Below are positions 1 through 64,000 of a stretch of 64,000 nt of DNA, piece after piece (within the stretch, counting starts at the first letter, position 1; each line of letters opens with the position of its first letter). The DNA comes from Psammoneis japonica. Taxonomy: Eukaryota. The translations under genes were made by a program, and so were the position numbers. The DNA is taken from the NCBI GenBank assembly GCA_008632985.1, contig QPGO01000021.1, positions 496,001 through 560,000 of the forward strand. Direction: 5' to 3'. The notes under the pieces are model-generated. The model saw nothing but the letters and a program-made list of their open reading frames with translations. It was not told where the DNA came from and made no database searches.

Positions 1-182
1 TTTCTGTATTCTTTTGTATCGAATTTCGTATTCAATTTAGAGTTTTCCTATTGAAATCAAAATACCAATTCTTATAAAACCGATCTCACAGAATGTTGAT
101 TTTCACTACGTGCGACTTTTCAACTCTTTAGCCATGGGAGCGGAACGTATCTACACCGGTACAGTCGCTGCAGCAGGTGACA

Positions 183-1291
183 ATGGGTGGTATCGAAGAG
201 GTTGTGGAGTCCCTACCTTACGGCATTGAGGTCAGTTTTTCTCGTGTTTGGCGGTTGTCTCCCGCTTTGAATTTTATATATGTCTCTCATGTCTGTATAT
301 TTCTATATTTTTTTCATTCTATCCGACCTTTCCGTTCACTGTCACAACGATACTTGACGTCACTTTACATGACCCGATGTCAAATTTTCGGCCAACTTTT
401 TTTCAATACTCCCCATAAAACCGTTCCCACTTTTTCGCTCTTCCATGATTTGCGTGACTGATTCAGACTCCTCTCGACGAGAAGCTATGCATGTGCACTG
501 AAGACCTTTATCATGACATGCGCGAACGACAAGTAGACTTTGTGTCACCGGAAACGTACATTCAGAATGATTTGTATCTGCCGTTCAGACGATACCTCGT
601 GGACTGGATATCAGACGTGGGCGAACAATGCCGTCTGCACAATACTACCGTGCACGTGAGCATTCTTTTTCTTGACAAAATCTTTCGTAACCGTGATATT
701 CCTCGCAACAAGTGGCAGCTCCTGGCCACTGCATGCATCACTGTCGCTGCAAAATATGAGGAAGCCGAAGAGCACTGTCCTCCGATTCCTGAGCTACTGC
801 AGTTGACGAAGCTAAGCCATGCGGGTCACACTTCGCTCTCGTTTCGAGATGGAGAGGTTGAAGTTCTCCGTCTATTGGGGTGGAGACTTCGAGCTGTGCC
901 ACCGTTGCATGTCATTGGATATTTCCTTGCCAAGGGCGTCACGTTCGAGAACGACTCTTGGCAGGGACGAGCCCTCATCGAAAAGATTCCCAAGTATGTG
1001 AAGAAGTACGCTGAGTTCTTTTGCAATCTCACTCTTCAGGACTACGTGTTTCAACAATACTATCCGACCCATCTTGCCGCCGGTATTCTTATGGCGTCTC
1101 GAGTAGCGCTTCAGTTGCAGCCACGATGGAGACCAGAGTTGGAGCGATTAACCGGTTATGACGAAGCCAGTATTGTTGACGTGTTTGAACATGTTTGGGG
1201 ATACTACGAGAAGCAGTTTCCTGGACACGGCTCAAGGTCGATTTCGCCCAGGAGTGTTGCCAGCTCACACAACATGTCATCGTTTGACTAG
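183..1291 (+). CDS. Cyclin (cyclin N- and C-terminal boxes; cyclin J-like or diatom-type), 2 exons
   Basis: Cyclin box RRYLVDW...LFLDKIF...WQLLATACITVAAKYEE and C-box PTHLAAGIL. Exon 183-230 (MGGIEEVVESLPYGIE) splices in frame through a GT..AG intron at 231-466 into ORF 491..1291. Confidence 0.85.
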
Positions 1292-1868
1292 TCACACGGT
1301 CGTGCGTTTCGTATTTTACGTTTTGGCCGGCGGAAAGTTGCTCGGTCATACCTGTTTCACTATGTGGATTTGAAGGAAAGGCGTGGAGAGAATGATGTAG
1401 CTATTTATTCCTCTCATCTTTTTCATGCGGCTGGCTTGGTTTGAAACCTTGTCGCCACCCGCTGCTTGACTGTCATTGTTGACAACCCAAAGCACTTTAG
1501 TTATACCCGAAAGTGTGTTGTCACTGTCTAGCAGCTCGTGTACCGGTACATTATTTGATAACGACGGAATAGCGACCGCATTTACCCCTCTTGTAAACTC
1601 GTACTTCCTTATGTTCTCTACGAAACTCGAGCGCTTGTTTAGTTTTCAGTTTTGGAGGGAAAATTGTGACGAGCTTCGGCGTAGGATTAAAAATAACCGT
1701 TCGTGAAGGTTTCAATGTTCCCTGAAAAGTGCGGCAAAATTTTTGTCAAAGAAAAACTGGCGGCAACGCGGCAACCGTTGAGTGAGCACATCCCGTCCAT
1801 GCACCTCGCCTGGCGATCTCCAATCACATCCCTTAGTCTCACTCTTCTTAGTAGTAGTAGCAGATACC

Positions 1869-2767
1869 ATGACGTCCTTGCTGCAAGTCGAACACGAGCA
1901 GCAGCTGTTCCAAAAATCGCTGAAATGGGGACTTTGTGCCTCTGTTTTGTTTCTTTCTGGAACAATCATTGTTGTTCCCTCCGTGTTGTGCGAGATGAAT
2001 CACCGCGTGGCGGAGAACACAAGCAGCAGTCAACGATGCGAAACCATTGCCTCCGTTCTCGCCTTTGTTGGCTGTGCACTCAAGACAGCATCCGTTGTTG
2101 TTGAAATTGTGGTTGATGTCAAACTCAAGCGTCCTGTGGAACACGGGCGACATTGCCATTCTCGGCAATTGACGGATGGAAATCTGACATTGTCAGCATT
2201 GGTCCTGACGGCCATGTTCTTTCAAGGCTTGTACTTTACAATTCGATCCACTGATTGCGGACAAATGCACGACAAGTCTTGGAGTGCATTGAATTTGGCG
2301 GCGAGTTTTGTGTGGCCAGCTTCAGGCTTTCTCATGGTGAAGCATTGCTGTTCGTGCATTCGCCCACATTGCACATTGTCACAACGGCGACACTCGCTGT
2401 CGCAGGATTGAAAATTTTCCAATGCCCCAGTGAGCATCCAACTCTTCACTTGGTTGCATCATGGTCATTTGTTCTGGTCGGAGTGCTCTACGTGATTGCA
2501 GACATTTGGCGTTTTCGCATGGATCCAAAGGAGTTGAACACAAATCCAACAGAACTCGCCAATGATGTCTTGGCACAGTGTGCACAAAGGATGTTGTGCC
2601 ACATGGAAACGAAGACTGAAGCACAATGGTCGACCTTTCACAAAGCAGCAGTGAACGCACTGCCGCAGCGCGGAAACTTGTCGCACGAAACTTTTCATGC
2701 AATGCACACCCTTGCACTCGACTGCAAGGCCCAACACCTGGACCAATGTCCAGTTTCGTGTGGGTGA
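1869..2767 (+). pseudogene. Degraded multi-pass membrane protein gene inside a TpA-depleted block
   Basis: Hydrophobic helices are split across frameshifted ORFs 1782..2411 and 2255..2767. There is almost no Tyr and an excess of Cys/His. No TA occurs at 1870-2231. Confidence 0.45.
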
Positions 2768-3780
2768 GCTAAAGAACATGTTTAGGTGTGCATCTCTTCA
2801 CACTTTTTCTGATGGTGATTTTGTGTGGTGCAGCGGCCATTGGAAGAAACTGGACGAATGCCGAGTTGTCTCCATTGCATTTTCCGTTTCCTGCCCTCTG
2901 TCATTGCATTTTGCAGTCATTGTTGCAAACACCCAGTTACGGATTTTGATGTCATTGTTCCAAATTGGCACAATGGAAAGACACACACCCAACATTGAGA
3001 GACAGACGAAGCATGATTCACTGATGCCAAACACGGCAGATTTGGTTGAGGGACTCACAAGCAGTCGCACACTTTTGAACTTCCTTTCGATCCACTGCAT
3101 GCCATGATGCTGTTTCAGTTTCACTGTTTGTCATGAGAAACTTTGCACTTTTCCATTGTTTCTGATCCCTGGCCTCTGTGTGGGCCTGCTTCAAATCAGC
3201 AGCTTTCTTGTTGAAAAAATGACGACCTCCACCATTTTTTGTTGGATTTGTGGTTGTTGTCACAACCATTGCAGAAACTGTGCCAAGGCTCTGTGTGAGA
3301 TTTTCTTCATCTGGCCACACACCTTGTTCCAGTGCTTGGTGTGCTTCTCTTCTTGCTCTCTCCCCGCGAAAACGCAAAGGCGCAGGCTGCTTCAAAATTT
3401 GTGGGGGGAAGTGGCTTTTCCATCAAGGGATTTTCAGTTGGTCACTGTCTTGATTTCCCTCACTTGCTTTCCCTCACTTCCTTTTGATCCAATGCATGCC
3501 AGTGGCCATCTCAGTTTTGATTGTTGCCTGGGAAACAGTGCCCCAAAACACACGACCTCTGGAGCGTGTGATGATGAAGAAACGCTGAGCAGGAGTCACA
3601 CGATTCAAACCCCAGCAGAAGCGCATGAGTTGCAGGTGCAGTGAGTCTTCATCCAGCATGTGAAAACCCAGCAATCACATGCTTTTAAACTAAGCACAGA
3701 GACAGACTGAACAAAAGCGCTGTCAGTCGTCTTGGCACATGTGCGCATGATGTGATGTACGGCATGAGTTGTGATGAACG
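1870..3780. other. TpA-depleted, TG/CA-enriched block 1
   Basis: About 10 TA in 1.9 kb by eye, against 4-9 per 240 bp in sampled neighbouring genes. Confidence 0.85.
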
Positions 3781-4015
3781 GCGGCCTGGGACACACGGCA
3801 TTTTGTCGCATTTGGCGACATTTTCTTAAATGAATTGATGATTTGTCGCGAACAGACGCGAATTGCGACAAAATGTCCGGGTTGGCGATAAACGGGACAG
3901 AAACATTGTTTAATTAAGTTATGAAATGATTAATGTCATTTATAACCAACCTGAACTTTGGCGATGTCGTTTCAATAAGTGGGGTAATTAACAGAATTTG
4001 GCGATCGATGTCATC

Positions 4016-4113
4016 GACGAAAATTCATCCGACAAAATTTGTCGTATACGACAAAATTTGTCGGACATCCGACAAATTTGTCGGATGTCCGACAAAATTT
4101 GTCGGCATCCGAC
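4016..4113. repeat. Array of near-palindromic CGACAAAATTTGTCG units (left)
   Basis: Several spaced copies seen directly. Confidence 0.85.
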
Positions 4114-4210
4114 AAGACACGACACGACACGACACGACAAGACACGACACGACACGACACGACACGACAAGACACGACACGACACGACACGACACGTCAC
4201 GACACGACGA
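4111..4210 (+). repeat. (GACAC/GACAA)n pentamer tandem repeat
   Basis: Seen directly. It produces spurious DTTRH-repeat ORFs. Confidence 0.9.
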
Positions 4211-4482
4211 CTCACGAACGAAACACCCACGCCCCCGCACACGCTAACCGCTAACGTCTCCGTTGACACTACCGGTATGTCTCTTTTGCGCGATGATGCA
4301 AAGCGACGATCATGCCGCTCTCGGCGGTCTCCATACTCTCGTCAATACCGGGACAACAACACTTCTACATAGTGCAACGGAATGTACCGGTATGTATTGC
4401 TGTACTGTACCTTTTATCAGTACGACTGGGCACTTCTGAATGTTGGGGAGCGTTGCGTTATCGGTATGTCGCAAACGTCCGT

Positions 4483-4702
4483 CTGTCGGCGTTTGTCGGC
4501 TCTTGTCGGCTCTTGTCGGCGTTTGTCGTACGTTGTCGGGGTTTGTCGGGGTTTGTCGGGGTTGTCGGGGTTTGTCGGGGCTTGTCGGGGTTTGTCGGGG
4601 TTTGTCGGATACGACAAAATTTGTCGTACGTCCGACAAAATTTGTCGTACATCCGACAAAATTTGTCGTATCCGACAAAATTTGTCGTACGTACGACAAA
4701 AT
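4483..4702. repeat. (GGGGTTTGTC)n-like decamer array followed by the right CGACAAAATTTGTCG array
   Basis: Seen directly. All units share the CGACA/TGTCG core. Confidence 0.9.
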
Positions 4703-5122
4703 CGCCAAAACATTAATTAATAAGTACAGTCTTCGCCGAAAGTTAAATTCATCATATAGCACTGTAGTTGATATAACGTGTGTGTTTAGGACACGCCATC
4801 GCCAATTAAATGATGATTTTGTCTTATTTATCGCCAACGGTTGAAATTTGTCTCAAAGGGCGTTTTTCACGACAAATCGTCCAATTCATTTATGGGAATG
4901 TCGCAATTGGCGACAAAATGCCGTGTGTCCCTGTCCGGCTGTCCGCAGAAAAACAGGGCCAAGTCGTGAAATGCACGCATCGCGCGCATCGCATCACACC
5001 CGCTCCCATCATTTTAGGAACTCCACAATGATCGATGACAGCGAGCGGTGGCGGTGTCTATCTGAATCTGCAATTTGGCTGTCATGTGATGCACTTCAAC
5101 TGTAACGCAAGATTGTTTCATC

Positions 5123-7393
5123 ATGTTTCGACAGTGTCGGCAACTCCATCGTGTGTCTTTTCATCTACGGCCGATTGGAGGGAATAAACGAGCATCATGC
5201 CTCATTTTTTCTTCTTTCTCGAATTCTTCAACGTCGGATTCCGATGATTCGTCGCCGACACTGTCGCCATGGAATCGCTTGAAAAAGCTCTTTAACGATT
5301 TTGGAATGCCCGAAAAAATATCGAAACACACGAAAAAGACGAAAGTGGTGGTCGACAGCGAGCCAACAACAACAGAAGGTTCCACTTCTCCGCGCCTCCC
5401 AAAGTTCTTTTCCAACGATGAGTTTTCCCCCGAAGATACAGCAGCCGACAGACGACGACTCCATTTTGAAGCTAATCGTCGTATTGTTCGAATAGCGGTG
5501 GACCGTGTTTTAGAGCCAAGTGCGGTAGCCTTGCTTACGATATCCACGTCGGCGGTGCTTGGCATTGCCATTGTCGAAGCGTCCATGCTGACGGTTGAAA
5601 TGCCCTTTATTGAAAGCATGGATGCGGGGCGATTCGTTCTCCGATATGCTGTCGAACAGCTCCTACCATCATGTCACTGGGCTACACGAGATGCGAAGTT
5701 GATTGCCACAGCCGTGGGACTTGACGCCAATACGCTACTACAAAACTTGGATCCACAAAACTTGTCTGCTACAGACGCCGCCACTCTTCTCCGCGTCCAA
5801 ATGTTGTCATCTTGCCGTTGCATGGCGGCGGGCTTTATGCTCTTGGCCCAGCTTGTTCGTGCCGGTACGATTGGTGCGGCTGCCACGGGTGCTTATGAAG
5901 ACCGAATCAAGGCTGGACGGGAGCCTCCGCTCTTGCCACGAAACGATGGTCTCATTCTACGGCTGTGTGGACGACGCTCTAATGTGACTTCGGCTTCGTT
6001 ACAGAAAATGGGCCGACATTTGTTTCCAGTATTTGAAGAGCCAGATCGACTGCATCATTTGTTGTCTCAGTATTCAGACGGAGCCAAAATACCGATCTTT
6101 TGGCGAGTTCGTCCCGGACGATACGGGTCTAGCTACTCGTGGAGAGGATTGCACTTTAATGAAAATTACTTGATTCAGACGAAAACAAACGAGAACGTGT
6201 TAATTCTTGAAGCTGATGCTACCAATGGTGATGACCCATTGGCTCTTGGAGACGTGTCGCTTGACCTTACGATTGATGATGCGTCTCAGGGCTTTCGCAG
6301 GGTTATAGAATTGTTTCAGTCAGCGGCGTCGTCACATGACACCACGTTGCCACCCTTTCGACCCTTGCGTGTGTTTCTGGGAAACTCGCTCGAGACATTC
6401 ATGTCGGGTGGTGGTCATGAATACACCTTGCGTCATCGAATTCGATACGCCAACGAGGTGGATGTGTTGATAGACTCGCGTGCACCCGTCCTCAAGGAAA
6501 TTCTGCATTGGTGTGACCGTGTCGCCGGAGAGGATCGTGTCATCTTGTTCCAAACGAGTAATCGACAATACTTTTTGAGTCTCCAGCTCTTGATGAAACA
6601 TTATGGATACAAGATTTGTGATCCGTTAGATTGGACGGTGGCGAAGCAACTGAGAGAAGAGACTGCAAAGGACGATGGAGAAGCGGATGTTGTAGGCAAT
6701 CACCATGAGGAAAACGATGCATATGAAAACTACGAGTCTCTGCTACAGATTCTTCTTGAGGATCGTATCATGGAGAGTATACCAAGGACAGACACAGAAG
6801 AGGAGACGGTCAAGGATGCTCTCGAGACAGTAGTGACCGATCGAAAAGGTAGCATCATGATGCTATCCAGGCTGCCCCGTCTCGTGTACTACGACAAAAC
6901 GGCAGAGACGCTCAATGCAGTCGAAGCTCTCTTGAAGGCTCGTGCCGTTGATATTTCCAGCTGCTGTGCTCTTTTGGATCGACAAGAGGGCGCACAATTA
7001 ATGAGGGGAATCTTGAAGAGAACACACACCGAACACTGGACGAAAGCTCCATTTGCCACACAAGACGACGACCTGACACCTGCTGGTCATGGTTTACACA
7101 TGATTAGCTCCTCTGCTATTTATGACGCGCTTTTTCGACAAGTTAGACAATGGACTCGCATGGGATACTCGGCTTTGGAAATTCAAAAGGAACTTGATAC
7201 AAGGTATCATCAGATTCTCAAACAGTCACAAGAAGTTTACGAAGCAGTGGTTGAGGTAACTGCATCGGAGGAGCCAGCAGCAGCAGATACCGAAGCCGTA
7301 CCCATCAGGAAGACTTCTGACAAGGATGACATACCCTTGGAGGAGGAGGATGACGACGACGAGGTATTTGAAAGAAGTAAGAAAGATAAGTAG
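5123..7393 (+). CDS. Hypothetical protein, 756 aa, with an Arg-rich N-terminus (possible mitochondrial presequence) and an acidic C-terminal tail
   Basis: Long uninterrupted ORF with ordinary composition. No family recognised. Confidence 0.75.
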   Translation: MFRQCRQLHRVSFHLRPIGGNKRASCLIFSSFSNSSTSDSDDSSPTLSPWNRLKKLFNDFGMPEKISKHTKKTKVVVDSEPTTTEGSTSPRLPKFFSNDEFSPEDTAADRRRLHFEANRRIVRIAVDRVLEPSAVALLTISTSAVLGIAIVEASMLTVEMPFIESMDAGRFVLRYAVEQLLPSCHWATRDAKLIATAVGLDANTLLQNLDPQNLSATDAATLLRVQMLSSCRCMAAGFMLLAQLVRAGTIGAAATGAYEDRIKAGREPPLLPRNDGLILRLCGRRSNVTSASLQKMGRHLFPVFEEPDRLHHLLSQYSDGAKIPIFWRVRPGRYGSSYSWRGLHFNENYLIQTKTNENVLILEADATNGDDPLALGDVSLDLTIDDASQGFRRVIELFQSAASSHDTTLPPFRPLRVFLGNSLETFMSGGGHEYTLRHRIRYANEVDVLIDSRAPVLKEILHWCDRVAGEDRVILFQTSNRQYFLSLQLLMKHYGYKICDPLDWTVAKQLREETAKDDGEADVVGNHHEENDAYENYESLLQILLEDRIMESIPRTDTEEETVKDALETVVTDRKGSIMMLSRLPRLVYYDKTAETLNAVEALLKARAVDISSCCALLDRQEGAQLMRGILKRTHTEHWTKAPFATQDDDLTPAGHGLHMISSSAIYDALFRQVRQWTRMGYSALEIQKELDTRYHQILKQSQEVYEAVVEVTASEEPAAADTEAVPIRKTSDKDDIPLEEEDDDDEVFERSKKDK

Positions 7394-7948
7394 AAGTTCC
7401 GGTGCATGCAGGAAAATGACTGCGGGGAACCGACGAGTCGACCCATGGGCCTCAACAGCCAACTTCATCACGTGGGCATTTGTCAAGAATTGCTCGCCAT
7501 CAATCACAAAAGCCAGTTCCTTTGGATTCACAATGTTGCGTGCGTTGCCACGGCTGAGCCTGAGCCCATTCCACTTTGCCACTTCAATGCGACAAACTTT
7601 TCTGGCCAGAACAAATGTCTGAGACTCTGGCTCTTGATGCAAGGCAACTAAAAGAAGAAGGCCGGTCAACAGAATGAGTCAATAGATTTATAGAGACGGG
7701 GACCACTCAATGCCTTTTAGCATCTCTTTCCGACGAGAAAGAATGACACGAGCTGTGCCGCACTCCTCACCTTTCGTCAAAACGTCTGGCACGTCAGGAG
7801 TGCTTCCTGGATCGATACCAAACTTACGCTTTTGATAGCCGACACCGCAGCTACAACTTTGCCTCTAAGCTATGCCTAACAACTAACATCTCAGTTGGGG
7901 GTCAACACCCAACCATATCATGCAGTAGGGGATAAATCTACGGGCAGA

Positions 7949-8637
7949 CTAATTTTCACAGCATCGAAATCGAGGCGATGAGTTGGCGTTCCCGAGATTG
8001 ATGCCCTTTTCCTTTTTTGTTCCTATTTCTGATGCTCTCTGGCCCATCAACACTGCCATGGCCATGAATGACGTCTCAACATTGACTCCAACCTTTGCAC
8101 TCGACTCAATATATGGAATGCCGAGATCCTTGGCAAGCTCCTGGCCCTGGTCTGCTGTTACTACTCGAAGGTCAGTCAGGTCGCATTTGGCACCCACCAA
8201 TAGCTTGACAGGAGGAGTACTACTGGCATATTTCTCCACATCTGCCAACCAGCTCAAGATATGTTGAAAGGAATCCTCATCGGTGACATCAAACACCAGC
8301 ATGACACCATCGGCTTGGCGATAATAGCTGGCTGTAATGGAGCGAAACCGTTCTTGACCGGCCGTATCGTAAACTTCAAGTCGTACAGTCTTGTTATCCA
8401 CGTCGATGTTTCGGCTGACCACATCGACACCAATCGTCGAAACGTACGTTTCAGAAAAAGAAGAGTGCTGGAGGAGTTGTGAGATTGCATTGCTGGGGAG
8501 CGCGCGAGGCACAGTTCACTCATGGGCAAACAGCATATCATGCAGACTTACAGCATATCTCTGCAAAGACAGGTCTTTCCGGCACCACTGTCTCCAATCA
8601 ACACAACCTTGAAGCGATTGTTGAGCGGCGGTGCCAT
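7949..8637 (-). CDS. Rab GTPase (Rab1/Ypt1-like), 2 exons, with an apparent 1-nt deletion in exon 1
   Basis: Motifs GDSGAGKT, YVSTIGVD, DTAGQERFRSITASYYR, GAKCDL, ESSAK and C-terminal CCxx. Intron at 8468-8551. One extra T near 8567 restores KTCLLQRYA in frame with exon 2. Confidence 0.9.
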
Positions 8638-9078
8638 GGTGCTGTGTGCTTGTGCGTGATTGCTTTTTTCTTTTTTCCTTTTCGATAGTGGGGTCCTATT
8701 TGCTTTAGGTGTGTCAACTTTCCCTCCAACAACAGATGACGTCAAACAGAAATTTATTCATTTCTGTAGCTTACTGATATCCTCTGTGACAGATGAAACC
8801 CGGAGATTTCGCAACACTGCATGCATCCAAGACACAAACTTGTGACGCGTTGGATTGTTGATGCCAACAAGAGATCGAGTATCCAACGACGCTCACAATA
8901 ACTTGACACCCATCACACCATTTGTGCATAAAAGGAAAAGAAACTCTTTTTTGAAGGACTTCAGACTGAGCGCCTTTAGTTTTAAAAATTTCAGAAAGAA
9001 GCATATCAGAAAGAAGCTAAGAAATCTTTCTGATCAAACGAGAACCGCAGAATGCAACAGGGTTCTCTTCGTTCAGCC

Positions 9079-11387
9079 ATGATGACTCTATCGCGACAAC
9101 AACGACAGCATGCTCTCAAGAAACATGCTTATCTACTAAAAAAGCCGCGTGTCATGTCAACCCTTGCTGCTACCGACAAGGAAGATACGGTCGTGTTGAA
9201 ACCGTGGCCTCGTGCGGTTGTAACGTCCCACGGTGATTATCGTCAAGAGGCCTTTTGGAAAAGCACATTGGAGGACCACTCTATTCCCAGCAGTCGAGCT
9301 TACCAAAGTTGCCCATTCCATCCGTCAAGCAAACGATTGAAACCTTTCTTCCGACCGCTCTACCTCTGGCAGAATCAGAGGAAGAACGCGAGTCTCTCTT
9401 GGAGGCATGTCGTCTCTTTGAAGAACAATCGCAGACGCTTCAGAACGCCTGCACGAACGTCGGGATGGAGAAATGAAGGACTCGTCGTGGTTGCAGCATT
9501 GGTGGAATACGATGGGATATCTTCAGTGCGTGATCCCGTTACGGTAAACGTTTCTTACTTTTTTCACTTTACCAACGATGGCACGTTGCCCTCGAGCAAG
9601 CCACGCAACGTCACAAGAGGTGCGTCGCTCTTGTACGCCACGGCTGAATTTCGCAACTTGGTGGCGAGCGGACAGTGGCCCTGTGATGTGATTGGACGAA
9701 ACAAGACTCCGCTCTGCAGTGTGGCGTACAAGTACATGTTTCATGCGTGTCGTATTCCAAAACGTCAGGAAGATGTCTATGAGATGCATGATCCGAGTTT
9801 GCATTCACATGTCATTGTGGCTCGCAAGGGATTCTTTTTCGCTGTTCAGTTATTTGATGACGAGACAGCAACCACGCCACTGCCTCTTCCAGTCTTGGAG
9901 GAACAGTTGGAACAAGTCATCAAGGAGGCAGACGAACTGTCCATGTCATCCTACCCTGAGCTCGGGTGGTTCACCAGCGACAACCGTGACAACTGGGCGG
10001 ATGCGCGAGAAGCATTGATTCGTTTGGGAGGTAGTGAGATGGAAAAGGCATTGGAACGTTTGGAGAGTGGCGCCATTCTGCTTTGTCTTGATGATGAGGT
10101 GAGTCGGACACCTGGAAGTACTTTCATTGACGTACCGTCGTGCACTACGAGGCCTTTTCCAACCCTTTGAATTCTGTTATTTGTCGCAGGAACCCGTTTC
10201 TCGCAAGGAGTGTGGACAGATATTCTGGCATGGCACGCCCAAGGAAGGACGCAATCGTTGGTTTGATAAATCCATTCAACTCTTTTGCACCAACAATGGT
10301 GTGGCAGGGCTTCAGGGAGAGCACAGTATGGTAAGTATTGTTGTTGTTGTTGTTGTTGTTGTCGAAGAAATATTCGCTCGTACTTTCCTCTCACTCAAGA
10401 CGGATGTTTTCAGATGGATGGTATGCCGGTGGTGAATTACGCTGACCACTTGACCAAAACTGGCTATGCGCAAGCCATGCAAAGGTCGGCGTCGTCTAAC
10501 GCCAGTGCAGATGCCAGTGTTAGCCACATATTTGAAAACACTCCTCTTGATAGTCCTGAACTTGGAGCGCTCGTTGACAAGTGTAAGTATTGAGCACGAA
10601 CGTTTTCGAGCTTTTCTTTTTAATAATTGTCGCAATGATTGGTCTAACCGGCTCGATTCTTTCATTCACGATAGCCAAGAATAACTTTATCAAGCTTGTC
10701 ACGGACCACGCCATGGACGTACAAAGCTTTCATGGCTACGGCAGCAACTTTATCAAAAAGTCAGGCTTCTCTCCCGATGCCTTTGTTCAGGTTGCTATTC
10801 AGGTTGCAACCTATCGTCTCTTTGAAAAGCAGGGTGCAACCTATGAGGCGACTCAAATGCGTCCCTTTCTTCACGGTCGTACCGAAACTACCCGAGCAGT
10901 TTCGACCGAGAGTCAAGCCTTTTGTCAGGCCATGGGATTGGTTCGCAAATACGATGAACACGACGCTGGTGCAAGAAAGCACAAACTGGCCTTGTTGCAA
11001 GACGCCGTGAATGCCCATGTCAAGTATATTGGTGCCGCTGCCAAGGGATACGGTGTAGATCGTCACTTTCTAGGATTGTCGTTGCTCGTCCAGGATGGAG
11101 AGCAGGCGCCAACTTTGTATTCGAATCCTGTTTTTACTCGATCCAAGCACTGGAGAGTTAGTACCAGTCACTTGACGCATCCAAAGTTTGAAAACTGGGG
11201 ATACGGCGAGGTTGTGCCAGATGGTGTGGGTTTGTCGTATGCCATCAAGGCGGACGGATGTGTCTTTACGGTAACTGCGTTGAAGGAACATGGGTGGACC
11301 GATAAGCTTTCTCACTTGCTGGAGGATACTCTACTGGAGATGCGGGATTTGCTCCAAGCCGAAGAGCCACCAAAGAGTAAGCTTTAG
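9079..11387 (+). CDS. Carnitine O-acetyltransferase (choline/carnitine acyltransferase family) with C-terminal SKL
   Basis: Motifs LPKLPIP, NRWFDKS, catalytic EHSM/MDG, SPDAFVQ, YEATQMRPFLHGRTET and GVDRHF. Introns at 10099-10189, 10331-10413 and 10583-10674. Small frameshifts in the 5' part. Confidence 0.9.
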
Positions 11388-11926
11388 TGTGGCCGGACGC
11401 GACAATTTGATCGGGGAAAGGTAATGGTCAGGTCTCGTCGCAAATACACCTACTTTCTGTTTAGAATATGATTTCTCGTTAGAATACTGTTCCCTTGCTC
11501 CATTGAATAAAAATAGTAGGTGCCTACATTGACAAAACAGGATTCACCTACCGAGCAGGGGCAAAACGCATATCATGTCGCACCTATTTTATATCTCTGT
11601 TGTTGATCGTACTGTATTCTTTTAGAGGTCCTCCTCTACTACCGGTACTACTTGGGCTTTCATTCCACCTCGAGGCTTTCCGCTTGCTCTGCCGTGATCA
11701 AGGTCAAAGCAATCATGATCAGTTCTGCTTTTTCGGAACCGTCCACGAACCGATAAGCTTCAACTCCAAGCAATCGAGCTGCAACCCCGACCGCTACAGC
11801 GAACGACAGCAAAAATCGGCATCAGTTTTGGCAAGAACATCCGCAGGTTTTGAATATTTTTTTGTGAATGACTTGATGATACAGAAGCGTAATGTCAGAG
11901 TTCACTTCGGCAGCGGCGGACGCTTC

Positions 11927-12747
11927 CTACTTTGCATTAACACTATCATTTTTTGATGGATCATTGTGGTTCGATAGAATTTCATTTGGGTACTCAAAAC
12001 CAGCTCGCGTCAAGGCATGCTTCAACACGACGCGTAACTCTGTTTCTGCGACAACTTCTGCAAACTGTTGGAGCCCTTCCGCTTCATCGCTCTGGCTCTT
12101 CTTCAAGACGCTTGCACACAATTCGTGCACCGCCCGGGTCTCCCAGCATTGAGTTGGGCTTGAAAGATCATGACGACGATACCAATCCATAATCTCGTCA
12201 TTTTCTTCGTAGCGGGGTTGCAACTCCAAGACTTTTGGAACAATTCATCGTGGGGAAATGCAGTCGTGAAGCTTGAGGATTCCACCAGGGTGTTTGACCA
12301 GTAATTGGCATTCTGAAATCCCACCATTCCAAATTCACCCACATTGAAAGCTTCACGTCGATGAACCAAACAATGAACATAGGTGGCAAAGGTCTTGGCA
12401 TCCGGCGTCACCTTTTCGTACACAGATGGCCCGTATCCAAAATGCGTATCTTGTGGCCAGCTGAGCGGCGTTACCAAATCGTGAGCTTCATCTGTATAGC
12501 CATTGCCCACCAAGATCAATGCTGCCGACACGAGTCCAAAATAATGATGGTCATCGTTCTTACTGCTTGATGACATTTCTTCGAAAGTAGTTGGCAAGAT
12601 GTCTATTAATTTGGAAGAACGAATTTGCCTCATTTTTTCAATATTTTCAAAGTGCAGCGGCGGAGAGGACGATGGACCTAAAGGCCATTGTATGGTCGAA
12701 ATAGCAGACGCCAATGACGATGGCAGCACTGATGGAATGGATGGCAT
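11927..12747 (-). CDS. Hypothetical protein (frameshifted ORF pair)
   Basis: ORFs 12103..12747 and 11927..12229 overlap and read as one protein-like sequence. Ends are uncertain. Confidence 0.55.
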
Positions 12748-12833
12748 TCTTTCTCAAACGCTTGTTGCTTCTTCCCTCTACTCCTATTTCGGTTGTCGTT
12801 ATCATCGACCCATCACCCATCAACCTACCGGTA

Positions 12834-14450
12834 CCGCGTCGGTCCGCCTCATCTCGTTTGTCGTCGTGTCTGCGTGCGCGATTGTGCGGTTGCTTCTTGG
12901 GTGTGTGCGCTGCATGCTGCATGCATTGGTCACATCACGCACAACCAGGCAGTTGCTTGGCAGACTCAAAAGCAGAAAGCAAGGTTGTTTCTGATGTGCA
13001 CAAAAAGCTTTGGTGTTCTGCTGCTTTGCAGCAAAAGGATGGCTGAGCCTCTGCCAGCTGCAACTGCCCCGCCCTGCCTTGCCTCTTTGTCAGAAGAGTT
13101 GAGAGTCAGCCACAAAGGAGAGGGGCTCTCTCTTTCGTTGTTCTTTCTCAGGCCTGGCTTGTTGACCGAGTGTGGAAACGCATGCTTGAGCATTGATGCA
13201 CAATGTGCTTTCTTTTGAACACTTCTTCCTCTCACTTCTTGGCCCAGCCAGAAACACACAACCACTGCTCCTGTTGTTTGGCGCGCCAAGGGCAAGCGGC
13301 ACAATGTCATGAAAGATGCAAAACCAAGAGCGGCAAGAAGGCAATGATGGCACAGAGGGAGGTGTGGTGTGTGTGTGACACAACCTTGCTTTTCCATCTG
13401 ATGCTGGCTGGCATGTCCAGCTCCATTGACCACCAGGTTTTTTGTTGTTGAGACCCTCGCTCAGTTTGTGGCTCTTGTGTGTCTCGTGTGCAGTGTTGGC
13501 TGTCTTTCCTTTTGCAAAATGAAAGCAAAGAGCTTCTTTGGCATTTTGAGGCAATGGCATGTTGACTTTCTGAAAAGCCATTTTTAAAAAGCAAAGCCAA
13601 CTCTGGGTGACATCAGGTGAAGTGCAGCGTGCAGCCTGTCAGTCTCTCAGCCTGTTCCTGGTGCTGTCTCTCTGTGCTGTGTGGAGCCACGGCATGTTGA
13701 AGCCAAACCAGCCACTGCTGAAGTCTCTTGGCCTGCTGTTTGTGCACTGTTTTGCCATGAATTGGTGCTGAGCTGGCTGCCACTGAAGTCTCTCAGCTCG
13801 TTGTCACTTGCTGTGTGAGCTGCAAGCTGCTGCTGGGCCAGATGCTGCGAAAACAAGCTGCGCGCTTTTTGTTCGGTCTTTCACACAGCGTGCTCTCCTG
13901 CCAGAGTGTTTCCAATGCAAGCTGTCTTAACTGTTTGCTGCAAAAATCTGCAGAAAAACTCAGCACAGCAGAGTGTTTGCTGTGCCCCCGGTGCAAAGCG
14001 AGAGCTTGTGGGGCTGGTGCCGGTGTGCTCTCCAGACAAAAAAAGGGTTTTCACAGTTGCTGTGTGGTCTTGCATGGCAATGGAGATTGAGCTCCATTGC
14101 AAATTGTTTGCCAAGTCAGGGGATGTCCAAGTCTTCCCCTTGCGCTTTGCTTTTTCACAGACACGCTTTTCAGCGTGGGGCTGGCTGCTTTCTTTCATCG
14201 AAGCAATGTCTGTCAGTTCTCTGAGTGGCACCCTCGCTGTCACATTTTTCCCACCCACTCCAGTCAGCCAGGACATCATGACCCGCTTTGCCTTCAGACA
14301 TTGTTCAACCCCTGGTTTGCTTGGTTTCTGCAAAATGAGCGAAAAATTCTTCAGGCAGCAAAAAGAACTTCAGTGAGGACTCCAACCCCGCGCCTCTTGT
14401 CTTCGCAAGAACAAAAAGCACAACGCGCGTTGTGCAACTCTTAGTCGCGT
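12834..14450. other. TpA-depleted, TG/CA-enriched block 2 (degenerate sequence, probable repeat relic)
   Basis: Only about 3 TA seen (13585, 13928, 14442). ORFs lack Tyr and are rich in Cys/His/Gln. Confidence 0.85.
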
Positions 14451-15062
14451 TCGTCCAGTGTGCTGTCACTCTGAAACACAGTCGTTTCTACCCAAGCAAA
14501 GTCGGTGCGTGTTGGAAAACAACAACACCATGATGTTCGACAACAGCAAAAAGAACAACACCCGGGATTCCAACGTGGTCCCCCACCGTAGTACTAACCG
14601 GGCCAGAAGATGCTTAACTTCGCTGAGCAGACGGGAAGCGGTGCTGTCATCTTTGTATGGTCGTTCCTGCCTTAAGTAGCGATAAATAAATATATAAACA
14701 CTGAAATTGACATCTGTACGTAACTCCAATCTCTTCCGCGACATCTACTGCCACACTGACAGAAGGAGAGCTCTTTAACTCCTTACTAAGTTAAAGGAAA
14801 ATATGCATTGAATCAACTTCCCAAAAGTAGAGCTCTAGAGTCTAGCAGTAGTGAGCAGCAGGTAATGACGCTGCCTTTCCTCAACATTTCGTTTGTCCGC
14901 CTATAGAGTGCTGGTAGCTAGGTAGAGCTGCTGCTAGCCAGGTATGCTCGAGAGTCCCTCAGCTCAATGCGCCAGCATGCTAAATTCATACAGTCATTCG
15001 AGAGTGTCTGCATCTAGAAATTGTTATTAAAGGTCATCTAATGTTTACCTTGCATTTATCTA

Positions 15063-18000
15063 CTAGACGATTTCAACTTCACCGTTTGGAGGAGCACCAA
15101 CGCCATTGTTACCTTCCAGTGGCAATTCATAATCGCTATGCTTCGCCTTGAAATTGCGTAGTTTCTTCTCTATCCTTGTCTTTTCTCGTCTTGACGGCAG
15201 CAACTTCATGCCGTTTAGCGTTACAACAAGCATGACGCCCACGTCTGCCGCAATCGCCGTAAGAAGTGTCATTTTCCCAGCAAAGGTGAAACCGACAACT
15301 ACCAACTTGGCAACGACACTAATAAAAATATTCTCCTGAATAGTGACAATAACACGCGCACCCATCTTGATTGTGTACAGCAGCTTGGAAAGGTTCGAGT
15401 CCATGAGAGTAATGTCACTCATTTCCATTGCCAGCGCGGCGCCTTCACCCATAGCGACACCAACGTCGGCGACAGCTAGAGCCGGAGCATCGTTCACACC
15501 ATCACCGCACATGAGCACGTGCGACTTTCTCGAACATTGAGTACAGCAAGAACAACGACTGCTGCTATTGACTGGCGCCTTTAGGCTTCCAATGAAATGG
15601 AGTTTGTCTTCTGGTAAGAGCTGACTATGAACGTCGCTTTCGAGAATACCAACCTCTCGTGCAACTGCCCGGGCAGCTCCGTCTCCGTCGCCCGTAAGCA
15701 TGATTACCTGAATCCCACCATCGTGCAACGACCGAACGACTTCCTTGGCTTCCTCTCGAATAACATCCGTCACACAAAACGATCCAATAATGCCGTCTCC
15801 TTCGATACCAATAAAACCAACAGTGCCTCCCTTGCGATTCCAATCTTCTGCAGCCTGCTTATTAATCAAGGGAAGGGACTGGAGCATACCAACACGGTGA
15901 AACAATCGTTGGTTGCCCACGTACACCTGCTTTCCATTCACATTGGCCGTCACACCTTCACCCTTTAGAATGGAATGATCCGTCACTGCGGCATTCGCAG
16001 GAATCGATAAACCCTCCTTTTTCGCAGCGTCCACCAGTGTCTGAGAAAGAGGGTGACTAGATGGAGCCTCCATTAATGCAAGCAATTCCAGGCTGTTGTA
16101 TAAAATCAAAAGTGAGATTCAGACAAGAGGGAAGAAAACGCATCGTCAATCACTCAAATCTACAACAATATAAAGAAACTCACACTTGCTCCCGCGTATG
16201 ACTATTGCCAATTTTATCCAAATGAACCACTTGAAAGTTCCCTTCCGTCAGTGTTCCCGTCTTGTCAAAGACAACCTTGTCCACCGATCCGAGTGCCTCC
16301 AATCGTGATCCACCCTTGACAATGACACCCCGTTGTGCGGTGGCTGCCAATCCTGCCGAATACGTCACGGGCGTGCTAATGGTCAAGGCACAGGGACACG
16401 CAATGACAATGATAATGAGTCCATTCAGGGTCCAGTAGCGTCCCTCCTCTTTACCAAAAAACCACGGAACGGTACACATGAGACCGGCAATCAAGACAAC
16501 AATCGGCGTGTAGGCCTTGGCAAAGGAATCAATCAATTTTTCCGTCGGACTGCGATTGGCTTGTGCTTCCTCGACGAGTCGAATCAAGCGAGACACGGCC
16601 GAATCTTCCACGGTCGATGTGGTGCGAACCAAGAGTTGTGTCGTTCCAATGTTAATACTTCCACCCGAAACGGCATCGCCCGCCTTTTTCGTAATGGGCA
16701 AGGCTTCACCCGTCAATGAACTCTCATCCACCGCCGAGGTTCCCTCCACCACGATACCATCGGCAGCAATCTTATCCCCCGTCCGTACCGACAGAGTACT
16801 TCCAATGGGAACCTTATCGGCGGGTACAATAACAATTTCCTTGGTGGTCGGATGTACGACATTGGCATGATCGGGACGCAAACTGACAATGGCCGAGAGT
16901 GCCCTGCGTGCCTTGGCGGTAGCGCGTGCTTCCAAGTATTCCGAAACGGCAAACAAAAAGGAAACCGAGGCGGCTTCNNNNNNNNNNNNNNNNNNNNNNN
17001 NNNNNNNNNNNNNNNNNNNNNNNNNNNNNNNNNNNNNNNNNNNNNNNNNNNNNNNNNNNNNNNNNNNNNNNNNNNNNNNNNNNNNNNNNNNNNNNNNNNN
17101 NNNNNNNNNNNNNNNNNNNNNNNNNNNNNNNNNNNNNNNNNNNNNNNNNNNNNNNNNNNNNNNNNNNNNNNNNNNNNNNNNNNNNNNNNNNNNNNNNNNN
17201 NNNNNNNNNNNNNNNNNNNNNNNNNNNNNNNNNNNNNNNNNNNNNNNNNNNNNNNNNNNNNNNNNNNNNNNNNNNNNNNNNNNNNNNNNNNNNNNNNNNN
17301 NNNNNNNNNNNNNNNNNNNNNNNNNNNNNNNNNNNNNNNNNNNNNNNNNNNNNNNNNNNNNNNNNNNNNNNTGAGGGCATGCCAAATGTTCGACGGCTCC
17401 ATCAATTGCCACGGTCGCTTGCAATCCAAATCGTGCCAACAATTCCACCATAGCATCGGCCGTGGACAATTCGGGATTGTGTTCCACCTTGACGGTTTTC
17501 GATGGCACGTGTGGATAAAACGCACGTACTTGTGTACGAATGTAATTTTGACGAAAGGCCTTTTCCAAAACCGATACATGATTGAGTGAGAGATTGGCAA
17601 TCACTAGAGTCGATTCGACGTATTTGGATCGTGCCACCGACAAGGCCGTTGTTTGACGTTCGACAATGTCTTGTTTGGCATCCGTGGCCAATTCCGTTTC
17701 GTATTGTTCCTTGAGCAATTCTTCTTGGAGTGTGGCAGCCGAAATTTGTGTCACATCGTGTTCGATATACACGACACACTCGGACACATTGACACCGATC
17801 CGTTTGACTCCGGGTAATTTTGTGAGAATGATTTGCAATTTGGAAATATCCCGTTCCGAAATGACTCGTTTCAAATGCAACGTGGTACGTCCGACATTTT
17901 CCGGTAAAAAATGATCCAAACTCGCACTACCACCATCCTTGTGTACCTTGGCACCAAATCCCTCCTTATTGAGTGCATCTGCACAAACACGTGCCGAAAC

Positions 18001-18677
18001 CAAACTCGCATCGTGATGAACATAGACCATTTTCGTGGTAATGTTGATTTGAATCTTGGATACACCGTGTACCTTGCGTAATATTTTTTGAATCGATGGA
18101 CATTCCGATGCACAACAAATGCCTTGCACGTGTAGAATCGAACGACACAACGTCGCTTGATTGTTATTGTTGTGAGCATCATCCACAACTTGTAATTGAA
18201 TCGACGTTCGTGGTGTAAATCCCACCAATGTTAAATTCTCCATCAAGTGTTGTTCGGTCGTTTGTGTATCATGATCGACTAGGACGGTTTTCGTTTCCAA
18301 TGTTGCCATGACACGCGTCACTCCCGGCAGGGCGTCAAAATGGATTGAATCAAGAGTACTTGCGAGGCACAATCGAAATTTTCAATCACAAGTTTGGTAC
18401 GAATCATAGAGCCATCGTCTTCATCAGAAGTGTCTTTGTTTTGAATGATTAAATTGTTTGGAATGGGCTCCTTGGGTTCGGGATGATCGGCACATGTCGT
18501 ACATTCACCACAAAACATGTAATCGGGATGATACTGACCACCCTGTTGAAGTGGCATGGATGCTAATTGTTCCGACGTTGGTGAGACCGGGGGAGTTACA
18601 ATGTTGGTAGACATGGTGGGGAACGGTGGTGGTGGTGGCATGTTATTGCTGCTGTTGCTGCTGTTGGTAGAAGTCAT
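15063..18677 (-). CDS. P1B-type heavy-metal (Zn/Cd-type) ATPase with several N-terminal HMA domains
   Basis: Motifs GICCASE (HMA), DESSLTGE, intramembrane CPC, DKTGTLT, SSHP, MLTGD and GDGVNDAPAL. Intron at 16093-16183, frameshift near 18360, and interrupted by the N gap. Confidence 0.92.
16978..17371. other. Assembly gap (394 N)
   Basis: Run of N. Confidence 1.
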
Positions 18678-19326
18678 GGTGATGATGCTGGAAGAGGGAT
18701 GGGGTACTGTAATTGTTTGTGGGTGTTTCTTGTTGTGCTGAACAGCCTCAACAAGAGCAACACAGCACCTTTCGGGGGACTGTCTTGTGTGTTTTGTCTC
18801 GCGGAGGCAAGAGTCTTTTTGGGTCACACGACGTGAGTTTGAGACAGGTGGTGCGTAGATTTTACGCAATTTCAGTACTGTGGTAGACGTGGTGTTGAAT
18901 GACGGTGCAAGCCAGAAAACATTACGTCAGGGTTGAGTATCCAAGTTTGTGTGAAGAGTTTCACTATGCAGTATCTGTGAATGAATACTGAGTATTGGTG
19001 AATTGGGTAGTGCGTTGACCGTTGGATGCCACATTTCATTTTCAAATATTTTAGCGTTGGGTGATTATCTTATTTATGTATGAATAAATGCATAAAATTA
19101 GTGGGTGATGCTTCGTCTGGCATCGTGCGTTGGAATTTTTGAGGTCGAAAAAGATTGAAGATGCGTCGTCGGATCGTCGCTCGTCATACATGCATCAGCC
19201 TCTCACATCCATCTCACATCTCGCTGTGTTGCTGTCGCTGTTGTTGATATTATCATACAGTACTTTGTGCTGTTTTACTGCTCATCACCGTTCTTCCTAT
19301 TATAAAGCAAAACCTTCACATTAACA

Positions 19327-21320
19327 ATGTACAAGACACATGTAACACTCGGTAATGCCAGTACGGCACATGGGATGCGTCGTATTCTCAAACACTTGCC
19401 ACCGGTTCAAAAGTATATTCGTCAAGCCGTCGAGGCTGGTATTTATTACAAAGAACCACAACAACCAGAATCGCCGTCGTCCACCACCCAAACGGACACT
19501 GCCGTATGGACATCCATTCAAGATTATCCCGTGGATTATCAAATTCTCACCTTGCATCCACCCATTCCACCAAAACCACGTGTACCGAAAAAATTTCAAC
19601 CCCAAAACCAAAATTACCCACGGAACGGCTTGCGAAAAAGTATTTACAAAAACAACAAACCACAAGACAACAACAACAACAAAATGATTGGAATCGAGAG
19701 TATTATGAAAAAATTCTTGGTATTCCATCTCCCAAAACAAGAATTCTTCCAATAGTATGGGATTCAAATCGCATCAAATCAACAAGGCCTATGCGGTTGC
19801 CATGAAACAATACCAAGTCATGCGCACATCCGATGGTGATTTGAGTGAAGACGAAGCCTTGGAGATTGTCGAACAAATGTTAAAAGATGAAAATATACAA
19901 GAACGACAAGCAAGTCGAAAACTCACCAAGCAAATCGTGGAGGAATGCAAACATCAAGAAGAAACAAAACACGAAAGCACAACCGAAACGATTGATTCAA
20001 ACAACAACGAGTCAAATGACGATTTGTCATCGATTCCATCCGTCTTGCATTCCAAACCCCACACGATTCAAGGCATGACGATTGGTCACAACGTCTCGCC
20101 ACAATTCCCTACCACAATGGACGGTCGGTGCCACGACGGCACTGGATCATTGGATTGCACGCTCCGTCTTGAATTGGGACGAAGACACATGGCAATTGCT
20201 CTTGGAGGGAATCGATCCTACTCTAAAATCAAGAGGACACGATTGATTGCCGCACGGCATGCGCTGTTTCCAGAAACCAATAATTTGCAGGAACAAGACG
20301 AGTATGATGATACTGATATGATTTACATGAAGAGTCGTCGACGGCTGACACGGAAAAGACAATTGATGAGTTGTTGGCAAGCCTTGGTGCCTATGATGAT
20401 GATGATGATGACGAACAAGAACAACAAGATGAAAAGGAGGACGAAGGAGATTTGGATGCCAAGGTTGCCAAACTTGTAGAGGAATTGCAGGCATGGCGCA
20501 TCAAGCATGCCGATACACCCTATCAAGATTGGATTACCGAAGATCAAGAGGAATTTGGTGTATGTGTAATACATGTTTGTCTCTTGCGTGTTTTTCTTTT
20601 TTTGTTTCTCTCCACCATGTATTCTAAACTTTGTCATTGTTTCTTTCTTCAATGCTTCTTGTTACAGAATTGGCTTGAAAAATACGTGGCAACTCTGACA
20701 CCCGACACCGACGACAAAAAGGTTGTGGACATGGACAAGACCCGCGAGGCACTCTTGGCGGTACCACCCATGACAAGAGAGGAGAGTGACGATTTTTGGT
20801 CGCACCTGTCAGACGAAGCGGCTGCGGCTGAATGGTTGCAATCGGTCGATATATCCAACTTGCCACCCGATGCATCGCGTGTGTTGCAAGCCTTTCAAGA
20901 ACTTCCCTTTGAGACTCGAGTCCAAAAGTTGGTTGAGCTGGGAACACTCGAGCCACTCTGGAATGAGTATACGCCGGAATCGGTTCGAATTCAATTTTGC
21001 AACGCCATTATCGCAAACTGTTGCACGATCTCGATATGGAACATTTGGTACCGGATCCCCGTGGTCCCGTGACGGCCAATGATATGGGTGAAGCTTGGAT
21101 GGAATTGCACGGCATTGTCAACAAGGACCAACGGTTGCCATTCAAAGAATGCCATACAAGGAGAGTGAGTATGATTATTATTTGGAGGAATACACCACGC
21201 ACAAGGCTGGACGAGCGAGATTTGAAGAATTCATGTTTCAAAAGGCAAGTTGGGATTGCAGTACGGTGACAAGCCAAACGAAAAGGATGATGATGATGAT
21301 TTGGAGGATGAGGAATCGTA
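19327..21320 (+). CDS. Hypothetical protein broken by several frameshifts and at least one intron
   Basis: Chain of overlapping protein-like ORFs starting at 19327, 19757, 20371, 20997 and 21095. Intron at about 20559-20667. Confidence 0.6.
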
Positions 21321-21366
21321 AATTTAGAACTGAGTATTTCAATACAGTATTGGATAGTGTTATTAT

Positions 21367-22279
21367 TTAGCAAATCTTTTTCTCGCCGTCCCCTTCGTCA
21401 CCCGACAATGACGCCGCCGGCACGAGCAAGTGGGCATCGTCGTGTTCCACAACATTTTCTAGGAAAACGTCGGTAGCTCTATCATTTCGATTCTTTCTAG
21501 TGTGAATCACAAACACACTAATGGCACCCATCAAGACGACACACGCTCCAACAATGGGTCCCACCACGACGACCGCGACAGAATCATTTTGTTGTTGTTG
21601 TGTTGTTGTGATTGTTGATATTCGGGTGTGTTGAGAATTTCACAACGAGCGCCAGTGTATTCCGGAGGACACCGACAACCCAAATGCCTGGATTTAAAAA
21701 AAATAGATAAACAGCATAGCGCAAAGTTGAGAAGGCGCTTTCACCAGAGATACTCGTCGAAACAGACTCGGTCGTGTGTTCTACTCACTGAAATGGCAAA
21801 TCGGCCTTGTCGGCGGGTGGCGGTATGACTGTAGCACCGTGTATTAGATTGAGACACTTGCCTCCGTGCGTACAGTAGGATTGAATAGAGTCAATGGTAG
21901 TACCACCCTCGCTTTGTGGAATGTATGGGTAACAGTAACTTGTTGCCGGTCGTTTGCATTGTCGGCCTGCAAAATACGACATTTTGTAGGCAGCTAAGCA
22001 TTCGCAATCGTCCGACGACTCGCAGCGTTCTTGACAAGTCATGCCGGTCCAACCTGTCGGACAGTCACAAAATTCCATCATGTTGTCATTGGCAATATCT
22101 AATTGAAGCTCGTGTTCTGTCTCGTGCATGGTTCGCCAACATGAACCCCCATTGTGGCATTGCAATGCGCACGCGTGCTGTTCAAACAGAAATGCACTTG
22201 CTAACGTGACTGACGATAACAACAAGACTATCAAAGTCAAGAACCGATCTAATAAGGAGCACTTCCGAGTCGTCGCCAT
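21367..22279 (-). CDS. EGF-like domain type I membrane protein
   Basis: Signal peptide, EGF motifs CHNGGSC..CDCPTGWTGMTC and CTHGGKC..CRCPPEYTGARC, and a C-terminal transmembrane helix. Intron at about 21688-21788. Confidence 0.8.
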
Positions 22280-22427
22280 GGTTCAGATTATCCTGTCGAC
22301 TGTTTCTGGAGCTCGCGAGCCGTGGTGGGTCTCATTTTGTTGGTTGGCTCACTTTTTTCGCGGCCGGACTCAAACGCACGATTCACCCCGCGCAAAAAAG
22401 CGCGGCAAACCACTCCGACACTAATTG

Positions 22428-22558
22428 TATATTCAATGAGGAATGTTGTACATACCAAGAAAAGTGTTCCAGACACTTAGTAATGAGTCGTGTAAAACGA
22501 ACCTACTATCCAATGTATGCACTTTTCTTGGTATGTACAACATTCCTCATTGAATATA
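22428..22558. mobile_element. Miniature inverted-repeat element, 131 bp, with a perfect 39-bp inverted repeat ending in TA on both sides
   Basis: 22428-22466 (TATATTCAATGAGGAATGTTGTACATACCAAGAAAAGTG) is the exact reverse complement of 22520-22558. The terminal TA fits a Tc1/mariner-type TSD. Confidence 0.7.
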
Positions 22559-23439
22559 TCAATTCACATATGACGTTATGGGGTGTAACCGACAATGAGT
22601 GTGCCTCCCAAAAGCAACGTTGTGAGATGATTACACCACACGAAAGACATCCCCCCATGACATGATACGTCGTACTCTAGTATCACCAACCTAATGATTC
22701 GTTCTTAGCCGCGTTGGTTTCACAACGACGAGAAAGCGCCGTGTTCTTTATTTGCTCTCGATGGTGCTTCGAGTGCAAGTGTTCACAGGCACGCGCACGC
22801 TTGAATAAATCCCTTACGCCCATAATCAGATAATCAGACAGACCTTTTTTCCTTTGGTCACTGATGCGTTCAGCAAGCAATGATGATGCAGCAAGGAAGG
22901 TTTTCGTTTTTACCGGCAGGCAGCAGTAGCGTTGCAACAGCAATCACGATCGTCCCGCGACTACATACAGCCGAGTCTTGCTTATTTCCCCAAGACTCAT
23001 CACAAAGAAACTTCGGCATGTATAAAACTCAATAGGAAAAAACGCGACCTCTCTTCGTTCCGCGAGGTTAAATCTTCAGAATGAAGTCGCCCAAGCCTCC
23101 TCACAAAATGAAAACAAAACAAACAAAAAGGAATTATATCTTATCCTACCTTTGACACCTAGAGTGAGTACAAGTCAGTGCAGCATGGCGTTCCAATAAG
23201 AATTCTTCGTATCCTGCTGTTGACTGACCAGCGGATTGACCATGTTTGTTTTGTCTTGCATGACACAGCTAGAACAATGGAGCTATTGCTTGCGCCTCCT
23301 GTTGTCACATTTTCTCTTGCAAGAAAGTTCGAGTATTCGCAGTTGCACACCCGAAGCCTTGGTGTTGCTGATGCCGAAACCGCAACTGCCGTCGTCTTTT
23401 TGGAAAACTTTGAAGATACGAATCAGGTTTCACTGTAGG

Positions 23440-24205
23440 AACATAATCATGGAGACTATAGCGTTGAACCCGGGTGGCCCGAACACTGGTCACAATCGGA
23501 ACAAATGTGGAAGTTTGAAGAAGATGGCAAAGTTCGAAGCATAGCCAAACCCAACGAATGCTGGATTGTCGATGACGAATCCCAACTCCAGTTAACAAAC
23601 TGTGATCGAGCATCGGGAGACCGTGCCAAGTTCCACGTTGAAACCGTCAACAGCAAGCTTCTGCTAGTTCGAATCTTGGTTGGCGAATCACATCGTTTGA
23701 GGTTGGATCAAAATGTGTACTGTACGTTGCTGAGGATGAATGTCCAATTGCTGATGGCTACCTGTGGACGCGGACGGAGGTCAAGTACTTCAACATTTAT
23801 GGCATTGACAATGGATGCATCGTTCCCGACTATCCGACCGATGCAGTTTCCTTCGCTACATGCGACTACCCTTTGGACTCAAGCATTATTTCTCAATGGT
23901 GGCAAGAAAGCTATTACGGCTTGATCCACTCTCGCGTCGATCCCCTCAAATGTCTGCAAGCTGGCTATAGCGGCGAAATAAAGGAATCCAAAATGAGATT
24001 AAGCCATTGCACTGGCGAGGCCAATCAGCAGTTTGAGGATCTTTCGGTGTCGAATGTCATAACGCTGAAAAACGGTAATTTTGTTGCAGTTGCTGAAAAT
24101 GAAAATGGCAAACCAGTAAAGGATGTATCCAAGATTGTTATCAAGGACCGAGAACATCTTGACGACGAAGACAGAGTCCACAGCTGGACTGTAAGTTACG
24201 TGTGA
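23440..24205 (+). CDS. Ricin-B (beta-trefoil) lectin-like protein, frameshifted; 5' end unresolved
   Basis: QxW/QxF repeats with paired Cys: EQMWKF...NECW...LTNC and SQWW...LKCLQ...LSHC...NQQF. Confidence 0.5.
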
Positions 24206-24394
24206 AATGGTCCAAACTAACAGTTCAATGCAACATCCGTTTCTTAATCTCTACTACAATTTTTAAGTATCAAATCACCGTTCTCCATAGTTTGACCGAG
24301 AATAGTCTACAGCAGAGAGAACAAGCGCAACAAATACAACAAGCTCTACGACTGGGTAATGGAAAAACTTCATCGATGCTGGTTGTGTCTCTTT

Positions 24395-24885
24395 TCAAAA
24401 TTGCTTGACAGTATCAACAATAACACTGATCGCCAAGGGGGTGATTCCGAATGCCCAAATAACAGCCAGAATTGCATCCTTCTTCTTCAACTGTGTATAG
24501 TCAATCTTGGGTGCTCCTTTCTTTTCGGCGTTCTTCTGGTACGCCCAGTCCATGGCATTGTTGAGCTTGGCATCCATGTTTCCCGTTGCCTCGGCCCGGC
24601 TAACTCCAGCGGTAGCCATGTATTTTGAGAACCGCCTGCTCATATTCATCTGCATTCGTCAGCCGAGTGAAAAAGGGGGAAGGACCGTGTCGAAGCAAAG
24701 AACCGATTGGATCATAAGGATAAACACCATCGTCGTCGGGGGCTTTTTCCCACCGTTCCGTTTGCTTGTCGAACGTGGGCTTGCGGGCAAAAAGTGGCGA
24801 CGACTTGCTGCCGCTGAACCTGCTTTGAGGAGCAAACGCAGCCACCGAGGCGCAAAGAATAGAAAGCAAGAGGGACACGCATCAT
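24395..24885 (-). CDS. Small plastid-targeted membrane protein of unknown function (apparent indels near 24620 and 24872)
   Basis: Signal peptide followed by ASVAAFAP cleavage motif. ORFs 24600..24878 and 24395..24655 join at YEQAVLK/YMATAG. C-terminal transmembrane helix. Confidence 0.75.
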
Positions 24886-25180
24886 CGTTGTGGCAAATTT
24901 CTGTCTTGTTCTGTCCACAGATAGTAGCAACAACAAAAACTGTGCTATCTTGCGTCGTCATTGTCACAACGCAACATCCACGGTGCGACGGCGGATGACG
25001 TGTTCACTTTCTCCGGTTCATTCCCGAAACAAGACTGGATTCGCGACTCAAAAGTTCCCTCCGACCCCTTTGTTGAGACCCAATGCCGCACATGCCACGA
25101 CAAAACCGCCCAGGCTTAAGTGGCGAGACAACTTCCAACTTCAGGTCGAAAGCATTGGGCTTGTGGAGTCAAATAAGGTG
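24845..25180 (+). repeat. Dispersed direct repeat, copy A (5' end and upstream region of the plastid-targeted gene)
   Basis: Shares AAAGAATAGAAAGCAAGAG, GATGACGTGTTCACTTT, GACTCAAAAGTTCCCTCCGACCC and AAGTGGCGAGACAACTTCCAACTTCAGGTC with 38200-38617. Confidence 0.9.
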
Positions 25181-25189
25181 TGGCGCTCA

Positions 25190-28100
25190 CAATCTCCTTT
25201 GCAAAAAAACGTCATGCCTCGAGGAGCTGCAAGAGTGTGTTGAGTGATCAAAATGATTTTTGGCAGCACAGCAAACAATGTGAGCAGACGTTGTTGTCCC
25301 TGACAGATGACAGGGTGTTTGCAGGAAGATCTCTCTGGTTCTTTCACACCAGCAGCACACTGAAAACTCTGGCAGTGCTGGGGAGCAAGGGCGCCCAACG
25401 ATGGCACAAAAACAGACAAAAAGGCAGGGCGCACACATGCACCCAGACTGCGTGCGCACAACTCCTTGACACTCAGTTTCTGGGCTGTGCAGATCACACA
25501 CAGAGTTTGGCACCAGCTGAAGATTCTTCCTGCTGCCTCCTCCTGGCCACAGAGAGGGGCCCACTTGAGGCTGCTTTCCTGCGCAGCTTCCACATTGCTG
25601 GGTTGAAGTTGTCTTGTGTGGCTCTTTGTGCCAGCCACTGGTGGCGCAGGCATCACCACAACAGAGCACAGTGCAGTGCCTGTTGCACACACCAGCATCC
25701 TCTTCAGACCAGCATGCCCCACAACCCAGCATCTTCTGTGCTGCAGAACAATCTGTTTCAAGAAATTGGTGTGTGTGTGCAAAAGTTCTGCACACACACG
25801 CACTTTTTTGCTGCATGGTGGCCTTGAAGGTGCCCAAGAGCTTTCTTGTGGATGCTGCTGCTGCCAGCAGCAAGTGCTGTGGACAGACATTGAATTCCTA
25901 AAAAAGACAGACAACATCAATGTTGGAGGCCACATGCCTGGCATTTGATTGGATTGCTTCATTCTCAGTGAACCAGTCAGCACAACCCCCAGAGTGTTTG
26001 GGGTGCTTCTTCAAGCAATGATCTGTGATGCCCTTTTCAGTCCAAGGCACCCCAGCAGAACATCATTTCAAGGGTCAAATCCCACATGTGGTCAACACTG
26101 TCCTCTTGCATGTTGCCCTTTGTGAACTCTTGACTCACTGTGAATGAAGCTGATGCTTCAGAACCCCCCAACAGCTCAAAAGCTGTCAACTGATCATTGA
26201 CCATCTTTTTCAACATGACCAGCAAAAAATGATGGAAATGTCCCTCATTGCATCAAAAGTGGCCAGAGTGCCAGTTGCATGGACAGCAGCCCAATGATGT
26301 TTGACTTCCAACAACTCTTTTTTGCTGGGACAAAAAGCAACAAAGTGTGGCAAGACTTGGCCCAACATTGAGGCTGTCCTGCTTCAATCTGGCATTCTTT
26401 AATGGCATTGAAGGCTGGTGCATCTGATGGGGGGGTTGCCCTCAGATGACAGAAGCAAGCTGTGGAATTGCTTCTTGAGCAGCAGGACACTGTGACAACA
26501 TGCAAGCACTGGCAGAAGAGAAAATGAGACAATCTCTCAAGAGATCTGATCAAGTCAGCCAAAAAGGTCTCACGAAAATCCACAAATCTACAAATCAGAG
26601 CAGACAAACTGGCACCCTCCTCTGATCTGCTGCATCTGTCCAAACAATGCAGGCAGGTCACAGACAACAGACAGTGTGCACAACAATGTGCCAGGAGGAA
26701 GGAAGCCTTCCAGAGGCAAGGTTGCAGACCAGACACAACAAAACAGAAAGGTCAGGCCAAACACAAAAACAATGTGGGGCAGCAACACAGATGCAAGGAG
26801 GCATCATTGACAAAAAACATTGTTTGAAGCATCCCACCATCATCTGGAGTGCATGGCAGGCCAAGAGCTTTGTTTGTGATGCCAGCGCCAGTGTTGATGA
26901 TGCAAGGGACACATCACAGGACAATGTGACCAGTGCCTTTTTTTTTGTCTTGTTGAGAGCAGAATGTTGACACGGCACAAGTGCCCAGTCAGGATGCAGT
27001 TTTGTCTCAGCCAGTGATGTTGGTTGTGAGATTGTTGTCAATGTGACTGAGCCTTGTGCTGATGAAAGGGAGACAGTGGCACCAGCCAGCACACATCCAC
27101 AGCCAGCAGCTGGAGGAGGGGATGGATTGGCATGACAAGTTCACTGAGTGGACACAAAAAGGCAAGGTCAGATCTCAGCCCAGCCTCTTGCAGTTGATGT
27201 CCCAGCACTTGACAAAATTTGAGTGCTTGGCTGTGCCTTGCACCTTTTTAAAGTGAAGCAGTGGGTGGGAGCAGGTGCACATGAAAATTTGGACTGGGCC
27301 ACAACAACAACTCAGCAAGCAAGTTCTGACAGCTGAAGCCACAGGACTCAGCCAACTTGTCACATTCTTGCAAGTCTTCATCAGGGCCAACTTCAGAGCA
27401 CATTGCAGGCACCCAAGTCAACAGGCAGCAGAGCACCCCTGCAGTCTTGAGCAGGTTTGGTGGCAGCAGGAGTCTCCCACCCATGTGGTGCGAGCACAAA
27501 ATGGATGCAGCCATGGTGACATGCAATCAAAATTGAGTTGTCACATTGACAAGCATTGATCCATGCCATTGAACTCAGTGTGCAAACCAAGGCACTTGAT
27601 GAAGGCAAGTCTTTGGATGGCAGTTGAAGTGCTCCAGCACCAAGCAGCTCAAAATCTTGGTTGCAGCAACAGGTTTGGCTGGCAGAGAACTTTCATGTCA
27701 GCTCAAGAGCAGGCATGCTTGTCATGACCCATGCTTTGAAATGGCAAGATTGCATCTGGCAAGACACCATCAGCACCCTGCTCCTGCAGGAAACTGCGAG
27801 CTGGATCATGACCTTGAAGAGCCCAGTGCATTTGCAACCAACCAAGTTGATTGTGCGTGCACATGCAAGAACACCAAGGTTTTGACATTTTTTGCTGAGT
27901 TTCTCCCTCGTGGAAAGCCACACAATTTTTGCACTGGAACTCAACTCACAAAAATGCATTCTCAATTGTCACAACTTGTTCCCCATTGATGCAAGGTGCC
28001 ATGCTGCATTGATCATTGACCACACTGCCTTTGGAATGTTCTCCCACTCATTGCAGCAGCACTGTGAGTGGAAAGACTCCAAAACAAAAGAGTCCGGGTC

Positions 28101-31100
28101 TTTTAGACGACCAAGCAGAAAAATGGAAGAAAGTGGCCAAGCAATGCAGGAGATGCAGAAAGAGCAGCATGGATGAAGTGCACATGCTGCAAGCAGCAGC
28201 AGCAGGAGAGTTGGAGGATGACACAGCACAGGCAAAACATGTGGATGTGTGTTTTGTGCTGAATGCATGACAACTCTCCATGGTGTGCAAGGCTGTGCTC
28301 CACTGGAGTGTCCGTGTTGCTGGAACAAGCACAAGAAAAGGTGCTGGGTGACATCAATGCAGCAATTGCACATTGGCAGATGTCATCAGAAGGAAGTCAA
28401 AGCCTCAGAACCAGCAATGTTCCTGCCTGTTAATTTGGCAGTTGACCTGCTCAATTGGCCAATTTGGCATCCCACAAAACAGTGCAGTGAACTGCAAATG
28501 TTTTGATGATGGTTTGCCATGATGATGACTCAGATTCAGCAAGTCCACAGTCAAGGTGCAAAGTGCTTTGTTCATGTCTTCCCATGTCACCAGCAACCAA
28601 ACTCACAGAAAAAATGAAGAAGCTTTGTGGGCTGTTTTGTCAAGCTGCATGGACCTGTCACAATGGGCGCTGCAAACACCAACATTGTCTTGCCTTCAGA
28701 GCTGCCTCCGTCAGCAACAACAACAAGTCCTGAACATTTTTTCCAGTGCACATGGAAAGTTGAGTTGCTGCTTTTCTGATTGTCGACAGGGAAGTTCAGC
28801 ATTGAAAACAAGGAAGGAACACACAGTGCAAGTGAACAAATGTCCCTCTTTGCAGCAAAAGAGCTCATGATTTGAAACACCACCCACCAACCAACTCTTC
28901 TTCAGCAAGTGACAGGCAACCATCTTGAAATGCACCGTGAGTCACACATCAAGTCAAGCAATTGCCATCAAAAATTTGTTTTTCTGCAAGTGAATCACAT
29001 CTCTCAATCTTGGAAAGTGCAAGCTGGTGCGTGCTGCATTGCTGAAATGGTGGGACATGATGGAGGCAACTTGTGGGCTCCTTGCAGTCTTCTTTGACAA
29101 CCTCTGGTTTTGGGCACAATGAGCAAGTGCTGGACATCTGCAAACTGCTGTCATTGCAGCGCAAAGGTTTTGACAAGGAAATGGTTGATGCAGGTTTGCC
29201 AAAGCATCCTGCCGGGGTTTGCAATGTGAGCAATCCATTGTCATGACCTTGGTCAGATTGCCGTTTGATTCATTCATGGTGTGCACCCCAACACTTCATG
29301 CCTGGTTCCACAAGCATGCTGTGCTCTCTCATTGCTTGTTTGATCACATTGAAATGATGCTTGAATTGGAGTCAGAATTTCCAACTGTGGACAAATGGCA
29401 TGAATTGCCAAGTGACACATCTTCAAATGAAGATGTCATCCATGGGCTGTTGATTCCAGCTGAAACTGGCAATGCCAAGATTGTGAATGTTGAGCTTGAG
29501 GACACAAGTGAAGCAACGGCAGAGTCAGAGGATCTAGAACACACAATTGACATCAACCTCAATGACTGCAACCCCAACTTGGATGATCTGTCCCAGGACT
29601 GCGGGTCAACATGGGGAACAAGGGCTTTGCACAGCATCAATGACCTGAAGTTGGAGGTGCCTTGGATGCATGATCTGGGCAGTGCAAGGACAACACGACA
29701 GCTTCATTGATGTGGACTTCATCTCAGGGAGAAGGCTTTGCAGCCATGCTGTGACAAGCTTGTGGAGGATTCTGAAAGCTCTGGCAACAGCGCAGACAAC
29801 ACTCTCCAACATCCATCATGCACATGACTGTGGGATTGCATTGGGCCAAGATTGGGTGCCTGCATTTGCTTTGTTGAAACAGAGAGGTGAGGAACCAAAT
29901 GAATTCAAAAAGCACAATGCACACAATGGATCAATGTGCACAGAAATGATGTTTGTAAAGAAAATGAAAGGTGTTGTGTTGGCAGATGCATTTGCATGGC
30001 ATGTGACATCTCATTTTTGAAAGTCAGAAAAAGCTCAAGACTTCATTTTGTTCCTGTTGGACCCAACACAGTCACAAGCTGAATTTGCTGAAGCCAATGT
30101 TGCACTCATTCTTGGGGCAGCATGATGGAAAGCAGCTGGGGCCCCAACATGCTGGTGGCAAATGCAGGCAAGGTCTCTCCCATTGATGTTGCAGGCTTCA
30201 TGATTGAGCGGGTGTTTCTGGCCCTGCTGGACACATGATCAATGGATGTCCCAGGCATGATTTGAGACTCAAAACAAAATGGACCATGGCATGGTGCAGA
30301 CCCCAAGCTGTGTTAAAAAGCACGCAAGTGCGTGTGCCTTGATGTTGTTTGCCACAACACATGCCTGTTTGATGCTGTTGCCAGGTTGCTCCTCTGCTGG
30401 CATCCTGGTGCTTTCTTCTTAAATCCTTCTTGGCAGCTCAGGCGAGATTGGCCCAGCTTCTGTGTTCCTCTTCCTGATGCTCATGGCCCAGTCTGTGCCA
30501 TGCTTGCACCTTCTCCACACTCAAATGCCAGTTGAGTGCTGGCAACCATGTTTTTTGTTTTTCCCTTGCAGGCAACACTTCTTTTCCAAATCCACTGGCA
30601 AGACATTTGGCAAATCAAGAGCAACTGGTGATTTGGGATTGGCCCCAGTGACGCCAACGGCATTGGCATCAGCACCCTTGTTGTCATCAGAATTGGCACC
30701 CTTGTCATGAGTGTCAGCACACTCATGTTGGCACTGTTGGCATCCTTGCTGGCATCAGAGTCCTTTTGTTGCCTGCATCACTGTCCATTGTTTTTCCCAG
30801 ATGATGATGAGGAGTCACCCATTTGCCTTGTCTTTCTCCTCCTGGTTTTCCTGGCCTTGGATTCTTTGTGTCACCCAATGATGTGTTGACGAGCTTCCCA
30901 AAGATGACAACAATGATTGCATGGGCTCATTGGCTGATCATCCCAGCCTTTGGCTTCTTTTCATTGCCCAACGAGGTTGTCCAGCTCCCAGAAGACAATG
31001 ACAATTGCAGCCACACTTGCTTTTTAGAGGAAACAGTGGCAATGCAAGTGAGCCTTTCATCCAATGAACTGATGCTTGACAACACTCATCATTGGTGGCT

Positions 31101-34100
31101 GCTGCGGCTGCCACTGCTGATGTTTTCTTTCTGTGGCTCACTTGTTGCCTTGTGGTGCAGTGAGATGTTGATTGTGTTGTGGGCCTTCTCCAGCAGGAGA
31201 GTCAACAGGCATGTCTTCTCCATCAAATTCCCACACACTGCTTTCAGCATCACTTGTCATGCTCAGTTTTGGGTTTCAAAGGTGAGATGAATCCAGGAGA
31301 GTCAGCAGCAACAATGAAATGTTGCCTGAATCAACAAGATGCAAGAGTGCAGGAAATGACAAATGGCATCTTTGTGAGTTGATTTCCAGTTCAAAAATTG
31401 TGCAGCTTTCAGAAACTCAGCAAAAAATGTTGCAGCCTCTGTTCTCATGTGTGGATGCATGATCAAAGTTTGGTGCAAAAGAATCACACCACACACCACA
31501 CACCACACTGTGGCACCACATCAAAGACCACAAAATCAGGTTTGAACAGTTTTGTTGAACAGTGTGTGTGGGGACCTTTAGGACCACCACGCCACACACT
31601 TTACAACCCATCAAAGCTGCCACAGAGTGAACAACAAAACAGGCACTGCATTGGTTGACCAGTGCAGGGCAAATGATGCAAAGCTGGCACACCAGTGCCG
31701 AAAGATCCATTGCATCATTGCCACAAGCATTGTGCTCCATCAGCTTTTCTCAAGGTGACAACTTTCAAAAGTTCCCAAAGCTTGTTGCTGGGAGGAAATC
31801 AAAGAGAGCTCAAAGCAGCACAGTTGTGTTTAATGCCTGGGCCAAAAAGGTCACCAGGAACCTTGCATTCTGAAAATTTGGTGTCTGGGAAATGGGTGGC
31901 AGCACGACAGCACAAGTTTTCCATGGTGAGTGCAGGGACATGCTCCATTTTTGCCCAGCACCGGTGGTGGCAGAAAAATGTTGTGGCCCACCAAAGCCTG
32001 CTGAAGCTTGCAAAAAAAAACTTTCATTTGGGGGCAAGAGCACAATCTTGAAGTTAGAAGAACCCATTTTGTAGAGCCATTCTTGCAGCTCCACTGAACA
32101 GTCATGACAGACACACCCACACCATCAACAGAGACAATGTGCACACTCATGATCTTGTTCCATGAAGCCTTGAAAGAAGAAAAGAGGCACAAAGCAGAGC
32201 TGATGCTGTGTGGCACCAGAGAGGCATGAACAAGCAGAGCCAATGCTGTGTGATGCCAGAGATGTGTTTGAGAACAAGTTGTCACAGTCAGCTCCAAATC
32301 ACATGCAGAGTCAAGAGGATGACCTTTCGCAGCACAAGACAAAGTCTGTGCAAAAGAGTTGGAAGCCAAGCAAAGCTGGTCAACATCTGCTTCTCTTCAC
32401 TTTCAGCTGGAGTTGGCTTGGCATCATGTGCACATCACAAATGAGGAGCAACATTTGGAGGTGTCTTGTCATGAGACATTTCATTCGTGCCCTTGTCAAG
32501 CTGCACATGCCCAGCAATCTTGGTGCAAGAGGCCCCACAACCATGTGCTGCAAACAGCCAGCTCTCAGCAGTGCTGGAGGACATCTGAGAAAGACACCCT
32601 TGCAAGAACCATTTGAACAAAAGACTGGGCACATTGGTGACCAGGCAAAAGCACTTGCACCCAAACATGACACCCAACCACACACAAAGCATGGAAATCA
32701 TTGGCTTGTCAAACTGCCACAGTCAAGGGAGCTGCATCTTGACCCTTGGATCACATCACATTTTCTTGACAGAGTGCAGCACGTGCCATGTTTGCAGCTG
32801 TTGAGTGGCCAAATTCCACAGGGCTGCTCAACTGAGTGCGCATCCTTTTCTGTTGGGCACATGCCACTGTGAAGTCATCCTCAAAAAGCAAGTTGCCAAA
32901 CTTCAGGCTTGCTGTGCAACACACCACCTTGATCCACAAAAATGTGTGCTTGTCCAGACATTTTGTCAAGTGCTCTTCCAACAACCAAAACAAAGCTGGT
33001 TCAAAGAAGTTGCCTTGGAGAAGCAAGTCACATTGTGTGGCTGTTGAGAAAAGTGACTGCAAGAAAGAGTCCGAAAACCCTTTTGCCACTCAAGCCAAAA
33101 CAGCCTTTGAACAATGACAGGGCCTTTGTGGGGTTGAGTTGGCACCCAAGTTGAGCTGGGGCTGGCAGCCCCCTTCATTTGCTTGGCTCAATGCACACAT
33201 GGGACAAGAACCCAAAGGTTGGGTGCAATGACTGATCTTGCTAAAAGCTCCTTCTGTGCACTCAAGTCACACAAAAGATGGCTGGGAGATGTCCAAGTTG
33301 TTGACACCAGAGATGGCACTTGGCACCTGCCTTGAGAGATTGAGCCATGATGCACCATCCTTGACACAATGCTGAAACAGAGCATTGTGGAGCCTGCAAA
33401 CTTGAAGGATCAACTTGGGTTCTTCAAGAAAAACAGAACCTTCATTTTTGTGATGTGTGCTGATCAGAGTGGCTGTGGCAGCCTTGCATCCTTCAGCAAA
33501 AGTCAGATCATCCTGTTTTTGCTGCACAACTCAGCCATCAAAAGAGCTCCATCTAATTGCAGAAGCGCCAAAGGGCAAGTGAAGCAATTGCCGTTGATCA
33601 CAGCCAGCCTTGTGTGCAATCACATCCTGACTCAAATGAGGGCAATGGCGTGCAATGAACTTGCAGGTGCCAAGAGGATTGAAGAAGTTTAAAGTGCAAC
33701 CTTCACATTCTTTTGGGGGGTTGAGAGCTGTGTTGCTGCCAAGCAAAGCACACTCATCTGTTGGGGCAGACCAAAGCAAAGGATGGCACTGTGCCTGAAA
33801 CAAAACATGCCCAACAGAGTGATTCACAGGAATGCATGAGTGGCCAAAGCCTTGAGGTGCACCACACTTGTCCCCTCAAGAGCTGGCTGCACCTTGAGTG
33901 GACAGGGGCCAGCCACCATCATGATGTCCTGGCAGCAGCGTGGGGGTCAAGTTTGCTGTTGCCAGCAAAAGGTGCGCCAGTGCCCGGCTGAGCACAGCAC
34001 TCATGAGCATCAAAATCAACTGAGTTGGCCAGACAAGAGTCATGATGAGTGTGTTGGATGATGATTGTGAGGGCTGTCTGCAGGTGAAAATTCAAAAAGA

Positions 34101-36370
34101 TGCAAGTGGAGTGTTTGCAGCTGTGTGCCATTCATCCTCCTCAGCAAGTTTGCTGTGGCCCAATTCAAAAAGCTCTTTGCTGACTGCACCAGGGTTGACA
34201 TCAACCCTTTTCCTGGTCAGAGCAAGATGAGTGGGGGTCATCATCAGGTGGGGTGGCAGCACCAGATGGGGCACCAAAGTGCACCCATCTGCTGTCATCC
34301 TGCTGGTGGCATTTGCTGTGTTTTGGTGCTGGAAGGAGAGTGTGGGCTGTGTTGCAGATTTGAAGCCAACTGTTGGACTTGATGAACAGGTTTCAGGTGG
34401 CACAGATCTGTCTGAACCTTTGAGCAGATGTTTTGGTGGACCTTGTTGGAAATTGGAAGTGTGTGCTGAGCTGACAAAAACAAATGTGGAGACCCTCAGC
34501 ATGTGTGGGTTGTTTGTCAAAGCCAGGCAGTTGCAAAACAATGCCTGCCAGCATGCAGCCACAAGAAGACATGACTGTTCACAGGCAGCTTCACTCATCC
34601 AGAGCAACCTTGACATCTTGAAAACTTGTGTCAAGGACACATGACAAAGGAGTTGATTCTCTTTCCATGGCTGAAACATCTGGATCAGCAAGTTTCAGAG
34701 GGCCAAAGGCACCCCTGTGGGGAGTGACAGCATTTGAGAAATTGGAAGGAGGAGCTTCCTCTTGATGGCTGGTGCTGGAGGTGCTTCAATGGTGTTGGTG
34801 CCAGCAGAATGATGGTGTGCACCACCATCATGATGAGGATGACCCCAATTGTGAAAGCAATCAAAAAATGAACAGATGTGATTGAAAGCACCTGGGTGGG
34901 AGGGCCATCTGCCTGACACAAGAAAGCAGACAGTGTCTTGACAATCTCCAGGCTTCAGCACACTTGTGCAACAGAGCAGTTGGCCAGCAGTGCTCATGGG
35001 CAGCCCAAGCAAAAAACTTTGAGTGCTTGACATTCTTGATGAGAAACATCATTTCCCTTGGGTCATCCAAAGTGGAGTCAACGTCAAAGATGTGCATGTG
35101 CAGCTGAAGGAAATCCTTGAAAAACCCAGGCAGCGATCTGCAAGCAAAGATTCCCCCCACCAGAGCAGCCATCAACCATTTTTGCTTCTTTGTCATGAAA
35201 AGCTGGGCAACGATGGTGTGAGATCTGCTTTGCTGTTTTTCTTTGGGCCATTGCTGCAGCATGCTGGTGTGATGGCACAACGACGATGTGCTTGCTGCCA
35301 CTGGGGAGCATTCATCAGAGCATGACAAAAGCTTGTGGGCCATGCTCTGAGCTTCTTTGCAATGAACTCACATTTGTCAGGGGGAAGATCATTGTCCACA
35401 CTGCTGCCAACCAAAAATCCCCAATGGCTGCCATGCTGGTCCAAAATGAATTGCCAGTGAATGGACATGAAAACCAGCATCAGAAGCACAGCACCAGAGG
35501 GTTTTACATCTCCAAGTGCTCAAACTCTGGCAGGTGAATCATCATTGCAAACACATTCAATTTGCAAAGGAGCATCTTGTGACCCAGTGCAAAATTCATT
35601 GCAAAACAACAAGTGCTGCCAGAAAGAGTTTTTAACCAGGTTGCTCACAGGCCAGACAATGCACCGTGCAGCCCACCACAAATGAGTGCATGCTTTGAAA
35701 TGATTGGCCAGGCAGCAACATCAGGCAGCAAAGTCCTGGACAGGAAACTTTTTGCACTGATCAACAAGGAATTTGCAGCTGCTGCCACCAGTGGAGGCAC
35801 AGGTGCTTGCTTGGGTGGGCATGTGAGAGGAAAGAAAACTCACTCTCCAGACCAAACAAGCAAATTTCATCTCCAGATCAAAGTGTGTGTGAGCTGCAGC
35901 AAAACATTTCAATGAGAGGAACATCTCAAGGGTCTTGGAAATTGTGACCTGAAGATTCTTGTGAGTGAGACAAGTCTTGCCCTCTTTTGCTGGTGACACC
36001 ATGTTCAGAGCAGCTGTTTCCATCATTGGTTGAAATGATGAGTCAATGTGATTGTGGTTGCCATTTGGGGGTTGTGGATGGCCAACCCAGTGTTTTTGGA
36101 AACTCTCCTCTGCAAGTCCACAAGTTGTTTCTTTTTCAAACTGCAGCATTGGCAGTCGTCTTTGAGCCATTGCCAGCATCACCAAATCTCCTGGTCTCAG
36201 CCCCACCAAGGCAACGGAATTTCTGAGAAGAGGCCAGGTCGGCTGATTGTTCTTCTTTGACAGGATCGCAAATCTGCCATCCATTTTCTGTTGCCAGCTG
36301 GCTCTCCAGCACCGGCAGGCAGGTGCACCAGACGACTCGGACATGTTGCCACACAGAAGCGGCGTGTTGT
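25190..36370. mobile_element. About 11-kb TpA- and CpG-depleted degenerate block (probable transposon or viral relic, family not identified)
   Basis: About 21 TA in 11 kb, with 0 TA and 9 CG at 25261-25860. Only short, nearly Tyr-free ORFs rich in Cys/His/Trp. The composition is directly visible, while the mobile-element origin is inferred. Confidence 0.55.
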
Positions 36371-36461
36371 GGCGCGGTAATGAGGCACTGGCAGAGTTTA
36401 ACAAGACATTACACCGATCCTTTTCTATAGCTAGCTTCCGATCTGCTGTAGCTGAGTCACG

Positions 36462-38089
36462 TCAAAACTTTCGAAGATCATTTATGATTCTGTCAATTGC
36501 ACGGTGGTCTGACTTGATCACCTCGCGTAAGATTTTCGTCTTGTCTTCGGTCGAGCTCGCAGCAGCATCCAAACAACTGGTTGATCGGTCCGCAAATGGA
36601 TGCTGTCCTGTCACGAGAGTTCGATCAGGAATAAATCCAAACTCTTTGGCGTACAACAATTCGCATACACACCACATTCGACTGTACAGATCTGTCACGG
36701 GATTGCGCACAACGACGAATTGCGACGCGTCCTTGAGAGCCACCACAAATGGTGATTTGTCGATTGCGGAACTAAGCTGATTTTTGATAATCTCTGAATC
36801 TCCCTGTGTTAAGGCTAATGCACAAATCCAAAAGGTAGGTTTCTTGAAATGGTGTCGGAAAGCGCCCAAAAGAGAGCTCACGAAGTCATCAAACGGTTCA
36901 TCCCAGCAGTGGGTCACGAAGGTGTCAGCTTTCAGACCATTTGGGTTTCGTGAAAGAGCATATGAAGTCTCTGATTCCCGACATTTTGGACTGAGAATGT
37001 GCTCGTTTATGTCATGCATTGTCTTGGTTGCCAAGTCATTTCCAAAGTATCGGGTGACCTCATTCCGCAATTCCACCAGCTGATCATAGCTTACACCCCA
37101 CAATTTTGGTTGGTTTTGGGGGAGATTGCTGGCCTCCATAATCAGTTGATGCTCCTCTGCATCTTCAAGAAGTTGAACACAATCCTGTTTATGCCACTCC
37201 TTTGCCTCCTGGAGGGCTGTGAGACCCTTCGTGTTGAGAATTGTCATGTCAGCACCGTTTTCCAGCAAAATGGGTATCACGGAACCTTTCCCATTATAGC
37301 ATGCTTCATGGAGTGGTGTCCAACCGCTGTCATCTTGACAATTAACCCCTGCGCCTTTCTCAAGCAACAGCAGAATTGTGTCTCCATGGCCATGTCGACA
37401 AGCATGGTGGAGACAGGTGGATCCATTCATGTATCGAATGTTTGGATCTTCCCCACCGCTAAGAAGTTGGTGGAGAGAGTCAGTGTCATTCTGTTTGGTA
37501 GCTTCCAATAAACGGTTTTGATTTTGTATTCGAAAATCGTCAAGTTGAAGATTCGGAGCGTGGGCAGTGTTGTCTTGGCTTTGTTGCGATAATGCGCTCC
37601 TTTGTGATTCAACGCGAATGGATTTCTTATTCGGAGCAGACGTATCCTGCGATTTAAAAGCCTCATTCCACGTTTTCACGACTTGATCAGGGCACTGACT
37701 TGGGAAGCATCTGATGCAGATTCCCTTGTGTACATGTTCATTGGTCAAGGTCGCTTCCTTGAGCAATCTAGCTTCGTGTGTCACAACACCACAACCACCA
37801 CAACGCCGCCCCCCCTTCTTCTTTTGCCATCTTCTGTTATGAGTAGTGGAGCAACACTGCCATTTGATACATCAAATCTTCGAATCAGTCTAACCTTTCC
37901 GGATATGTAGTTTCGTTGTGTCATGGCGGAAAAATCGATATCGTAGATTTTCGTCCCAGAGAAGAGCCGGAAAGGATTGCCGTAATTCTTCTGACAAATC
38001 CTTTCAATCTGTTCTGAGGTACTTGCATCATAGTCATACCATTCCTGCCCCTCCGCATGGCAAAGGTAGAATTGCCACACGACCGTCAT
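36462..38089 (-). CDS. WWE domain + ankyrin repeats + C-terminal TIR/HET-like domain protein (frameshift near 37785)
   Basis: WWE: WQFY..EWYDY..IE..YDIDFSAMTQRN..GKVRLIRR. Ankyrin: GSTCLHHAC, GWTPLHEAC, GLTALQEA. C-terminal domain: FVTHCW, FWICALAL, YSRMWCVCEL. Confidence 0.75.
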
Positions 38090-38199
38090 GATTGGCGTAG
38101 AGGTCTGCGCGATGTTGTTTTATTTCCACTTCCCGACAACGGGTTACTGTGCTGTGCGGTACCCAGTGATACTTATTTACTTACTTGCAAACGCAACCA

Positions 38200-38299
38200 C
38201 TGAGGCCAAAGAATAGAAAGCAAGAGAGCACGCATCATCGTTACGGCAAATTCCTGTTTTTTCCTGTTAATCAGCAGCGTAAGAATGTGGCATCAGGTG

Positions 38300-38330
<31 letters not shown>

Positions 38331-38617
38331 TGTGTAGTGTCTATTTTGAGTAGGTTCAGGTATCAGCGTCGTCATTGTTGATCACAACATCATGACCCAA
38401 ACAAAACGGTGACGATGGATGACGTGTTCACTTTTTCCTTTTTCAATCTGGAAATCCCCAAACAAGACTGGATTCACGACTCAAAAGTTCCCTCCGACCC
38501 TGCTCCGACCTGCGTTGCGGCCTAACAACGCCACGACAAAACGGCCCAAGCGGCAAGTGGCGAGACAACTTCCAACTTCAGGTCAATAGCATTGGGTAAA
38601 TGGAGCTAAACAAGGTG
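38200..38617 (+). repeat. Dispersed direct repeat, copy B, containing a (GT)n microsatellite at about 38297-38335
   Basis: Colinear similarity to 24845-25180. Confidence 0.9.
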
Positions 38618-39204
38618 CTTTTGCTATCCCTTATGGAGAAAGTGGTTTTGTGTTGTCTTTCAAGACACAGAACCAAGAGGCTGGAGAGTGTAGTCGTGGT
38701 TCATCACATTGCAGACTGGAGTGAACCAAGCTCAAAGCTTGATGGATAATGCGAAGAAGAAGTGAACGTGTTTCATCCCATTTCAATCTATGTGTCTGAG
38801 ACGCTTGCGGTGGACTTTCTTTCAATGAAAGCGGTGTTCGCATGCTTTGCGAAAGCTTTGCGCAGATTCCATGAGTCCTGAGCCATTGAAATACTCTAGC
38901 GATGCAGCGGACATTTCTAATAAACATTGTTATCAGTGACAGATGATAGGGTATATACGTATACAGCCCAAGTGGTTACTTCGTTTCTGGCACTTGTGAA
39001 TCTTCCTCGACACTTTCGCCAGTGACAACTGAAAACTGGCGATGGGGCGTAAAAACTAATACGGAGGATGAAAGTCGAAAGCCAAACTACACATGAATCC
39101 TTGACGTTTCACCGCTCCAATCTAGTGAAACGATTTCTGAATACGTCTTGGCAGTCTCGACACAACGTCTCTCCATTGGAGACAACGCTTCTGGACTGTG
39201 CAGA

Positions 39205-40330
39205 CTAGTCGTATGCAGCTAATAGTTGGACACACTCCATGTCTTGCCAGAGTCGACTTGAGACTTTCTTGCGTGGCCTCCATCGCGCCGGATTACAAAC
39301 CGCCTTGTGGCTCCCATGCCAATCGCTGGCGAGACAGGCATCGCTGCAATAGAATGCAATATAACACCTGTTGCATACGTTAATATCCTCGGACTTTTTC
39401 CCGCAACAGTTACATTGGGAACACCCTGTTTCAAATGAGCACACGCAGCTTCAGTAAACTCCTTTACTGTAGAACGGCCTTGAAGGCTCCCAAGGGCTTT
39501 CGTCAAGACGTCGTCGCCGCCAGCAGCAAGCACTGCAGATTGGACAACGTTGACATGAGAGAACATCCGTGCCATTGGATTTTTTCATTCTCAGGGTATT
39601 GCTCCATACACTCCAGAATGTTTGGGATGCCTCCACAAGCAACGATTTGTAACCGGAGTGTGTCCCAATCCAAGGTATCCCGCCGATAGAACATTAGTTT
39701 GGCGATCAGATCCAATGCGTATTGAGCAATATGCCCTTGTGTCTTGCCTTCTGTGACTTGATTCCTCATGAATGAAATTGATGCTTGAATCCCCCCGGCC
39801 TGAACGACAGCGGCAGCCATCGACTGATCGTCAGCCATATCGCCTAACATGAGCAGTGAAGTCAGAACGGCTGAACCAACAAGTTCTCCTAACTGCTCGG
39901 GCATTTCGGCCTCGCAAATGTTCCTCATTGCGGCAAGCATGGTCGGAATGCCGCCAGCCCGGAATATAGCCCGCTCGACTTCTAACTCCTCTTTGAGAAC
40001 CACAGAGAACAGCACGATTTGGCCTGTCACTAAGGCTGTCGCATTTCGATCCAGCATTTCTTTCATGGCATTGAGGAGTTTACCAACGCCACCAGTTTGG
40101 AGGAAAGCGCGAGTTGCCCGGTGCTCAAACTCATGAATGAAATCATGGAGAAACTTTATGGCGTGACAGACCGCCAAATCATCTGTCTCTGACGAAGTAT
40201 CGAAGGACGACAGGTGGGAGACAATTTCTGAGATACAGTCGAGTAAACCGTGGTCATCTTCTTGTAGAGTTTGTTTTGGTTCTGGAGCAGATCTTCCTTT
40301 CACTCTGTTGCGCCTGCTCTTTTTTCCCAT
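39205..40330 (-). CDS. ARM-like repeat protein with C-terminal MYND zinc finger (frameshifted)
   Basis: CNCC...CNRC...YCSDACLASDW..HKAVC is a zf-MYND pattern. The GGIP/GGVG helical repeats are ARM-like. Confidence 0.75.
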
Positions 40331-40574
40331 GATGAACGAATCGGTTTTACTCTCTCAAGAGCTTGCGAGAGCGTTTAGAGCTGTGTGCGTTTGTTGGCGT
40401 ATATGGTATGGAGACAGAGCGAGTGGGAAGATAAAAAAAAGCGTGTCAGCTTTGGCAACCTTTGCCGACAGCGGACAGCGGCGACATAACAATGAACTCA
40501 TTGCACCATCGCACATCGCGCATCCACCGCGTAGATACCGCGATGATTTTTGGCGCGCAGCCACCTACCGGTAT

Positions 40575-40810
40575 TGTACCTCTCTCCTCTCTCTACTCTA
40601 GCTCTAGAGTAGAGAGTAGTAGTAGTAGTAGAGAGTAGTAGAGAGTAGTTGAGTAGGGAGTAGGGCCCTCTCTACAAGTACGGTAGCTAGACTACACAAA
40701 GCACAAACTGAAAGACTGCGGCATCCATGAATTTGAATTAGATAGCTAGGAACCTAGCTCTCTCTACCTAGCTGCCGGTAGGGCCTGCCCTCTAGCTAGT
40801 AGATACTAGG
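40575..40810. repeat. TAG/AG-rich low-complexity tract
   Basis: (AGT)n, AGAGTAG and CTAG motifs seen directly. Confidence 0.7.
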
Positions 40811-41335
40811 CGCCACCGGTGGCATAGCAAGCACTCACGAAGTAATGAAATCTGCTGTTCAACGTGCCGCTAGAGACAAAACAACAGAGAACAAAAGATC
40901 TAGACGATATTCTGTATTCGTACTACCGACTGGGATCTTAGCGAAGTATATACCGTTGCGGCTAGTTTGATATCCACCAAGCAAAATTGTCCCGGCAGGG
41001 CAGCATTCTTACCGTATGCCATGTCCTTCCTGAGCAATGCTTACAACGATATTCACGTCATACCACCATGATTTCCAACGGAGAAATCACATTGAGCGAG
41101 GCATCTTTAGTTGATTGGAAAGATGTTGGAACACTTCAGTGAGTTGGCTGTGGTACCGGAAATGCTCGGCTGCTTTTTCATAGAAAACTTGATAGTCCGT
41201 CACGCCACTCAGCTGGAAATTCATTAGGAACGTATCCATCTCCAGATGTAAACCATGCTTCCTACGCACGCCTTTCCCTGCTAGTAATAGTATTACAGTC
41301 CTCGTCAAATTGTTCCTGTTGCAAAACTTCCAACT

Positions 41336-42370
41336 TCACGTGGCTAGAAAGCCCCCAACCATACCACCCAGTAAAACATAAATACTCTTTTTCAGCAGCT
41401 TCTCACCCTTTTTGACGCTCTGAAACGTAGCGCTAGCAATCATGGCTGTTCCAATCGCCCATGACAGGGGAAAACAGGGACCAACAAACATGCTTTGAAA
41501 CTGTGGGTCGCCATGATGGCACAGGTAGTCCATACAATGGCATAGGCAATACGGTGGACGCACGAGCTCCAACCACATGGGGAAGTGTCGACTTTCCACC
41601 GGCCTTTTTGTTGTCGACAAGAACATCTTCTAGATCCTTTAGAATTTCTCGAGCCACGCCAACCGCCATCCTACGGATGCCAAACTCACAAGTCGAGTCA
41701 AATCTCGTCGTGACAAACTCTTGCTACTACTACTACTGTCCACAAGAATGGCTCCAACAAGAGGAGAAACTCCCAAGTAGCCAACAACAAGTTCTTGACG
41801 AGAAAGACTTTTTGCAATCCCCAATGCATACAAGAGCATGACGCATAAATTGGAACTCGTCCAAACCAAAAATCGTGTATTGTTTGCAATGAGCAACAAG
41901 GATGTTAGGGACAAGGACCGACACATACGTCCACGCCTGCCTTTGCGAAATGCGGCCCGAGGGAATGGGTCGTTTCTTTTTCGAGGCATGCATGGCATCC
42001 ACCTGGGCGTCGGTACAATCATTGGCAGCCATGCCTGCTCCATACGAAATGTAGACAGACAAGGCTGTAGGGAGAGTTGCTTTGGAATCTATAGCAAGGC
42101 ATCCACAACAAGCGCACCGACGGCTTGAACGATTGTATAGGGACGAATCATGTCAGGTAGTCTCGTGCCGTTTCTCCTATTTGTTGTTGATTCTTTCGGA
42201 GATGGTGTTCCAATAGTTTGAAGCCTTGTCATCCTAGAATAATCATGCTTGTCTAATTCAATTAGATTCAGAGGAGACTGAAGACGGATAGTAGGTGGCG
42301 GTGTTGAATAAGATTGAAAGGCATTCACAAAACAAGCCGCACACGCAGCGAGAATGACAAACACCCTCAT
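41336..42370 (-). CDS. UbiA-family prenyltransferase (DGGGP-synthase-like), probably plastid-targeted; fragmented by introns or indels
   Basis: Asp-rich motifs NDCTDAQVD...RPIPSGRIS and REILKDLEDVLVD..GKSTLP. N-terminal signal peptide ending VNA-F. Confidence 0.8.
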
Positions 42371-42869
42371 TTTTTGTTGAACCCCAGTTTGAACTCCAAA
42401 CGATCATTCGCGCATGTGCTTTTCACGCTCCTACTAAGAGAAAACGACACGAGCAATAGATTGAAGATTACGTTGTAGGGCATGGACGGAAACAGCACCG
42501 CCATGGTCTATCAGCGCGGAGGAGAGTATCGCGAGTCGGTCGTATTGGAGATAGTCTAGCGTGCTGACTTGACCACATTTCTATCTATCTAATCTATGCA
42601 TCTACTTCTATCTGATCTATCTTCTTGTTTTCGTACACAGCATCAAAGCCCATCGCATCATGCCTCTCTGGACGGGTACACCAGCTACTAGATTGCAATA
42701 GAGAGCGATTATCAATCATCTACATTAGTTAAAATATTATTTTGAACCCAAACACAAAGTTGGAGCAGTTGTCCTCGCATACTATGCCATTTACCATTGA
42801 CGTACACCGGTACACCAATAACACCTAAACACCGCACAAACCCCCGCACTGTCCTTCACGGTTTTTATC

Positions 42870-43793
42870 CTCTTCATGGTTTTGTAAGTTCTTCTACGTT
42901 TGCCATGAGTTGAGCTGCCTTGGAATCTTTTGGAATGTCCACTTTTCCTTCCAAAACGTCGGATACAGTCTTGCCTGGGTAGTATTCGGCAATGATCTTT
43001 TCCATTGGCTTGATGACGCATCCTCGAATCTATGCAGAATACAACAAAAGTAGTAGTCATTACGAAGTGTAAGTTTAGTACAAAGTGATCCATCAGGCAC
43101 ACAACATTTCTTTCCAGCCACTTACCTGTAGGGAAATCATTCCTCCTTCAGTGTTGGCTAAACAGGACATGAATTCATCAAACGTGAGAGACATAATATG
43201 TATCAAACAAGACAATCACGCCCCACTATTCGTTTATCATGAAACTCACAATACGCATACGCCGATTGGAGTCCCGTCGCACCAACACCACGACCCGTTC
43301 CGACTTCACCACCCACGGCTCCACTGGCAAGTCCCGCATCGGCTCCAAACTTGATTGGCGCATCTTTTCCCAATGCAAGACTGTTGACAGCGGCTTGATT
43401 TAACAATAATACAGTTTGTTTTTCCGCATATCCGAGTGATCCAATTCCCATGCCCGTCATGGCAATAGGCAACGGCGGAGACCACTTGTCGGCACTGCTG
43501 CTGCGCACCAAGACAACTCCTGACGCATCCTTGGCGGCTGCCACCAAGGCACCAATCTCTTTGGTATTAAGGAGAGCAATGCCACTGCAATCCAGAATTT
43601 TGTCCTTGGGAAAAGTGGGATGCGTCGATGACACGACGGAATGGAGTGGCGAGGGCATTGTCCAAAATGCCATCCATGTCTTTTGGGCCTGTAAAGCCGG
43701 ACATTTTGTTTACAGGTTTGTATAGTCTCAGGGATCAGCAGTAAGGAGGTAGGTGCGTGTTGTGTTCTTATTTTCGCCTCCACCCTCCACCAT
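42870..43793 (-). CDS. Ysc84/SYLF (lipid/actin-binding) domain protein, multi-exon
   Basis: SGVVLVR...KWSPP...GMGIG...VLLLNQAAV...KFGADAGLASGAVG...AYAY pattern. Exon boundaries are approximate. Confidence 0.7.
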
Positions 43794-44351
43794 GGCTTGA
43801 CGCGATTAGGCTTTCCCGCGCGGATCTTTTGGATCTTTGGAATCTGGATTCTGGAATCATTGTGTTGGAATTCGATTGATTCACGAGAGTGATTGTCAAC
43901 TTCAACCACAAATCGCCAATAAGAATGGATGACGTCGTAGTTCCCGAAGAAATTCTGAAGTTCGCCAAACTGTGTAGACTGTAGTAAAAAAATTACGCAT
44001 GTAGAATACTACATAATTTTGTTACTGAGAATTCTCAGTAAATGAAAGTACACTCTCTACGCAATCGTATTTTTGGAATCAGTATGTTTCCATCGTGGAA
44101 TTCCACGTTGACACCTCCCGCCCTTTTTTCTCTAGTATGGACTGCTGTACATTTCTACGGGTGTCTTCGACTGTGTGTTCTCTCTTGGCAGCAACTTCTG
44201 AGAGCTTCTACGAAGAAAAGCGTAGAATTTGTACTGGCGGAAGCGAAATCTTTCGATCCCCACAACACTCTCCCACACTTTTTGCAACAAAACACCACTT
44301 GATCACTCTTTGTTCAGCAACTCCGCACAAAGGCACAACACAGAAAATAAA

Positions 44352-45064
44352 ATGGTATTTGCCGATTCAGTCAACCTTGGACGTCGTCTCTCTTCCAGAG
44401 CCGAGAATGATTTGATGCAAGAAGATTTCATGAGTAAGTTGTATGTTGTTGTATGTATGTTGAGAAGAATCTTTCTCGCCAATCGATCGGATCGTGTAAC
44501 TGCTAATTGTTGAAGTGAAGTATCATCAGCACATAGCGCGACCCTATGGGGGTCGTGTGTGTGTATTACGTCTTGAGAGAGATGTTTGGCTCCGACGGTA
44601 TGCCACTGGCGCCATGGTGTCTGCCGGAGGTTGCGTCGACTGTGATGGATTTGTTCTCTCTGCGTCTGCGCGGCTGTTCCTGTACAGTCTCTAAGTAGCG
44701 ACAGCTGTTTTTGCGACAAAGACACTTGTAATGTTCCACGGTATTCTTACAGCATGCTCTCTTATCTCTCCCTACAGGCGACGACTTGTCGTTGGCTCAG
44801 TGTGAATCGATTGCGAATAAGCTGTCCAATGTCAAGGATTTACCAAAGGCGTGCAAGGCGTATCCCGATGTTGTCAAGTCGTTGCAAAGACGCACCACGG
44901 GGACCGCCAGTGATGCTGCCATTGCCTTTCAGGGGATGCGAGCCGGATCGGCAGCGGCTGCTCGTGCCAACCGTGCCAAGGGAAAGGAACATTATGCCCA
45001 AGTTCAGCGTCGTTATACGCAGAGCGGACGATTCAATTCAAAGAAAGCGACGCAAAGTGCTTGA
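44352..45064 (+). CDS. Small hypothetical protein, 2 exons
   Basis: Exon 44352-44433 joins ORF 44786..45064 in frame through a GTAAGT..TACAG intron at 44434-44777. Confidence 0.6.
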
Positions 45065-45695
45065 ATATTGAATTAAGAAGAAGAAGAAGTGCTTTGGATC
45101 TTTCTAAATTCCAACACAGGTTCTGGGCGTTCTTCATGAACAAGTGATTGACGGACTTGAAGAGAAGTTTTGTGTCTGTGGTTTTTAGGCATACATGAGG
45201 ATTAGATGAGTGTCCATAGTAAACATTTACATTTTGATGACGTACTGTACGTCCTGTAGAAAGACTTGCACCTAGCACCGTCTCTGTCGTGCTACGCTGC
45301 CGTGCTACGCGTAAGCTTGTGCAAGACAACGAGTCACATTGTGCATCAACAGTCTTCATTATCTTTCTCCTTGCAGACATGATGTACTGTAAGACTAGAG
45401 AGTTGACACCCCTTCCAGTACCGGTAGCTGCTTTAGCATGCAGTAGCAACCCTGTCGCGCGGTGACGTGTCCATCGCATTGGCATCAAAGTGCCAAAATC
45501 CGAACACATTGTGCGACCAACAACGGGACTACCACGACCAAGAGCGTTGTCAATATTTTTTATTAGCAGAAGTACTCTGTACATTACTACTATTTGGCAA
45601 GCAACAAAGAGGGACTACCACGACAAGAGCGCTGTCAAAAGCCTCGCAAATTTTTCTGTCTAGTTGTATTAACAAATCTACTATAACTGCACTTT

Positions 45696-47098
45696 TTACT
45701 TGGCAAGCAACAAAAAGGGCTCGACTGGCATTTCAAACTTGGTCTTGGAAGATAGAGCATCCACCGCGTCACCGACAATTGCCGATTCTGTATCGTGGGG
45801 TACAACTGCCATTTGAAAACTACCCTTCATGGTTCCCGTCCTTGTCGATAGCTCACATCCACTCATGTAGGCAAACACTTGGCCTGGTTTCAACACGGGC
45901 AAGTGACCGACTTTTAATATAGAAGGACGACGCGTACAGAAACAGTGATTAGTGTTACACAGGAAAAAATACACACAAGCCATAAAGATATATCACTATA
46001 CGACATACCTGCTCCGGTTGTCAGGGCTACAACCGAGACGGGATTACCAATGTGCTCCATTTTGTCATTTGTTTCTTGAATGCACCATTTTCGACCCAAG
46101 AGTTGGACTGTATCTTGGTTGGTGGATAGATTTTCAACTCGTATCCGATAGGCAAATCGATGTTTCATAGTATTGTCATCCAGTGTTGATGATTCGAGAG
46201 GGTTGTTGTTGTTGTTGCCGCCACTCGATGCTGTTCCAATGCAACTGGATGAAAGCGAAGAAACATAGTCGGCATAAAGAAGTTAGCATCTTTTCAAAAG
46301 AGTGGTATGAATACATGCGTTTTCTTTTTTGAGAAACGTACCGACTGGTGGCAACCACTCGAAGTCCATGCTGAACAGATACACTTGTTCGTTCCATCAT
46401 GGATTCTTGTTCATTCAAGAGTCGTACCGCTTGAATGGCCAAGCCATGAATAGGAGTCATGCTGTCGATAGTACAGGTATTGTTGTTGCTGTTGTTACTA
46501 TTCTTGGTTTGAAACGCATGTCGAATCGCGCTGGTAAATCATGACGAGATACCCACTGCGAATCTTTATTGGATGTTTCATCAATGCTATTTAATAAATC
46601 CGTTTCCCAATCCATGATTTTTGTCTTGTTGTTTTGCATTTGTTGTTTGTAATAGTTCGTGCTTTGTACAACCGACAAGAACCACGACCAAGACGCATCA
46701 AAGTGTCCCGCCTTTTCTTCGTCACCCAAACTGCTCCACTTGCAAAACAAATTGAGTACGTCAAAAATAATCTTGTCGTCGTCATCGTGATCTTGTTCTT
46801 TCGTATCAAGAGAAAATGTTTGGGCTTGTCCGTAATCTTGAGGATGTAACTTGGGTTGCAACAGCCATTCATGATGCTCTGATGTTGGAAACAAACGATG
46901 GCACTGACGTAGCAAGATCCGATACAGTCGGAGACTCTTTTGTCGGGTGTGATTGTGCTCATCGGTAGTAGTAGTAGAATTCTGTTGTACGAGTTGCAAA
47001 TGTCTGACAGAATAATGGGGTAGCCTTTTGTTGTATGTGGGAAAACAGACGGCCTTGTTGTCGGCGCAATAAGGCTTCTGGAAAGAAACAAGTGCATG
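45696..47098 (-). CDS. ApaG (DUF525) domain protein, multi-exon
   Basis: FAYRIRVEN...VQLLGRKWCI...VGHLPVLKPGQVFAYMSGCELSTRTGTMKGSFQM. Start is uncertain. Confidence 0.8.
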
Positions 47099-47570
47099 TT
47101 TTCAAATTTCTTTAGGCGTTCTCCAGTGCAAAATTTGGAAACTGTATTGCTTCCATCAAGAGTTCTGACTGTAGCTAATGCAACGTAAGGACACGATAGG
47201 GCCTCTTTGATACATACACAACTGCCAAACATTGAACATGAATGAGCTCGCCGAGCGATCGCGTTGGGATTTGGGATGTGCTGCCGATCGAATCCACGTG
47301 GAACTTCGTACTGATTCTACGGCGGCCGGATCTTGGATCTTTTTTATAGTAGAGTTTTTCTCATTCATCAGTCATCAGAAAAGTTACTCGTTGACAAGAT
47401 AGAAAAGCAAAGCATAATACTGCTGTCCCTGAAACTACGTTTTGCAATTACATCAACGCCAGAGGAATAGAGATAGAACTCTATCAAGTCATAGACGACA
47501 CAAAGACAATCCTCTCTGTGCGGGCGGACTTTTTCCCCTGCGGCATATCCTTTAGAATCTACTAGAAATA

Positions 47571-48131
47571 ATGACCACAAGAAGCAACGACGACCATCCA
47601 AACGATCCACAGTCGTCAAGCTCGAATGATGTTTTGCAGGCGGCAAACGAAGCTTCTAAACAAGCCGAAATGGCTGCACAACTTTTGAAACAACTTCAAG
47701 GCATTCATACAAAACTCAACGACAATCCTGTGCAGTCTGCTTGTAATTCTTCCACAGGGACTACAGCACGTCGACCTCCGCCACCACCCTCGGACCCACC
47801 ACCACCAATACAATCGGCACGAGCTGCCATGAAGGCTTATAATGATAATGCTCAATCCATACAACAACAACATGATGATACGACGACTCCTCTTGACAAT
47901 GTCGAAATTGTGGATTACTCGGCCATTTCTGCAGAGGATCGTGCCGAGGCGGCAAGAAGGTTGTCTCGTTATCAACAACGAAAACGACGAAAACAAAAAC
48001 TCAGACGCATTGCTAGACTTCTATTGCGACTTGTCGTTTTGGTCCTTGTCATGTATTTGCTTTATCGGTACTATGCATTCCAACAACAACAACCAAACAA
48101 CAAGCAAAGTACGCTTGAGGAGGAATTATAA
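47571..48131 (+). CDS. Hypothetical protein with a single C-terminal transmembrane helix
   Basis: 186-aa ORF with a basic stretch followed by a hydrophobic helix. Confidence 0.65.
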   Translation: MTTRSNDDHPNDPQSSSSNDVLQAANEASKQAEMAAQLLKQLQGIHTKLNDNPVQSACNSSTGTTARRPPPPPSDPPPPIQSARAAMKAYNDNAQSIQQQHDDTTTPLDNVEIVDYSAISAEDRAEAARRLSRYQQRKRRKQKLRRIARLLLRLVVLVLVMYLLYRYYAFQQQQPNNKQSTLEEEL

Positions 48132-48186
48132 AGACATGAGACGAGACGACCCCAAAAACACGCTAGAGAAAGCAAGCAATGAGTCA

Positions 48187-48551
48187 TAGTGTGACCAGTC
48201 TTTGGAAAATGGAAAGATATACAATTGAGAACTGACTGTTGGTTGAGCAGTCGCACTGTCGTGATCGAGATAAAGAACGAGGCGTGGTAGTAGTTAAATG
48301 GGTCAAAAATAATGTTGAGAAAGGCCGCTTATAGCAAGCAGCATCGTTGTCATTTACAAAATGGGTTGTAGTGTGACCAGCCTTGAGATAACGAAAGGCT
48401 ACATGCAATTGAGAACTGACTGTTGGTTTGAGCAGCCACACCGACATGATCGAGCTTGACGCTCTGGAGACAACGAGCCGATGGTATTATTTAAATGGGT
48501 TAGTATAATGAGTGAAAGGCCGCGTAGCAAGGCAGCATCATTGTCGTTTAC
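48187..48551 (+). repeat. Diverged two-unit tandem duplication (about 180 bp unit)
   Basis: TAGTGTGACCAG, CAATTGAGAACTGACTGTTGGTT, TTAAATGGGT and GAAAGGCCGC each occur twice, with units starting at 48187 and 48369. Confidence 0.85.
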
Positions 48552-48618
48552 TGCTCCATAGCATTGGCTTTTTGCCGAGAAAATTAGATTTGCTCTCAAC
48601 TACATGCGGTATTTTTTT

Positions 48619-49836
48619 CTACAGCACGCTAAATAGCTTGTTCCATTCTTCGTCAGTTGGCGGCACCCGACTCTCCGCTGTCCCGATACCAAAGTCAACA
48701 TTCGCGGTCGACTCGATTGCCAAACTTCGGACCATTGCTTCTGCAATACCGCAACGACTCGTATCACCTAAACAATATGGAAGAAGAAGAAGAAGAAGAA
48801 CAGACAACATTTGTTGTTAGAGTTTCAGAGCAAGTGGCACATAAAAGGTGTACGATTGGTTGGTCGCCAGAGACTGATTCACACGAGAGCATCACCTAGT
48901 TGCGCATCCGTTGCCGTGGCAGTAAGAATCGCCTTTCCACCTGGTCCAGGCATGACATCTCCCTTTTCCAAAGTAACACCCCGAACGCCGCAATCAAACA
49001 AGAGTTGCCTAAGGAAGAGGGTAAAGCGAAGGAGAAAATAATGTGGTGTTAGCCAACCGCATGTAGCCATCCGACCAACTGGATTCATTCGGTCACACTC
49101 TTTACACGGCTCTTTCTTACCACTTGACGATATCCTTTTTTGTCATCTCGTAGAATTCGCTACCCAAAAATTGACTGTATGCATTCCCTTCTCCGCATGC
49201 GCCGCCCTTTAGCGTTCCTGCTCGCACAATTGTGTAATCCGCCCCTACCGAAGCACAAGCGTCCTTCACAGTACTCTCAAATGCGTTGTAGACAGACGAA
49301 GCACTTCCATCCCATACTTCTGAGTTGGCAGTTGCTCTGGAAGCCTTGACCAAGAAGCCCATACCTTTGCCATTCAAATTGCGACTCATTGCAACAACAC
49401 GTTTCAATTTCGGCGTCGATCCAATCAAAGTTTTTACAGATTTCTCGTCAAGAGGGTCAAAATCATCCACAGCAAGCACCAGCGCATCCGTAGTTTCCAA
49501 GGATGCTTGCCACGTTTCGAGATCGGACGAATCAATCAGTTGTAAATTGGACGACACGATATCATCCGCGTCAATGAGTTTGTCGAAAGCATCTTTTTGA
49601 TCGGTTGGGTAGAGTACCCAAGTTTTGTATCCCGCCAGCGCTGCCAGTTTCGCAGTAAGGACAGATATGAAACCTCGACCGACAACACCAACAGATGATG
49701 ACTCAGTTGGAGGGACTACTGACATGGGCAGACTGGTGTGTACGCTTGTTGTTGCGCCATTCTTTTTTAGCGGAAGGACAAACGCGGAAGCTACCGTCGT
49801 TGTCAAAATGAGTGATCTCAGAAAGGATTTCTTCAT
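48619..49836 (-). CDS. Plastid-targeted NAD(P)-binding Rossmann-fold protein, 3 exons
   Basis: Presequence with ASAF motif, VGVVGRGF, YTIVRAGTL and GDTSR. Two introns in the 3' part. Confidence 0.75.
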
Positions 49837-50296
49837 TTCATTGAGTAGGAACGGTGGTATATTTCCTCGAAATAGCAAGCAGAGAGAGATGAGGATCTTT
49901 TCTCATCATCGGCAGTCGCTAATCGAATCTGCAAATCGCCATCGAACATCGATCATGTGGCGCACATCAACTTCAACAATGTTTCGACTTGATGGACTGA
50001 ATTCCAAATTTTGTGACGAAAATGGAAGTGCCTTCATAGAATGACTAGTGACACAATCTATTTATGTCAAAGTGAGAACAACTGACGTTTATCTAAGTAT
50101 TGGAAATGGTAAGGTCATCATGATTAAAAATTATTTAACCCCATGACCGTTGATACCGTATTTCGGATCGCATCGCCCACAAATTATTAGTGCCGATTCG
50201 CCATTGCCGTTCCATTTCCATCGTCCCGCAACTCTTGACTGGCGTTTGAAACGCTATTACGTTGAAGGAGAAGACAATACATTGTTTCTTGTTACG

Positions 50297-53200
50297 ATGA
50301 GATTAATCGCTATTGTCAAGTATACGGCTGCTTCCGTCTTGTTGCTGACGACACCGGTTACAGCGGGATGGTCCAAAAGTACAACAAAAGAGGAACGGAA
50401 AAAGATTGAAGATACGATCAGCAGCCTAAGCAAAAACAAGCTACCCAACGACTTGGCGATTTTGATCAAGTACAAGAATGGCAAAGGAAAAAAGTTTGCT
50501 AGAAGCCACGCAAGAAAAAGGAAGTTTGATAAGCACATGACAAGGTTGAAGGTAGCGGCTATGCGAGCAAGCAATAAGACATCTCTCTTGGCACTTTTGA
50601 ACAGCCCAGACATTGAATATGTGGAACCGGATCACAAAGTACGAGCCCTTTCTTTTTCCGGGAACCGGATTCTTAAAGAGACAATCGATTACGGTTTGAA
50701 AATGGTCAACGCAGATAAATTGTGGGAAAAAGATGGCTACACGAAAATGACCGTTTGCATCGCGGACAGTGGATACGCCTTTGGCCATCCCGACTTGCCA
50801 ACAGTCAATGTTACAGGCACCTCCACCTCCAAAGACTCATGGAAAGAGGATAACTATGGTCATGGTACACACTGCTCGGTGCGTCCGCTTTTGGGCTTTT
50901 GGTCGATACGTGAAAATCCCTACAATTTCAATTTCTACGCGCAACAACCCAACTTCTCACACTATTGTTCGTTATGAAACAGGGCATTCTTGTTGGGCTG
51001 GGTGGTAATAATGAAGGAGTAGTTGGTGTTCTGAACGATCCGTCAAGATATAATCTTCACATTGTCAGACTTCTTGACAGTAATGGAGAAGGTAAAGAAT
51101 CCGATGTTGTAGTGGCTCTTGAAAGTTGCCGGAAGGCCGGAGCCAATGTTGTCAGCATGTCTCTCGGAGGCCGAGGAAAGAGTGACTCGGCTAAAGCTGC
51201 ATTCAAGCAGGCCTATGATGCCGGGGTCCTTGTAATTGCAGCAAGTGGAAACGATGGAGATGACTCCTATTCTTATCCAGCTTCATACCCAGAAGTAATG
51301 TCTGTCTCTGCTGTCGGAACGGACAAGAAACTAGCTGGATTCTCCCAGTACAACGACCAAGTGGAGATTGCTGGTCCGGGTGTAGAAATTCAATCCACAA
51401 TAACAAGAGACAACGGTGATCTTTTGACATACGGCACTTGGTAAGAGGACTCTCTTGTCTCATTGCGTGTCTTTTGTGTTTGCAAGTATTCCCTAACTTG
51501 ATTGAGCTGTCCATACATAGGAGTGGGACAAGTATGGCAACACCGTTTGTATCTGGAGTCGCGGCTCTTGTTTGGTCATATTTTCCCTATTGTACCAATA
51601 ATCAGATCAGAAATGTATTGGATATAACGTCACAGGATGCGGGGGGTAATGGCTGTGACGAAGATGTCGGTTTCGGGATTGTGAATGCAGAAGAGGCATA
51701 CAAATTACTTGAGAAGGACGGGTGCGAAGCAGGCGGACAACTACCAATCCCTCTATCTAATGGCGCTGTTGGAGGGTGTGACCAGGTTCCCTGGTACACA
51801 AATCCACCGACGGCTTCACCCACTCCATTCACATGTGAAGAGAAGGTATTTATGATGAAGTTACAAACAGATGAATGGGCAACTGAAACGTCATGGCATA
51901 TGAAGAATTCAAAGAATGAGATTGTTGCGGAAGGCGGCGGTTTCCGCAATTCTCAAGAATACTTTGAAAAGCTCTGTCTGAAGCAAGATCTGTATACGTT
52001 CACAATGTTTGATTCAGAAGGTTTGTTTTTAATCGTACCGTCCTGTTTTGCACGCGTACTTGTCTTTCACCTCACATTAAATTGGAATTTCTTTCCTGTT
52101 CTTTCCTCCTCTCCTTGTTTAGATGACGGTATGTGTTGCAGGTATGTAGAGAGTCTCTGAAAAAAAAACTGTGAATGTGAAAGCGGTGTTGCATCTCTCA
52201 CTAACATACTGTTTTATGTTTTGCTTCATTTAGCTATGGCAACGGTGGATATGCGATATACTACGATGGAGCTTTTGTTAAGGAGGGTGGAGTGTTTGGG
52301 GGTTCAGATTCTGTTTCGTTTGGAATGATCGTTCCGACTCTTGCTCCAACTCCTGTTCCAACTCCTGCTCCGACTCTTGCACCAACTCTTGCTCCAAGCG
52401 ATGCTCACACAAGGACTCCATCACTTTCACCAACTCCGGCGCCCATGACTTCTATCGCGCTGCCGAACTTTCCATGCGTAGACGACGAAGGGTGGCATCA
52501 TGTCACTCATGGTGGATTAAAAAAAAGCTGCAGATACTTGGAAAATAAATCAGAGAGAAGATGCGAAATCTTCGGTACTGATTCACTAGGCAGGCGGACT
52601 CCCGGCTATATTTCTTGTCCAGAGACCTGCAACTCCTGCGACGACCCACGCAGATTTCCTTTTGCACCGCCAGAAGTGGAAGAAACAGACATGCCGACGT
52701 TACCACCTAGTGAATCAACTCCATCGCCAACATTGATCCCGACTCTCAATCCCACTGCCACGCCTACAGAAGCGCCGACAAGAGTAACAGCGTCTCCTTC
52801 TCGAAGCCCTACGAAAAGTCCTACAGTGCCGCCATCACTGTCACCGACGCGTTTTCCAACTCTTTCTCCAGTTGCTCCGCCAACTTCATCGCCGACACAT
52901 ACTCCGACTGTGCAGCCGACAAGCAAGCCTTCTGGTTCTCCAACGGTCTCCCCGACTATGTCGCCTACGAGACGACCTTCACCTATGCCTTCTGCCTCAC
53001 CAACTCGCAAGCCTACGAATGTACCTTCAGCTTCTCCAACACGCAATCCTACAGTTGCTCCCACCCCTGCACCAACAGAGCCTCCAACGCTGAAGCCAAC
53101 AATATTGCAAACAAGCAATCCTACTAGAGCTCCATCTCCAAACCCAACACTGAGTCCCACTCGAGCTCCAAGTATACCTCCAACCGAGCAAGCTACGATT

Positions 53201-55270
53201 GCGCCATCTCGAAAGCCAACAAGCCAGCCGAGTGAAGCACCATCGCCGTCTCCCACGAGGCCTCTAACTACAGAACCAACTCGTGATCCTACTCAAGCTC
53301 CTACGCCTGAGCCGACGCCTGCGCCTACATCAGCTCCTACGCCGGAGCCTACACCTGCTCCAACACCAGGTCCAACTCCCGCACCAACGACACCTGCTGA
53401 TACGCCGGAGCCGACGCCTTGGCCTACACCTGCTCCGACACCAGGGCCTACACCTGCTCTTACGCCGGAGCCAACACCTGCTCCAACACCAGGTCCAACT
53501 CCCGCACCAACTACACCTGCTGATACCCCGGAGCCGACGCCTGGGCCTACACCTGCTCCTACGCCGGAGCCAACGCCTGCTCCGACACCAGGGCCTACAC
53601 CTTCTCCTACGCCGGAGCCAACGCCTGTGCCTACACCTGCTCCAACACCAGGGCCAACTCAAGCACCTACAACACCTGCTACTACCCCGGTGCCGACGCC
53701 TGGGCCTACACCTGCTCCGACACCAGGGCCGACACCTACTTCTACGCCGGAGCCAACGCCTGCGCCTACACCTGCTCCAACACCAGGTCCAACTCCCGCA
53801 CCAACTACACCTGCTGATACCTCGGAGCCGACGCCTGGGCCTACACCTGCTCCTACGCCGGAGCCAACGCCTGCTCCGACACCAGGGCCTACGCCTTCTC
53901 CTACGCCGGAGCCAACGCCTGTGCCTACACCTGCTCCAACACCAGGGCCAACTCAAGCACCTACAACACCTGCTGCTACGCCGGAGCCGACGCCTGGGCC
54001 TACACCTGCTCCAACAGGACAGCCTAGTGCGGCACCATCGCCTTTTCCTGCAGCAGACCCAACTGATTCTCCAACAACGCATCCAACATCTAAGCCGTCG
54101 CCGTCGCCAACCAAAGAACCGACGATGCATCCCACGAGATCACCAACTTCTGTTCCTACCGCTTCGAATTCTAAGACAGAGAATCTTCCTGCCGGTATCA
54201 ACGCCCCGCCTAAAGATTCTAGTCCCCCAACTACGTCTCCGACATCACCAGTTCTTACGGCCGAGCCCTCACATGGACCCACCTCCTCACCGACTCATTT
54301 CCCGACTGACTCCCCTACGTTATCACCGACGGCGACGGAGACGGGGTCACCCACTGAGATCCCTACGGAAAAGCCCACCCCAGAGCCTACACCTGAAGCG
54401 ACTGATTCGCCTACTTTGTCGCCCACGGCCAAGCATACAGAAGATCCTACCGTGAGCCCAACTCGATCTCCAACTCAGGCTCCCGTCACAGGCGAGCCTA
54501 CTTTGACCCCGACTAGATCTCCAACTCAAAGTCCAGGCACACAAGAGCCTACTGCAAACACAACCGGATCTCCAACTCAGGCGCCCGTCACGCAAGAGCC
54601 AACGGCGAACCAAATGAAACTTCCTACTACTCAAGCGCCTCCCAAAGAACAAACTAATGCACGTTCACAGGGTTCAACGATGACTCCTACCATGATGTTG
54701 CAAACTCCAATGCCTTCAAAAATGCCGCCTGCAACCAGTGCGCCGTCTCCAAGTTCTACAGAGTCATATGATTGTAGAGATGATGAGTCTTGGGTTCATG
54801 TAACACCTAAAGGGGTGCATAAAAGTTGCAGCTACCCCAAGAATAAACCGGAAAGCCGATGCGACAAGATGGGTAAAGGCATTCTTGGAGAAACTCCAGC
54901 ATACATTTCTTGTCCAGAAAGTTGTAACACGTGCGATGATCCACAAAGAGGCTCGTCTTCAACTCCCGCGCAAACAGAAGCGACTGAAAACAAAACTCAA
55001 AACCAATCAACTTGTCGAGACAATGAAAAATGGACGTATAGCTTCTTTGGTCGTGAAAAGCACTGTGACGACTTATCTGTGTTGTTCTGTATAACACAAG
55101 GTAAGGACGAGTCCGGAGTCACCCAGTCAGGCTACGAGGCTTGTCCACAAAAATGCAAGCGCTGTCCCGGCCTGTCTGAGAAATCGAAAAAGACAGCGAG
55201 AATGCGGAGAGGGTCCGGTAGTAGAGGCAGCAGCAGTCGGAGAGGGTCCGGTAGTAGAAGCAGTAGGTGA
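50297..55270 (+). CDS. Secreted subtilisin-like (S8) serine protease 1 with long Pro/Thr stalk and Cys-rich modules
   Basis: Signal peptide, propeptide, triad ADSG / HGTH / GTSMA and oxyanion AASGN. Introns at about 50879-50982, 51441-51520, 52021-52121 and 52142-52232. Confidence 0.88.
53290..54012 (+). repeat. Coding tandem repeat ([16 protein letters not shown] units with higher-order duplication)
   Basis: Seen directly in DNA and in the translation. Confidence 0.9.
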
Positions 55271-56680
55271 CGATAGGAAATTAAAAAATCTTCCCACAAC
55301 AAGAATTCAAGAATCGAATATAGAAAATATAACAAAAGCTTTGCTATCTATCGTTGCAACTCTAGTTCCAGTTATGATAGTGTAGAAACCGAGATCGCTC
55401 CTGAGTTCAGTGAGAGCGTGTTAATATGTTGTCCTTATGAGTGAGCTTTCAATCATATTTTTTTAATCTCCAGCTCTTTGCTACATCATGATGTAGTAGT
55501 TGATGCAAAACACTGTAGGAATTCCTCTTCAACATCGAGGGACGCCGAATTTGATTTTTGACATCACGCACCGGTAAGCACGTCACGCACAAAACCAGCA
55601 AGATCTTTGCGTCGCGTGGCGTTGCTCGTCTGTCAGTGCCTCAAAACAAATCAAAACCTGCAGTCCTGTCATTTACTCTCCAAGTCGTCCCTGTAAGTTG
55701 GCATCGACAGCACTCTCTCGTCAGCTCGGAAGAAAAGAATCTCAAATACTTTTAGGTAAGTTGGACCTTTGTTCCCGTCCAATGTTTCTGATTGTGCTAA
55801 GATTAACAAAATCCTAGTATAGCTTTCAAGAGAACCGTGTCTCTGCTTTTTCTTTCGAGTGATAGTAGCAAAATTTTGTTCTGGGTATCCCACCAATCCT
55901 GTCTTGTATAGCCAGAATCTCTTGTGCGTTTTACGAAGCAACACTACCGGTACTTGTTACTTGTTTGTGCGCGTTGACTTTAGGTAATCGGTCCACGGTC
56001 CATCCGCACGTATTCCATCACAGCGCTCCTTCTGGCACTGTACTGCTTGACTGTTGGGTGATTCCGCAGACTGCTGCAGTAGCACTGATAGAGAGAGAGC
56101 ATCTCCACTTTTTGAACGGGATACGAGCACTGCGCTGTCTTGCTGAGATGAAATTCATTTGGTTTTGCGCTTTGTGAGATTCGCCTCACGAGTCAGGCGA
56201 GTCGTGCCCTGACATTGAGGGGAAACGTCTGAACCAAAGTTGTCCAAGTACTTGCATACATTCAAACATATTCATAAATTAATCTACGAAATATACGATA
56301 GAAAGTACCCTTGGGCTATATGACATATGTGTATCATTTATTTGTGCAGTCGCTGGACAGAAAAGCTAGGGTTTACTATAAGTAATGACAATCAAGAAGC
56401 TGGTGTGACCGCGATTGATCGGAACCGCATTTTTCGGATGTCGATTTCATGAAAACGAAACAAATGCGAGGAAGCGAAGTTCTATCCTCCACCTCGTCAG
56501 TACCCATTAGCAAAGAGCACCGGTGGGAGGCGCTACATAGAGCGCTCAAGCTTCGAAGGCGATAACTGCTATGAAACGGATCTGACTTCTAATTCTGATT
56601 AACGAACTGGGTCGAACAAAGCGTAGCGGTTGAACATCTGCCGTTCAGGTGCAAGGCAGAGACACCGAGATCGAAACGAG

Positions 56681-59600
56681 ATGAGATTCCCGCGTTTTGT
56701 TGTTACTTTATGCACAGTGGCTCTATTTTCAGGATACAGTTGCAGAGCTTACTCTCCAATAATCGAAAATAATCCCGATTCCAAGACGCATATAAATGCC
56801 AACACAAAAGTCGCTAGCGTCAAACGGAGCAAATTGCATGTAATGATCAAGTATAAGAACGCAAATGGCAGAAACAAGGCGTTGCTGCTTTCCAGGAATA
56901 AACGATTTGACAAGCTCTTGCCAAATTATAATATTGCGTCTTTCGAGGCAGTCAACAAGGAAGCATTAAAGACTCTTGCAGACGATCCCGACATAAGTTT
57001 TGTTGACAGAAACTCAATGCTTCGTCCGCTTACTGAATCGGTCCAAACAATCACCATTCCAAGGGGGGTACAAGTCAAAATGGGTAAATACAACGTTCCA
57101 GGGGATCAAATTGGAACGCCGGGAGAGGAAACGAGCTATGGAATAGGACTTGTCCAGGCAAATAACATGTGGAAGAAGATTCCGGACGCAAAGTCAAACA
57201 TTACGGTTTGTGTTATCGACACTGGCTATGCTCTGGGCCACCCAGATTTACCCAACCTTGATCATGTATGTAACTGTCGAAGATGACAATATTGGGAATC
57301 GAATTGTGAAAGAGTGGTTGCTCTAATGCTTTGTTCTTGCTGTCGTTGCTGTTTTTGATTGTGCCAGGGTGTTTCTGGGACAAATAGTGGGGATAGAGCA
57401 GATTGGACAAAAGACAAGAACGGACATGGTTCTCATTGCGCAGGTATTATAGGAGCTATTGGAGACAATGGCATTGGTGTTGCGGGAGTGAACAAAGACC
57501 CACATAGATTTCGCCTCCACATAGGGAAAGCTTTGGACGATGAAGGAGATGGCCCGGAGGATACGGTCCTTACCATGCTTGATGAGTGCGTTAACGCTGG
57601 AGCAAGCGTTATTAGTATGAGTATTGGCACCGAAAAGTACAGCAAAGCAGTTGAAGATGTTTACAAGGAAGTCTACGACAAGGGCGTTCTGATTGTTGCT
57701 GCTGCCGGTAATGCTGGCACCCCTGTCAACTTGTATCCAGCTAGCTATCCACATGTCATGTCAGTTGCGGCCGTTCATCCTGACGGCATATTTTCCTCTG
57801 CTTCCAATTACAATGATCAAGTGGAAATTGCTGGTCCAGGGGTTGGAATTCTGTCAACAGACACTGGTGCAGACGGAGAATCCTTTACGTATGAAACAAG
57901 AAGCGGTACTAGTATGGCCGCACCGTTTGTCGCTGGAGTTGCTGCTCTTGTTTGGAGCCATTTTCCGGAGTGCTCGAACAATCAGATTAGGACAGTTCTT
58001 GCGCGAACAGCACTACTCCCGGATGGCGACTTTTGCAACCGAGACGTCGGTTTTGGGATTGTGCAAGCAAAAGCTGCTTACAACCTCTTGTCGCGAAAGG
58101 GATGCGTGGCTGGCGGACCAGATGTTTTTCCTCGGGCTCGGGGCGGAGGTAAGCTGTAACCAAGTGTTGTAACCATTTGTGACTGTTCTTCTCCACTGTA
58201 TTTGTTAATTTGTTTCCTTCAACGCCTTTCACTAAGTCGGAGGCTGTAAACAAGATCCAAGGTTCACACCTCCCCCAGTCATACCGGACCCACCTTTCGT
58301 ATGCAACGAAAACGTCTTCAAGTTGGAGCTCACCACCGACCAATACGCTGAGGAAACTTCATGGAGGGTTGAAAACTCAAAAAATGAAATTGTCGCATCG
58401 GGTGGGAAAGGTGACTACAGGAATTCTTTAAACTACACAGAGATGGCATGTTTGTCTTCAGGTGTATATACATTCACCATTGAGGATGCCCCTGGCGATG
58501 GCATTTGTTGCTCGTTTGGAGAAGGGCGTTTCCTTGTGTCGTTTAATGGCAACGTCGTCGAGGAAGGGGGAGAATTTTCTCAAAATGTGCAGTTTGAATT
58601 TGGTTCCGACGAGATATGCGAAGATGACGCATCGTGGGTTTCACGGAATGTGCTGAATGGCAGAGAGCGAACGTGTGAATACTTGAAAGATAACAAGGTC
58701 AAATGCTCGATAAATGGTGTCAACGCAAAGAACGAGAGTTTAAATGGGTTCGAAGCTTGTCCCAAAGCTTGCGACTCTTGCGGTCTCGATACAGTAGCCC
58801 CAACTCGGTCACCAGTTCAACCCTCGCCGCAACCCCCACCACTGGAAGTCACATCGGGGCCGACCACTGCACCAACTGCTGGTCCCGACGAAACATGCGA
58901 AGATGATGCATCGTGGCTTTCACGGAATGTGCTGAATGGCAGAGAGCGAACGTGTGAATTCTTGAAAAATAACCAGATCAAATGCTCAATAAATGGTATC
59001 AACGCAAAGAACGAGAGTTTAACTGGATTCGAAGCTTGTCCCAAAGCTTGCGGCTCTTGCGGGTTAGAGTCAGCGACCCCAACTCCGTCACAGCCCCCGC
59101 CACTTGAAGTAACATTGGAGCCAAGTGCTGGTCCAACAAAGGCTCCATCGAAGCAGCCTACTAAGTGGCCGACCGAATCCCCCACAGCGATACCTACTGC
59201 AAAACCCACAGTGACGCCAACGATGAAGGCGACAGCCAATCCAACAAGAGTACCAAGAACCGGTATACCGACGCCTCCACCTACAGAACAACCCTCTGCT
59301 CAACCAACAAGGCAACCCACGCCCCCACCAACAAGACAACCGTCTCTTCCACCAACAACGCGACCCTCTGCTCGACCGACTCCGACACCCACGCCTCCGC
59401 CATCACCAGGGCCGACAAGACGTCCAACGCTTCTACCTACACCGCCCCCCACACCAGGTCCATCTCCAGCACCTACACCGCCCCCAGCACTGCAACCTCG
59501 GCCTCTTGTGGCAACCCCCACTCTGCCGCCCACTCCACCGCCCACTCCGCCGCCCACTCCGCCACCCACTCCACCACCCACTCCGCCACTCACTCCACCA

Positions 59601-60899
59601 CCTACTCTTTTACCAACTCCGCCGCCCTCTCTGCCACCTACTCCGCCACCCACTCCACCACCTACTCTTTTACCTACTGCGCCACCCACTCCGCCACCAA
59701 CTCCAGCACCCACACCGCCACCATCACCTCTACCAACGCGTTCCCAATCATCAGCATGTTGCCTACCGAATGGTTGGTGCGCTAACGTCAGGCTGCAAAG
59801 GTCCTGCGAAGATATATTTGGAGGCATCTTCAACGACGGTGTGACCTGCTCTGAAATGGCATGTTCCGTTCCAGCAGGTGCTACACGTCCACCTCCACCG
59901 GCTCCTACGCTACAGCCGACGCCACCTCCTACACCAGTACCTACACAGCCAACGGTACCAATACCTAGAGCTCCTCCTACACCACCGCCACCATCACCTC
60001 TACCGACGCGTTCCTCATCGTCAGCATGTTGCTTACCGAATGGTTGGTGTGCGAACGTCAGGCTGAAAAGGTCCTGCGAAGATATATTTGGAGGCGTCTT
60101 TAACGACGGGGTGGCTTGCTCTGAAATGGCATGTTCCGTTCCGACCCCTGCCACACATCCACCGACTCCACAACCATCACCTCCGCCAACACCACCTCCT
60201 ACGCTACAGCCGACACCACCTCCTACACCAGTACCTACACTACCAACGGTACCAATACCTAGAGCTCCTTCTCCTCCTCCTCCTCGATATATACCACCAA
60301 AATTACCAACGGACGATTTTGACTCAGACAAAAAGAAACGCCGCACCTCCGCACCTAGACGGAGACGGTGTCTAGGAGGGAAGAAGGGCAGCGGAAGTTC
60401 GTATGGAACAAGTGGGAGTAGCGGTAAGGGTAAAGGGGGTAAGAAGGGAAGAAGTCCAAGGGGTGCGACAAAACGTGTCCCCAAAAGAATCAACAAAGGG
60501 TCTGTCTTTAGAAGGACAAGACGTCCAACTCACGATGATTGCGAAGAGGTGGAATGTGAAGACAACTTTCATTGGAGTTACATAAGCAAAAGAGGAAGGA
60601 GACTACGATGTGACTGGGTGTCAAGGAACCCTAGGCATCGCTGTCAGATGGTGGGCAGAACTTTGAACGGTCTCCCTCGGCGAGCCAGGGACGCATGTAG
60701 AGATTCTTGCGGTACGTGCAAAGATGTTGAATGCAGAGATAGCTCCAGCTGGACTTATAGAAGTAAACGAGGAAGGTTGTTACGATGCAGATGGGTGTCA
60801 GCGAACCCGAGATATCGTTGTCGCCTCGTGGGAGCCTCGAACGGTCACCCTATCCGAGCCCGCGATGCCTGCGTAGCATCTTGCGGTACATGCGGGTAA
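56681..60899 (+). CDS. Secreted subtilisin-like (S8) serine protease 2, tandem paralogue with Pro-rich stalk and duplicated Cys-rich modules
   Basis: Signal peptide, IDTG / HGSH / GTSMA and AAAGN. Shares YPASYP and [12 protein letters not shown] with paralogue 1. Introns at about 57266-57368 and 58149-58236. Confidence 0.88.
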
Positions 60900-61148
60900 A
60901 TCTAGATTTTGAAAGCTACTTACTTGCTGTAGTGCCTGTGTCTCGGGTACTCCTATTTCTCTCAAAAAATCCAGTAAAGAAGTTGATAATAGGAGACTCG
61001 AAAAAATGACGAGCGAGGACCAAGTTCGGAGTTCGGTGCGAGCGAGCGAGCGACGGACAGACATGCACATACCGGTATGGTGCTGTCTGCCCGTCTACCG
61101 GTACGCTCACACTCCGCACTCAAAAAACTTCGTCACGCTCACAAAAAA

Positions 61149-62616
61149 ATGACGATGGCAAACGGCAACAGCACTTCGAAGCATCAGGTCTGTTTGGACT
61201 TGACATCGGACGACGATGGTCCTGAGAGTCCCAGCAGTATAGGACTAGGCAAGCTCAAGAGCGACGATAACAAGTCCTTTTCTCCAGCTTCAACGTCTTC
61301 ATCGTCGATGATGTCGAATACCAAGAAAACCACAACAACGACAACACAATCGACTGCTGTGCTTTGCAATTTATCCGACAGCGACGATAGTGACACTGAT
61401 TTGCTGCTCTCAGGAGGCCCAATCTTTGATCCGAGCAAACAGGAAAAGACAGCAAAGCCCAAGACGAAAAAGCAGCGAGAAAAGGAAGCAGCCAAACAAC
61501 GACGAATTGAGGAAAAGCAAAAGCGTCTGCAGGAGAAGCTCTTGGAACAAGCCACTAAAAAAAGACGCTTAGAGCAAGCTCAGCAACGAATGGGTAAATT
61601 TGCGCCTCAGGAGATTGTTCTTTTGGTGGAACCCACGCTCTCGTCGTCTACCTTTGGAAACGAGTTGCTGAAAGATTTGCGTGAAACTTACAGTGTGCAT
61701 CAAGTCGAAGAGAGTATGGGCGGATATGCTCTGCAGTGGATTCGAAAGGTATGGTTACTGAGAGACCTTTCCTTTATGTGCCAAGTTATCATCGTGCGCT
61801 TATTCTCTTTCTTGATTCCTACAGGATTTTCTAGATGGTGGAGCCAAGCAGGCAATCTCCGATTGGGAAGAGAAAGCAACCGCCGCAACCTCCAAGAGTT
61901 TTCATCATTTCGACCGCCTCGTTATCGTGTTTGATGATCCGAAGTGTTTCCTTGACTTATTGAGGAACGCCAACGACGATGATTATCCGAGATTGTCGTC
62001 TTGGCTGTTGAAATTACAACGATCATGGAGAAGGCAGCATACGCAAGAACCCCGAATTGTGTTGCTTTTGAATCAATTACGCGACCAAGTCGATAAGGAC
62101 TGGATTGAGCATCGCCGTTCCAAAGGGCGTATTGCTCCACCGAGCCATGAAGAGGTGCAGGATGCCATTACGTGGCTTTTGATCGAGTTTCAGGTGGAAT
62201 GCATTCAATGCGAAACAGTAGAGAGTATGTCTCTGACTCTCATGCAAATGACGAGAGCCATGAGTGACGTGCCTTATCGCCAGCAAGTGACCGAGTTGGA
62301 ATGTATTCGCAAGTTGAAAGCATCCGATATTCCGGTTGATGGCGTGCTAGATGAAGGGTTGGTACGAGCCAAAGATTGTTGGATTCGGCAACTGCAACAG
62401 ATTCCTCAGGTGTCGGAGAGCAAGGCACTCAACGTTGCTCGAGAATTCCCTACTGCGAGATCATTGTGGGAAGCCTATCAAGATCCAAACATTAGCGAGG
62501 ATTCCAAGAGGCTCTTGTTGGCAGACGTGCTTGCAGAAAATCGACGCAACGTCAAGCTATCTGATTCGATTTATCAACTCTTTACCCATGCAGATCCAAA
62601 CCAGTTCTTGAACTAA
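61149..62616 (+). CDS. EME1: Crossover junction endonuclease subunit EME1/MMS4-like (ERCC4-like domain plus helix-hairpin-helix)
   Basis: C-terminal WIRQLQQIPQVSESKA..FPTARSLWEAY..LLLADV..KLSDSIYQLF pattern. Intron at about 61749-61823. Confidence 0.75.
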
Positions 62617-62747
62617 TTAGTAGAAGGCGTGTATCAATCCACTTAGTACTTTTTTATCCCTCCAGGATTAATTCTTCACATTTCACGTTAAACATTTATC
62701 GTGCCCCATATGCTCCCTCTTCTACAGAAAACAAAGCCAGACCCAAC

Positions 62748-64000
62748 CTACCTGTTTTGTCCGGCACCTCTTCCCCGACGGTTTTGCTGCAGGGTGTTTG
62801 CCAACTGCGACCTCAGATTACTCATCAGGTTCGGATTCACTCTCGAATTATTCTGCTGCGGCCTGTTGAAGGAGTACCCGGTTGGGCGGTGTGGTTGCTG
62901 AGGTTGGCCTGCAAACTGAGGCCGATTCTGCTGACTCGGTGGCGGGGGAGGTGGTGGAGGCGGAGGACGCTGCTGATTCTGATAACCTCCGCCTCCATAG
63001 CCCTGACGTTGTTGGTGAATATAGCCTGGCTGCCCAGACCCGTACCCACCAGTTCCGTGGTTCTGCTGCCAAACGTTTCCTTGTTGCTGCTGCTGTTGTT
63101 GGTAGGCAGGTGGACCACGCTGGTTGCCATTATGGCTCTGCTGCCAGGGTGGTCGATTCGAACCATAGCTTTGTGGAATGCCTTGCACAGAGTGAGACTG
63201 CGCAAATGGATTTGGCTGGTAAGGCGGTTGCTGATATCCGCCAGCTCCTTGGTTTTGCCTCTGTCTTTTCGGCATGGGCTCCATCGACCCCCAAGTTCTA
63301 TTCCCGGTTTGATACATTTGAGCTCCACGACCGGTCCGATTTGCCAAGTCACGTTCTTGTGCACTTATATTCATGCTACCGTAGCCAGATTGATAAGATG
63401 CTCCACTTCCAGTTGGTGCGCCTCCCATGTTGGCAATAGTGGCCCCTCCTCTATTTAATCGCGGACGTCGAATCACTAGGTCTTGTTGAGTTAGCTTGGG
63501 AGGAGCCGGAGTCGCTCCGGGAAGCAATATGCTTTTGTGCGATAGCTTGGCTGGTTCTGTGAATGAAACGCAAACGGCGCAGTTTGGTTCAATTGGGTCC
63601 GAGAATAAGTTGTCGTGGCTAGCGCGATCAATCCTGTCAGAAGTGGCGGGAGGGTTAATAACTGTGTTCTCATCCCAATCATAAATTTCGTTGCTGAGAG
63701 GAAGTCGGATGGAGCCAGAGAATCCGATAGTGGAGGTATCAGTCAGCCTAGACTTGCTTGTCTTGGCCTGCTCCTTCTTGTCAGATTCATACAGCGTTGT
63801 CAACTTTGACGCCAACGGGTTGGAAAAATGGACATACAGGTAACCATCGTCGAGACCACGGGCATTGCAAAGTAGCTCCTTCTTGCTCCATTTCGCCATG
63901 GTCGGTTTCATCGCTGCTAAAAGCCGCTCTTCGTCAATAAAAGGCAAGAGCACGACCCATAACCATGGCATGGCCTTGCCGTTGGGATCGCATGGCACCT
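62748..64000 (-). CDS. XRN2: 5'-3' exoribonuclease XRN2/Rat1, 3' portion (continues beyond the window)
   Basis: DPNGKAMPWLWVVLLPFIDEERLL is the conserved XRN motif. Low-complexity Q/G/P tail follows. Confidence 0.8.
   Translation of the reverse strand, partial: VPCDPNGKAMPWLWVVLLPFIDEERLLAAMKPTMAKWSKKELLCNARGLDDGYLYVHFSNPLASKLTTLYESDKKEQAKTSKSRLTDTSTIGFSGSIRLPLSNEIYDWDENTVINPPATSDRIDRASHDNLFSDPIEPNCAVCVSFTEPAKLSHKSILLPGATPAPPKLTQQDLVIRRPRLNRGGATIANMGGAPTGSGASYQSGYGSMNISAQERDLANRTGRGAQMYQTGNRTWGSMEPMPKRQRQNQGAGGYQQPPYQPNPFAQSHSVQGIPQSYGSNRPPWQQSHNGNQRGPPAYQQQQQQQGNVWQQNHGTGGYGSGQPGYIHQQRQGYGGGGYQNQQRPPPPPPPPPPSQQNRPQFAGQPQQPHRPTGYSFNRPQQNNSRVNPNLMSNLRSQLANTLQQNRRGRGAGQNR

Follow-up and report, generated by a model that had tools for sequence, protein, structure and literature searches.

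A 1.8-kb tract (R1) near the left end of the 64-kb stretch of DNA that we analysed, here called the window, has been purged of nearly all its TpA dinucleotides. The best explanation, which we regard as probable, is that R1 is a single-copy nuclear tract hit by a region-targeted TpA mutator, with slower CpG decay in its core, and that positions 1869–2764 are the relic of a gene. The mutator would act on either strand, turning TpA into TpG or CpA through transitions from A:T to G:C, the same signature as in mutation-accumulation lines of Bigelowiella natans; by analogy, its chemistry may be the deamination of adenine within DNA. A second process, from CpG to TpG or CpA, would be slower, narrower and restricted to the tract cores, and is probably deamination of 5-methylcytosine. 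The core for this process in R1 would be the non-coding sequence at 2690–3714, with 1869–2764 lying in a fringe reached by the TpA process alone. The enzyme may be targeted through chromatin, and the two losses may have followed one another in time. The gene relic would have kept host-like codon usage while its tyrosine codons and other TA-containing words were rewritten, and it is most likely dead. The features discussed below are listed in Table 1.

Table 1. Positions of the tracts, reading frames, paralogues and repeat element in the window.
Feature	Position	Strand	Basis or remarks
R1, TA-purged single-copy tract	1866–3685		Composition, segmentation, depth of the X1 contig
Reading frame, first part, with TM-like hydrophobic segments	1869–2336	+	Codon score
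Frame break, coding signal passes from frame 0 to frame 2	2337–2411	+	Codon scores by frame
Reading frame, second part (frame 2, ORF2)	2342–2764	+	Codon score; stop TGA 2765–2767
R1b, CG-poor core of R1	2690–3714		Segmentation, CG counts, codon scores
Non-autonomous TIR (MITE-like) element	3788–4931		22-nt perfect terminal inverted repeats; seven copies of CGACAAAATTTGTCG
R2, second TA-purged tract	12835–14439		2 TA; CG-poor core 12910–14384
Hypermutated ARM/zf-MYND gene copy, left edge of R3	24832–26414	−	MYND-finger remnant 25628–25801
R3, largest tract	24950–36374		TA observed/expected 0.03, CG 0.10; CG-poor core 25460–36214
Unmutated paralogue, ancestral proxy	38187–40077	−	Alignment to 24832–26414

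Composition and extent of tract R1

R1 (1,820 bp) holds 6 TA where 72.3 are expected from the background ratio of the window, and the 3,893 background windows of equal length all contain at least 47. A full listing of TA and CG dinucleotides places one TA at 1865 and the next at 2232, leaving 1866–2231 without any. The preliminary description had reported that no TA occurs in 1870–2231, which lies within this TA-free span, and had counted 16 CG and 0 TA in 1981–2220, which is exact. Maximum-likelihood segmentation delimits the TA-poor segment at 1870–3684, i.e. 1,815 bp. TA-free gaps of 367 and 748 bp occur in R1; the longest elsewhere in the window, with the three tracts described here excluded, is 258 bp.

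CpG behaves differently in the two halves of the tract. The first half, R1a (1866–2767), contains 46 CG versus 53.5 expected, a normal content since background windows of 902 bp range from 29 to 96 with a median of 47. From 2768 to 3685, 19 CG are found versus 48.4 expected; the lowest count among background windows of 918 bp is 30. The R1b core has zero TA and 21 CG in 1,025 bp, with no coding signal in any frame upon codon scoring. The claim that CpG is retained is therefore correct for the first half of the tract but not for the second. With about 31 of the 34 expected TA but only about 7 of the 53 expected CG lost from R1a, the proposal that TA was not lost as a mere consequence of CpG decay is supported.

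The observed/expected ratios in R1 are 0.05 for TA, 1.62 for TG and 1.75 for CA; the latter two are 1.22 and 1.19 in the background. A combined deficit of 103 TA and CG reappears as an excess of 108 TG and CA, which argues that the loss in R1 consists of transitions inside pyrimidine-purine (YR) steps, the total of which is unchanged (452 observed, 448 expected). By step, the excess is +66 for TG and +42 for CA, so both strands were hit. A BLAST search of the window using only a purine/pyrimidine alphabet gave best scores of 40 for R1 and 33 for R2, no higher than the 40 and 41 reached by reversed sequence as a null, and thus no paralogue. Because neither an ancestor nor a paralogue of R1 was found, its changes are read from composition alone, with the mass balance suggesting the substitutions involved.

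An independent DNA contig of 11,055 nt from sequencing run X1 covers positions 1–3813 with 2 differing letters and at a depth of 62, similar to that of the flanks. R1 is thus single-copy and no assembly artefact. No second contig with 85% likeness to R1 was found among the contigs of one sample. At the left edge of the tract, the X1 contig differs from the window at position 1853 (A>G), a TpA-to-TpG change that is a lone anecdote.

R1 ends about 100 bp short of a TIR element, which the preliminary description had placed next to the affected sequence. The element is real and multi-copy, with a depth of 1,249–4,660 versus about 60, corresponding to about 20–75 genome copies, and with loose contig ends at 3788 and 4931. 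Its own composition is not eroded (CG observed/expected 1.8–1.9, TA 0.44–0.89), which speaks against the element as the source of the erosion. Since this adjoining element of 20–75 copies is untouched, copy number is not the trigger either.

A gene-like reading frame in the TA-only fringe

The frame that begins with the ATG at 1869 stays open up to a TGA at 2409–2411. The coding signal extends over 1869–2336, where CG is normal and TA absent, and then changes frame. To calibrate codon usage, real genes of the window were given an in-silico TA conversion and then scored, resulting in a mean of 0.081 (sd 0.051), versus −0.120 for off-frames (maximum 0.042). The first part of the frame scores 0.062, with the other five frames between −0.035 and −0.161 and the whole open frame at 0.045; the second part scores 0.061, with the other frames between −0.014 and −0.173 and the whole open frame at 0.034. 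With stop codons excluded, the two rank second and third among the 55 open frames of at least 100 aa in the three tracts. An open frame in R3 (29189–29707) scores as high (0.05), and under a model with heavy CpG conversion the minus-strand frame 3021–3422 in R1 reaches 0.035, level with ORF2.

The break near 2340 represents either a frameshift or an unverified intron. The X1 contig has no indel there, and an intron is not diagnostic because 105 GT..AG pairs would reopen a frame across the break. Verified introns of this organism measure 84–92 nt and have GTGAGT or GTAAGT donors. Genes of the window include a carnitine acyltransferase, which matched just broad eukaryotic clusters in the ESM Atlas, and a DUF6739 protein, for which that search yielded nothing usable.

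Tyrosine accounts for 2 of the 297 residues encoded by 1869–2764, versus 2.4% in nine genes of the window. The same nine reference genes lead one to expect about 6 Cys and 10 His, versus 12 and 16 found. Together, Cys and His make up 9.4% of the frame, but as they reach 10–12% in every open frame of the tracts, this richness is not specific to 1869–2764. The frequency of TM-like segments is 1.0 per 100 aa, versus 0.34 in control open frames. An AlphaFold2 prediction made without an alignment for the 180-aa frame had a mean pLDDT of 43 and was uninformative. Of the proposal that this is an ordinary gene for a multi-TM protein, the codon scores and the paucity of tyrosine thus lend moderate support to the gene-like part; the frame, however, is broken and its Cys/His content unspecific.

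Searches with the R1 frame gave no match in Pfam and no true homologue with HMMER among 1.84 billion representatives. Two HMMER matches at E ≤0.001 were judged spurious, as they were to internally repetitive proteins and aligned in 10 and 6 stretches. Word-index searches with ORF2 at near and longer lengths yielded no relative, nor did two scans of viral_contigs and one of metagenome_contigs yield homologues of the 1869–2764 frame. Pfam matches of 53 open frames from the three tracts were at chance level (E ≥0.017) and all below the curated cut-offs; none of the 40 open frames in R3 reaches a family's curated cut-off. Since the frame is without homologue in the searches made, its reading as a gene relic rests on codon statistics, which moderately support the view that 1869–2764 was once coding.

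A 1,789-nt contig from a further run, X2 (typed 'DNA?'), leaves out GT..AG intervals of the carnitine acyltransferase gene, and X2 therefore behaves like cDNA. X2 contigs lie on flanking genes and none on 1603–3738 or 12817–14418, although such an absence of contig cover is not evidence of silence.

Nested cores and the direction of change

Three TA-poor tracts are present in the window, and each has a CG-poor core inside a wider TA-poor span. Segmentation finds this nesting in 3 of 3 tracts and at 5 of 6 edges, with offsets of 55–820 bp; the exception is the right edge of R1, where the CG-poor segment extends to 3714 and the TA-poor one to 3684. The gene-like sequence 1869–2764 sits in the TA-only fringe of R1. 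Clear CG depletion is found in the window solely within the TA-depleted tracts. As in R1, the mass balance in R3 is nearly even, with a deficit of 953 TA and CG versus an excess of 927 TG and CA. An apparent strand asymmetry in R3 was dropped; raw TG and CA counts swing locally, but normalisation for composition brings them into balance.

At the left edge of R3, the direction of change can be established from a hypermutated ARM/zf-MYND gene copy, for which the paralogue within the window was taken as the ancestral state. When the two are aligned as purines and pyrimidines only, and hence blind to transitions, the score is 215 versus a null maximum of 49. None of the paralogue's 41 TA sites inside the tract is kept; 22 have become CA and 11 TG (33 of 41 in total). 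At its 52 CG sites inside the tract, 3 are kept, while 21 have become TG and 19 CA (40 of 52 in total). The pair differs by 330 transitions versus 83 transversions, with one copy mutated and the other not. At the R3 edge, 2 of 10 TA and 11 of 17 CG survive relative to the paralogue. The survival of CG at this edge and the nesting in all tracts fit the earlier suggestion that R1 is a zone in which the same process is weaker or less advanced. Throughout the pair, each of the four transitions is frequent whatever the context, with TG/CA flips at 24/86 and 22/81; the pattern is therefore partly old neutral decay with a transition bias, onto which a fast exit of TA and CG is superimposed.

Several other explanations deserve consideration. 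It appears improbable that 1869–2764 is an intact, functional orphan gene for a membrane protein with a single intron that tolerates a TA-poor zone. Codon usage is gene-like in both frames, CG is normal, the ATG is located right at the start of the tract and TM-like segments are three times as dense as in the controls; moreover, a 98-nt GTGAAG..AG interval at 2337–2434, compared with 84–92 nt for verified introns, would fuse the frames into 267 codons. However, such an intron is only one among 105 GT..AG pairs, no homologue was found among the 1.84 billion representatives, and about 31 of 34 expected TA have been lost at whatever codon position. The two remaining tyrosines in 297 residues imply many radical replacements, and the TA purge continues for 900 bp past the stop, through sequence without coding signal. 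Equally doubtful is a single coupled system removing both TpA and CpG, such as a deaminase complex that, within one and the same marked chromatin, attacks the A of TpA and the C of CpG. The confinement of clear CG depletion to TA-depleted tracts, with a CG ratio as low as 0.10 in R3, would agree with it, and ADAT2 enzymes edit both A and C in DNA, according to work cited in a preprint on B. natans (10.64898/2026.01.13.699255). But R1a lost TA alone and the adjoining R1b lost both, so the two losses are separable in space; in the hypermutable regions of B. natans, according to the same preprint, A>G and T>C account for 230 of 231 new mutations and C>T is essentially absent. Methylation-driven CpG decay, besides, is a sufficient and common cause as a matter of general knowledge.

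We find it very unlikely that the tract is foreign or selected DNA that avoids TA, be it to escape nucleases, to offer no transposon target or to stabilise RNA. The lack of homologues would permit such an origin, and the B. natans preprint ties tracts of this kind to viral and transposon DNA (10.64898/2026.01.13.699255). Avoidance is, however, equal over coding and non-coding parts and over both strands, the paralogue pair displays transitions away from ordinary host-gene sequence, host genes subjected to in-silico TA conversion reproduce the codon usage of the frame, and the two viral-contig scans were without match. Scarcely credible, finally, is a retrocopy of an RNA that had been hyper-edited from A to I in an ADAR-like manner before reverse transcription. 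The preference of ADAR for an A after U (Discussion of 10.64898/2026.01.13.699255) would suit the context, but a copy of one strand would gain TG only, whereas R1 has gained both TG (+66) and CA (+42), and the TA sites of R3 gave rise to 22 CA and 11 TG. Cys and His are, moreover, in about equal excess in the frame, and neither a poly-A tract nor a target duplication was seen at the ends.

The preferred account, a TpA mutator followed by slower CpG decay in the core, can be extended, though we offer this tentatively and consider it possible rather than likely. A eukaryote other than Bigelowiella would then possess a heritable, chromatin-like state in which TpA and CpG are unstable and are driven to TpG and CpA, and such domains would creep from a silent core. 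If the TpA mutator reaches further or acts sooner than CpG decay, outward creep from cores like 2690–3714 would follow, destroying adjoining single-copy genes such as 1869–2764 and the ARM/MYND copy at 24832–26414. Were this so, mutagenesis would spread like heterochromatin, and 'TpA first, CpG later' would date silenced DNA.

Comparison with known systems

The loss of TpA, matched by a gain of CpA and TpG on both strands, resembles that in B. natans, where Mettrop et al. (bioRxiv 10.64898/2026.01.13.699255) describe how integrated DNA of NCLDV and virophages is hypermutated locally from TpA to TpG/CpA. The preprint reports that the A>G and T>C mutations making up 230 of the 231 new ones in two hypermutable regions were all at TpA and that the genome has 124 clusters poor in TpA and rich in CpA+TpG, mostly with unannotated ORFs. 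Tracts of this type would be expected to have a de novo mutation rate raised about 1000-fold. The tracts in the window are likewise kb-sized and sharp-edged, and their open frames are mostly unannotated. With ratios of 0.05 for TA, 1.62 for TG and 1.75 for CA, R1 falls within the preprint's window thresholds (Rho TpA ≤0.43, Rho CpA+TpG ≥1.52). At 1.8 kb, however, it is too short for the cluster rule of at least 3 consecutive 1-kb windows, which R3, at 11.4 kb, satisfies.

There are also differences. The purge in the window is near total (observed/expected 0.03–0.05), compared with 0.45 in an NCLDV region of B. natans given in the preprint. No viral or transposon homology was found for R1. The left edge of R3 is a host-type ARM/MYND gene copy. 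A nested CpG-depleted core is present in the tracts of the window, whereas 'CpG' does not occur in the main text of the preprint. The window's organism is probably not B. natans: the closest relative of a window protein shares 56% identity, and a transcript contig of 2.6 kb without introns occurs in the window alongside introns of 84–92 nt, compared with mean exons of 159 bp and 7.8 introns per gene listed for B. natans (PMC12730881, Table 1).

RIP (repeat-induced point mutation) in ascomycete fungi, as described in PMC2621366, is similar in being a local hypermutation by transitions only, in wrecking reading frames and in leaving its footprint among the dinucleotides. Its direction is opposite, however: RIP converts CpA to TpA and raises TpA (PMC2621366), whereas R1 loses TpA and has CpA and TpG at 1.6–1.75. 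RIP, furthermore, hits duplicated sequence, whereas R1 is single-copy, the adjoining element with 20–75 copies is untouched and the paralogue pair is mutated in one copy. Footprints of ADAR and APOBEC in viruses and retroelements, which are seen as defence, share the deamination-type, context-dependent and clustered transitions (10.64898/2026.01.13.699255); according to the preprint they are strand-specific and based on RNA or single-stranded DNA, whereas in R1 both strands of resident chromosomal DNA are affected alike.

CpG depletion in the cores R1b, R2 and R3 has the appearance of ordinary CpG decay, with CpG going to TpG or CpA. Deamination of 5-methylcytosine turns methylated CpG into TpG or CpA. 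The removal of TpA is beyond the reach of this decay, which has not acted in R1a.

Tracts of this type lack TAA and TAG stops and therefore contain long ORFs with much Cys and His that are false or dead and that gene predictors will annotate as orphan proteins. If the organism belongs to another lineage, the process would be wider than one species, and the nesting would allow the order of events to be tested and would connect the process with methylation. In the literature searched, the B. natans preprint is the one report of TpA loss with a gain of TpG and CpA in a eukaryotic genome. Judging from its sequence, R1 would be a further case of this kind of TpA hypermutation, the signature of which it matches and the first report of which, from 2026, concerns one alga. 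What the window displays is the end state, in which TpA is nearly gone, YR steps are conserved in number and each tract encloses a CpG-poor core; in R1a it also offers a zone in which the TpA process appears to have acted alone, over a frame that is still gene-like.

Composition and extent of the tract

A sliding dinucleotide table of the window reveals three blocks in which TpA is near absent and TpG/CpA reach 1.6-2 times expectation; their bounds are about 1866-3685 (R1, the tract under study), 12835-14439 (R2), and 24950-36374 (R3). R1 holds 6 TA in 1,820 bp, versus 72.3 expected at the background ratio, and the lowest count among 3,893 background windows of its length is 47. The preliminary description had reported loss of TpA with retention of CpG over 1870-3780, and every one of its counts proved right: 1981-2220 contains 16 CG and 0 TA, and the TA at 1865 is followed by the next only at 2232. 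Retention of CpG holds for the first half of R1 (1866-2767), where CG is normal (46 versus 53.5 expected), and does not hold for 2768-3685, whose 19 CG (48.4 expected) fall below the minimum of 30 across 4,321 background windows, each 918 bp long. That the first half is purged of TA at normal CG bears out the earlier claim that TA loss is independent of CpG decay.

The tract is real and single-copy, since an independent contig of the DNA run X1 (11,055 nt) matches 1-3813 apart from two substitutions, a one-base insertion, and the loss of 22 nt at 1294, and its depth over R1 is 62, equal to that over the flanks. At position 1853, which lies 13 bp to the left of R1, the window has A (of a TA in a (TAG)n run) and this contig G, a single case in which two data sets from one organism differ by a TpA-to-TpG change.

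When TA and CG were segmented separately by maximum likelihood, a CG-poor core lay inside a wider TA-poor tract in all three cases and at five of six edges, with offsets of 55-820 bp; at the sixth, the right edge of R1, the two ends are level to within 30 bp. This nesting makes R1a, which carries a gene-like reading frame (1869-2764), the long left fringe of R1, the core being the non-coding 2690-3714. It is in this form, as a fringe beside a nested core, that the idea of an earlier or weaker stage of one process holds. The left fringe of R3, compared with a paralogue, has kept 2 of 10 TA and 11 of 17 CG.

In the dinucleotide table, clear CG depletion is confined to the TA-poor tracts, with the ankyrin-repeat gene beside R3 as a possible mild exception. 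Its stretch at 36750-37500 has a CG o/e of 0.39-0.50, a lowish TA of 0.33-0.39, and raised CA, which is either natural or the sign of a gene that looks intact but has been partly eroded; if the latter were true, CG loss there would be as advanced as TA loss, against a strict order of TA first.

Features of the window
Feature	Position	Strand	Remarks
Cyclin gene	458-1291		
R1	TA-poor 1870-3684; CG-poor 2690-3714		
DUF6739 gene	5090-7393		
Carnitine acyltransferase gene	9034-11387		verified GT..AG introns, 84-92 nt
R2	TA-poor 12835-14439; CG-poor 12910-14384		
5S rRNA gene	14550-14668	minus	Rfam, 100.8 bits
Copper ATPase	15063-18381	minus	
Hypermutated partial copy of ARM/zf-MYND gene	24832-26414		left end of R3
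R3	TA-poor 24950-36374; CG-poor 25460-36214		
Ankyrin-repeat gene			beside R3; low-CG stretch 36750-37500
ARM-repeat/zf-MYND gene	37781-40354	minus	unmutated copy; part 38187-40077 matches left end of R3
Possible WWE-like exon of ARM/zf-MYND gene	37781-38119		by eye only
Subtilase gene			

The window is nuclear, eukaryotic DNA. The 5S rRNA gene directly adjoins the right side of R2, and a DNA contig depth of about 4 times single copy places it in a dispersed multi-copy family. A scaffold gap (394 N, 16978-17371) lies within the copper ATPase gene. Though labelled 'DNA?', run X2 behaves as a transcript assembly: its contig on 9363-11409 leaves out three stretches of the acyltransferase gene, of which two are listed GT..AG joints. 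The transcript contig at 5034-7649 is collinear with the DNA over 2.6 kb, and the closest database relative of the DUF6739 protein is at only 56% identity.

Mutational origin of the composition

The composition of the tracts is the product of mutation and is not native, on the basis of mass balance in R1 and R3 and, for R3, of the direction of change between paralogues and site-by-site changes. Relative to background frequencies, R1 lacks 69 TA and 34 CG (103 in total) and has an excess of 66 TG and 42 CA (108); in R3 the deficit is 953 and the gain 927. Pyrimidine-purine steps are unchanged in total (452 versus 448 in R1; 2,644 versus 2,669 in R3), and G+C holds at 0.48.

The paralogue of the left end of R3 is the ARM-repeat/zf-MYND gene, 13 kb away. 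With bases reduced to purine or pyrimidine, so that transitions are invisible, the two copies align with a score of 215, the null reaching at most 49. The mutation is confined to one of them. They are 87% identical outside the tract and about 62% identical inside it, where 330 transitions stand against 83 transversions, in an old pair in which all four transitions are common in every context. None of the paralogue's 41 TA sites inside the tract is kept, 22 being now CA and 11 TG; 3 of its 52 CG sites are kept, 21 being now TG and 19 CA. The proposed replacement of Tyr by Cys or His could be checked on this pair, the only one available, and both finger Tyr positions of the MYND-finger remnant (25628-25801) are Cys in the mutated copy. 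TG/CA swaps between the paralogues (25231-26414 versus 38600-40077) affect 24/86 and 22/81 sites; swaps this frequent imply repeated passage via TA or CG intermediates, and hence a long-lasting tract state. A qualification is that, judged from this pair, ordinary transition-biased decay keeps making TA and CG, which are then quickly removed.

Elsewhere in R3, an inverted pair (27847-28043 and 31278-31466), clearest in purine/pyrimidine space (71 versus a null maximum of 49), flanks 29189-29707, the sole open frame of R3 whose codon score (0.05) is gene-like, and may be what is left of a DNA transposon whose inverted ends were long.

The reading frame in the left fringe

Loss of TA removes TAA and TAG, so long open frames abound in the tracts (10 of at least 100 aa in R1 alone, 55 in the three tracts) and frame length proves nothing. 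A codon model was trained on nine confidently identified genes from the window, their TA having been converted in silico. It gives 0.062 for 1869-2336 in frame 0, 0.061 for 2342-2764 (ORF2) in frame 2, and negative values for every other frame; real genes held out of the training have a mean of 0.081 (sd 0.051), and off-frames one of -0.120 (maximum 0.042). Over 2768-3685 the score is at most 0.01 in every frame. As whole open frames, with stop codons left out, the two reach 0.045 and 0.034 (null mean -0.04, sd 0.03) and rank second and third of 55 under light CpG conversion; heavy conversion drops ORF2 to fourth.

The residue composition of 1869-2764 fits a converted gene: Tyr makes up 2 of 297 residues (0.7%) and Cys+His 9.4%, compared with 2.4% and 5.5% in the nine real genes and 0% and 8.2% after their conversion. 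Richness in Cys+His is not specific, since it amounts to 10-12% in every open frame of the tracts. The density of TM-like segments is 1.0 per 100 aa versus 0.34 in control frames, corresponding to only three segments. A break in the frame lies between 2337 and 2411, where the X1 contig concurs, and 105 GT..AG pairs could mend the break, so that no candidate intron is diagnostic. Searches of databases and contig sets, Pfam included, found no homologue of the frame. On balance, we lean toward reading 1869-2764 as what remains of a genuine coding gene.

Source of the erosion and known systems

The TIR element that had been described as adjoining the tract is real. It is MITE-like and spans 3788-4931, with 22-nt perfect terminal inverted repeats and imperfect arms of 69 nt. 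Its subterminal regions carry the palindrome CGACAAAATTTGTCG seven times, and an array of (ACGAC)n type occupies about 4110-4220. A contig depth of 1,249-4,660 versus about 60 corresponds to roughly 20-75 copies; the others diverge exactly at 3788 and 4931, and the window holds no second one. The element shows no erosion (CG o/e 1.8-1.9, TA 0.44-0.89) and the TA-poor tract stops about 100 bp short of it, so it is not the source. The earlier interpretation thus stands as regards independent TA loss and an earlier or weaker stage, and falls as regards the element as origin.

We consider a two-part account likely. A region-targeted mutator would act on either strand of resident DNA, converting TpA to TpG or CpA, and a slower, narrower CpG decay, probably through methylation, would follow in the core; R1a would be a fringe reached by the TpA process only, in which a gene was overwritten and has probably died. 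In this account we infer the enzyme, the signal marking the tracts, and the order in time. An edited-RNA retrocopy fails as an explanation because both strands are changed. RIP, reported to turn CpA into TpA (PMC2621366), runs in the opposite direction and is the mirror image of the process here; an intact multi-copy element next to a single-copy tract that is mutated is further evidence against a RIP-type copy-number trigger.

A full-text literature search for the TpA-loss signature returned one matching report, a preprint on B. natans (10.64898/2026.01.13.699255). It reports that two integrated viral regions received 231 of the 302 nuclear point mutations in mutation-accumulation lines, and that 230 of these 231 were A>G or T>C, every one of the 230 at TpA. 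It further describes 124 genomic clusters of windows poor in TpA and rich in CpA+TpG, along with 324 predicted coding sequences of low TpA, most of which lack annotation, and proposes an ADAT2-like adenine deaminase as the enzyme. Three differences stand out. The purge here is near total; those regions are viral, whereas no viral homology was found here; and the nested CpG-poor core has no counterpart in the preprint's main text, where 'CpG' is absent, although its supplements may bear on it. Gene structure also differs, with a mean exon of 159 bp and 7.8 introns per gene listed for B. natans (PMC12730881, Table 1) versus a 2.6-kb collinear transcript contig and 84-92-nt introns here; this, and the 56% identity of the closest DUF6739 relative, suggest an organism that is probably not B. 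natans. At 1.8 kb, R1 is shorter than the preprint's three-window cluster rule. Nevertheless, R1 carries the same signature and passes the preprint's window thresholds.

Follow-up and report, generated by a model that had tools for sequence, protein, structure and literature searches.

The window analysed here, a continuous stretch of 64 kb of DNA, contains an interval of about 11 kb from which the dinucleotide TpA is almost absent (Table 1). The right edge of this block is abutted by the 3′ end of a gene encoding WWE and ankyrin domains, whose stop codon lies about 90 bp away. Beyond this gene is one copy of a duplicated segment, the other copy of which spans the left edge of the block. For the open reading frame of the intact copy, Pfam returned a weak ARM-like match that misses the family cut-off, and no homologue was found at E 1e-3 among proteins of 155–496 aa. 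Two smaller TA-free blocks lie elsewhere in the window, one of them ending 108 bp ahead of a 5S rRNA gene (the third block in Table 1). Neither has a Pfam match or a paralogue within the window. The window further encodes a DUF6739 protein (best match 56% identical), the homologues of which have uninformative names, and our search found no paper on DUF6739 or DUF6824. No deaminase gene was found within the window.

None of the RNA data were listed as containing the block. As a separate observation, a sequencing run of the same sample, the kind of which is only guessed (run X2), covers the neighbouring genes and has zero coverage over the block; it was not used as evidence.

Table 1. Features of the 64-kb window and their coordinates (o/e, observed/expected ratio)
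Feature	Position	Strand	Remarks
Second, smaller TA-free block	1865..3686	none	TA o/e 0.06, CG 0.62, CA 1.76, TG 1.61
Third TA-free block	12832..14442	none	TA o/e 0.03, CG 0.44; GC 51%
Duplicated segment, part outside the main block, not hypermutated	24830..25181	none	Aligns to 38290–38618
Main TA-free block, read as hypermutated	25175..36377	none	11,203 bp; TA o/e 0.03, CG 0.11, TG 1.89, CA 1.88
Left margin, TA gone, CpG partly lost	25175..25800	none	11 CG and 0 TA in ~625 bp
Duplicated segment, part inside the main block, read as hypermutated	25223..26450	none	Aligns to 38851–40130 at 61–66% identity
CpG-poor core of the main block	25800..36157 (about)	none	Less extensive than the TA-free zone
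Right margin, TA gone, CpG at least partly kept	36157..36377	none	CG at 36157, 36215, 36240, 36267, 36313, 36333, 36338, 36360, 36363, 36373 and 36375; no TA until 36378
WWE plus ankyrin gene	36465..38119	-	Ank_2 E 1.5e-30, WWE E 4.2e-12
Normal-composition copy of the duplicated segment	38290..40354	-	Intact 283-codon ORF at 39506–40354, minus strand

Composition and coding capacity of the block

The block contains 21 TpA against 481 expected from the flank rate of 4.3% (Poisson P = 3.7e-173), a 97% depletion that affects every frame and both strands; TA o/e is 0.52 and 0.61 in the two flanks. CpG is depleted as well (75 CG versus 558 expected, P = 1.9e-146), and TG and CA, in near-equal counts of 1267 and 1365, are in excess (o/e 1.89 and 1.88, compared with 1.22–1.34 in the flanks). 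In overall base composition the block does not differ from its flanks. The sequence is complex, with a single 24-nt tandem array in 11.5 kb, and is no simple repeat. Both edges are abrupt to within tens of bases: the final TA upstream of the block is at 25174, and from 36378 onwards TA resumes and is dense. The CpG-poor core is less extensive, holding 0–8 CG per kb across 26001–36000 (o/e 0–0.15), and CG o/e for 25001–26000 is 0.33.

This composition has marked consequences for translation. Across the six frames, stops in the block comprise 601 TGA, 26 TAA and 11 TAG, compared with 567, 267 and 329 in a flank. Tyr falls to 0.02% of residues versus 2.57% in the flank, and Cys, His, Trp and Gln are elevated. 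An earlier note on this DNA, made from the letters alone, had described about 21 TA in 11.2 kb, none at 25261–25860, scarce CpG, abundant TG/CA, sharp edges, and Tyr-poor, Cys/His/Trp/Gln-rich frames ending mostly in TGA. The counts agree on every one of these points, and the TA gap it had noticed runs in full from 25174 to 25899.

Searches for the origin of the block returned little beyond the duplicated segment. Its six read-through frames matched no Pfam family, yielding only two chance-level matches at E 0.23, and this search found no viral or transposon domain; nor does the block hold a long ORF or domain that selection could act on. Low-stringency blastn of the block against the window recovered only the paralogue at 25574–26411 and one 111-nt internal inverted match. 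Comparing purine/pyrimidine k-mers of block and window gave nothing beyond the paralogue at 38851–40130, and scanning the diagonals without gaps in purine/pyrimidine code (150 nt, at least 78%) gave no match. There was no protein similarity between the block ORF at 25144–26010 and the intact ORF of the normal copy. A purine/pyrimidine codon score was dropped, as it left the strands of even known genes indistinguishable.

Direction and context of the changes

The duplicated segment allowed us to examine how the block came to differ from ordinary sequence. Outside the block, its two copies are 83–86% identical, with 8–10% transitions and 6–7% transversions; inside, transitions reach 21–28% and transversions 7–13%. 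Since the duplication continues beyond the block at 83–86% identity, the boundary cuts DNA that was once continuous. The normal copy (38290–40354) has TA o/e of 0.55–0.56 and CG o/e of 0.80–0.93. Because the related copy at 38851–40130, the sole one found, has normal TA and CG, the TA/CG-poor composition of the block is, as judged from this comparison, acquired and not intrinsic to the sequence, which was an outcome the earlier note had left open. The polarity of the changes is an assumption based on composition and on the intact ORF, with one paralogue rather than an outgroup as the reference, in a single alignment of ~1.2 kb.

Neutral scoring aligned 923 sites. Where the normal copy has TA (32 sites), the block reads CA at 17, TG at 10 and another dinucleotide at 5, but never TA; where it has CG (46 sites), the block reads CA at 15, TG at 14, CG at 3 and another dinucleotide at 14. 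Transition-lenient scoring with gap filters turned 15 TA into 7 CA, 5 TG and 3 others, again with no TA, and 28 CG into 11 TG, 10 CA, 1 CG and 6 others. At sites outside TA and CG, transitions amount to 17–28%, part of which may simply reflect ancient divergence, should constraint have preserved the flank better. Set against this level, the conversion of 27 of 32 TpA to CA or TG, with none kept, is the excess over other transitions that the earlier note had anticipated. Overall, the gap-filtered alignment contains 59 A>G, 55 T>C, 57 C>T and 41 G>A changes from the normal copy to the block. It also contains double changes, from CA to TG at 9 of 46 sites and from TG to CA at 9 of 37, and none of these 83 sites became TA or CG; under neutral scoring, 1 of 74 CA reads CG. 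Such an outcome is expected if a TA or CG produced by one transition is soon lost again, and the hypermutating process appears to have persisted over time.

We next consider the bases surrounding the affected sites. Among the 21 TA that survive in the block, 16 are in the context YTAR, compared with 15% in the flanks (p = 6e-10), and none is RTAY. Since the survivors are mostly YTAR, this pattern suggests 5′-TAY as the preferred target. The outcome also varied with context: RTAR became CA nine times and TG once, and YTAY became TG four times and never CA (p = 0.005), an asymmetry that was weaker under neutral scoring (RTAR, CA 7 and TG 1; YTAY, TG 2 and CA 1). A->G changes affected 70 of 189 sites before a 3′ pyrimidine versus 28 of 170 before a 3′ purine (p = 1.6e-5), an effect seen also away from a 5′ T (p = 5e-4). 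By 5′ neighbour, they followed the order T (23/52) > A (27/88) > C (27/121) ~ G (21/98). The share of RCAR plus YTGY, 0.553 in the flanks, is 0.604 in the block (p = 0.0017) and 0.643 in the two small blocks (p = 0.0009), and the TG-CA skew tracks purine content inside the block only (r = -0.50, p = 0.019). For CpG loss, the outcomes in the alignment depended in no way on flanking bases and showed no asymmetry; a YCG preference, to which the surviving CG of the core would point (RCGY 17 and YCGR 7 of 53), was rejected on that account.

The losses of TpA and CpG can occur apart. One of three metagenome contigs from relatives carries a TA-free zone of 1.6 kb (contig L002, 6955–8583) with 2 TA versus 68 expected (P = 4e-27), CG o/e of 0.91 and a GC content of 53.8% versus 46.6%. 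As this zone is TA-free with normal CpG, TpA loss is separable from CpG loss, and two reactions are needed.

Likeness to known systems

Regional hypermutation by transitions, with loss of coding capacity and a dinucleotide footprint as its result, recalls repeat-induced point mutation (RIP) of ascomycete fungi. RIP, however, converts CpA to TpA, thereby creating TA, and hits both duplicate copies, whereas the block has TA erased (o/e 0.03) and CA/TG in surplus (1.88–1.89), and its second copy, at 38290–40354, has a normal composition. CpG decay of the methylation type likewise turns CG into TG/CA symmetrically on both strands, in keeping with the CpG o/e of 0.11, but 5-methylcytosine deamination cannot remove TA, unlike the process seen in the block. 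ADARs prefer 5′ neighbours in the order T > A > C ~ G, which is the order of the A->G changes in the block. In contrast to ADAR hyperediting, the change here is fixed in genomic DNA, and in the paralogue alignment A>G and T>C changes are intermingled from one base to the next, with no strand-coherent runs. Finally, the natural target of TadA/ADAT2 is U33-A34-C35 in tRNA-Arg, and the 5′-T-A-pyrimidine context suggested for the block resembles this anticodon-loop target; the natural substrate of these enzymes is tRNA, and their activity on chromosomal DNA is putative.

TpA-targeted hypermutation of integrated viral DNA was described in Bigelowiella natans by Mettrop et al. (bioRxiv 10.64898/2026.01.13.699255). 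According to the main text of that preprint, mutation-accumulation lines acquire de novo TpA->TpG/CpA changes at ~6e-7 per site per generation, the local mutation rate is about 1000-fold above that of the genome, 210 of 211 new mutations in an NCLDV region were A/T->G/C, and the genome holds 124 TpA-depleted, CpA+TpG-enriched clusters. The preprint names an ADAT2-like protein as the candidate enzyme and mentions the liking of ADAR for a 5′ U. The earlier note had proposed a ‘reverse RIP’ converting TA to TG/CA and had known of no description of such a process. The process itself is supported by the paralogue alignment and by the B. natans lines; it can no longer count as undescribed, because those lines show a process of exactly this kind. 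No further description of TpA-erasing hypermutation was found in our literature search.

Judging from the preprint’s main text, B. natans and the block have in common TpA->TpG/CpA change on both strands in sharply limited regions, and the B. natans clusters, like the block, are mostly unannotated, depleted of TpA and enriched in CpA+TpG. Applied to our sequence, the B. natans cluster rule selects 11 consecutive 1-kb windows (25001–36000, with TA o/e of 0–0.06 and mean TG/CA o/e of 1.78–1.96), our o/e possibly being not exactly the Rho of the preprint. The direction of change is matched at 27 of 32 TA, or 12 of 15 under the other scoring, with 0 kept. The block is the more saturated, with TA o/e of 0.03 versus a Rho of 0.45 for the B. 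natans NCLDV region. It has also lost CpG, of which the preprint’s main text makes no mention, and it has a wider 5′-TAY context, where that text gives no flanking context. New mutations reported for B. natans are almost only A/T->G/C, whereas in the block C->T, at CpG and elsewhere, is as common as A->G; the changes in the block are differences built up over a long time rather than new mutations, and CpG decay may be a separate layer. Lastly, the B. natans targets are reported to be of viral, transposon or other foreign origin. For the block, our six-frame Pfam search returned no viral or transposon domain; at least 1.3 kb derives from a duplicated local segment, and the rest is unrecognisable. 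We regard the block as a new, saturated case of TpA hypermutation, probably in an organism other than B. natans, as the best match of the DUF6739 protein is 56% identical.

Proposed mechanism, alternatives and implications

Our explanation, to which we assign a probability of roughly 78%, is that the block, a gene-free stretch with an ordinary gene on either side, underwent long-lasting transition hypermutation confined to this domain. Direct support comes from its composition and abrupt edges, from the way it changed relative to the paralogue, from the wider sequence context, and from the finding that TpA can be lost without CpG. The dominant reaction would convert the A of 5′-TpA to G, best in 5′-TAY, and TpA would end as TpG or CpA because the change could start on either strand. 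In the core, a second reaction would convert CpG to TpG/CpA, most simply by 5-methylcytosine deamination. New TA or CG arising from ordinary transitions would be removed again, so that every pyrimidine-purine step would end as TG or CA. By analogy with the candidate proposed for B. natans, the agent may be a TadA/ADAT2-type adenine deaminase that works on DNA. The domain would be silent and methylated, with limits set by the neighbouring active genes, and the process may have a role in defence.

The same end state, with TA and CG converted to TG/CA symmetrically on both strands, could also arise through biased repair rather than deamination, an option already named in the earlier note. A T:G-mismatch glycosylase or short-patch repair would then resolve mismatches at TpA and CpG towards TG/CA, much as the scarcity of CTAG in E. 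coli is ascribed to very-short-patch repair. Such repair needs a steady supply of mismatches, and the rate of ~6e-7 that the preprint gives for B. natans is high for replication errors alone. The 3′-pyrimidine effect on A->G, too, is more simply explained by an enzyme that reads bases, and we thus consider biased repair unlikely.

The composition might also have been brought in by a foreign element, for example an integrated virus, that is itself poor in TA and CG, or be maintained by selection against nucleases or RNA decay. Avoidance of UpA and CpG is known for RNA viruses. No host gene is recognisable inside the block, and the hypermutated regions of B. natans are, by the preprint’s account, often viral or transposon-derived (10.64898/2026.01.13.699255). 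The paralogue, however, largely refutes an intrinsic or selected composition, since a copy of normal composition exists and the duplication crosses the block edge. The depletion extends to every frame and both strands where no long ORF or domain offers itself to selection, and three separate, unrelated blocks have one signature in common; we hold both readings to be very improbable. Least credible of all is an artefact of sequencing or assembly, such as bases miscalled because the DNA is heavily modified. Contigs from another assembler, built from the public run X1, agree with the block throughout, with 0 differences at an even word depth of about 36 (in pieces covering 24843–28323, 28300–28716, 28688–29672 and 29647–36208). 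The earlier note had raised the prospect of reads restoring the missing TA, and these contigs do not restore them; X1 is nevertheless the only run containing the block sequence, its platform is not on record, and as it may be the assembly’s own source, its contigs are not independent support. Against an artefact also stand the indels and transversions that the block carries relative to its paralogue, and the same TA-free signature in an unrelated metagenome assembly of a relative.

We know of no cellular process that, before the 2026 preprint, was known to remove TpA from chosen stretches of nuclear DNA. The long-lasting hypermutation that we favour for the block would be a second case, this one saturated and apparently in another organism, and the metagenome relative a third, which, if true, would mean a widespread mutator. 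More tentatively, TpA-directed hypermutation might extend beyond a single chlorarachniophyte and reflect a widespread eukaryotic mutator of silent chromatin. Such a mutator would target whatever DNA is untranscribed, including duplicated cellular genes, would occupy the whole interval between two active genes over evolutionary time until all TA is gone, and would read 5′-TAY like a tRNA-anticodon deaminase, a generalisation that we put forward as possible but doubtful. Within it, one enzyme may deaminate both the adenine at TpA and the cytosine at CpG. If true, such a mutator would form a counterpart to RIP, raising G+C where RIP lowers it. It can render genes, transposons or viruses unrecognisable, and would explain ‘orphan’ blocks of DNA. 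The preference for 5′-TAY and the separability of TpA and CpG loss help to delimit the enzyme, which would be a naturally occurring adenine editor with chromosomal DNA as its substrate.

A block nearly devoid of TpA in gene-dense DNA

A 1-kb scan revealed ten consecutive windows (26001–36000) with 0–4 TA each (observed/expected ratio, o/e, 0–0.06), 0–8 CG (o/e 0–0.15) and a mean TG/CA o/e of 1.81–1.96; 25001–26000 resembles them in TA (3 TA, o/e 0.05). The exact TA-free interval, the large block of the table, retains 21 TA vs 481 expected from the flank rate (Poisson P 3.7e-173) and 75 CG vs 558 expected (P 1.9e-146). Its dinucleotide o/e values are 0.03 for TA, 0.11 for CG, 1.88 for CA and 1.89 for TG; all remaining dinucleotides lie within 0.84–1.31, and in base composition the block does not differ from its flanks. 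The TA edges are sharp, the last TA lying at 25174 and dense TA resuming from 36378, and the CpG-depleted span is narrower, from near 25800 to near 36157. As a result of this dinucleotide composition, stops in the six frames are mostly TGA (601, vs 26 TAA and 11 TAG), Tyr makes up 0.02% of the six-frame translation vs 2.57% in a flank, and Cys, His, Trp and Gln are enriched. The earlier note had described just such a TA- and CpG-poor, TG/CA-rich block with few Tyr, mostly TGA stops and frames rich in these four residues, and the counts agree with it throughout; the sharp edges it reported hold for TA. The block DNA is complex, with one 24-nt array as its tandem repeats, and none of its six read-through frames matched a Pfam family, the two rows returned being at chance level (E 0.23). 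Its sole internal repeat is a 111-nt inverted match of 75% identity (27847–27957 / 31366–31466).

Outside the blocks, genes are dense and the window is unremarkable eukaryotic DNA, encoding a cyclin, a DUF6739 protein, a Rab-type GTPase, a carnitine acyltransferase, a P-type ATPase, ricin-type lectin domains, a WWE-ankyrin protein, UbiA, ApaG, subtilases followed by PT-repeat proteins, an EME1/MUS81 C-terminal domain, Xrn1 and a 5S rRNA gene. Several ORFs run for 2.3–3 kb without interruption; genes of Bigelowiella natans are intron-rich. The DUF6739 ORF (767 residues) has a best database relative of 56% identity, where an annotated source genome would be expected to provide a nearly identical match, and the Pfam families DUF6739 and DUF6824 occur mainly in diatoms. 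B. natans is thus probably not the source of the window. The large block occupies the whole space from the lectin-side genes to the 3' end of the minus-strand WWE-ankyrin gene, whose stop codon lies near 36465. Two public runs, X1 and X2, also contain the latter gene (36390–38187) in a second version, separated from that of the window by 146 differences and 22 gaps in 1.8 kb and present at about equal depth; this second version is a paralog or else a highly divergent allele. The two subtilase/PT-repeat pairs look like a local duplication.

Coordinates of features in the window and, in the last row, in a metagenome contig of a relative (L002)
Feature	Positions	Strand	Remarks
Small block	1865–3686		
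Inverted arms	3769–3837 and 4882–4950		69 nt, 78% complementary; directly adjoin block 1865–3686
Small block	12832–14442		
5S rRNA gene, solitary	14550–14668	-	Rfam, 100.8 bits; 108 bp from end of block 12832–14442
Large block	25175–36377		
Paralog of normal composition	38290–40354		counterpart at 24830–26450, across left edge of large block
Subtilase + long PT-repeat protein gene pairs	50147–55267 and 56627–60896		two, adjacent
12-nt tandem arrays	53238–54131 and 59304–59752		in PT-repeat proteins of the two pairs
L002 ORF	7799–9136 (L002)	-	open at contig end; overlaps TA-free zone; no Pfam match

Origin of the block composition

Direct repeats and alignments showed that 24830–26450 is collinear with 38290–40130, part of a paralog whose TA and CG contents are usual for the genome and whose 283-codon ORF is intact. 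Over two scoring schemes, the part outside the block (24830–25181 vs 38290–38618) retains 83–86% identity, with 8–10% transitions and 6–7% transversions, vs 61–66% identity, 21–28% transitions and 7–13% transversions inside it (25223–26450 vs 38851–40130); about 230 bp between the two homologous parts are found in the normal copy only. Since the duplication crosses the block edge, the process had its boundary within formerly continuous DNA. Under neutral scoring, the 32 TA of the normal copy read CA (17), TG (10) or other (5) in the block, so that 27/32 follow the TA to TG/CA conversion that the earlier note had proposed and none is kept; the 46 CG read CA (15), TG (14), CG (3) or other (14). 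Transition-lenient scoring with gap filters gave the same picture for 15 TA (CA 7, TG 5, other 3, TA 0) and 28 CG (TG 11, CA 10, CG 1, other 6). We infer that substitutions ran from the normal copy toward the block, because the reverse would need dozens of parallel TA- and CG-creating changes in a copy that kept its frame; a homologue search with the normal copy's ORF found no outgroup for the pair.

These outcomes, and the normal TA and CG of the paralog, indicate that the composition was acquired in place, which largely excludes a composition intrinsic to the block. A sequencing or assembly artifact is likewise largely excluded. X1 contains 98% of sampled words, and its independently assembled contigs, at a word depth of 35–38, match 24843–36208 in four pieces without a single difference, which excludes an assembly or polishing artifact but leaves room for a platform effect. 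These contigs do not restore the TA, though X1 may be the assembly's own source run. For the block itself, X1 and X2 sequence gave no alternative version of 90% or higher likeness. In one X1 contig (depth 37.7), short stretches that match 33607–33636, 36159 and 39777 lie joined, the matching sides being only about 30 nt long; this contig may represent a second-haplotype arrangement or a short repeat.

The process also persisted. Normal-copy CA reads TG in 9/46 cases and TG reads CA in 9/37 (transition-lenient, gap-filtered), or 10/74 and 12/67 under neutral scoring, and changes of one base that would leave TA or CG hardly occur (0 in the gap-filtered alignment, 1 CG/74 under neutral scoring). 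With background transitions near 24% per site, about half of the CA to TA or CA to CG changes are expected to be pushed on to TG, which would yield approximately the observed fifth. Double changes with almost no TA or CG intermediates left imply that TA and CG removal was active while ordinary substitutions built up. Transitions at sites outside TA and CG reach 17–28% in the block alignment vs 5–8% in the flank; part of this excess may reflect the same mutator at lower efficiency, and part may be ancient divergence, should the flank be under constraint. Paralog outcomes and persistence support the core interpretation of the earlier note, a regional, strand-symmetric process: the block records a region-limited, strand-symmetric and persistent conversion of TpA and CpG to TpG/CpA, with a sequence context.

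Wider sequence context and possible mechanism

The 21 surviving TA comprise 16 YTAR, 3 YTAY, 2 RTAR and 0 RTAY, vs 15% YTAR and 31% RTAY among 1610 flank TA (YTAR excess, binomial p 6e-10); YTAR is the sole class with a purine 3' of A on both strands. Alignment outcomes agree, if less firmly: RTAR became CA 9 times and TG once, and YTAY became TG 4 times and CA never (Fisher p 0.005), an asymmetry weaker under neutral scoring (7:1 and 1:2). With strands folded, A changed to G at 70/189 sites before a pyrimidine vs 28/170 before a purine (p 1.6e-5; p 5e-4 with 5' T sites left out), and by 5' neighbor at 23/52 (T), 27/88 (A), 27/121 (C) and 21/98 (G). Free of alignment, RCAR+YTGY make up a larger share of the four informative classes in the large block (0.604, p 0.0017) and the two small blocks (0.643, p 0.0009) than in the flanks (0.553), and TG-minus-CA skew tracks purine content inside the block only (r -0.50, p 0.019; flanks +0.18). 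Survivors, alignment and alignment-free checks together point to 5'-T-A-pyrimidine as the preferred target. CpG outcomes in the alignment show no flanking-base asymmetry, as expected for spontaneous 5-methylcytosine deamination.

The probable route is that adenine in DNA is deaminated by a TadA/ADAT2-like enzyme, the natural tRNA target of which is U-A-C, while CpG would be lost through 5-methylcytosine deamination. Silent chromatin could provide the targeting cue, and neighboring active genes may set the domain limits. Biased mismatch repair instead of deamination is a live alternative.

Smaller blocks, relatives and a known precedent

Two small blocks of the same kind sit in gene-free intervals, so that about 23% of the window carries the signature. 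Their CpG loss is partial (CG o/e 0.62 in 1865–3686 and 0.44 in 12832–14442), and neither has a paralog within the window or a Pfam match. Between the inverted arms beside the former lie arrays whose 10-bp units are TTTGTCGG-like and CGACA-like, and CpG o/e is 1.78 in 4001–5000; this structure may represent a satellite or the end of a mobile element.

Scanning metagenomes with the WWE-ankyrin protein recovered three loci of 45–49% identity, two of them (L001 and L003) ordinary. The third, L002, which contains a DUF6824 match (Pfam), carries a 1.6-kb zone (6955–8583) with 2 TA vs 68 expected (P 4e-27), CA o/e 1.55, TG o/e 1.34, unchanged CpG (o/e 0.91), G+C of 53.8% vs 46.6% in the remaining contig, and an RCAR+YTGY share of 0.661 vs 0.552. 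This independent assembly from another organism shows that TpA loss occurs without CpG loss. The CpG o/e series, from 0.91 (L002) through 0.62 and 0.44 (small blocks) to 0.11 (large block), is consistent with fast loss of TpA and slower CpG decay, the latter coming afterwards or, in larger domains, alongside.

Full-text searches returned one description of TpA-erasing hypermutation, a 2026 preprint on B. natans (10.64898/2026.01.13.699255), so the process, for which the earlier note knew of no description, now has one. There, 231/302 new nuclear single-nucleotide mutations in mutation-accumulation lines fell in integrated giant-virus and virophage regions, all but one being A to G or T to C and every such change at TpA, at a rate of about 6e-7 per site per generation; an ADAT2-like deaminase was proposed as the agent (10.64898/2026.01.13.699255). 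The preprint's cluster rule, which uses Rho, perhaps computed differently from our o/e, applies to the block in 11 consecutive 1-kb windows (10.64898/2026.01.13.699255). The words 'CpG', 'context' and 'trinucleotide' are absent from its main text, relative to which our wider-context analysis is new, although its supplements may treat them (10.64898/2026.01.13.699255). We regard the block as a further case of B. natans-type TpA hypermutation, one in which TpA loss is saturated, CpG has decayed at the same place yet separably from TpA, 5'-TAY is preferred, the target includes a duplicated local segment, and a domain edge adjoins a gene's 3' end.

Follow-up and report, generated by a model that had tools for sequence, protein, structure and literature searches.

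Fungal RIP is a regional, dinucleotide-specific form of transition hypermutation whose edges are sharp; it destroys coding capacity and leaves a scar in the composition. It needs duplicated sequence and converts CpA to TpA, so that TpA rises. Neighbouring bases also govern the A-to-G (or C-to-T) changes made by ADAR, which hyperedits double-stranded RNA, and by APOBEC3, which edits retroviral cDNA; the substrates of the two are RNA or single-stranded cDNA, and the tracts that they produce are strand-asymmetric. On the 3' side, ADAR favours G and disfavours U. The tRNA adenosine deaminases TadA and ADAT2-ADAT3 target A34, which always follows U33, so that a T-A requirement is built in, and the substrates of eukaryotic ADAT2/3 include anticodons starting with AA (U-A-A). 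Hypermutation targeted to TpA has been reported once so far, in one alga, and the literature searched contains no other description. The main text of that preprint states that, in mutation-accumulation lines of Bigelowiella natans, two integrated viral regions gained 231 new mutations, 230 of them A>G or T>C, that the GC-biased mutations all lay at TpA, and that the targets are integrated DNA of giant viruses and virophages (Mettrop et al., bioRxiv 10.64898/2026.01.13.699255). The same text describes a low-TpA gene set with a TpA frequency of 0.0018 and 124 clusters of TpA-poor, CpA+TpG-rich windows, a cluster being defined as at least three consecutive 1-kb windows with Rho TpA of at most 0.43 together with Rho CpA+TpG of at least 1.52; its Discussion recalls that ADAR favours a 5' U, and its candidate enzymes are TadA and ADAT2-ADAT3 (bioRxiv 10.64898/2026.01.13.699255).

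Here, we analyse a 64-kb stretch of eukaryotic DNA (the window) in which almost every TA step has become CA or TG in three blocks, to none of which a strand is assigned. The main block, B3, is purged of both TA and CG and extends from 24947 to 36377, with 23 TAs in 11431 bases (a frequency of 23/11430, or 0.0020) and 0-3 TAs per 500 bases across 11.4 kb; the deep TA desert within it runs from 25175 to 36377. The observed/expected ratios in B3 are 0.03 for TA and 0.14 for CG, compared with 0.60 and 0.97 outside the blocks, and reach 1.87 for CA and 1.88 for TG, while AA is not depleted (1.16 vs 1.12). Two smaller TA-purged blocks are B1, at 1866 to 3685, with six TAs (TA 0.05, CA 1.75, TG 1.62, CG 0.62), and B2, at 12833 to 14441, with two TAs that are both TTAA (TA 0.02, CG 0.44). 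Across all three blocks, TA ratios of 0.02-0.05 thus accompany CA and TG ratios of 1.62-1.88, and self-BLAST shows no sequence relationship for B1 and B2.

The block edges are sharp for TA and for CG alike. The first TA past B2 lies at 14442, in the context TTAG, and at the right edge of B3 TA is back abruptly at 36378, with normal content from there on across the gene with WWE and ankyrin-repeat domains that bounds the block (36465 to 38119, minus strand; Pfam Ank_2 1.5e-30, WWE 4.2e-12). The left edge of B3 is marked by a repeat of about 350 nt (24832 to 25180, plus strand), and a second copy of it, found by self-BLAST and alignment, lies upstream of the same gene (38187 to 38617, plus strand); the copies are 77-87% identical by self-BLAST, and in the alignment their similarity stops near 25180, at the start of the TA desert. 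TA sites are too sparse in the two copies of this edge repeat for conversions to be read off directly. Between two copies of the ankyrin gene, the differences listed fall mostly at third codon positions, and only 4 of 40 are TA to CA or TG, which is silent on the process.

The blocks share with fungal RIP its regional, dinucleotide-specific transitions, its sharp edges, the loss of coding capacity and the compositional scar, but the direction is opposite, with TpA at 0.03 of expectation and CpA enriched, and self-BLAST within the 64-kb window finds no second copy of any block, although RIP needs duplicated sequence. A RIP reading was rejected, as TpA is nearly absent where it should have been gained. 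The resemblance to B. natans, as its preprint presents it in the main text, covers the change of TpA to TpG or CpA, its occurrence on both strands and in discrete regions, and the coupling of TpA loss to CpA+TpG gain; B3 counts as a cluster under that definition, far beyond both thresholds (0.03 and about 1.87), whereas B1 and B2, each under 2 kb, are too short. The TpA frequencies of B3 and the low-TpA genes, 0.0020 and 0.0018, lie close together, but the viral regions of B. natans are only part-way purged (3.3% TpA), whereas the blocks here stand at the end point. Three further differences are that the blocks hold no recognisable viral or transposon gene, that they have lost CpG as well, while a word search of the preprint's main text finds neither flanking context nor CpG loss, and that B. 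natans genes have 8 introns on average (PMC13746701), while most genes here are long single exons. This gene structure indicates that the organism is probably not B. natans.

The losses in B3 are balanced by gains. Scaled from the outside DNA, 969 TA and CG steps are missing and 963 CA and TG steps are in excess, while the number of pyrimidine-purine steps per 1.5 kb is unchanged (364.7 vs 367.9). CpG has decayed to TpG and CpA within the same edges as the TA loss, and 58 CGs are left in the core of about 588 expected. In its low CG with TG and CA products, B3 resembles the decay caused by 5mC deamination, but the loss is biased to TCG: TCGN keeps 6 of about 167 expected CpGs, compared with 52 of about 421 for the others (p=0.001). 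To our knowledge, such a bias is not a feature of plain 5mC decay. This conversion of CpG to TpG or CpA in B3 would follow separately, from methylation and silencing of the chromatin.

A one-for-one match between lost steps and their transition products is the mark of mutation rather than of a choice between alternatives, and it is one reason why selection appears to be a highly unlikely explanation, that is, an avoidance of TA and CG as steps read by a nuclease, by a transposase that targets TA, or by an RNA sensor, with TTAA or TTTAAA kept as signals. Nothing in the window speaks for it. The blocks moreover look non-coding. A Pfam search of 85 ORFs of 24296-38975, 78 of which overlap B3, detected no family inside B3, where the lone sub-threshold match was UL45 (17 bits against a cut-off of 27), and neither the six read-through frames of B3 nor the 17 ORFs that lie in B1 and B2 or overlap them contain any Pfam family; a period-3 signal is present in 0 of 72 block windows as opposed to 48% of coding controls. 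Such a mutational process has, moreover, already been measured directly, according to the main text of the preprint (bioRxiv 10.64898/2026.01.13.699255). Frame-specific purine bias separates real genes poorly in this genome and nominates no ORF of B3.

The foreign-DNA part of the published model finds no clear support here. Repeat and tandem-repeat scans revealed no terminal repeats of B3, and three scans of viral contigs with its ORFs gave, respectively, one match at chance level (E=1e-3, computed over candidates alone), a candidate without a locus, and nothing. A metagenome scan with the DUF6739 protein gave no match, and no purged block occurs in the 15 metagenome loci from a DUF6739 alignment (70 kb in total; longest TA-free gap 541 bases), a sample far too small to conclude from. 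Comparisons aimed at the lineage gave a best protein match of 56% identity, no usable Atlas hit and, in the protein cluster, a EukProt member labelled just g2877.t1; DUF6739 is absent from the literature searched.

TG and CA products are balanced in B3 (1267 and 1365) and locally intermixed, which indicates that both strands were affected. The skew between them stays within +/-0.21 per 500-base bin and flips sign repeatedly, and the runs statistic, z=-3.4, lies inside the range spanned by outside controls (+0.85, -3.45 and -4.09). This balanced, interleaved pattern and the undepleted AA set the blocks apart from the strand-asymmetric tracts of ADAR and APOBEC3; ADAR-type hyperediting of an RNA intermediate was rejected, the long one-strand tracts that it implies being absent. 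Tests of which strand is changed at a given site lean in different directions. The excess of TTGB+VCAA over that of VTGA+TCAB, 168 vs 135, is not significant, while among contexts whose flanks the process cannot change the lean is opposite, with an excess of 24 for TTGG+CCAA and 52 for CTGA+TCAG. The product spectrum is enriched in TGC/GCA (ratio 1.71), and forward simulations starting from host-like sequence all fit badly, with a chi-square over 16 classes of 125 for a 3'-neighbour rule, 154 for a uniform or symmetric one, and 200 for a 5'-neighbour rule. These tests do not point consistently to one strand, and enzyme specificity and DNA shape both stand as candidate causes of the sparing.

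The TAs left over in the three blocks lie mostly at the junction of a T run with an A run. The original prediction had reported that, in the interval 25899 to 35634 (no strand assigned), 18 of about 21 surviving TAs are TTA or TAA and that the three exceptions are CTAC, CTAG or GTAG, and a recount, with 21 TAs, agrees exactly; the letters around the quoted examples at 26400, 27249, 30314 and 35633 are as given, and the three TAs assigned to its second block (13585, 13928 and 14442) are indeed all TTA. Of the 21, eight are TTAA, ten carry one flank of the favourable kind (5' T or 3' A), and three carry none (CTAC at 26589, CTAG at 29535, GTAG at 32072). Over the whole of B3, the TTAA survivors lie at 25117, 26400, 27249, 28431, 30314, 30420, 31831, 33690 and 35633, whereas B1 contributes four survivors with one such flank and two with none. 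It had been supposed that about half of TAs would lack the TTA/TAA context by chance; the proportion among the 2003 TAs outside the blocks is 63.1% (36.9% have it), an error on the conservative side that makes the bias stronger.

Against these outside TAs, the proposed comparison of NTAN spectra inside and outside the blocks gives a clear difference, with p=5.9e-6 for 18 of 21 and p=1.1e-6 for 20 of 23 in the whole of B3. The significance hardly depends on whether the null is drawn from outside DNA off long ORFs (p=7.6e-6 and 1.4e-6) or within them (p=4.8e-6 and 8.3e-7); base composition alone gives p=3.7e-5. TTAA makes up 9 of the 23 survivors in B3 against a background of 3.9% (p=1e-7), and B1 and B2 repeat the TTA/TAA bias weakly (6/8, p=0.033). 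The preference reaches outward. TTTA or TAAA is found at 19 of 31 survivors against a background of 12.7% (p=2.7e-10) and, given a T/A flank, at 19 of 26 against 34.4%, while A is enriched at +2 (0.61 vs 0.26) and +3 (0.40 vs 0.27). That VTAB targets are preferred is borne out, about 1% of them surviving, but the accompanying idea that TA is spared within A/T tracts proved too broad, since a single survivor is left in ATAN and NTAT, which are also A/T-rich and for which about 290 ancestral sites are expected. What is protected is a T run followed by an A run.

The present TAs could instead be new, if the purge was complete and a context-biased C-to-T change on TCA or, on the other strand, TGA then made TTA and TAA, or if changes arose at T-run/A-run junctions. 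There is raw material in abundance (2667 CA and TG sites), a C after a 5' T seems more mutable, as the TCGN counts suggest, and the three survivors without a favourable flank could well be new. This origin nevertheless seems unlikely for the survivors as a whole. Drawn from CA/TG contexts inside the block, new TAs arising through ordinary transitions should be TTA or TAA in 46.6% and TTAA in 7.7% of cases, and the observed 20/23 and 9/23 differ from this at p=7e-5 (7.3e-5 before rounding) and p=3e-5, respectively. A TC bias moreover explains neither why A is enriched at +2 and +3 nor why the three flank classes described below are spaced in an exactly additive way, and the activity that destroyed TA would have to have ended.

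If the TAs are true survivors, their survival can be estimated at about 1% for VTAB, about 7% for sites with a single T/A flank and about 48% for TTAA (likelihood-ratio p=4e-14), all rates assuming an ancestral NTAN make-up close to that of the surrounding DNA, as neither an ancestral nor a sister copy turned up. The minus-log survival for none, one and two flanks is 4.60, 2.64 and 0.72, which is additive (2.30+0.34 for one flank, 2x0.36 for two), and a two-parameter additive fit gives 4.9/15.2/10.9 survivors where 5/15/11 are observed. With flanks that cannot be altered, a pyrimidine before and a purine after, estimated survival is 0.47 for T-YR-A, 0.22 for T-YR-G, 0.20 for C-YR-A and 0.035 for C-YR-G. 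The sparing truly depends on context, and drift cannot account for it. The original prediction, which favoured enzyme or DNA-shape specificity over drift, was therefore right about drift, and either of the two may underlie the sparing; overall, its interpretation is partly supported.

The assumed ancestry is imperfect. C-YR-G, which the process cannot change, is 55% commoner in B3 (171 vs 110, p=0.008), and the two possible products of ATA/TAT sites are both under-represented (ratios 0.65 and 0.67), so the ancestral NTAN spectrum was somewhat different from that of the host. Both departures lend something to the idea that the survivors are a random sample of an ancestor, such as foreign DNA, very rich in TTAA and T-run/A-run junctions. 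That idea is nonetheless distinctly unlikely, for T-YR-A, which the process neither makes nor removes, occurs 217 times in B3 where host DNA predicts 209, and a random sample would require about 39% ancestral TTAA, or about 180 of the 217 T-YR-A sites, against 8.9% in the host, with almost no room for the 202 TTGA and TCAA observed. B1 and B2, for all their unrelated sequences, also lean the same way.

Systematic miscalls at modified palindromic steps are expected to appear as A to G and C to T on either strand, which is the form of the changes here. The pattern might on that account be an artefact of modified bases (e.g., 6mA at TA and 5mC at CG) or an assembly error, an explanation that we regard as improbable in the extreme. 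One public DNA run shows no variant in the block, and contigs built from it over 24843-28323, 28688-29672 and 29647-36208 have 0 differing letters at a word depth of about 35-37, although this run is possibly the assembly's own source and hence not independent. Error-prone miscalling would not yield such consistent exact words. The search of public runs also gave two runs of the same sample and listed no RNA run with this DNA; a further run has no coverage from 24170 to 36215, which is not evidence about expression.

We consider it probable that a regional, dinucleotide-specific transition process ran near completion in the blocks, and that the TAs left are mostly true survivors. In this process, TpA would become TpG or CpA, in the manner of a deamination, on either strand, of the A in T-A. 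A 5' T or a 3' A would each cut the rate about six-fold, the two flanks acting independently with a reach of two to three bases; a TA at the junction of a T run and an A run would on this rule be nearly refractory, while ATA/TAT, TAC/GTA and TAG/CTA would be removed. The agent may be an adenine deaminase, and the blocks would have been made by the same kind of process as in B. natans. The 3' preference deduced from the survivors, T, C > G >> A, differs from that of ADAR, and TAA, which should be a good substrate for ADAT2/3 given their acceptance of U-A-A, is here the poorest, so that the survivor rule constrains any candidate enzyme.

A purge so nearly complete amounts to a natural selection experiment on substrate preference. 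Its survivors yield a flanking-base rule, about six-fold per flank, additive and extending over +/-3 bases, which is binding on any candidate deaminase and can be checked against the 231 published new mutations. The CpG loss that accompanies the TpA loss would tie the process to silenced chromatin. If the organism is not Bigelowiella, the process is wider than one lineage. Tentatively, a TpA-specific, strand-equal, adenine-deamination-like process may operate in a second eukaryotic lineage, joined with CpG erosion on silent non-coding DNA and reaching beyond recognisable viruses only; the misfit of its rule to ADAR and ADAT2/3 as known would suggest a DNA adenine deaminase not yet described, or other chemistry of duplex DNA.

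The window is eukaryote-like and gene-dense, with 47% G+C over 64 kb and a single N gap (16978–17371). Counting TA in 500-base bins locates three TA deserts: B1 (1866–3685) holds 6 TAs, B2 (12833–14441) holds 2, and the 11.4-kb B3 (24947–36377) holds 23, with observed/expected (obs/exp) TA ratios of 0.05, 0.02, and 0.03, respectively, versus 0.60 in the rest of the window. CG is almost absent from B3 (obs/exp 0.14 versus 0.97 outside) and partially lost from B1 (0.62) and B2 (0.44), and CA and TG stand at 1.62–1.88 in the blocks versus 1.19 (CA) and 1.22 (TG) outside. When outside tetranucleotide counts are scaled to the length of B3, the deficit of TA plus CG amounts to 969 and the surplus of CA plus TG to 963. 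The density of pyrimidine-purine (YR) steps, a quantity that transitions inside the step cannot alter, is equal at 364.7 per 1.5 kb inside and 367.9 outside. Because deficit and surplus agree at unchanged YR density, TA and CG in B3 have been converted to their transition products CA/TG, and the pattern is the scar of mutation. Both strands were hit, site by site, since TG (1267) and CA (1365) are balanced in B3 and strand clustering is no greater than in control regions. The regional limits of the conversion are sharp: TA and CG drop and return at identical places, and at the right edge of B3, 745 bases devoid of TA are followed by 7 TAs in the 72 bases starting at 36378.

The remaining TAs are a strongly biased set. 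The original prediction, that survivors between 25899 and 35634 sit in TTA/TAA contexts, is correct as an observation and statistically strong: of 21 TAs, 8 are TTAA, 10 carry a single 5' T or 3' A, and the 3 with neither are CTAC, CTAG, and GTAG, exactly as it listed. The three TAs that it assigned to the second block are likewise all TTA. Its estimate that roughly half of TAs would lack this context by chance was too low, as 63.1% of the 2003 outside TAs do; against this background, the 18/21 TTA/TAA in 25899–35634 have p = 5.9e-6. In the whole of B3, TTA/TAA accounts for 20 of 23 TAs (p = 1.1e-6 versus outside) and TTAA for 9 of 23 against a background of 3.9% (p = 1.1e-7). Pooling the three blocks gives 26/31 (p = 1e-7) and 11/31 (p = 1.5e-8), and B1 and B2 by themselves give 6/8 TTA/TAA (p = 0.033). 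The enrichment is unchanged with a background of only ORF or only non-ORF DNA, and persists when base composition alone serves as the null (p = 3.7e-5 and 8e-6).

Taking outside DNA in place of the ancestor, survival in B3 can be estimated by context. Sites with no T/A flank (VTAB) retain 3 of ~297 expected ancestral TAs (1.0%, minus-log survival 4.60), those with one such flank 11 of ~155 (7.1%, 2.64), and TTAA 9 of ~18.5 (49%, 0.72). The minus-log survivals add up, with an ordinary flank contributing 2.30 and a protective flank 0.34–0.36 each, which is the pattern expected if each strand or each flank took an independent first-order hit. Fitted to the three blocks together, a two-parameter model predicts 4.9/15.2/10.9 survivors where 5/15/11 are observed and outperforms a single rate (p = 1e-11; four parameters versus a single rate, p = 4e-14). 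The signal reaches beyond the nearest neighbor. Viewed on both strands, A is present at +1 in 60% of survivors (background 20%), at +2 in 61% (26%), and at +3 in 40% (27%), and T at +1 in 2% (27%); survival by 3' base follows A >> G > C > T, an order that seems unlike the known preferences of ADAR or ADAT2/3. TTTA/TAAA occurs in 19 of the 31 survivors versus 12.7% of the background (p = 2.7e-10) and, given an existing T/A flank, in 19 of 26 versus 34.4% (p = 6.5e-5). The substance of the earlier interpretation is right, but its wording, that A/T tracts are spared, is too broad: junctions of a T-run with an A-run are spared, whereas ATAN/NTAT, with 1 survivor versus ~290 expected sites, is not.

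The use of outside DNA as ancestor was examined in control contexts, with a pyrimidine before and a purine after the YR step, whose flanks the process cannot alter and in which survival is the TA share within the context. Survival is 0.47 in T-YR-A (217 sites in B3, host expectation 209), 0.22 in T-YR-G (163, 154), 0.20 in C-YR-A (146, 189), and 0.035 in C-YR-G (171, 110). A sampling origin of the TTAA excess would require about four-fifths of T-YR-A sites to have been TTAA in the ancestor; the host share is 8.9%. The C-YR-G surplus (p = 0.008) indicates that the ancestor of B3 was not host-average, which leaves real uncertainty on absolute rates, mostly for the seemingly complete loss of ATA/TAT, both products of which are under-represented in B3.

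The main rival reading, which we regard as improbable, is that the remaining TAs are new and arose from CA/TG. Homopolymer length errors, named earlier as a possible source, cannot make TA. Ordinary transitions from CA/TG would place 46.6% of TAs in TTA/TAA and 7.7% in TTAA, proportions that are both rejected (p = 7e-5 and 3e-5). A TC-specific C-to-T bias could produce TTA/TAA, and the CpG loss hints at such a bias (25175–36377; also 13001–14250 and 2751–3750), with TCGN keeping 6 of ~167 expected CpGs and other contexts 52 of ~421 (p = 0.001); it would, however, explain neither the +2/+3 signal nor the additive spacing of the classes. GCGC retains 9 of ~22 expected CpGs.

Survivor counts are blind to the distinction between a rule on the deaminated strand and a symmetric duplex effect, and the products were examined instead. 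The direct product contrast between strand models is not significant. Simulation ranks a 3'-neighbor model first and a 5'-neighbor model last with no model fitting, and one contrast in unchangeable contexts leans the opposite way. Among product classes, TGC/GCA is the most over-represented (ratio 1.71, 25175–36377), and GC obs/exp is raised in all three blocks (1.17, 1.50, and 1.30 versus 1.00). Both are as expected if TAC is the preferred strand target, but may stem from ancestral composition.

No Pfam family passes in any block ORF or read-through frame. In a purine/pyrimidine code, chosen since the process leaves that state intact, the period-3 signal exceeds 6 in 0 of 72 B3 windows versus 48% of coding controls. 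B3 shows no terminal repeats, has no second copy inside the 64-kb window, and its ORFs find no viral relatives in viral-collection scans. Its sole sizeable internal repeat is an inverted pair of ~85 nt (27866–27957 and 31366–31449, 3.4 kb apart; 89% and 77% identity in two parts). A ~350-nt repeat (24832–25180, copy at 38187–38617) borders B3 on the left, and a WWE-ankyrin gene bounds it on the right with its 3' end. Elsewhere, a 5S rRNA gene (14550–14668, minus strand; Rfam, 100.8 bits) lies ~110 bases past the right edge of B2, and directly right of B1 are mutually inverted arrays of CGACAAAATTTGTCG-like palindromic units (4026–4208 and 4480–4702, periods 20–41) and a CGACA pentamer run.

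Contigs from a public sequencing run match B3 with 0 differences, although the run may be the assembly's own source. Contig word depth is ~35–37 over B3 (24843–36208), 51–63 in the left flank (21000–24351), and 27 in one right-flank contig; because contig depth does not measure copy number, hemizygosity of the block is only a thought. The public runs also carry another version of the WWE-ankyrin gene (36390–38187). Over a 1911-nt contig it differs by 146 letters and 22 gaps, or ~8%, with most differences falling at third codon positions. This version has about half the summed depth in one run, X1, and is the only one in another, X2; either a paralogue or a diverged allele could account for it. 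The X2 contig over this gene ends at 36390 in a loose end with an eight-T run; read on the minus strand, this run would mark the start of a poly(A) tail, close (a few bases) to the desert end at 36377/36378, and X2 omits 101 bases with CT..AC ends at 21686–21788, resembling a spliced transcript. That B3 ends at a transcript boundary is only a hint, since contigs cannot prove an RNA end. Two units (50147–55267 and 56627–60896) each consist of a subtilase gene followed by a long repetitive Pro/Thr-rich ORF that matches no Pfam family (1021 and 887 aa). The units share a short similarity (51343–51610 versus 57803–57990), and it looks as though a protease plus mucin-like pair was duplicated in tandem.

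The closest described parallel, and the only relevant paper retrieved by literature searches on the theme, is a preprint on Bigelowiella natans (bioRxiv 10.64898/2026.01.13.699255). Of the 302 nuclear point mutations in its mutation-accumulation lines, 231 lie within two integrated viral regions. A>G or T>C accounts for 230 of these 231, and all such GC-biased changes are reported to have hit TpA. The genome carries 124 clusters of TpA-poor, CpA+TpG-rich windows, TpA frequency is 0.0018 in the low-TpA gene set, and the authors propose that an ADAT2-like deaminase is responsible. In the preprint's main text, the terms context, flanking, trinucleotide, tetranucleotide, and CpG do not occur; flanks may be covered in Figure 2B ("specific mutation motif") or in the supplements. 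By analogy, the A of T-A would be deaminated in the blocks described here, and CpG may have been lost via methylation of the same silent region. B. natans has a mean of 8 introns per gene (PMC13746701, Table 1), whereas domain-bearing ORFs in the window are unbroken over 0.8–2.3 kb and an X2 contig spans 36390–38187 without a skip; the closest database protein shows only 56% identity. The uninterrupted ORFs and this low identity suggest an organism other than B. natans. TA (and CG) has been turned into CA/TG on both strands, and TA survival follows an additive flank rule. This supplies a quantitative substrate rule for a phenomenon that has only very recently been described, and the process probably occurs in a further organism beyond B. 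natans.
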